27,713 nt of DNA from Candidatus Krumholzibacteriia bacterium (GCA_036478295.1 JAZGDW010000168.1:1-27713); one strand, 5' to 3'. Positions 1 through 27,713 are shown, counted from the stretch's first letter. Notes: generated by a model from the letters alone, not told the origin. A program made the numbers and translations.

Positions 1-372
1 GAAAGGCTCGGCGGGGGCTATTACCAGGCCCACGGGCGGGCGGATGACACCATGAACCTCGGTGGCATCAAGATCAGCGCGGCGGAGCTCGAACGCGTGG
101 TGGGCGCGGTGGCGGGCGTACGGGAGGTAGCGGCCGTTGCGGTAACACAGCCCGGGGGCGGGCCCAGCATGCTCGTGGTGTACGCGGTACCCGAGCCCGG
201 CGCCGACGTGAAGAGCGACGCACTGGCCGGGGCGATGCAGAAGGCCATTTCCAGCGGTCTCAATCCCCTGTTCCGCGTACACGACGTGGTGCTCATCGAC
301 GCGCTGCCGAGAACGGCGTCCAACAAGGTGATGCGGCGCGTGCTGCGCGACGAGTACCCGCAGCCGGAGTGA
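1..372 (+). CDS. AMP-binding acyl-CoA synthetase, C-terminal part (truncated at window start)
   Basis: Frame is open from base 1: ERLGGGYYQAHGRADDTMNLGGIKIS...ELERVV and LPRTASNKVMRRVLR match the A8 and A10 motifs of ANL adenylating enzymes. Confidence 0.9.
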   Translation, partial: ERLGGGYYQAHGRADDTMNLGGIKISAAELERVVGAVAGVREVAAVAVTQPGGGPSMLVVYAVPEPGADVKSDALAGAMQKAISSGLNPLFRVHDVVLIDALPRTASNKVMRRVLRDEYPQPE

Positions 373-381
373 AGCACAGGG

Positions 382-1182
382 TCAATCGCCGGGCACCCAC
401 GCGACAATCCTCAGCGGTCCCCCGCTGCCGCCGGCGATCTTCATCGGCAGCGCAATAACGGTGGCACCCGTTGCGGGCAGCTGGTCGAGATTGGCCACGT
501 TTTCAAAAGCGGGAATGTTCTTGTCGAACAGGATGCGGTGGCTCTCGAACAATGTGGACTGCCCGTAATCGATACTCGGCGTGTCGAGCCCGATCGCGTG
601 GATACTCCGGTTCGCCACCAGCCACTCGGCCCCGCCTGGATGCAGTCCTGGAAAGTGCAGTTTGGCGACCGCCGCTGCTCCCCGCTCGTCCGTGCCCATG
701 TACTTCGCACGGTCCGGCCAGTACCCCGCCGACCCCGTGTTCAAAAGCACGATACTCCCGTCCGGGATTCTCCCGTTCTTTTTCTCCCAGGCGATGAAGT
801 CGCCAGCCGTCACCTGGTAATCGCGGTCATCCCGTACGCTTTCGATCACCTCTACCACCACCGCCGGCCCAATCAAGCGGTCCACGGCAATGGCATCGAC
901 GGTCTTGCGGTCCCTGGCAAAGTGAATCGGCGCGTCGATGTGCGTACCGCCGTGTTCCGCCGCACTGAAATTATAGGCGGAATAGTAGTAACCCTTGTCT
1001 GTCATTCCTTCGAACACCGTCTCGTGTTCGAACTCCTCCGCCGTCGGCCAGTAGATGGCCGCCGCCGAAAATGCATGGGTGAGGTCAACCCAGCGCCCGC
1101 CGGAAAAGTCCACCGTCGTGCCGCCCGCGGCGGGTCCCGCCAGCATGGTGAGAACCACGATTGTAAGCAGCGTCTTCATCAT
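382..1182 (-). CDS. Cyclase/kynurenine formamidase (KynB-like) family metal-dependent hydrolase with signal peptide
   Basis: HGGTHIDAPIHF motif, GLDTPSID, HRIL, ENVANL, PMKIAGGSGGPLR; N-terminal hydrophobic signal MMKTLLTIVVLTMLAGPAAG. Confidence 0.9.
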   Translation of the reverse strand: MMKTLLTIVVLTMLAGPAAGGTTVDFSGGRWVDLTHAFSAAAIYWPTAEEFEHETVFEGMTDKGYYYSAYNFSAAEHGGTHIDAPIHFARDRKTVDAIAVDRLIGPAVVVEVIESVRDDRDYQVTAGDFIAWEKKNGRIPDGSIVLLNTGSAGYWPDRAKYMGTDERGAAAVAKLHFPGLHPGGAEWLVANRSIHAIGLDTPSIDYGQSTLFESHRILFDKNIPAFENVANLDQLPATGATVIALPMKIAGGSGGPLRIVAWVPGD

Positions 1183-1261
1183 GTGCCTCCTGTAACATTG
1201 TGCGGCGGTACGGCTGGAGCGGCGCGCCCTCTCTGCCCGCTTCTATGGTGCCGGTTTGCAC

Positions 1262-2251
1262 TCACAGATCGACCCGCTCCATTTCCTCGGCGACGCGGAA
1301 ACCGTTGCGCTCGATGGTGCGGCGTGCCTCGCTGTCGGGATAAAGCGCGGGGTTGGTGTGATTCAAATGGATGAAACGTATTTTCCCACGCTCCTTCTCC
1401 GGCAGAGATGCGAAGCGCCGCATGCTGTGCGTAATGAACGGATGGGGAAAGCTCGACATGTCGCGGCCGGGGATCTCACCGTTTGCGTAAAAGGTACCGT
1501 CCAGGTAGGCGACATCCACACCGGCGATCAGCGTCTCGATCCTCGTGCCCTCCGCGTCCCAGTCTTCCCACTGGTCGATGTCGGGAATAAACAGGACCGA
1601 CCGGTTGGGACCGTCGATGCGGTAACCGACGACCTCGGAATATTCCTGCCGGTGCGGCACCCGAAACGGCGTCACCCGGAGCCGCGAGTTCAACACGACC
1701 GACCGCCCGTGCTCCAGCGTATTGAGACGGATGTTTTCGTAGCGTACCAGTTGGCTCCACGGCCCGCCCGCCTCCAGAAACGAGCGCATCTTCGGCATCG
1801 CCCACACGGCGACCTCCCGCGCGCCCATCGATTCATGACCGAGAAACATGAGCCCCGTGTAGTGACCGATGTGCGCATGGGTCAGAAAGATCCCCGCGAG
1901 ACCGGGCGTTCCCTCCACCGGCGCCACGCGGTCTAGCTCGTGTAGCTGCTCCCGAAAGTCGGGCGTACAATCCAGCAGCCAGCGACCCGGGCGTCCCGCC
2001 GGATCCACGACGGCCAGACACGTCACGCGGCGGCGCAAACTCGGGTCCGCCCAGCCCGGATGCGTCTTGTCGCCCGCCTGCGGAGCGCCGCCGTCCTGCG
2101 CCACACCAAGTACCAGAACGTACGGTGTGGCTCCCTTATCATCGGCCTTGCCGCCGCCCGGCATTCCGCCCGCGGCGAACGATGGCCGACCGCCTTGCGC
2201 GATCACCAGCACCAGGGCCAGTACCAATAGCATTAAAGAGCGTGTCGACAT
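1262..2251 (-). CDS. PqqB-like metallo-beta-lactamase-fold hydrolase, probably exported
   Basis: VLGVAQDGGAPQ, LLDCTPD, LTHAHIGHYTG, VPHR, FIPDID, LDGTF, HP, IHLNHTNP. Start moved to ATG 2251 (MSTRSLMLLVLALVLVIAQ, signal-like), which removes the overlap with the upstream gene. Confidence 0.85.
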   Translation of the reverse strand: MSTRSLMLLVLALVLVIAQGGRPSFAAGGMPGGGKADDKGATPYVLVLGVAQDGGAPQAGDKTHPGWADPSLRRRVTCLAVVDPAGRPGRWLLDCTPDFREQLHELDRVAPVEGTPGLAGIFLTHAHIGHYTGLMFLGHESMGAREVAVWAMPKMRSFLEAGGPWSQLVRYENIRLNTLEHGRSVVLNSRLRVTPFRVPHRQEYSEVVGYRIDGPNRSVLFIPDIDQWEDWDAEGTRIETLIAGVDVAYLDGTFYANGEIPGRDMSSFPHPFITHSMRRFASLPEKERGKIRFIHLNHTNPALYPDSEARRTIERNGFRVAEEMERVDL

Positions 2252-2277
2252 GACGAGTGCAACCACCCGCGAGCCTG

Positions 2278-4143
2278 CTAGCGGGACGGCGGCGGCTCCC
2301 ACTCCACGATCTTGTCCATGATCGCGGCGGTGAGTGCGTGATAACCGGGACGCGCTTTGCGGTAGATCTCCTGTGCCCTCTCCATTCCCTCGGGCGTCTC
2401 CGCCAGCTTGCGGTAAAGGGGTGAAATGAGCCAGATCCTGCCGATGCCCACCAGGTACTGCTCGAGGCGCGGGTAGACCGGCTCGTAGCGGTTTGCGATG
2501 CCGTGCAGAAACCACACCTGCAAAAGCTCCGCGTTGCTGCCACCGGTAAAGTCGAACTGCGTATCGAGCGCCCGCATCTGTTCGACACTCATACCGTCGG
2601 GCAGACCCTGTATGAAAAGTTTCCACTGCTGGGTCGACCAGCCGGAGGTCTCGAGCGCCCCGGGCGCCGTCCCCGTTTCCCAAGCCTCTATCTGCGCTTT
2701 TACATGCTCGAAGGCGGCCGAATGCAACACCGGATGGTTATCCGGAATGCCGGTGCCGTAGACCCATTCCTCCACCCCCACGCGCGCCGCCAACTCGGGA
2801 TCACCGGCGAAGAGCTGCTCCTGCAGGTAATCGAGAAACGCTCTCGTCGTCATACTCTGAAACGCGAAGTGATCGAAATACCCCCGCAAGAAGGCATCCC
2901 ACTTCTCGCGTCCGACCGTTTCCTCGAGCAGACGCAGGAACAGGTATCCTTTTTCGTAGGCAACGGTGCTCAGTCCCTCGTCGGGGTCGCCCTGCGAAAT
3001 GTCCAGACGCAACCGCGTGTCCGGGTTGTCGGCTCCAAGGTCCGAGATCTTCGCCTCGAGTTCGTCGTAGCCGAGCACCGCCTGCAGTTCCATGCGCTCG
3101 GTGCCGTAGAGTGCTTCGAGGATGCGAAGCTCGAAGTAGGTGGTGAATCCCTCGTTGAGCCAGAAATCGTTCCACGTGGCGTTGGTCACCAGGTTGCCCG
3201 ACCACGAGTGGGCCAGCTCGTGCGCGATGGTCGACACCAGCGAGCGGTCGCCGGCGACCAGGACCGGTGTGACGAACGACAGGCGTGGATTCTCCATCCC
3301 TCCGTAGGGGAAACTCGGCGGCAGCACGATGATGTCGTAGCGCTCCCAGCGGTAGGGTCCGTAAAGCTCCTCGGCAGTCCGCATCATCGCTTCGGTGTCG
3401 GCGAACTCCCACGCGGCCGCCTCGACGACGGATGGTTCCGCGTACACCCCGCAACGGTCGCTGATCTCCCTGAACTCGAGATCGCCGACGGCCAGCGCGA
3501 TGAGGTAGGCCGGAATCGGCTGCGGCATCGAAAACTCGTAGACACCGTCGGCGCGCCGGGTGGTGCCATTCCGCGCGCTCATTACTGCCATGAGGTCCGG
3601 CGGTGTCGTAATGCGGGCGTCGTAGGTCACCCGCACGCCCGGCTGGTCCTGGCAGGGGATCCAGGTGCGGTTGAGAATCGCCTGGCCCTGCGTGAAGAGG
3701 AATGGCTTCTTGCCGCCCGCGGTCTGCGCCGGCGAGAGCCAGTCGAGGCCGGTGGCGCCGTCGGTCGTTTCGTAAAACACGCTGACAAGTTTTGTTTCCG
3801 GCAGGATGTCCACGATCAGCGGCCGCCCGATGGGTTCGACTTCGTCGCCGAGCACGAAGCGCGTTTCGACGTCGTTCCCCAGTGTGACCCCGTTGATCTT
3901 CAACGCCCGCGTGTCCAGGTGGAGGTGGCGGGCGCCGCTCTTGTTACGGATACGGAGGTCGGCGCGGCCGCTGATGCGCCGCTTTTCGAAATCCACGGTC
4001 AAGTCGAGACTGATGTGTTCGACGATCACCTCGTCCGGCCTCGCGAACGAGTGGTTTTCGACCTGAACCCTCGCGGGCTGCGTTCCACAGGCCAGCACGG
4101 CAACCGCAGCCACCGCGGAGAAAAGCACCGGAACACGCTGCAT
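2278..4143 (-). CDS. M1 family zinc aminopeptidase (leukotriene A4 hydrolase-like), predicted lipoprotein
   Basis: GGMEN exopeptidase motif, HELAH-x18-E (WLNEG) and YEKG; start ATG 4143 with lipobox-like AVLAC. Confidence 0.93.
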   Translation of the reverse strand: MQRVPVLFSAVAAVAVLACGTQPARVQVENHSFARPDEVIVEHISLDLTVDFEKRRISGRADLRIRNKSGARHLHLDTRALKINGVTLGNDVETRFVLGDEVEPIGRPLIVDILPETKLVSVFYETTDGATGLDWLSPAQTAGGKKPFLFTQGQAILNRTWIPCQDQPGVRVTYDARITTPPDLMAVMSARNGTTRRADGVYEFSMPQPIPAYLIALAVGDLEFREISDRCGVYAEPSVVEAAAWEFADTEAMMRTAEELYGPYRWERYDIIVLPPSFPYGGMENPRLSFVTPVLVAGDRSLVSTIAHELAHSWSGNLVTNATWNDFWLNEGFTTYFELRILEALYGTERMELQAVLGYDELEAKISDLGADNPDTRLRLDISQGDPDEGLSTVAYEKGYLFLRLLEETVGREKWDAFLRGYFDHFAFQSMTTRAFLDYLQEQLFAGDPELAARVGVEEWVYGTGIPDNHPVLHSAAFEHVKAQIEAWETGTAPGALETSGWSTQQWKLFIQGLPDGMSVEQMRALDTQFDFTGGSNAELLQVWFLHGIANRYEPVYPRLEQYLVGIGRIWLISPLYRKLAETPEGMERAQEIYRKARPGYHALTAAIMDKIVEWEPPPSR

Positions 4144-4196
4144 CGATTTCCCTTTCTGTATGAAACACTCCCGCCACCCGCAGGAGTTCGCAATCC

Positions 4197-5644
4197 CTAC
4201 TGGTAATCGATCCACACGGCGATCGCCAGAAATACCCCCGACAGCAGCATGAGCTGCAGGAACAACGGCAGCACAAAACGCACCCACTTCTGGTACGGAA
4301 TCCTTGCCAGGCTCAGCATCGCCATCAAAACCCCGGAGGTCGGAATAATCGTATTCGAAAAACCATCGCCGCAGGTAAAAGCAAGCACCGCCGTCTGCCG
4401 GGTCAGGCCGAGGACGTCGGCCAGCGGCGCCATCAACGGCATGGTCACCGCCGCCTGGCCCGAACCCGACGGGATGAAGAAATTCAAGAACGATTGAAAC
4501 AACAGCATGCCCTCCGCCGCGACCACGTTGGGAAAATTCCTCAGCACGCTCGCTGCGGAAAAATCAGCGTGTCCATGATCTGGCCGTCCATCAGAACCAC
4601 CTGGATGCCCCTGGCGAATCCCACCACGAGCGCGGCCACCACCATCTCCTCGCATCCCTTGACGAACGCGCGGGTGGCCTCGGACACGCCGATGCGCGAG
4701 ATGAACGCCGCCACAAAACCCATGAGCAGAAAACCGCCGGCCATTTCGGGCAGCCACCAGCCCATCTTCTGCACCGCAAAAAGGATGAACGCGAAGATGA
4801 CCGCACAGCTTGCAACGATTGCCACGTGGGAACCGGCCAGCTTCTGCCTGTCCAGATCGTAATCGGGCAGCGCGAAATCGTCCCCCGCCATCACCGACCT
4901 GGACGGGTCCTTTTTGATCTTCGCACCGTAGCGTAGTACATAGACTACGGTCCATGTCAGACACACCGCGAAAAAGATGACACGCAGCTGTATGCCACTG
5001 CCGAGCGGCAGCTCGGCGATTCCCTGTGCGATCTGGAGGGTAAAGGGATTGGTCGTCGCGGCAGCAAAGCCAATATCGGCGGCGAGCATCACGAGCGCAA
5101 GACCATAGATGCGGTCGTAGCCCAGCTCTTTCGAGACGATCATAAAAACCGGCACCAACGGAATGAACTCTTCCCCCATACCCAGCGTCGACCCCCCGAT
5201 GCCGATGGCCGTCATGAGTATGATGGTGAGCAGCGGCCCCGACTTCGAGTAGCGATCGAGAAGAGCATGCAGCAGCGCGTTAATGGTGCCCGTGCGTTGC
5301 AGGATACCGAAGACGCCGCCGATGACAAAAATAAAGAATATGATGTCCGCTGCACCCTCCATGCCGCGGGGTATGGCACTCAAGAAACCAAGCACGCTCA
5401 CCGGTGACGCTTTTCCCTCCACCGCATCCCCGATGAGGGCGCCCTTCGGCGACGTGTGCTTGGGCAGCTTGTCGAAGGTGCCGGGAATGACAACGGTACG
5501 GGTGAACGAGCCGTAGGTGCGCTCCTCCCGCGTATAATTGCCCGACGGGATCACGTAGGTAAGAAGGCTGCAGAGAAGAATTACGCCGGTGAGAAGTGCG
5601 AAGACATGCGGGATCTCTATGCGCTTCAGGAACGAAAGCTTCAT
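4197..5644 (-). pseudogene. YfcC/DcuC-like (AbgT/YfcC) inner-membrane transporter, frameshifted near 4560 (pseudogene or sequencing error)
   Basis: N-terminal part (IPHVFALL...TYVIPSGNY, FIFVIGGVFGIL, TTNPFT...AQGIAELPLGSG) lies in ORF 4541..5878 from ATG 5644. C-terminal part (FLNFFIPSGSGQAAVTMPLMAPLADVLGLTRQTAVLAF..GDGFSN) lies in another frame, ORF 4197..4964. Confidence 0.85.
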
Positions 5645-5694
5645 CCTGCTCCTTTGGTTGTCCCTCGTAGGACCTAGAATCGCGGCAAGCCGCG

Positions 5695-7077
5695 TTATTC
5701 CACACCGGCGGCCGCGATCATCTCGGCGACCGTCACGAACTTTTCCCGCGGCTTGCCCTCCGCCTCGCCGCGCGCCACTTCCGCCGCATCGATTCTCTGC
5801 CAGCCGGGGTACCCGACGACTTTGACGCCCTTGCCGGCGAGCAGATTCATCACCGCCGCGCGATCGGGCTGGGCGCACGGCGTCAGCGCCCCGAGGTCCG
5901 CCAGCAGATTCTTGATCGTCTCCGCGGCATCCGGTTTGTTGGTGCCGATGACACCCGACGGGCCGCGTTTGATCCAGCCCGTCGCGTATAAGCCCGGCAC
6001 CGGTTTGCCGTCTTCGGTGACACGTCCCTCGGTGTTGGGAAAGATACCACGACCGTCGTCGAACGGTACACCGGGGATGGCGATGCCGCGGTATCCAACG
6101 CTGCGAAAGAAGGCGCCGCAGCGAAGCTCGCTCCGCTCACCGGTCCCCGCCGCCTTTTGAGCGAACGCGTCGCCGGCCAGCCGGTTTTTTTCGAGAACAA
6201 TTCGCTCGACTTTGCCATCGCCGAGAATCTCCTGCGGACTCTCCAGGAAATGCACGATGAACCGTCTGGATTTGGTGCGCTGTGAGCGCGCCGCGAATTC
6301 CTGCAGGAACTGGTAGTTCTTACGCGCCGGGGCGCTGCGGGGATCATCCAGCTCGGTTTGGCTCTCCGCATTCAACACGAGGTCCGCCGGCTCGACGACC
6401 GGGTCGCAGTCGGCGAGGTCCGAGAACTCCTTGATCTCGGACGGCGTAAAGGCCGCCTGTACCGGTCCGCGACGACCGATGATGTGGATCTGCTTTATCT
6501 TACTGTCCGCAAGCGCCAGCAGTGCATGGGCGGCGATATCGGTATGTTTCAATTCGTCGGTTGTTTTGCATAGAATGCGCGCAACGTCGATCGCCACGTT
6601 TCCCACGCCGATGATCACCGCAACCTCGTGGGAGAGATCGAATGACCGTTCCCGGTATTCCGGGTGACCGTTGTACCAGGCGACGAACTCCGTCGCCGTA
6701 TAGCTACTGGACAGATCCTCGCCGGCGATGCCGAGACGCCGATCCGTCTCCGCGCCGCAGGCAAACACCACCGCGTCGTAGTGCAGCCGCAGTTCCTCCA
6801 CGGTGATATCCCCGCCGACCATAACATTACCAAGAAAAGCGAAACCGTCGCGGGACGCCGTGCGCTCGTACACCTTGATAACTTTCTTTATTTTGGGGTG
6901 GTCCGGCGCGACCCCGTAACGAACCAGCCCGAACGGCGCGGGCAGCCGGTCGTACATATCGACCTGCACTTGCACACCGCCGCCAAAGAGCGCCTCCGTG
7001 ACGTAGAAGCCGGCGGGACCGCTGCCGACGACCGCGACTCTCAGCGGCCGAGCGTCACTGCCCAGTTTGTCCGGCAT
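5695..7077 (-). CDS. Ferredoxin-NADP+ reductase, adrenodoxin reductase/FprA-like
   Basis: [79 protein letters not shown]. Confidence 0.92.
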
Positions 7078-7273
7078 CTACACTCCTTCTCTATAACCAG
7101 CGGTCGCTTCCAGCACCCGTTCCTGTTCGGAACGGTGTACTTCCTGCGGATCAAGGCTAACAATCTAGCACAGTCGCCCGCAGAAATCCAAGCGGGTGAC
7201 GCGCCGGGTAGTGGCCCGCTAGCAAACGCCAGGTCGTCCGCCCGGCTACCGACTGCCCGCTTTCCACCGCAGG

Positions 7274-8944
7274 TCACTTCGCCACCTGGAAAAGCGGCGG
7301 ATGCTTTTCGTCGAAATCAGTCGCATCCTGGTACGACCCCGCCACGGAGAGCAGCGTGGCTTCGTCGTACAGTCGTCCGATAAAGGTAATGCTGACCGGA
7401 CTCCCCTCGTCGTTGAAACCGTTGGGCAGCACCACGCAGGGATGGCCGGTCAGATTGGTCAACAGCAGGTTGTTTCCCCTGAAGGACGGCGCCACGTAAA
7501 CGTCGACGTCCTTCATGATTTCCTGCATCTCCTGGATGATCGTGTAACGGACCCGGTTGGCCTGGATATACTCCACCGCCGGGATGAAGCGCGACGAGCG
7601 CAGCACGTTGGGCCACGCGTTCTTTATCTGTCGCACCAGAAGATCGTCCCGGTTCGACCGCGTAAGGTCGTCGAACGCGGCGGCGGCTTCGGCGCTCAAG
7701 ATGTACGCCAGCGCTTCCACCGGATAGTCGGGCAGCTCGATGGGAATCAAATCCGCGTCGAGCTCGCGCAGTTTGTCGAGCGTCGCTGCGTCGGTTGCCT
7801 TGAACGAGTAGTCTTCTTCGAACGTTTTTTGCAGGTAGCCGATGCGAAGCTTGCCGAGGTCGACGCCGGGACGGTAGTTGAACGGCAGATCGACCAGGGT
7901 CTGATCCACACCGTCCGTACCGATGATCGCATTGAACACGAGGGCGCAGTCCTCGGCCGAGCGGCAGATCGGCCCAATCTTGTCCATCGACCAGCTCAGC
8001 GCCATGGCCCCCGTGCGGCTGACCCGCCCGTAGGTCGGTCGCAGGCCGGTGGTGCCGCAACGGGTCGACGGCGAGACGATCGACCCCCAGGTCTCTGTGC
8101 CGATGGCAAAGGCGACCAGCCCCGCGGCGGTCGCGGAAGCCGGCCCGGCGGATGACCCGCTCGAGCCCTGCTCGAGGTTCCACGGGTTTCGCGTCTTGCC
8201 CCCATACCACACGTCACCCCACGCCAGCGCGCCGAGGGTGAGCTTGGCCACCAGCACGGCGCCGGCGTCCTCCAGCTTCTTGATAACGGTGGCGTCCGCC
8301 TCGATCACCTGTTCTTTATACGCCGCGGCGCCCCACGTGGTCTTGTACCCCTTGACGGCGAGCAGGTCCTTGGCGCCGTACGGAATGCCGTGCAGGTAGC
8401 CCCGGTATTTTCCCTTGGCGATTTCCTTGTCCGCGCGCCGCGCCTGCTCGAGCGCCAACTCTTCGGTGAGCGTAATAACGCATTCCAGTGCAGGCCCGTG
8501 CGTCTTCAGCCGCTCGACATACATCCGTGTCAGATCCGTCGAAGAAATCTTGCGCGAGCGGATGAGCTCCGACAGATCGCGCACCGAATAAAACGCCAGC
8601 TCTTCGAAGTTATCCGGCACAGCGATCGCTTTGCGCCGGCCGGCCACGAACCTCCGGCGCTTGCCCTCGAACTTCTTGCCCGCCGGCACGGGGTTGAACT
8701 GCAGGGACGGCGGGATGCTGTTGTCAATGTGGAGCGCCCGGATTTTCCTGTAGCTTTCCAGGTTATCCACCAGGTCGTCGATCATGGAATCCCGTTCCGT
8801 CGTCGTGAATTCCAGTCCGGATATGCCTTCCGCCGCTGCCAGCATGTCCCGGGTGATTGGAGATTTATCCTGGTTCGCGCCAAGCAAAAACCCGAGCGCG
8901 CCGGTCAATACGACGATAACGCCTGTCCGCATGAGGCTTTTCAT
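7274..8944 (-). CDS. Amidase signature family protein (GatA-like fold) with N-terminal signal/anchor
   Basis: HGIPYGAKDL (catalytic Lys), GSSGSSAG, IGTETWGSIVSPS, GLRPTYGRVSR; start ATG 8944 followed by hydrophobic VIVVLTGALGFLLGA. Confidence 0.9.
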   Translation of the reverse strand: MKSLMRTGVIVVLTGALGFLLGANQDKSPITRDMLAAAEGISGLEFTTTERDSMIDDLVDNLESYRKIRALHIDNSIPPSLQFNPVPAGKKFEGKRRRFVAGRRKAIAVPDNFEELAFYSVRDLSELIRSRKISSTDLTRMYVERLKTHGPALECVITLTEELALEQARRADKEIAKGKYRGYLHGIPYGAKDLLAVKGYKTTWGAAAYKEQVIEADATVIKKLEDAGAVLVAKLTLGALAWGDVWYGGKTRNPWNLEQGSSGSSAGPASATAAGLVAFAIGTETWGSIVSPSTRCGTTGLRPTYGRVSRTGAMALSWSMDKIGPICRSAEDCALVFNAIIGTDGVDQTLVDLPFNYRPGVDLGKLRIGYLQKTFEEDYSFKATDAATLDKLRELDADLIPIELPDYPVEALAYILSAEAAAAFDDLTRSNRDDLLVRQIKNAWPNVLRSSRFIPAVEYIQANRVRYTIIQEMQEIMKDVDVYVAPSFRGNNLLLTNLTGHPCVVLPNGFNDEGSPVSITFIGRLYDEATLLSVAGSYQDATDFDEKHPPLFQVAK

Positions 8945-9078
8945 TGAAAACTCCCTTTTCCCGAAGGTCAAAAAGAGGAATATTTCTTGCATGATAGCGA
9001 AATCCCCTTTGCCGCTGGAAGGGCTATCTGTTAATTATGGCTACTGACCTGCCGTCCGAGCCCATGACGGCGCCTGAT

Positions 9079-9092
9079 TTGACCGGGGTCAA
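9079..9092. promoter_or_regulatory. Palindrome TTGAC-CGGG-GTCAA, possible Crp/FNR-family site
   Basis: Perfect 5-bp inverted arms with 4-bp spacer, 30 bp upstream of ATG 9122. Confidence 0.35.
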
Positions 9093-9121
9093 CAGAGGCT
9101 CTCCTTGAGGACGAAACATCG

Positions 9122-10717
9122 ATGCGACACGCAGCACTGACAACCTTGGTTCTGGCAGCCCTCCTGGCGCCCTGGCATGCCCTGGCGGGAGAGGGGCGCG
9201 ACCTCACCCGGCGCGAAGCGGCCTCTGTCTTCGACCGCGTGTTTCACGGCAGAACGCAAGCCGCACTGGCGTACCTGGATTCCTTGAAGGCGGAATGTGA
9301 GGGGTACCCGCTCTACCACATCATGCGCGGACGGTGCCTGCAGGAATTCATTCCGCTTGACGACGCCAACACCAGCAACGCGAAGCGGGCAGCGGTCCCC
9401 GCGCTGACCGAGTTCGACCGGACCATCGCGGCCTGCACGGCGCGCATCGACAGCGGGGGCGCCCACTCGACGCACTATCTCTACCGTGGGTGGGCGTGGA
9501 TGGCCAAGTCCTACATCCGGTCGATGTCGCGAAGTTTCTGGACGGCGGGACGCGAAGCCGGGCGGGGCAAGAAGGACCTCAAGATTTACCTGGGCTCCTA
9601 TCCCGACGACACGACCGCCAATGGCATCCTGGGTTCGTTCCTCTACTTTGCGGACACCATTCCCACAGCATTCAAGTTTCTCTCCAAGCTGCTGCGCCTC
9701 CCGAGCGGCGACCGCGTGGAAGGCCTGGAGCGCCTGCAGTATGCCGCACTCCACGGGGGTCCACTGGACACGGACTACAAGCTCATTCTCTATAATGTGT
9801 ATTTCTATTTCGAAGGGCGCTACGAGGATGGGCTGGCCGGACTGCTGGAGGCAGTCGAGCGTTATCCGGAGTACGCTCGATCTTCCATGCCCCTTTCGGC
9901 CGCCCAGCCGTTCGTGCCCCGCCTGGCCGCCGAGTTGGACGCGCAGATCGAATCGACGCTCGGCAGCATGGCCCGTTTGCCCGCCGGGGCGGTCGACCGC
10001 AACGGTCTCGCCCTGGTCAAGGCGTTCCGCGCATACGGCGCTCGCTATTGTAACCCCGACGCCTCGGCCGCTATGTTCCAGGCAATCATTATGGAGGCGC
10101 CGCAACACCCCGACTGGATGCGTGGGTTCGCACGTTACGAACTGGGAGGCCTCTACGCGGCGACCGGCCGGCGCTCCGAGGCGAGGGCATTGTTCGAGTC
10201 GGTCGTCACCGAAGACGCGTACCGTTACCACCGCGATCATGCCAGACGGATGCTGGCTGACCTCGACGAGTTTGCCGACTCGCTGCCGTCAGCCGTGCAG
10301 CCCGACGACGAGTGGATCAGGGCCGTTTACCGGACCGGCGACGACTCGCTTGCCGTTCTGGCCGCGCGCTTCGAGGCGCTCGCCGCGACTTCGCTGCCCG
10401 CTTCTTTTTATGCCGCCGAATGCCGCCTGCTGGCCGGCGACCATGACAACGCGCTCGACGTCTACCGCGGGATCATCGACACCGACGCCCCTGCCTGGGA
10501 GGAGACCTACCAGATGCTCGCGGCCCAGCGAGTTGCCGAGATCTACGCCGCGCGCGAAAAGTACAAGACGGCGGCCGAGTACATCGGGCGGGCCCAGGAT
10601 TTCTATCACAAGGAGTACCTGGTAGACTGGATTCTCTCCGGCCGCAAGCGCTATTTCGAGCGGTTGGCCGACGGTAAGGAAACGGTGACCCCCAACCTGC
10701 TGTCCGTCAACCCGTGA
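9122..10717 (+). CDS. Exported tetratricopeptide-repeat/all-helical protein of unknown function
   Basis: Signal peptide MRHAALTTLVLAALLAPWHALA; TPR-like repeats (ARYELGGLYAATGRRSEARALFESV; AAQRVAEIYAAREKYKTAAEYI); GAGG RBS upstream. Confidence 0.75.
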   Translation: MRHAALTTLVLAALLAPWHALAGEGRDLTRREAASVFDRVFHGRTQAALAYLDSLKAECEGYPLYHIMRGRCLQEFIPLDDANTSNAKRAAVPALTEFDRTIAACTARIDSGGAHSTHYLYRGWAWMAKSYIRSMSRSFWTAGREAGRGKKDLKIYLGSYPDDTTANGILGSFLYFADTIPTAFKFLSKLLRLPSGDRVEGLERLQYAALHGGPLDTDYKLILYNVYFYFEGRYEDGLAGLLEAVERYPEYARSSMPLSAAQPFVPRLAAELDAQIESTLGSMARLPAGAVDRNGLALVKAFRAYGARYCNPDASAAMFQAIIMEAPQHPDWMRGFARYELGGLYAATGRRSEARALFESVVTEDAYRYHRDHARRMLADLDEFADSLPSAVQPDDEWIRAVYRTGDDSLAVLAARFEALAATSLPASFYAAECRLLAGDHDNALDVYRGIIDTDAPAWEETYQMLAAQRVAEIYAAREKYKTAAEYIGRAQDFYHKEYLVDWILSGRKRYFERLADGKETVTPNLLSVNP

Positions 10718-10835
10718 GGCACGCGCCGGCGAAAAAGGAACTGCGGGGCCGGAAAATGCTTTGCTTTTCCGGGTCGATCCCCTAGGCTTCGCTGAATCTT
10801 CGTACCAAGCCGTTTTAGACCAGAGGTCGAATCTC

Positions 10836-11876
10836 ATGCGTATTCGGTACCCCTTCAGGGCCTTCAAAGACGTTGTTATCCGAAAGGGATTTGTCGAGGC
10901 ACAGCTCATCGTCACGCGGCGGTGCAACCTCAGCTGCGGCTACTGTACCGAATACGACAACGTCTCCAAGTCCGTCCCCTTCGAATTGCTGCGCGAGCGC
11001 ATTGACGCGCTGCACCGGCTCGGCGTGGCGCAGATCGCGTTGCTCGGCGGTGAGCCGCTGATGCACGAGGACCTCGACAAGATCGTCGAGCACGCCGGAC
11101 GCGCCTCCCAGGTGTCCATGACCACAAACGGTTTTCTCGTCGGCAAGGACATGATCGATCGCTTGAATCGCGCGGGACTCACCCACATGCAGGTCAGCAT
11201 CGACGCGCTGACCACCAAAAAGGACATGTACATTCAAAAGACCCTGAAGACGTTGCGGGGCAAGCTCGAGCTGCTGCTCCGGCTCGCCGACTTCAGCGTC
11301 CACGCCAACATTGTTCTGTGCGAGGAATCCATACCGGAGTTCAAAGAGATAATCGCGGAACTTCGCCGCCTGCAGATCCCGGTCACGGTCAATCTGCTCC
11401 ACAACGACAAGGGAATGGTGGCCATAAAGGGGTCCCGGTACATCGACTTGTGGGAATACCATTATCGGGAATCCAAAGTCATATCCTACATCGAATACGA
11501 ATACGGCAAGTCACTGCTGAAGGGAGAGCGCAAGGACTGGCTGTGCCGGGCGGGAAGCCGCCACATCTACGTGGACGAGTTTGGCAACGCGCAGTTTTGC
11601 GCGTCCCAGCGCGGACGACTCGACAAGCCCATCGTCGAGTTTACCCGCGCCGACATGCAACAACACGCGAGAGAGAGTAAGGGGTGCGAGAAGGGTTGCG
11701 CGGTTTTTTGTGTTTACCGTGCGTCGCAGTTCGACAACGACTTTCTCGGAGTGGCCAAAGCGCTCCTGAAGAGTGTGCGAAACAGTACCATCTCAATCCC
11801 CATCCGGTCCGGGAACGCCCGAGCGCAAAAAGTGCCAACGCAGTTAGAAACCGCCGGTGACTCAAAGCGCCCGTAA
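10836..11876 (+). CDS. Radical SAM enzyme with C-terminal SPASM/twitch-like Cys-rich domain
   Basis: CNLSCGYC (CX3CX2C), LGGEPLMH, TTNG, QVSID; C-terminal CRAG...FCASQ...GCEKGCAVFC. ATG 10836 chosen; GAGG upstream. Confidence 0.9.
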   Translation: MRIRYPFRAFKDVVIRKGFVEAQLIVTRRCNLSCGYCTEYDNVSKSVPFELLRERIDALHRLGVAQIALLGGEPLMHEDLDKIVEHAGRASQVSMTTNGFLVGKDMIDRLNRAGLTHMQVSIDALTTKKDMYIQKTLKTLRGKLELLLRLADFSVHANIVLCEESIPEFKEIIAELRRLQIPVTVNLLHNDKGMVAIKGSRYIDLWEYHYRESKVISYIEYEYGKSLLKGERKDWLCRAGSRHIYVDEFGNAQFCASQRGRLDKPIVEFTRADMQQHARESKGCEKGCAVFCVYRASQFDNDFLGVAKALLKSVRNSTISIPIRSGNARAQKVPTQLETAGDSKRP

Positions 11877-12450
11877 GTGGAGTCTTTTCGCCCTGACCGC
11901 TGTTGTGGTGCTCTCCGGCGGGGCGCTTTCCCTGTGGTACTTCCCCGAGCAGAGAGGGCTGGTGTGGCTCGGGCTCTACACCATTCCCTCCCACATGTTC
12001 GTCTCCCCGTTTCCACACGAGCCGCTGCTGCTTTACTACGCGAAATCGTACCCCGCAATCGGGTGCGCCATCGCATCCCTGGCGGGCTGCCTGGTCGCCG
12101 GCATGTGGGATTACTTTCTTTTCATCCCGCTCATTCACCACCCGCGGCTCCGGGTGAAGTATGTGAACACGGGACTCTACAAGCGTTCGGTGGATTTTTT
12201 CAGGAAATGGCCGTTCTGGGCCCTGGTGGGCGTCGGTTTCACGCCGATTCCCTTCTACCCCATAAAATTTCTTTCGATCGCCGACGGTTATCCCATGACG
12301 AAATACCTGGCCGCGCTCGTCGTGGGCCGGACGCCACGCTACTACGCGATCGCCTATCTGGGCTACGTGCTCAATCTCCCAAACTGGAGCCTCGTCGCAC
12401 TCGCGCTGGTCTTTCTCGCCGTTACCCTGTACATGAATCGCAAGAGCTGA
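11857..12450 (+). CDS. DedA/VTT (SNARE-associated, YqaA-like) membrane protein
   Basis: Hydrophobic protein with SPFPHEP, GFTPIPFYP and VVGRTPRY re-entrant motifs; GTG start overlaps the end of the radical SAM gene. Confidence 0.75.
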   Translation: MTQSARKWSLFALTAVVVLSGGALSLWYFPEQRGLVWLGLYTIPSHMFVSPFPHEPLLLYYAKSYPAIGCAIASLAGCLVAGMWDYFLFIPLIHHPRLRVKYVNTGLYKRSVDFFRKWPFWALVGVGFTPIPFYPIKFLSIADGYPMTKYLAALVVGRTPRYYAIAYLGYVLNLPNWSLVALALVFLAVTLYMNRKS

Positions 12451-12513
12451 TCGACTCTCGCTGGTTGGGGTGAACGCGGCCGCTGCCGCGCAGAATCGTG
12501 GCCGCCGTTCGGT

Positions 12514-13011
12514 CTACTCTCGTGGTGGGCGACCGACGACACCGGTCAGTATGAGGATCCCGATGGCAACGAGTACCAGCGGCCAGCCCTTGGTCAAGAA
12601 CCAATCCGCTGGTGCGAAATCCAGGCCGACACCCTTTACCAGCAGGATGGCGCCCGGGATGAGCGGCCACCAGGGCGAACGGTCCCGTACCACCATATCG
12701 AGAATGAATATCGCGACGAAACCCAGTCCCAGGCCCAGGGCCTGGCCGTCGCTGATATTGAGGCTCGTGCGGTCGATGACCCTGCCGACGCCCAGGCCCA
12801 GCAGGACGCAGGCGGGGATGAGCAACCCGTAACGCCGTCGGTAGAGGTACCAGGCCAGAAATACGCCTCCGACGGTAAACAGCACCAGCGTGTTGTCCGC
12901 CGGTCGGCCGGAAAGCCGGACAAGAAACAACACCAGGCCCAGAACAACCAGTGTGCTACCGGCGACGTGCCGGCGGTGGCCCCGCCGCGTTCCTGCTTCG
13001 TGTTCCGACAT
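12514..13011 (-). CDS. Small multi-pass membrane protein (LiaF/LiaI-like transmembrane repeats)
   Basis: About 6 hydrophobic segments; GLLIPACVLLGLG, WWPLIPGAILL, GWPLVLVAIGILIL; GGAGG RBS just upstream. Confidence 0.65.
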   Translation of the reverse strand: MSEHEAGTRRGHRRHVAGSTLVVLGLVLFLVRLSGRPADNTLVLFTVGGVFLAWYLYRRRYGLLIPACVLLGLGVGRVIDRTSLNISDGQALGLGLGFVAIFILDMVVRDRSPWWPLIPGAILLVKGVGLDFAPADWFLTKGWPLVLVAIGILILTGVVGRPPRE

Positions 13012-13020
13012 TTGCCTCCC

Positions 13021-13758
13021 CTATTCTTCGTTCAGCCGCCGTGAAATCCAGATCGTACGGTAGATGGCGGTGGCGACGGTTCCCGTGGCGATGACAACGA
13101 TGATAATGCGCAGGATGAACCCTGGGTCCTTGTCCAACGCGCCGGACAGCGCCGGATCGAGAATTGCCCCGAAACCGAGCAGCAGCAGGCGCTCGGCACG
13201 CTGCATCAGACCGGCCTTGCAGGTGATTCCGAGACCCTCACCCCGCGCCCGTGTGTAACTCACCAGCAGTGAGCCCCCGAGTGCGACCAGCACGAAGAGT
13301 ACCATGGACCCCGATTGAAAGAACGCAGCCAGCCCGACGAACACGGCCAACTCGCTGAAGCGGTCGAGCGTCGAATCGAGAAACGCCCCGCTCGATGACA
13401 CGAGGTCGCGGCTGCGTGCGATCTCTCCGTCCATGACGTCGGCGAACCCGCTGAGCAGAATGCACCATCCCGCCGCCGGCAGTTGCCCGCGCGCGAAGAA
13501 CGCCATGCTCGCCACACCGCACGCGACGGCGAAAAGGTTGAAAAAGAGCGGACTCAACCGCATGCCCAGAGACACTCGCTTGACCGGTCGTATGAACCAG
13601 TAGAACCAGTTCCTCACCCAGAAGCCCAAAACGAACGAGCCGCCGCGGCCGGTGACGTCGCCCAAGCCGGTGCGACCCTCCCCGCTAAAACGATACACGG
13701 CCATCGTCAGCAGGGCGAAGCCGATCAACCCGGTGAGCAACGCCAGTTCTCCTCTCAT
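13021..13758 (-). CDS. CDP-alcohol phosphatidyltransferase family protein
   Basis: Signature DxxDGxxAR...GxxxDxxxD present as DVMDGEIARSRDLVSSSGAFLDSTLDRFSE; VSYTRARGE and GLMQRAER as in PgsA/PI-synthase-like members. Confidence 0.93.
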   Translation of the reverse strand: MRGELALLTGLIGFALLTMAVYRFSGEGRTGLGDVTGRGGSFVLGFWVRNWFYWFIRPVKRVSLGMRLSPLFFNLFAVACGVASMAFFARGQLPAAGWCILLSGFADVMDGEIARSRDLVSSSGAFLDSTLDRFSELAVFVGLAAFFQSGSMVLFVLVALGGSLLVSYTRARGEGLGITCKAGLMQRAERLLLLGFGAILDPALSGALDKDPGFILRIIIVVIATGTVATAIYRTIWISRRLNEE

Positions 13759-14819
13759 CGCGGGTTCCCCCTGGCGTTTTGATCGTCCCGACCGTCATGG
13801 TTCCCCGGACTCGCCCGCATCGCCCGAAACACCCGAAACACCTTCGGCCACAGGAGAAAGATCGGAAGCCGCCGTTCGTTGGGGGTGAGTTCCAGGTGAA
13901 GGCCGGTTCGTCGCTCGATTTTGCGCACGATGTAGTCCAACCAGTCGTCGAAGGTCAACATGTACTTCGACCATCTTAGCGTCGCGCGTATTTTCGACCC
14001 CACAAAAAAGAGGCGCCAGCGAAGCCTGCCTCGGAGAGCTGGAGGTTCCACCATGTGATACAGCCCGTCCCCACGCTCGAGTATTCCATCACGCACCGCG
14101 TCTTGCAGAATGCGCGTGTAGCTCAATATCAGGTAATGCCGCTGTGCCTCGAACACTTCTCCCACGCGTGCTTTTGATTCCGGGCGGATCTCGCCTGCGT
14201 ACGACCGATCGAGCATGCGGCGGCAATAGTCGAGAACCGAAAAACTTCGCGGCAGGTACAGAGGCACCCAGTCGAGCGTAAGCCGTCTCGCATCGAGCAG
14301 GCGTTCCTCCAGACGCGCGCCGTCCGCCGGCGTTCGTGCGTGAACGATCTGGAACTGCTGCATCATGCGGCCCCTGCAAAAGTGATCCCTGGCGCCGTCC
14401 GAAAGAGCCACCTCCAAATCGCTGCGACTGATTACGAAGCACTTGGTGCCGGCTCGCAGGTCGCCGGGATCACGCACAGATATGATGTTCGGGGGCAAAA
14501 AACGATTGAGGGCCGCCATGATCCTGGCCCGCCGCCGGGCAGGAAGGCGCCTGCCGATATCGCTGTAGAATCTCTCGTACTCTTCGACGACGACGAAGAG
14601 ATCAGCCGCGCTGTGAGCGTCGGGAGAAGTTCCCAGCAGCCGGGACCCGAAGAGAATGACCGCTGCCAGGTTGTCGCCGCAGGCCTCCGTCAACAATCCG
14701 AGACTGACCCTGACCTCGGGCGGCAAGCTGCTGCCGCTGAGATGGCTGGCGAGTGCGGCTTCTGCGCCGAAATCACCGGCGATTACTTTTTCGTTGTGAA
14801 CCCTTTCAGAGTCCGACAT
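13755..14819 (-). CDS. Tam41/Mmp37-like nucleotidyltransferase (putative lipid-phosphate cytidylyltransferase)
   Basis: Pol-beta-type NTase start VILFGS...ADLFVVV, then LPPN, KCFVIS, GRMMQ and SYAGEIRPE, matching the Tam41 order (YGS, DxxxxV, KYGV, GRLxKP, SYxGDxR). ATG 14819; 4-bp overlap with the next gene. Confidence 0.7.
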   Translation of the reverse strand: MSDSERVHNEKVIAGDFGAEAALASHLSGSSLPPEVRVSLGLLTEACGDNLAAVILFGSRLLGTSPDAHSAADLFVVVEEYERFYSDIGRRLPARRRARIMAALNRFLPPNIISVRDPGDLRAGTKCFVISRSDLEVALSDGARDHFCRGRMMQQFQIVHARTPADGARLEERLLDARRLTLDWVPLYLPRSFSVLDYCRRMLDRSYAGEIRPESKARVGEVFEAQRHYLILSYTRILQDAVRDGILERGDGLYHMVEPPALRGRLRWRLFFVGSKIRATLRWSKYMLTFDDWLDYIVRKIERRTGLHLELTPNERRLPIFLLWPKVFRVFRAMRASPGNHDGRDDQNARGNPR

Positions 14820-14820
14820 G

Positions 14821-15597
14821 TCACTCCTGGTCTGCCACGCGGCTCGCGGGAGCCTCCCGCATCTCGTGGAGCTTATCACACATCAGGTCACGCATGCGTA
14901 CGATGAACGCCGCCACGTCCTCTTCCGGTCCGGGTGACGGAAAAGGCCCGGTGCTTTCGATCCGCGCGCGGACCGAGCTGATGTTGTGGATATAATCGAC
15001 GAGCTTCGCACACCGCCAAAACCCGTCGACCACGACGACGTGTACGTTCCAGCGCCGTGCCCCCAGGATCGCCTCCAGACCGGCGGTCCTGAAAGGTCTG
15101 ATTTCCCCGTCCCGTGTCCGCGATCCCTCTGGAAAGATCAGCATCGGGTGTGTTGTCGTCGCCGCCACCTTGCGCAATCTCTCCAGTTGTGCGGCGCCGC
15201 CCCGCCCCGGATCGACCAGCGGGTGATTGTCGAAGCGTAGTAACGGGGACACCAGCGGGATCTTGCGGCCGTAGCGCGCTCGGGTCACGGCCAACGCGTA
15301 TCCGCCCTTCATTACCTCGTACGCTACCGGGATGTCGAGCAGCGACTGGTGGTTCATGAGGATCAGCGTCCCGGGTTCCGCCGCTATGCGGGCCCGAATG
15401 TCGATATCCGCCCCGCCGACGTGGCGGGGCAACCACACCGAGATCGCCGAGAGCCACCGTATCCACCTGCGGAGCACGCGCCCACGCGACGACGGAAAAA
15501 ACCACACCACCGGCACGATGATCGTTCGTTGCACCAGGTCTCCGGTCAGCAGGAAGACGCCGACCAGGAACAGGCTGAAAACTCCTCGAAACGCCAA
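14821..15597 (-). CDS. PlsC/lysophospholipid acyltransferase family protein
   Basis: NHQSLLD (HX4D catalytic motif) and IFPEGSRTRDG; hydrophobic N-terminus; TTG start with AAGGGGA upstream. Confidence 0.9.
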   Translation of the reverse strand: MAFRGVFSLFLVGVFLLTGDLVQRTIIVPVVWFFPSSRGRVLRRWIRWLSAISVWLPRHVGGADIDIRARIAAEPGTLILMNHQSLLDIPVAYEVMKGGYALAVTRARYGRKIPLVSPLLRFDNHPLVDPGRGGAAQLERLRKVAATTTHPMLIFPEGSRTRDGEIRPFRTAGLEAILGARRWNVHVVVVDGFWRCAKLVDYIHNISSVRARIESTGPFPSPGPEEDVAAFIVRMRDLMCDKLHEMREAPASRVADQE

Positions 15598-15767
15598 TAG
15601 CTTAATCTATCCCCTTTGTCGAAACCTCTTTCGAGCCGCGCTCCGTCCCAACACCCGTGAATTCTCTTTCTTGGTGCTTGACTTGTGATTTCCTTAAATG
15701 CTTGACTTTCATCGAGGTTTCGAACAGTCTATGCGCTGAGCGTCACTGAGAAACTAGAACGATTGCC

Positions 15768-17126
15768 ATGAAACCGTCAAGACAACATGCCGAAAAACTG
15801 GTTACGGACGATGACGCCCGGCCGGAGCGGGTAGCGCCCGAACCCAAGAAATCCGCGACCACCGGCCCCCGACCGAAGCTCTCCGAGTACGACTTTAGCA
15901 ACTTCTTCTTCGGCTCCGGCGACGATCCCTTTGTCATGGTCGACGCATTCGATGACTGGTGGCCGGACGCGAGGGCCGCCGGTTATTACCTCTTCGTGGG
16001 CCAGCCGATGCTCACCCCCCCGGTCACCCGCGTCGATATTCTCGAGGCCAAAAACTATACGAAACTCTCAAACCTCATTAACTTTGCGTCGTATAACTAC
16101 CTCGGACTGTCCTACCGCGAGGACATCCGGGAGGCGATCATCGAGGCGACAGGCAAGTACGGCAGCGGCGCCTCAGGCTCACCGATTCTGAGCGGCACGC
16201 TCGACCTGCACGACGAACTGGCGGAGAAGGTCGCGCGCTTCAAGCGCACCGAGGCATCACTGATTTTCCCCTCCGGGTACAGCGCAAACCTCGGCGTTAT
16301 CGCGGGTTTGATGCGTTCGGGGGATCTCGTCGTTACCGACCAGTACGCGCACGCAAGCATCGTGGACGGCATCATCCTGTCCAAGGCAAAGGTCCGCTAT
16401 TTCCGTCACAACGTCATTGGAGACCTCGAACGAAAGCTGAGGGAATTCCCTGGCAAGAAGCTGGTCATCGTCGAGGGCGTCTACTCAATGGACGGTGATT
16501 TGGCCAAGCTTCCCGAGATCGTGGAGGTGTGCCGGCGCCATGGGGCGCGGATCATGATTGATGAGGCCCACTCGGCGTTCATTTTCGGCAAGAACGGCCG
16601 CGGCGTGGCCGAGCACTTCGGCCTCGAGGATGAAATAGACATCCACTTCGGAACCTTTTCCAAGAGCCTCGGGGGCATCGGCGGCTACGTCGCCGGCTCG
16701 CAGAAGCTCATCAACTACCTGCGCGGCTTCGCCCGCTCGCGTATGTTCTCGTGCGCGCTGCCTCCGGGCGTGGTGGCCGGACTCCTCAAGGCGCTCGAGA
16801 TCGCACAGGCGGAGCCGGAGCTTCGGGTAAAACTGTGGGACAACGTCGGTGTCATGAGCAACCTGCTCAAGAAATCGGGGGTCGACATCGGCTCGTCGGC
16901 GTCCCAGGTGATCCCGATAATGGTTCGCGACGACGAACGAGTCTTCCAGATTGCCGAAGAGTTGCTGCACGAGGGCGTATACCTCAACATCGTCCGCTAT
17001 CCCGCCGTAGGCAAACACCGGTCCCGTTTCCGCATCTCAGTGACCGCCGCCCATTCCATGGCCGACCTGGAGCAAGGCACGGAGAAAATCATCCGCGTGC
17101 TGAAAAGGAACGGGTTGTGCCACTAA
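15768..17126 (+). CDS. PLP-dependent alpha-oxoamine synthase, probably serine palmitoyltransferase-like
   Basis: NFASYNYLGL, SGYSANLG, HASIVDG, EGVYSMDGD, DEAHS, GTFSKSLG (PLP Lys), RFRIS. Long N-terminal extension; no bio genes nearby and the context is lipid biosynthesis. Confidence 0.85.
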   Translation: MKPSRQHAEKLVTDDDARPERVAPEPKKSATTGPRPKLSEYDFSNFFFGSGDDPFVMVDAFDDWWPDARAAGYYLFVGQPMLTPPVTRVDILEAKNYTKLSNLINFASYNYLGLSYREDIREAIIEATGKYGSGASGSPILSGTLDLHDELAEKVARFKRTEASLIFPSGYSANLGVIAGLMRSGDLVVTDQYAHASIVDGIILSKAKVRYFRHNVIGDLERKLREFPGKKLVIVEGVYSMDGDLAKLPEIVEVCRRHGARIMIDEAHSAFIFGKNGRGVAEHFGLEDEIDIHFGTFSKSLGGIGGYVAGSQKLINYLRGFARSRMFSCALPPGVVAGLLKALEIAQAEPELRVKLWDNVGVMSNLLKKSGVDIGSSASQVIPIMVRDDERVFQIAEELLHEGVYLNIVRYPAVGKHRSRFRISVTAAHSMADLEQGTEKIIRVLKRNGLCH

Positions 17127-17776
17127 CCCGGTACCATTTTCGGCAGGCGGTCAGCGCCTTTTTTGAGATGTCGTCGGAGGGTGCTCGTGCCATCCTGCCG
17201 CGCCACCTCGAGCCCCTCGAGGTGCGTCATTCTCGGGGAGTATTCGCCGTCACCGCCTTCGATTTTACGGACAGCATGGTCGGCAGCTACCATGAAATCG
17301 TTCTCGCCGTGATTTCCCCTCCGCTCATGAAGGGCGGGGCCATGCCCAAATCCGCCTTCTATCCGTTCATGGTCGGCACTAGCACCCGTGAGGCCCGGGA
17401 GCACGCCATCCAGCGCTGGCACCTGCCGCATTTCATGAGCGACATCGGTATGGATTTCGATGAATCCAGCGGGCAGATCAAGGTAAAGGTCTTCGAGGCG
17501 GACGAACCCATACTCGACCTGACCGTCACCGAGCACGCCTGGACAGAGGTCGATCATCTTTACCAGGCGTTCACGATTGACGAGTCGGAGAGATTCAAGG
17601 CGGACATCCACATGAAGGGACGCTTCACCGAGCACGAAGAAGAGAAAGGCGAGATCGTTCTCCACGATCACCCGATGTGCGAGCAGATCCTCGATGCGGA
17701 TATCGAATCGTACCCTTTTCGAGAGCTGTGGATGAAAGACGGCGTGCAGACTTTCGAGGAACTCGAGACCATCTGA
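17117..17776 (+). CDS. Acetoacetate decarboxylase (ADC)-like fold protein
   Basis: GTG 17117 after AAAAGGAA, overlapping the upstream stop. ARAILPRHLEP, FDFTDSMVGSYHEIVLAV and AIQRWHLPH align with the ADC-family pattern (LPxxLxP, GxYxE, GRxxWGxPK). Confidence 0.65.
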   Translation: MPLTRYHFRQAVSAFFEMSSEGARAILPRHLEPLEVRHSRGVFAVTAFDFTDSMVGSYHEIVLAVISPPLMKGGAMPKSAFYPFMVGTSTREAREHAIQRWHLPHFMSDIGMDFDESSGQIKVKVFEADEPILDLTVTEHAWTEVDHLYQAFTIDESERFKADIHMKGRFTEHEEEKGEIVLHDHPMCEQILDADIESYPFRELWMKDGVQTFEELETI

Positions 17777-17803
17777 TTTTCAACCAGCCTATCCCTGAAC
17801 GCG

Positions 17804-18706
17804 ATGTCCCGGGCCACATTCGTCCTTGTTAATCCAGCCGCCGGAAGGCGTCGCGGGCGCACGCGCATCGACAGGTACCTCGACCTTCTCCGCAAGCACC
17901 TCCCCTCGTTCGACCACGCTGAAACGACGCACGCGGGTCACGAAATCGACCTTAGCAACGAGGCGCTGTCCAGCGGCTACCAGAACCTCATTGCCATCGG
18001 AGGCGACGGCACGTGGAGCGCCGTGGCCGACTGCATCGTGAAGAGCGGCCGAGAGGACGTGTCCCTGGGCATGCTCCCCGCCGGCACCGGCAACGATTTT
18101 GGAAAGTCACTGGGCATCACCTTCGAACGGGCAGAAGCCGTGGTGCGCGGTATTGCCGCGGGCCGGCGGCGAACGGTTGACGTTGGCCGGGTGGAGGGTC
18201 GTCATTTCCTGAATGTCGTCGGGCTCGGATTCGACATCGCCGTCATCGACGATGCGGAGGACTTCCCCCTTCTCAAGGGTGACGCGCTGTACCAGGTGTG
18301 CGCGCTACGCCAGCTGTTCCGTTTCCGGGGTATTCCGCTCAGTGTCTCCGCGGCGGATGCCCGGCCCGATCGCCGCGATCACCTGATGCTCGTCATTGCC
18401 AACGCCAACTATTTTGGGGGGTCGTTTCACATCGCGCCCAGCGCCAGTCTCGAGGATGGCATGCTCGATGCCGTATCCATCTACGATGCAGGCCCGCTGG
18501 CCCGCGCCAGTCTCTTCAAAAAAGTCGCAAAGGGACGGCACGAGGGCGAGGAAAAGGTCAGGATCCAGCAATCGGGGGCGTTTCGCATCGAGTGCGATGG
18601 TCCGGTACGATACGAAGTGGACGGCGAGGTGTACACGTCACGCGGCAGCGTGCTCGAGGTGCAGTCGTTGCCGCGGGCGCTGACCGTTTTTATCCCGGAT
18701 TCGTAG
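17804..18706 (+). CDS. Diacylglycerol/sphingosine kinase family lipid kinase (YegS/DgkB-like)
   Basis: VNPAAG, IGGDGT, LPAGTGNDFG, DVG, YFGGSF, DGMLD, VDGE. Confidence 0.92.
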   Translation: MSRATFVLVNPAAGRRRGRTRIDRYLDLLRKHLPSFDHAETTHAGHEIDLSNEALSSGYQNLIAIGGDGTWSAVADCIVKSGREDVSLGMLPAGTGNDFGKSLGITFERAEAVVRGIAAGRRRTVDVGRVEGRHFLNVVGLGFDIAVIDDAEDFPLLKGDALYQVCALRQLFRFRGIPLSVSAADARPDRRDHLMLVIANANYFGGSFHIAPSASLEDGMLDAVSIYDAGPLARASLFKKVAKGRHEGEEKVRIQQSGAFRIECDGPVRYEVDGEVYTSRGSVLEVQSLPRALTVFIPDS

Positions 18707-18725
18707 GACACACGTCTCGGTGGCG

Positions 18726-18810
18726 GTTGTTGGATTGTCTCCCTGGCCGTGCTCCACTGTCAGCCTTGCGGCGGTGCGTTGTTGGATCGCCTCCCTCGCC
18801 GTGCTCCACT
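18726..18810. repeat. Two 33-bp direct repeats (18726-18758 and 18778-18810)
   Basis: GTTGTTGGATTGTCTCCCTGGCCGTGCTCCACT vs GTTGTTGGATCGCCTCCCTCGCCGTGCTCCACT, 30/33 identical. Confidence 0.85.
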
Positions 18811-18851
18811 TCGCTCGGCTACCCGCCTACGGCGGGTGATCCTCGCTCGTT

Positions 18852-19050
18852 CCCGCAACGGCTCCGTCACCAACCCAACAACGCCCCACCACCTAGTCCC
18901 GCAACGGCTCCGTCACCAACCCACCAGGCGCCCCGCTGACTTGCTCCGAAACGTCTCCGTCACCAACCCAACAACACCCCACCACCTGGGCCCGCAACGG
19001 CTCTGTCAACAACCCAACAACCGCCCCCCGACTTGTTCCTGCGACGGCTC
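18852..19050. repeat. Tandem 46/47-bp repeat, about 4.3 units
   Basis: Core CCCGCAACGGCTCCGTCACCAACCCA (or close variant) starts at 18852, 18898, 18945 and 18991, with a partial copy at 19038. Confidence 0.9.
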
Positions 19051-19151
19051 GATGCGGGTGGCAGCGAACGGGCGCCCGGCCGCGCGCAGCCTGCGAGCAC
19101 GGACGGGCTGTTCGCTGACAGGACCCGCATCGAGCCGCGCGTCGCTCACGC

Positions 19152-19967
19152 TCACTCGTCCGCGCCGCTGTACAGTTCCGCGACCTTTCCCGCCGACGTC
19201 ACGATCCCCTTGATCATCGCCGAGCTGAACCCCTGGTGCTCCATCTCGTTTAGACCGGAAATCGTACACCCGCGAGGTGTGGCCACCCGGTCGATCTCGT
19301 ATTCGGGGTGATTTTCCGCTTCGAGCATCAGGGACGCCGCGCCGCGCGCGGATTGTGCCGCGATCACCAGCGCCTGGTCCGCGTGGAACCCGATTTCGAT
19401 GCCCCCCTGGGAGGCCGCACGCACCGCGCGCAGGAAGAACGCCACGCCGCACGCTCCGAGAGCCGTCGCGGCCACCATCTGATCCTCGTCGATGGTCAGC
19501 GTCTTGCCCACCGCGGCGAAGATCTCGCGGGCGATGTCGATGGCCGCGCCCTCGCCACCCGCCAGGCAGGTCATCGATTCACCAATGGCCACAGCGGTAT
19601 TGGGCATCGCCCTCACCACGGCCACTTTCTTGTCGAGCCGCTCCAGGATCTGCCGGATGCTCACCCCGGACACCACCGATATGACGACATGGCGATCCGC
19701 GGTCAGGTGGCCCGAGATCCCGTCGAGCAGCGCATTCATCTGCCGTGGCTCAACCGCGATGACAATCACGTCGGAATTCCGGACCGCCTCCCCGTTGTCC
19801 GCGGACGTAACAAATCCCTGCTTTTGAAATTGCTCCAGCATTTGATCTTTTCGCCGGGTCAGGGTGATCTGTCCCGCCGAAAAGTGCCCGGACCGAACCA
19901 GGCCCGTGGCAATGGATGCGCCGATATTCCCTGCCCCGAGCACCGCAAGGCGATTTTTTCTTGCCAA
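19152..19967 (-). CDS. proC: Pyrroline-5-carboxylate reductase
   Basis: LGAGNIG, VIAVEP, ISVVSGV, VRAMPNT, ATALGACGVAF, VATPRGCT; TTG start with AAAGGAG RBS. Confidence 0.93.
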   Translation of the reverse strand: MARKNRLAVLGAGNIGASIATGLVRSGHFSAGQITLTRRKDQMLEQFQKQGFVTSADNGEAVRNSDVIVIAVEPRQMNALLDGISGHLTADRHVVISVVSGVSIRQILERLDKKVAVVRAMPNTAVAIGESMTCLAGGEGAAIDIAREIFAAVGKTLTIDEDQMVAATALGACGVAFFLRAVRAASQGGIEIGFHADQALVIAAQSARGAASLMLEAENHPEYEIDRVATPRGCTISGLNEMEHQGFSSAMIKGIVTSAGKVAELYSGADE

Positions 19968-20045
19968 AACGATCTCCTTTCGAGCACTCCACTACAAAAC
20001 GTCGAATCCGTAAGCAATGCCCACTATATCACGCCGGTCCAAGAG

Positions 20046-20059
20046 TTGACTTTAATCAA
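20046..20059 (+). promoter_or_regulatory. FNR/Crp-family-like box TTGAC-TTTA-ATCAA upstream of the oxidoreductase operon
   Basis: 9/10 match to TTGAT-N4-ATCAA; -10-like TAAATT at 20084-20089. Confidence 0.6.
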
Positions 20060-20143
20060 ATTGAAGCTTCAGGCGAAATTCCCTAAATTTAGATGGGTGG
20101 CGCTGTCGCAACCCACAGAAGTTGATCTCAAGGGAGTCGTTCA

Positions 20144-20731
20144 TTGATCGAGATCCGCACTCATGGCAGAGGCGGGCAAGGCGCCGTCGTCGCATCGAAA
20201 GTACTTGCGGTCGCGCTGTTCAAGGAAGACCGGTACGTCCAGGCGTTTCCCGCCTTTGGGGTGGAGCGACGCGGCGCGCCGGTGGTTGCGTTCACTCGTT
20301 TCGACGATAAACCGATTCGCCGCCGATGCGAGATTTATACACCGGACCATCTCATTGTTCTCGACCACGCGCTGACAGGAGCCACCGATGTTACAGAAGG
20401 GCTCAAGAGCGGCGGTTGGATTGTCATCAACACGCACACGGATCCCAGCGGTTGTTTCCGGACGGGCAACTTTCGACTCGCCGTGGTGGACGCGAACGCC
20501 ATTGCCTGGCGGCATCACCTGGGCAGCCGTGCAACGCCGATCGTCAACACGGCGATCCTCGGTGCCTTCGCCAGGGCTACGGGGCTCGTGAGCCTCGATT
20601 CCGTCATCGAAGCCGTACTGGAATCTGTTCCGACCCACCCAGAAGGCAACAGGCAAGCGGCCATCGATGCGTACAATGAGACCGAAGTTTACGACACCAT
20701 CGCGCTGTGCGACGAGGTGACGGAAGGATAA
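20144..20731 (+). CDS. porC: 2-oxoacid:ferredoxin oxidoreductase gamma subunit
   Basis: IEIRTHGRGGQGAV, QAFPAFGVERRGAPV, PIVNTAILGAF; TTG start, AAGGGAG RBS. Confidence 0.92.
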   Translation: MIEIRTHGRGGQGAVVASKVLAVALFKEDRYVQAFPAFGVERRGAPVVAFTRFDDKPIRRRCEIYTPDHLIVLDHALTGATDVTEGLKSGGWIVINTHTDPSGCFRTGNFRLAVVDANAIAWRHHLGSRATPIVNTAILGAFARATGLVSLDSVIEAVLESVPTHPEGNRQAAIDAYNETEVYDTIALCDEVTEG

Positions 20732-22398
20732 TGAGCGGTAACAAGAAAACATTTGATGACGTGTCACAGGTACCACTCGGCGCGGTGTCCGCCGACGACA
20801 TGCGCTGGAACAAAACCGGCACGTGGCGCAACGTAAGGCCGTTCTTCGACCCGAAGACGTCGCCTTGCATTGCGGGCTGCCCCGCTGGCGAGAACATCCA
20901 GGAATACATCGCCCTCGCCCGCGAAGGTCGTTTTGAAAAAGCGGTCCGCGTCATATGGGAGAGCAACCCGTTTCCGGCGATTTGCGGCAGAATCTGCTAC
21001 CACCCGTGCATGGACCGCTGCATGCGCAGTGAACACGACGGGGCTGTGTTCATTCCCGCGATCGAGCGTTTCCTGGGCGACTATGCGATCGAGAAGAAAA
21101 TAAAACAGAACCCGCCCTCGAAGAGGTTGGGATTCGAGATCGCGATCATCGGCGGCGGACCCGCCGGCCTCAGCTGTGCCTATTTTCTGGCCCGCAGGGG
21201 TTTTGGCGTGACGGTATTCGAAGCAAAAGAACAACTGGGCGGCGTGTTGCGCTACGGCATTCCCCAATACCGGCTGCCCAATGACGTGCTCGACGCCGAG
21301 TTGGACAGGCTGTACGCGCTCGGAGTGAAGATCAAAACGTCCACCGTCGTGGGCAAGGATATGGGGGTCGAGGAGCTATCGAAATACTCGGCCTATTTTC
21401 TCGGAGTGGGGCTGCAGGGAAGCCGAAGACTCAATTTGGAAAATGAAGACGCCAGAGGTGTCATGCCGGGGCTGAAGTTCCTGGAGGCAGTAAATACGGG
21501 GAAAACAGTGGATGTCGGGAAACGTGTGGTCGTCGTCGGTGGCGGGAACACGGCGATGGATGTGGCGCGGAGCGCGCGCCGCCTGGGCGCTGAAGTCACA
21601 GTGCTCTACCGGCGGACGCGAAACGAGATGCCGGCCATCGAGGATGAAGTGAGGGAAGCCGCTGACGAAAACGTGGCCTTCAGGTTTCTTGCGGCCCCGG
21701 CAGAAATCATTACGCACAACGGCGGGGTCAAGGAACTCCGCTGTCAAGAAATGGAACTCGGGCTGCCGGACGACACGGGCAGGAAACGTCCAGTGCCCAA
21801 AGCGGGCGCGTTTTTCACGCTCCCGCTCGATTCGCTCTTAGTCGCCGTCGGTGAGATCCCGGATGTGGAGTCATTCGAGTCGATAGTGTCTGTATCGAAC
21901 GGGCTCATTGTGACCGACGAATTCGGGAGAACATCCAACGAAAAGGTTTTCGCCGGCGGCGACATCGTGACCGGAGCGTCCACAGTTGTGAACGCGATTG
22001 CCAGGGGACGCGGCGCGGCGGAACTCATCGCCGCAGAGCTGACGGACGGCGTCTTCGACCCGAAGCAGCAGAGGAAGGTCGTAGCCATCGCGGATATCAA
22101 TGCCGCCTATTTCTTGCACAAAAAGGCGGCCACCATGCCGCAATCGAACGGCGGCGGCGAGTCCTTCACAGAGGTCAACCTGGGACTCACCTGTGACCAG
22201 GTGAAACAGGAACTGTCGCGCTGCTACAGCTGTGGCGTTTGTGACGGGTGCGACAACTGCTGGGTATTTTGTCCCGACGTCGCCATCTCGAGAGAGGACG
22301 GCGTCTATACGATCGACTACGACTACTGCAAGGGTTGTCTGATCTGCGTTCAGGAATGCCCGCGCGGCGTTCTGGCCTCGGAGAGAGAGACGTCATGA
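20731..22398 (+). CDS. Fusion of 2-oxoacid oxidoreductase delta subunit with a GltD/DsrL-like FAD/NAD(P)H oxidoreductase
   Basis: PorD-like N-terminus NKTGTWRNVRP; PCIAGCP...NPFPAICGRICYHPC; GGGPAG; GGGNTAMD; YRRTR; FAGGD; C-terminal RCYSCGVCDGCDNCWVFCPD...IDYDYCKGCLICVQECP. TAATG and ATGA overlaps with neighbours. Confidence 0.88.
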   Translation: MSGNKKTFDDVSQVPLGAVSADDMRWNKTGTWRNVRPFFDPKTSPCIAGCPAGENIQEYIALAREGRFEKAVRVIWESNPFPAICGRICYHPCMDRCMRSEHDGAVFIPAIERFLGDYAIEKKIKQNPPSKRLGFEIAIIGGGPAGLSCAYFLARRGFGVTVFEAKEQLGGVLRYGIPQYRLPNDVLDAELDRLYALGVKIKTSTVVGKDMGVEELSKYSAYFLGVGLQGSRRLNLENEDARGVMPGLKFLEAVNTGKTVDVGKRVVVVGGGNTAMDVARSARRLGAEVTVLYRRTRNEMPAIEDEVREAADENVAFRFLAAPAEIITHNGGVKELRCQEMELGLPDDTGRKRPVPKAGAFFTLPLDSLLVAVGEIPDVESFESIVSVSNGLIVTDEFGRTSNEKVFAGGDIVTGASTVVNAIARGRGAAELIAAELTDGVFDPKQQRKVVAIADINAAYFLHKKAATMPQSNGGGESFTEVNLGLTCDQVKQELSRCYSCGVCDGCDNCWVFCPDVAISREDGVYTIDYDYCKGCLICVQECPRGVLASERETS

Positions 22399-23573
22399 AA
22401 AAGGTGATGGAAGGCAACCACGCCATTTCCTACGGGGTGCAGGCCAGCGAGGTCCAGGTGATCTCGGCCTACCCCATTACGCCCCAGACGCAGATTGTGG
22501 AACGGCTCTCCGAGCTGTGCGCGGGCGGCGAGCTCGACGCCAAGTTCATCAAGGTGGAATCGGAACACTCGGCGATGGCCGCCGTCATCGGCGCCAGTGC
22601 GGCGGGCGCACGCGCCTTTACCGCCACGTCCTCGCAGGGCCTGCTCCTCATGCACGAGATGCTGCACTGGGCCGTAGGCGCCCGGCTGCCCGTGGTGCTC
22701 GCAAACGTCAACCGCGCCGTCGGTCCGCCGTGGAACATCTGGACCGACCAGAACGACTCGCTGTCACAGCGAGACACCGGCATGCTACAGCTGTATTGCG
22801 AAAGCAACCAGGAAGTATTCGACACCGTTCTGCAGGCGTACCGCATTGGCGAAAAGGTGATGTTGCCGGTGATGCTCGTCCTCGACGCCTTTTTTCTGTC
22901 GCACACTTCGGAGATAGTGGACGTCTTTGGCCCCGACGAAGCGCGAGAATATCTACCGCCCTACCGGCCCGCCGAGAGCCTGTCGCCGGAGAGCCCGAAG
23001 GCGTTTGGAAATCTGACCGGACCGGACAACTACTACGAACTGCGCTACAGCATCTTCAACGACATGCAGCGCGCGATCGACGTGGCAAAGGAGGCGGACG
23101 ATGAGTTCGAAAGACTGTTCGGCCGCCGGTACGGCATCGTCGAGGAGTATCGCACCGACGGGGCGGACACCATCCTTGTCACCTCCGGGACGGTGACCAG
23201 CACGGCGCGCGAGGTGGTCGACGAACTGCGGGATGCGGGACGGGCGGTGGGGCTCCTCAAGATGCGACTCTTCCGGCCCTTCCCCACGCACGAGGTACGC
23301 CGCGTGCTCGGCGGCCGGCGGAAAGTAGCCGTCATCGACCGCAACATAGGGTTCGGTGTCGGCGGCATCTTCGCGCAGGAAATCAAGTCCGCTTTGTGGG
23401 GCGTGGGCGAGCACCTGCCGCTGTTCAGCTTTATCGCCGGCATCGGCGGGCGTGATGTCACACCGGATGTTATCAAGGAAATCATGGATATTACGGACAG
23501 TTCGGAAATGCCAACAGAAGAAGTCTACTGGATCGGTGTAAAGGATGAGCAACTATCATATCTCACAAAATGA
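22395..23573 (+). CDS. porA: 2-oxoacid:ferredoxin oxidoreductase alpha subunit
   Basis: GNHA, AYPITPQT, VESEHSA, TATSSQGL, NRA, RLFRPFP, GIGGRD; ATG 22395. Confidence 0.93.
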   Translation: MKKVMEGNHAISYGVQASEVQVISAYPITPQTQIVERLSELCAGGELDAKFIKVESEHSAMAAVIGASAAGARAFTATSSQGLLLMHEMLHWAVGARLPVVLANVNRAVGPPWNIWTDQNDSLSQRDTGMLQLYCESNQEVFDTVLQAYRIGEKVMLPVMLVLDAFFLSHTSEIVDVFGPDEAREYLPPYRPAESLSPESPKAFGNLTGPDNYYELRYSIFNDMQRAIDVAKEADDEFERLFGRRYGIVEEYRTDGADTILVTSGTVTSTAREVVDELRDAGRAVGLLKMRLFRPFPTHEVRRVLGGRRKVAVIDRNIGFGVGGIFAQEIKSALWGVGEHLPLFSFIAGIGGRDVTPDVIKEIMDITDSSEMPTEEVYWIGVKDEQLSYLTK

Positions 23574-24444
23574 GCTAATGACTTCGGGCCATCTAGCCTG
23601 CCAGGGGTGCGGCGCAACGCAGGCCATGCGCTTCGCACTTAAAGCACTCGGGTCACGCACGGTCATGGTAATGCCCGCGTGCTGCTGGTCGGTCATAGAT
23701 GGCCCTTTTCCTCATACCGCCGTGCAGATACCGATTTTCCACACGGCGTTCGAAACCGCGGCAAGCACCGCGTCCGGCGTCAAGGCCGGTCTCCAAATGC
23801 GTGGCGACCACGAAACGACCGTGGTCGCCTGGGCGGGCGACGGCGGTACGTTCGACATCGGCCTGCAGGCACTAAGCGGCGCCGCTGAACGCAACGAAGA
23901 CATTATCTTCGTCTGTTATGACAACGAGGCCTACATGAACACGGGTGTTCAACGCTCCAGTGCCACACCGCTCGGTGCGTGGACGACCACGACACCGTAC
24001 CCACACCTCAAGTCACGACCCAAGAAGCGCATGCTCGATATCCTCGTCGCGCACGGTATTCCCTATATCGCGACCGCGTCGGTCGCCTATCCGGATGACC
24101 TGGTTCAGAAATTCTACACGGCGAGAAAGATATCCGGTATGCGCTTCATCCATGTCTTCGCCCCCTGCCCCACGGGATGGAAAAGCCCTCCGGAGATAAC
24201 GGTCGAGCTCGCCCGCCTGGCGGTCGAGACACGCCTCTTTCCACTACTAGAGGTCACGGACGGCAAGTACTACCGCGTATGGAAGGATCTCCCGAAACGG
24301 CCGGTGCGCGATTACATCAAGCTGCAGGGGCGCTTTTCGCGGATGGGCGATGAGGAGATCGATCGTATCGAACAAGAGGTGGAGGAACGCTGGCAGGAAC
24401 TCCTCCAGCGGGAGACACTCAGGGAAATGAAGACGTCGTCCTAG
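23545..24444 (+). CDS. porB: 2-oxoacid:ferredoxin oxidoreductase beta (TPP-binding) subunit
   Basis: GHLACQGCG, GDGGTFDIG...YDNEAYMNTGVQRS, PCPTGW, QGRF. Confidence 0.93.
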   Translation: MSNYHISQNELMTSGHLACQGCGATQAMRFALKALGSRTVMVMPACCWSVIDGPFPHTAVQIPIFHTAFETAASTASGVKAGLQMRGDHETTVVAWAGDGGTFDIGLQALSGAAERNEDIIFVCYDNEAYMNTGVQRSSATPLGAWTTTTPYPHLKSRPKKRMLDILVAHGIPYIATASVAYPDDLVQKFYTARKISGMRFIHVFAPCPTGWKSPPEITVELARLAVETRLFPLLEVTDGKYYRVWKDLPKRPVRDYIKLQGRFSRMGDEEIDRIEQEVEERWQELLQRETLREMKTSS

Positions 24445-24465
24445 AAAACAGCTTCCCCCAAAACG

Positions 24466-24501
24466 AAGGAGCCCCCTTTTCAGAAGAGGGCTCCTTTTTT
24501 T
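24466..24501 (+). terminator. Rho-independent terminator of the oxidoreductase operon
   Basis: AAGGAGCCC...GGGCTCCTT stem followed by a T tract, about 20 bp after the porB stop. Confidence 0.85.
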
Positions 24502-24608
24502 CCCCAACCGGCGCGTGCTTGACTTTTCGGGCGCGTCCCGTAGGTTACTAGCATCGGCGGCCAGCTGTCGCCAGCCGCGGGCAGTCATATGCATCATGCA
24601 TTACTCGA

Positions 24609-25265
24609 ATGGAGCCTTACATGTCATTGATACTAAGTCGTTTGTGGATAGTCTCACTCCTTGGAGGATTTGTGATCTCCGCCCTCGTGACGGGTGGATC
24701 GGCGGAGGAGGAGAAGCGCCCAACCGGCACTTCGCAGGAGGCCATAGCCACCTTTGCAGGAGGCTGTTTCTGGTGTATGCAGCCGCCGTACGACAAGTTA
24801 AAAGGCGTCATCTCGACGATGGTCGGCTATGCGGGGGGCCACAAAGTAAACCCCACCTACAAGGAGGTTAGCTCCGGCGAAACAGGTCACACCGAGGCCA
24901 TCCGTATCGTATACGATCCAGAAAAAGTCACCTACGAAGAATTGCTCGAGCTGTTCTGGCACAACATCGACCCCACGACGTCCAATCGCCAGTTCTGCGA
25001 CTGGGGCAACCAGTACCGTCCCGAGATTTTCTACCACGATGAGACGCAGAAGCAGCTGGCCGAGCAGTCCAAGGCCGCGTTGGAGGAGACCAAGAGTTTC
25101 GAGGAACCCATTCGCACAAAGATGTCCGAGGCGGCGGAGTTCTATGCGGCGGAGGATTATCACCAGAAGTACTACCGCAAGAATCCGCGTCGTTACAAGG
25201 CGTACCGCGAGGGCTGCGGGCGCGATCAACGCCTCGAACAGCTCTGGGGGAAAAAGAAAAAATAG
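24609..25265 (+). CDS. msrA: Peptide-methionine (S)-S-oxide reductase MsrA with N-terminal signal/anchor
   Basis: FAGGCFWC, GYAGG, GHTEA, DPT, QYR, AEDYHQKYY. Start may be 24609 or 24621. Confidence 0.95.
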   Translation: MEPYMSLILSRLWIVSLLGGFVISALVTGGSAEEEKRPTGTSQEAIATFAGGCFWCMQPPYDKLKGVISTMVGYAGGHKVNPTYKEVSSGETGHTEAIRIVYDPEKVTYEELLELFWHNIDPTTSNRQFCDWGNQYRPEIFYHDETQKQLAEQSKAALEETKSFEEPIRTKMSEAAEFYAAEDYHQKYYRKNPRRYKAYREGCGRDQRLEQLWGKKKK

Positions 25266-25283
25266 CCCGGCCGCCCGCGTCGC

Positions 25284-26504
25284 TCAACGTTTAGCGGCGG
25301 AGCTCCCGATCAAGCCCGTCTGCTCGAGTGACTTGCGTACGCGCTCGAAGCTCAACTCCATGTCGTTATCGATCCCTACCGACATCCGGATCAGCCCCGG
25401 GCTCAGACCCATCTTCGCCTGCTCATCTTTGGGAATCTCGGAAGACGTGCTGCTGCCCGGCGGGCTGAACAGGGTCTTGAAATAGCCGAGGCTCACCGCA
25501 AGGTAGCCGACCTTGTTCTCCTGCATCCTTCTCATCAATTCGTTGGCGACCGTTTCGTCGCCCGCATCGAAGGCGAGCATGCCGCCGAATCCGAAGCCCG
25601 GGTTCATGATGCGTTTCATGCGCGCGTACTGGCTGTGACCGGGCAATCCCGGGTAGAACACCTTCAGACCGAGTTCCTCCAGTCGCTCGGCGAGAAACAG
25701 CGCGTTGGCACTGTGCCGTTGCATGCGAATATGGAGGCTGTGGAGGTTTTTCAGGATACTCGCCGCCCGGTAGCTGTCCAGCACCGGGCCCAACAACATG
25801 GACGCGCCCGAGGTGATGTCGGTAAGTTCGTGAGTGAACGCGTCGCTCGAGCACACGCAGCCCGCAACCGTATCGCTGGTGCCGTTGATGAACTTCGTCA
25901 GGCTGTGAATCACAATGTCCGCCCCCAGGGCCAGCGGCTGGACGATCATGGGACAGAATGTGTTGTCCACGACCAGTTGCGCACCGTGCTTGTGCGCGAT
26001 GCGGCTCAATTCCGGGATCTCGGCTATCTCGAGAAGCGGATTACTCAGCGTCTCACAATAGACCAGCCGCGTTCGCTTCGATATGGTCCGTTCCAGTTCT
26101 TCCGGCTTGTGGACATTCACGAAGCGGACCCTGATACCGAACTTCGGAAGGAAATGTTTTAAGAGTGCGTACGTGCCGCCGTAGACGGTGCGGTCCGAAA
26201 TGATCTCGTCACCGGTGTGGCACATCTGGAGGATGGTACTGCTGATGGCGGCCATGCCCGAAGACATGACCACAGCCGATTCGCTACCCTCGAGACCCGC
26301 CAGGGCACACGCGAGATACTTGTTGCTGGGATTCCAGTGCCGCGAATACAGAAAGCACCCTTCGACCTCGTGGTCGAAGAGCTCCTTCATTCTCTCGGGG
26401 GTCATGAAGGTATACGTCGACGAGTCCGTGATCGACGGGTTCACACCTCCATATTCCCCAAAGACCAGATAGTCCTGAATGTTGCTACACGGATCGAAAA
26501 CCAT
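25284..26504 (-). CDS. Cys/Met metabolism PLP-dependent enzyme, methionine gamma-lyase-like
   Basis: FGEYGGVNPSI, YSRHWNP, SSGMAAI, YGGT, ETLSNP, DNTF, HSLTKFING (PLP Lys), AVSLG, IRMSVG; ATG 26504 with AAAGGA RBS. Confidence 0.88.
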   Translation of the reverse strand: MVFDPCSNIQDYLVFGEYGGVNPSITDSSTYTFMTPERMKELFDHEVEGCFLYSRHWNPSNKYLACALAGLEGSESAVVMSSGMAAISSTILQMCHTGDEIISDRTVYGGTYALLKHFLPKFGIRVRFVNVHKPEELERTISKRTRLVYCETLSNPLLEIAEIPELSRIAHKHGAQLVVDNTFCPMIVQPLALGADIVIHSLTKFINGTSDTVAGCVCSSDAFTHELTDITSGASMLLGPVLDSYRAASILKNLHSLHIRMQRHSANALFLAERLEELGLKVFYPGLPGHSQYARMKRIMNPGFGFGGMLAFDAGDETVANELMRRMQENKVGYLAVSLGYFKTLFSPPGSSTSSEIPKDEQAKMGLSPGLIRMSVGIDNDMELSFERVRKSLEQTGLIGSSAAKR

Positions 26505-26617
26505 AATTTGAATCCTTTCTGCTAGTGCACCACGTTCCCCGGTGGGCGGGCTGATTCCCACCGTCCCCGTTTCGCCTGCCGTCCCAAAATATATAAGACA
26601 TTGAACCGGGCACCTCA

Positions 26618-26631
26618 TTGAGTTTCGTCAA
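26618..26631 (-). promoter_or_regulatory. FNR/Crp-family-like box TTGAC-GAAA-CTCAA (minus strand) upstream of the lyase gene
   Basis: 8/10 match to the FNR consensus; -10-like TATATT at 26593-26588 on the minus strand. Confidence 0.45.
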
Positions 26632-26881
26632 GAACTGCGCAACGCCGTCCCGCTCACGGGCCGCTGGCGGCCGGCGCGCCCGAGCTCTCACGACATCCGG
26701 CGTCACTCCCGGCCCACGACGCGGAAATCTTGGCCGCCCAGATTAACGGCGTACGGGCTCCTCTTGGTTCGGAACTTGCTCATTGCTTTTCCGATTCAGG
26801 AGGAGCTTCTCGTTTTGGGAAGCCCACCGCTGCTTTAACTGGTTGTGGCAGCGTCAAATACTCTTTTCAGGAGGGACTAGT

Positions 26882-27448
26882 ATGAAGCGACTTACGGCAC
26901 TAACCCTGTTCGTCTTCATATGCATTTTTGCTTGTTCGCAGGCATTCGCGCAAGCGGACGTGGGCCTTAAAGGCGCCGGTCTGAAGATCGGTATCGTGGG
27001 ACCGGAGGACGTCGACGCCACGGTTGGATTCGCAGCCTTCGCCGATCTTGGCCAGCTTACGCCAAACATCATGTGGGAGATGTATATCGACTATTGGAAA
27101 CAGTCGGAGAATCTCTTCTTGGGTGGCGAGTTCTCGATCCGCGACATCACCTGGGGTTCCAGGGCCAAGTGGATGTTCCCGGTCTCGAATCCGAAGGTCA
27201 GGCCGTTTGCCGGCGCAGGTCTCGGAATGCACTTTATCAACGTGCAACTGGACATTCCGGCCGACCTCATCCTGGGGATACCCGCGTTCACCCTGGAGGA
27301 TTCGTCCACCAAGGTTGGCCTCGATATCGGTGGTGGCGTTTCGGCCGCGATCAACGACAAAACGGACTTCATCGGCGAACTGTGGTATGGACTCGTCACA
27401 GACGTAAACCAGCTTACGCTGAATGTGGGTTTTCTCTACAAACTGTAG
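26882..27448 (+). CDS. Outer-membrane beta-barrel protein (OmpA/OmpW-like, about 8 strands)
   Basis: Signal peptide ending SQAFA; alternating beta-strand pattern, RPFAGAGLG, C-terminal LNVGFLYKL; GGAGGG RBS before ATG 26882. Confidence 0.85.
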   Translation: MKRLTALTLFVFICIFACSQAFAQADVGLKGAGLKIGIVGPEDVDATVGFAAFADLGQLTPNIMWEMYIDYWKQSENLFLGGEFSIRDITWGSRAKWMFPVSNPKVRPFAGAGLGMHFINVQLDIPADLILGIPAFTLEDSSTKVGLDIGGGVSAAINDKTDFIGELWYGLVTDVNQLTLNVGFLYKL

Positions 27449-27455
27449 TAGAGGG

Positions 27456-27713
27456 CTATTCGATAACTGGCCGCGCGGTCAGATGTGGCAGTAGCAGCGC
27501 CGAGTTCGTTTCGATGAAGTCGGCAATGATCGCCGCCACGACCGCGCTGCCGTGGGCTGTCAGATGATCATCGTCCAGAAAAAAGTCCGTGGGACTTTTC
27601 TTCTCTTCGGTGATCTTCTGTTTCAGGACCGGAAGTAGATCGATCGTCGGGACCCTGTGAACGCCCGCGTGCCGAAGCAGGATCTCTTGGGGCCCCGACC
27701 TGTGTTCCACGTC
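27456..27713 (-). CDS. SGNH/GDSL (AlgJ/AlgX-like) hydrolase, C-terminal fragment (truncated at window end)
   Basis: IDLLPVL...FFLDDDHLTAHGSAVVAAIIADFI matches the block V DxH(L)TxxG motif. Confidence 0.7.
   Translation of the reverse strand, partial: DVEHRSGPQEILLRHAGVHRVPTIDLLPVLKQKITEEKKSPTDFFLDDDHLTAHGSAVVAAIIADFIETNSALLLPHLTARPVIE

Follow-up and report, generated by a model that had tools for sequence, protein, structure and literature searches.

A conserved six-gene cluster proposed to make a sphingoid-base phospholipid without the canonical bacterial ceramide synthase

A cluster of six genes, arranged as two divergent operons in a Krumholzibacteriota genome, is proposed to direct synthesis of a sphingoid-base phospholipid without the canonical bacterial ceramide synthase, bCerS. 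This reading, which takes a sphingoid backbone, CDP activation and acylation by a PlsC-family enzyme jointly, is assigned a probability of roughly 0.5. Bacterial sphingolipid makers are now called by whether they have Spt, bCerS and CerR; that rule would miss this cluster. If true, the proposal would add both a new class of ceramide synthase and a CDP-activated sphingolipid; a literature search found no paper pairing CDP-ceramide with bacterial sphingolipids.

Organization of the Cluster

The window, i.e., the whole 27,713-nt stretch of DNA that was analyzed, comes from a genome that is 91% complete (Table 1). The initial annotation had described six genes in two divergent, tightly packed operons, and all six open reading frames bear this out: the AOS and ADC-fold genes overlap by 10 nt and the NTase and CDP-alcohol phosphotransferase genes by 4 nt, while a single nucleotide separates PlsC from the NTase. 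The true start of the ADC-fold gene is the GTG at 17117, as borne out by its relatives, and no repeats were found in the divergent intergenic region. bCerS, CerR and ACP, which had been reported missing from the window, were not found there.

Table 1. Features of the cluster and its flanks, in positions of the window
Feature	Position	Strand	Size and basis
SPT-like alpha-oxoamine synthase (AOS)	15768..17126	+	452 aa, PF00155
ADC-fold protein	17117..17776	+	219 aa, PF06314 26.2 bits, below 29.8 cut-off
YegS/BmrU-type DAGK-family lipid kinase	17804..18706	+	300 aa; PF00781, PF19279, TIGR00147 above cut-off
PlsC-family acyltransferase	14821..15597	-	258 aa; PF01553 45.7 bits, cut-off 23
Tam41-fold, CpgC-family nucleotidyltransferase (NTase)	13755..14819	-	354 aa; no Pfam match
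CDP-alcohol phosphotransferase	13021..13758	-	245 aa; PF01066 54.1 bits
Divergent intergenic region, presumed shared promoter	15598..15767	.	170 nt, seen in sequence
Radical SAM protein, accessory in some lineages	10836..11876	+	PF04055
VTT/DedA-domain membrane protein, possible flippase, accessory	11857..12450	+	PF09335 E 1.5e-5, below cut-off
Membrane protein, probably lineage-specific	12514..13011	-	165 aa, 9 nt past CDP-alcohol transferase

Conservation and Distribution

The six genes occur together beyond chance. Conservation of the set had been proposed as a check, and the set is indeed kept across phyla, being found also in Gemmatimonadota, Acidobacteriota, Eisenbacteria and Gammaproteobacteria. 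Among 47 loci retrieved with the NTase and reaching 4.5 kb or more in each direction, the ADC-fold gene was present in all 47, the AOS and the kinase in 46 each, the CDP-alcohol transferase in 44 and PlsC in 41; apparent AOS-ADC and ADC-kinase fusion proteins, which may be frameshift artefacts, were left out of the counts. Across 208 genomes of the phylum, the ADC-fold gene (26) and the NTase (27) fall in the same set of genomes. Relatives of the ADC-fold gene were seen in at least 333 genome_contigs stretches from soil and marine phyla; no cultured carrier was recognized among the loci retrieved, and a plasmid search gave one weak match. Ceramides in soil have been correlated with an ASV of the Vicinamibacteraceae, a correlation only (PMC9969633).

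Genes absent from a locus are commonly encoded elsewhere. Of 16 genomes with an AOS-less locus, 15 encode an AOS orthologue at another site, and four of five tested genomes with PlsC-less loci encode a PlsC orthologue elsewhere (47-56% identity, one in two pieces), the fifth giving a broken match of 36-39%. This rules out bCerS as a stand-in for PlsC at such loci; a further protein family (f10) considered as a second PlsC was also ruled out, a single locus being its only match. The CDP-alcohol transferase is missing from three gammaproteobacterial-type loci.

The Alpha-Oxoamine Synthase

The best solved relative of the AOS is the serine palmitoyltransferase of S. multivorum (3a2b, E 2e-85). 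Its PLP lysine is Lys299, and a conserved N-terminal extension runs from about residue 41; a search for special kinship of this N-terminus to eukaryotic LCB2 gave no significant signal. The protein falls below every NCBIfam AOS cut-off, scoring 368/640, 342/500 and 277/670 bits against the SPT models, cut-offs that likewise miss the bCerS-adjacent SPTs of Bacteroidota (0/61 genomes above). In a tree whose references were labeled by NCBIfam score and bCerS adjacency rather than as characterized enzymes, and from which eukaryotic LCB1/2 were left out, it forms its own clade (support 100/100) on the SPT/SulA side (94/96), outside the canonical bacterial SPT clade (97/95); an AU test did not reject a sister relationship to canonical SPT (p 0.0975).

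Active-site residues sharpen this placement. All 36 rows of the clade carry the SPT-type Ser138, TFSK and Tyr109, the PLP-binding residues H195, D265, H268, T296 and K299, and the carboxylate-binding R422. In the same 36 rows, Pro139 and Cys329 take the places of the Arg (26/27) and Ala (27/27), respectively, of canonical SPTs. Ser298 precedes the PLP lysine, in place of the Gly found in Kbl (18/18), BioF (5/5) and ALAS (1/1). The tree separates the clade from Kbl and BioF, in line with the earlier exclusion of both, and the genome's own Kbl gene sits elsewhere. The SPT identity originally given to the enzyme thus stands as to the SPT/SulA side and Ser138, and falls short as to the canonical clade and the pocket. 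Because of that position and those pocket residues, serine is no more than the inferred substrate.

The ADC-Fold Protein

The second gene had been guessed to encode an ADC fold, and the predicted structure (pLDDT 96.4) does match the ADC superfamily, aligning with 3bh2 (VIA Z 21.9, rmsd 2.6 over 200 residues). The members compared (ADC, MppR, Sbi00515 and Swit_4259) share the fold at Z 19-22 with only 10-14% identity; a profile of the cluster protein gave no sequence matches among solved structures, and a literature search on the superfamily returned nothing relevant. Unlike them, the cluster protein has no conserved lysine: Lys reaches at most 68% in any column of 38 core rows, and its RWHLPH motif contains none. 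A His occupies what we take, from residue numbering rather than superposition, to be the position of the Schiff-base lysine.

An ADC-fold gene lies after the AOS gene in 115/115 loci. In 15 genomes it is duplicated; there the kinase-side copy retains the core motif (15/15) and the AOS-side copy never does (0/15), which suggests that the ADC site acts after the AOS. Where the AOS has left the locus, one ADC copy remains beside the kinase. When the AOS dimer and the ADC-fold protein were predicted as a complex, the score was 0.25 against a mark of 0.32, with no controls folded for comparison.

The Kinase, Acyltransferase, Nucleotidyltransferase and CDP-Alcohol Transferase

The kinase conserves GGDGT at 99-100% in 118 rows and is proposed to be a long-chain-base kinase. 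It had been linked to CpgB of Caulobacter; however, a profile of the cluster kinases gives 444 bits for the window protein, against 28 and 20 for CpgB-position kinases and 144 and 141 for the genome's other DAGK proteins, so that it is YegS/BmrU-like and the link to Caulobacter runs through CpgC instead. In vitro, CpgB phosphorylates ceramide and also DAG (PMC10331486), so that the substrate cannot be read from the kinase family. PMC10331486 also cites a bacterial dihydrosphingosine kinase.

The PlsC protein has one N-terminal hydrophobic segment, and its best solved relative is a 1-acyl-G3P acyltransferase (5kym, E 1.8e-13). Both the HxxxxD and PEGxR blocks are present, with H83, D88, E157, G158 and R160 showing 95-100% conservation across 115 rows. 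PlsC-family enzymes are, to our knowledge, O-acyltransferases, and we know of no precedent for N-acylation by one; the cluster enzyme is nonetheless proposed as a candidate N-acyltransferase in place of bCerS.

For the NTase, a guess of a Tam41 fold proved sound. Its model (pLDDT 90.4) has bacterial Tam41 as the best Foldseek match (7ecd, E 1e-8), its profile matches S. pombe Tam41 (E 8.8e-6), and it carries the Tam41 motifs GS, D, K, GR, S, R and E. It is also a full-length homologue of CpgC-position proteins (hhalign probability 99.9, E 2.5e-34, 293 columns), which were identified as CpgC by a gene order corresponding to CC_1165-CC_1155 rather than by comparison with the Caulobacter sequence. 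Fold and homology together back the CDP activation of the route first suggested, and the NTase is proposed to be a CDP-ceramide synthase, a role that presumes ceramide-1-phosphate as its substrate.

PIP/PI synthases make up the top five solved matches of the CDP-alcohol transferase (E 4e-17 to 3e-12). Its alignment with 5d92 and 6h53 spans the full length and takes in the SY..AR.E, ER and terminal R segments, which we take to bind inositol phosphate. AIP synthase and PIP synthase are its best NCBIfam models, below cut-off (130.7/180 and 108.7/170 bits). This favors inositol phosphate as the head group over the phosphoglycerate of the Caulobacter lipid. The source genome has a MIPS gene on contig C107, as do 187/208 genomes of the phylum, so MIPS does not single out carriers.

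Genomic Background

CdsA, three other PlsC-domain proteins, four CDP-OH transferases and two DAGK proteins are encoded apart from the cluster, and a second PIP-synthase-like gene exists (contig C45, 44% identical). Because these housekeeping genes exist separately, the cluster is a second, dedicated lipid route. LpxC is retained, and the cluster lipid thus need not replace LPS.

bCerS and CerR were also sought across the genome. In this 91% complete assembly, bCerS was not found with a 55-sequence profile (best E 0.11), and the best CerR matches (184.5 and 159.5 bits) lie below the leave-one-out range of 249-471 bits for 26 SPT- or bCerS-linked CerR sequences, a broad family. A putative CpgD, a candidate NTP-transferase, had no genome match at E 1e-3. 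No reductase common to all carriers was found: a Zn-dehydrogenase occurs in 18/27 carriers of the phylum and 0/7 of the window's family, and an operonic SDR in 22/55 other carriers and also in 3/12 controls. SDR and Zn-dehydrogenase were considered as strict alternatives and do not separate cleanly, one genus having both and SDRs of about 42% identity occurring in controls.

Proposed Pathway

In the route envisaged, the AOS would form a 3-keto long-chain base by condensing serine and acyl-ACP or acyl-CoA. The ADC-fold protein may serve as a non-catalytic partner of the AOS, as their coupling suggests, and may also use its His/Glu site to bind or convert the amino-ketone for the kinase. The 3-keto group could be reduced by an interchangeable, lineage-dependent enzyme (SDR, Zn-dehydrogenase or epimerase-type) or perhaps left as a ketone. 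The kinase would then form a long-chain-base-1-phosphate, a mimic of lyso-phosphatidic acid, and PlsC would acylate its C2 amine, directly or by an O-to-N shift, to give ceramide-1-phosphate, the analogue of phosphatidic acid. The Tam41/CpgC enzyme would convert this to CDP-ceramide, and the PIP-synthase-like enzyme would add myo-inositol-phosphate, yielding inositol-phosphoceramide phosphate.

A sphingoid backbone with CDP activation is reasonably probable. Given both, PlsC is quite likely to be the N-acyltransferase and an inositol head is likely, while phosphorylation before acylation is somewhat favored; the CDP activation of the initial annotation is thereby kept and its order of these two steps reversed. 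More tentatively, the cluster might represent a third way to ceramide lipids that was assembled independently: a PlsC-family enzyme would N-acylate a long-chain-base-1-phosphate, Tam41/CpgC would CDP-activate the product, and inositol phosphate would cap it. Here the logic of glycerophospholipid synthesis would have been copied onto a sphingoid base, with a dual-role ADC-fold protein that both partners a distinct lineage of SPT and serves as an amino-ketone catalyst or carrier.

Alternative Explanations

The absence of a universal reductase and the retention of the ADC core motif on the kinase side would also fit a nitrogen-free, O-acyl lipid, an unlikely product in which the His/Glu site of the ADC-fold protein would turn the amino-ketone, by rearrangement or deamination, into a long-chain hydroxy-ketone or polyol. 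This carbon-linked glycerol mimic would be handled as a glycerolipid backbone by the kinase, an O-acylating PlsC, the Tam41-like enzyme and the PIP synthase, keeping PlsC, as far as we know, within established O-acyl chemistry; CqsA-type AOS enzymes lead to hydroxy-ketones. Against it, the homologue in the CpgC position belongs to a ceramide pathway, and a link to the 1,2-diol lipids of Thermomicrobium was found by neither profile: the NTase profile matched 0/2 Thermomicrobium genomes, in which the control was detected, and the ADC profile gave one weak partial match in 101 Thermomicrobiales genomes. Improbable, too, is a sphingolipid-like aminolipid built by the same downstream enzymes from another amino acid, such as homoserine, threonine or a modified substrate. 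The unique Pro139/Cys329 pocket points this way, as do the nearest tree neighbors of the AOS, among them uncharacterized Bacteroidota AOS and a SulA-like protein that has Lys at K+30 (support 82/58 and 84/83), whereas Ser138 matches SPT and a grouping with canonical SPT was not rejected. Since the kinase needs a hydroxyl, alanine, glycine and cysteate are excluded unless a further step adds one.

Ceramide could instead come from bCerS or another N-acyltransferase encoded elsewhere, with the cluster phosphorylating and decorating it and PlsC adding a third, O-linked chain. This is slightly more doubtful: the source genome is incomplete and a bCerS homologue turned up in 27 of the 68 carriers (in 23 of them at E 1e-30 or better), but bCerS was not found in the other 41, including three single-contig genomes, and was found in 12/12 controls. 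Moreover, in at least four carriers it adjoins a second, canonical-clade SPT and so serves another pathway there. Finally, characterized members of the kinase, PlsC, Tam41 and PIP-synthase families act on glycerolipids, and the AOS and its ADC partner are able to move out of the cluster, observations that would suit these four enzymes carrying out salvage of monoacylglycerol or DAG to phosphatidylinositol phosphate with the AOS-ADC pair as a separate passenger. Such a role is very unlikely, given that, once the AOS has left the locus, the kinase retains an ADC copy at its side and 15 of 16 genomes still encode the AOS, and that separate housekeeping genes already exist, along with another PIP-synthase-like gene.

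Relation to Known Systems

The sphingoid-base reading has its closest parallel in the spt-cpg genes of Caulobacter crescentus, which make ceramide phosphoglycerate (PMC11324152, PMC12275187, PMC10331486). Both systems place an AOS beside a DAGK-family kinase and have a CpgC-family nucleotidyltransferase, for which homology was established, and a CDP-alcohol phosphotransferase. In contrast, the window cluster lacks bCerS, CerR, ACP, AasR and LptFG genes, adds PlsC and the ADC-fold protein, and has an AOS and a kinase of other subfamilies; its CDP-alcohol transferase is PIP-synthase-like and matches the CpgA-position protein only at blastp E 0.13. CC_1161 (CpgC) is needed after ceramide-1-phosphate, and NDP-ceramide formation was proposed from its InterPro domain (PMC11324152), its mechanism being described as unidentified in PMC12275187. 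A Tam41 fold for the CpgC family makes that proposal directly testable in Caulobacter. Tam41 CDP-DAG synthases of mitochondria and Firmicutes share fold and motifs with the window NTase, which differs in a C-terminal extension common to CpgC-position proteins and in sitting within an AOS cluster in a genome that also has CdsA.

The canonical Spt-bCerS-CerR pathway (PMC11087976, PMC11334938) shares the PLP-dependent, long-chain AOS start; in the present genome, bCerS was not found, the best CerR matches score below the family range and the AOS falls outside the canonical clade. A non-homologous replacement of bCerS and CerR has been raised as a possibility (PMC11334938). The BT_1522-1526 genes of Bacteroides thetaiotaomicron (PMC9246714) have in common MIPS, a PIP-synthase-type CDP-alcohol transferase and an inositol sphingolipid product, the last as proposed here. 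The Bacteroides system makes PIP-DAG from CDP-DAG, with the Aur1-like BT_1522 tied to the ceramide product, whereas a CDP-activated ceramide is proposed here and no Aur1-like gene was seen among the conserved cluster neighbors. SulA (PMC9304779) is likewise a long-chain AOS outside the canonical SPT clade, with a SulA-like row near the cluster clade at low support. Its criterion for cysteate acyltransferase, Lys281 (PMC9304779), is replaced by Cys, with no Lys, in 36/36 rows of the window's AOS clade.

Accessory Genes

A radical SAM gene adjoins the cluster in 10 of 129 loci and occurs in 5/24 carriers versus 0/12 non-carriers within the order. It shares no locus with the Zn-dehydrogenase among the 129, and cross-searches gave 0/5 and 0/5 at orthologue level, one of the two having no positive control and the lineages being few; mutual exclusivity of the two is a lead. 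Of the 129 loci, 5 plus 11 have VTT genes at the flanks of the cluster. The 165-aa membrane protein, which has no Pfam or NCBIfam match and was found, among the matches listed, only in a genome of the same genus, has four hydrophobic segments.

Gene content and conservation of the cluster

The two tightly packed operons proposed in the initial annotation proved to be real on checking the window sequence and its domain matches. They lie on contig C77 of the source genome (3.5 Mb, 316 contigs, 91% complete). G206, a genome from the same genus, and the closest named records are Candidatus Krumholzibacteriia. The fold guesses for two of the products were also borne out by predicted structures, the ADC-like model matching 3bh2 with Z 21.9 (next unrelated fold, Z 8.1) and the Tam41-like model having 7ecd as its top Foldseek match (E 1e-8).

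Features of the window and of related loci
Location	Coordinates	Strand	Feature
Window	15768-17126	+	Alpha-oxoamine synthase (AOS)
Window	17117-17776	+	ADC-fold protein; start overlaps AOS stop
Window	17804-18706	+	YegS-type kinase
Window	15597-14821	-	PlsC
Window	14819-13755	-	Tam41-fold nucleotidyltransferase (NTase)
Window	13758-13021	-	CDP-alcohol phosphotransferase
Window	10836-11876		Radical SAM protein
Window	9122-10717		TPR protein; paralogue on source-genome contig C87
Window	18719-19137		Intergenic REP-like repeats 3' of kinase: 82-nt x2 (88%), 33-nt x2 (91%), inverted pairs
Window	20144-24444		Ordinary four-gene operon, pyruvate:ferredoxin-oxidoreductase-like (from translations alone)
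L352 (source genome, C256)	207-1673		NTP-transferase/CDP-alcohol-transferase fusion
L332 (source genome, C209)	5374-8025		ACP/acyl-ligase/acyltransferase fusion
L133 (one Gemmatimonadota locus)	7799-8836		Epimerase-type reductase directly 3' of kinase (186 bits, CerR profile)
L369 (G005)	6496-14278		Lipid operon with the sole non-carrier Zn-dehydrogenase homologue
L326 (G481, Bacteroidota phylum sample)	5433-11113		Operon: radical SAM, AOS, AIRS-domain protein, DAGK kinase, UbiA prenyltransferase
L368 (G191; also L320)	16-5509		B12-radical SAM, AOS, GNAT genes, then bCerS, directly Zn-dehydrogenase
L088 (and 10 similar Gemmatimonadota loci)	11692-12309		205-aa protein 3' of kinase

Synteny across genomes, which the initial annotation had put forward as a check, extends to several phyla. 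An AOS query returned 12 loci, ten of them at 66-72% identity with the cluster present as far as their contigs extend. ADC and NTase profiles each recovered at least 80 loci, in Krumholzibacteriota, Gemmatimonadota, Acidobacteriota, Eisenbacteria, Gammaproteobacteria and records labelled Acidimicrobiia; one Myxococcales genome carries a lone NTase without the cluster. Loci fetched through the NTase and flanked by 4.5 kb to either side numbered 47 and held ADC in 47, AOS in 46, kinase in 46, CDP-alcohol transferase in 44 and PlsC in 41, and the 62 ADC-fetched loci held kinase, PlsC and NTase in 60 each, CDP-alcohol transferase in 57 and AOS in 48, all counts including related genomes that are not independent. 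Among 208 genomes of the host phylum, ADC occurs in 26 and NTase in the same genomes plus one (27/208). In Vicinamibacteria, the six genes form a single operon. No description of the gene set appeared among the papers listed by the literature searches, whose coverage takes in few subscription papers. Taken together, the cluster is a real, widely conserved and apparently undescribed lipid gene set, and by its content apparently a variant of bacterial phosphosphingolipid synthesis.

Local variants were also seen. At four Gammaproteobacteria-type loci (L049, L050, L060 and L079) the NTase is the cluster end, the CDP-alcohol transferase is absent and a VTT gene lies 3' of the kinase, and one Vicinamibacteria genome has two cluster copies (L182 and L183), both lacking PlsC. 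The Gemmatimonadota 205-aa protein has no Pfam or NCBIfam match. Several further lineages have TPR homologues next to their CDP-alcohol transferase gene (8/129 loci).

Relationship to known sphingolipid pathways

The closest solved relative of the window AOS is the S. multivorum SPT. A 49-row tree was built from 10 out of 117 cluster sequences plus 39 out of 84 further ones, with references named by NCBIfam and bCerS adjacency. In it the cluster AOS form a clade (support 100/100) that groups with SPT, one SulA-like row and uncharacterised AOS, and is separated from both Kbl and BioF/ALAS (94/96, unstarred). The catalytic residues are preserved; the enzyme shares Tyr109, Ser138 and TFSK with SPT, and Pro139 and Cys329 are the clade's own. 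The SPT identity first proposed thus stands insofar as the enzyme is distinct from Kbl and BioF and has SPT-like residues, and falls short in that it lies outside the canonical SPT clade (97/95), although a topology uniting the two was not rejected (p 0.0975). On present evidence from sequence, the enzyme appears SPT-like in function though failing SPT membership. The AOS of the Bacteroidota operon at L326 belongs to a lineage near the cluster AOS (L289), and that operon may represent a further unknown long-chain-base lipid route.

The strongest tie to sphingolipid chemistry is the homology of the NTase to the gene in the CpgC position. Of ten canonical proteobacterial SPT loci fetched, three follow the gene order of Caulobacter, and the gene that they carry between spt and kinase, 303-317 aa long, is a full-length homologue of the window NTase. 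PMC11324152 describes the Caulobacter gene in this position as required for ceramide phosphoglycerate, with a CDP-DAG-synthase InterPro domain and a proposed role in NDP-ceramide synthesis.

The canonical bCerS, noted initially as absent from the window, was also not matched anywhere in the 91% complete source genome by three queries and a 55-sequence profile, and its CerR candidate scores under the family range. Among 68 of 84 carrier genomes searched for bCerS, 41 had none, 23 a strong and four a weak match; all 12 controls matched. In at least four carriers bCerS adjoins a second SPT, one that belongs to the canonical clade, and eight carriers have an evident CerR-like gene beside bCerS; thus both pathways coexist in some genomes. 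At L368 and L320, the Zn-dehydrogenase next to bCerS is of the cluster's accessory family and occupies the usual CerR position.

Might the cluster simply serve ordinary phospholipid synthesis? Elsewhere the source genome encodes CdsA, three further PlsC-domain proteins, four further CDP-alcohol transferases, two further DAGK, an ACP in a fab cluster, LpxC and MIPS; its sole other AOS is Kbl, which scores above the cut-off. The cluster therefore repeats steps already provided by separate housekeeping genes, a duplication that would fit another backbone for its lipid.

Proposed chemistry and accessory genes

PlsC enzymes act on phosphorylated lyso-lipids. Sphinganine-1-phosphate, which has an amine at C2, is similar to lyso-PA, and the kinase would therefore precede acylation. 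From family chemistry, the order would be kinase, acylation by PlsC (whose conserved blocks are intact), CDP activation and head transfer. We know of no precedent for N-acylation by this family, which is the weak point of the reading and its novelty alike. The closest relatives of the CDP-alcohol transferase are PIP synthases, and MIPS is present in the source genome, yet almost universal across the phylum; the head group is likely inositol phosphate.

The ADC gene follows AOS in 115/115 distinct loci with sufficient downstream DNA, many of them fetched via ADC, such that the NTase-fetched loci give the unbiased figure. For 16 genomes with AOS-less loci, 15 have an AOS orthologue elsewhere (62-67% identity), each followed by a second ADC gene. 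A quick tree requires at least two origins for these AOS-side copies; RWHLPH occurs in 15/15 kinase-side copies and WHLPH in 0/15 AOS-side copies. We read this as a duplication that may have split two jobs, one linked to AOS, in which the motif is dispensable, and the other to the kinase step, in which it is needed. Schiff-base decarboxylation is unlikely, because the protein has no conserved lysine.

Candidate reductases are patchily distributed. Among 129 loci surveyed, a Zn-dehydrogenase lies 3' of the kinase in 28 and an SDR 5' of AOS in 13, all Vicinamibacteria; radical SAM genes are nearby in ten and VTT genes in 16. The Zn-dehydrogenase occurs in 18/27 phylum carriers, 1/181 others and none of the window's family. 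An SDR on contig C136 of the source genome shares 41-44% identity with most operonic SDRs; at orthologue level it is found in 23/24 carriers versus 3/12 non-carriers of the same order, and similar SDRs occur in 3/12 controls. So a reductase is not established, and the product may possibly keep its 3-keto group. The radical SAM gene and the Zn-dehydrogenase (family f1) share no locus among the 129; BtrN and NeoA are an alternative cyclitol dehydrogenase pair, and by analogy this exclusivity might point to oxidation of the inositol head. In the lipid operon at L369, the Zn-dehydrogenase homologue is accompanied by a fatty-acyl-reductase/ligase/ACP/acyltransferase fusion, a HAD hydrolase and a lactate-racemase-like gene.
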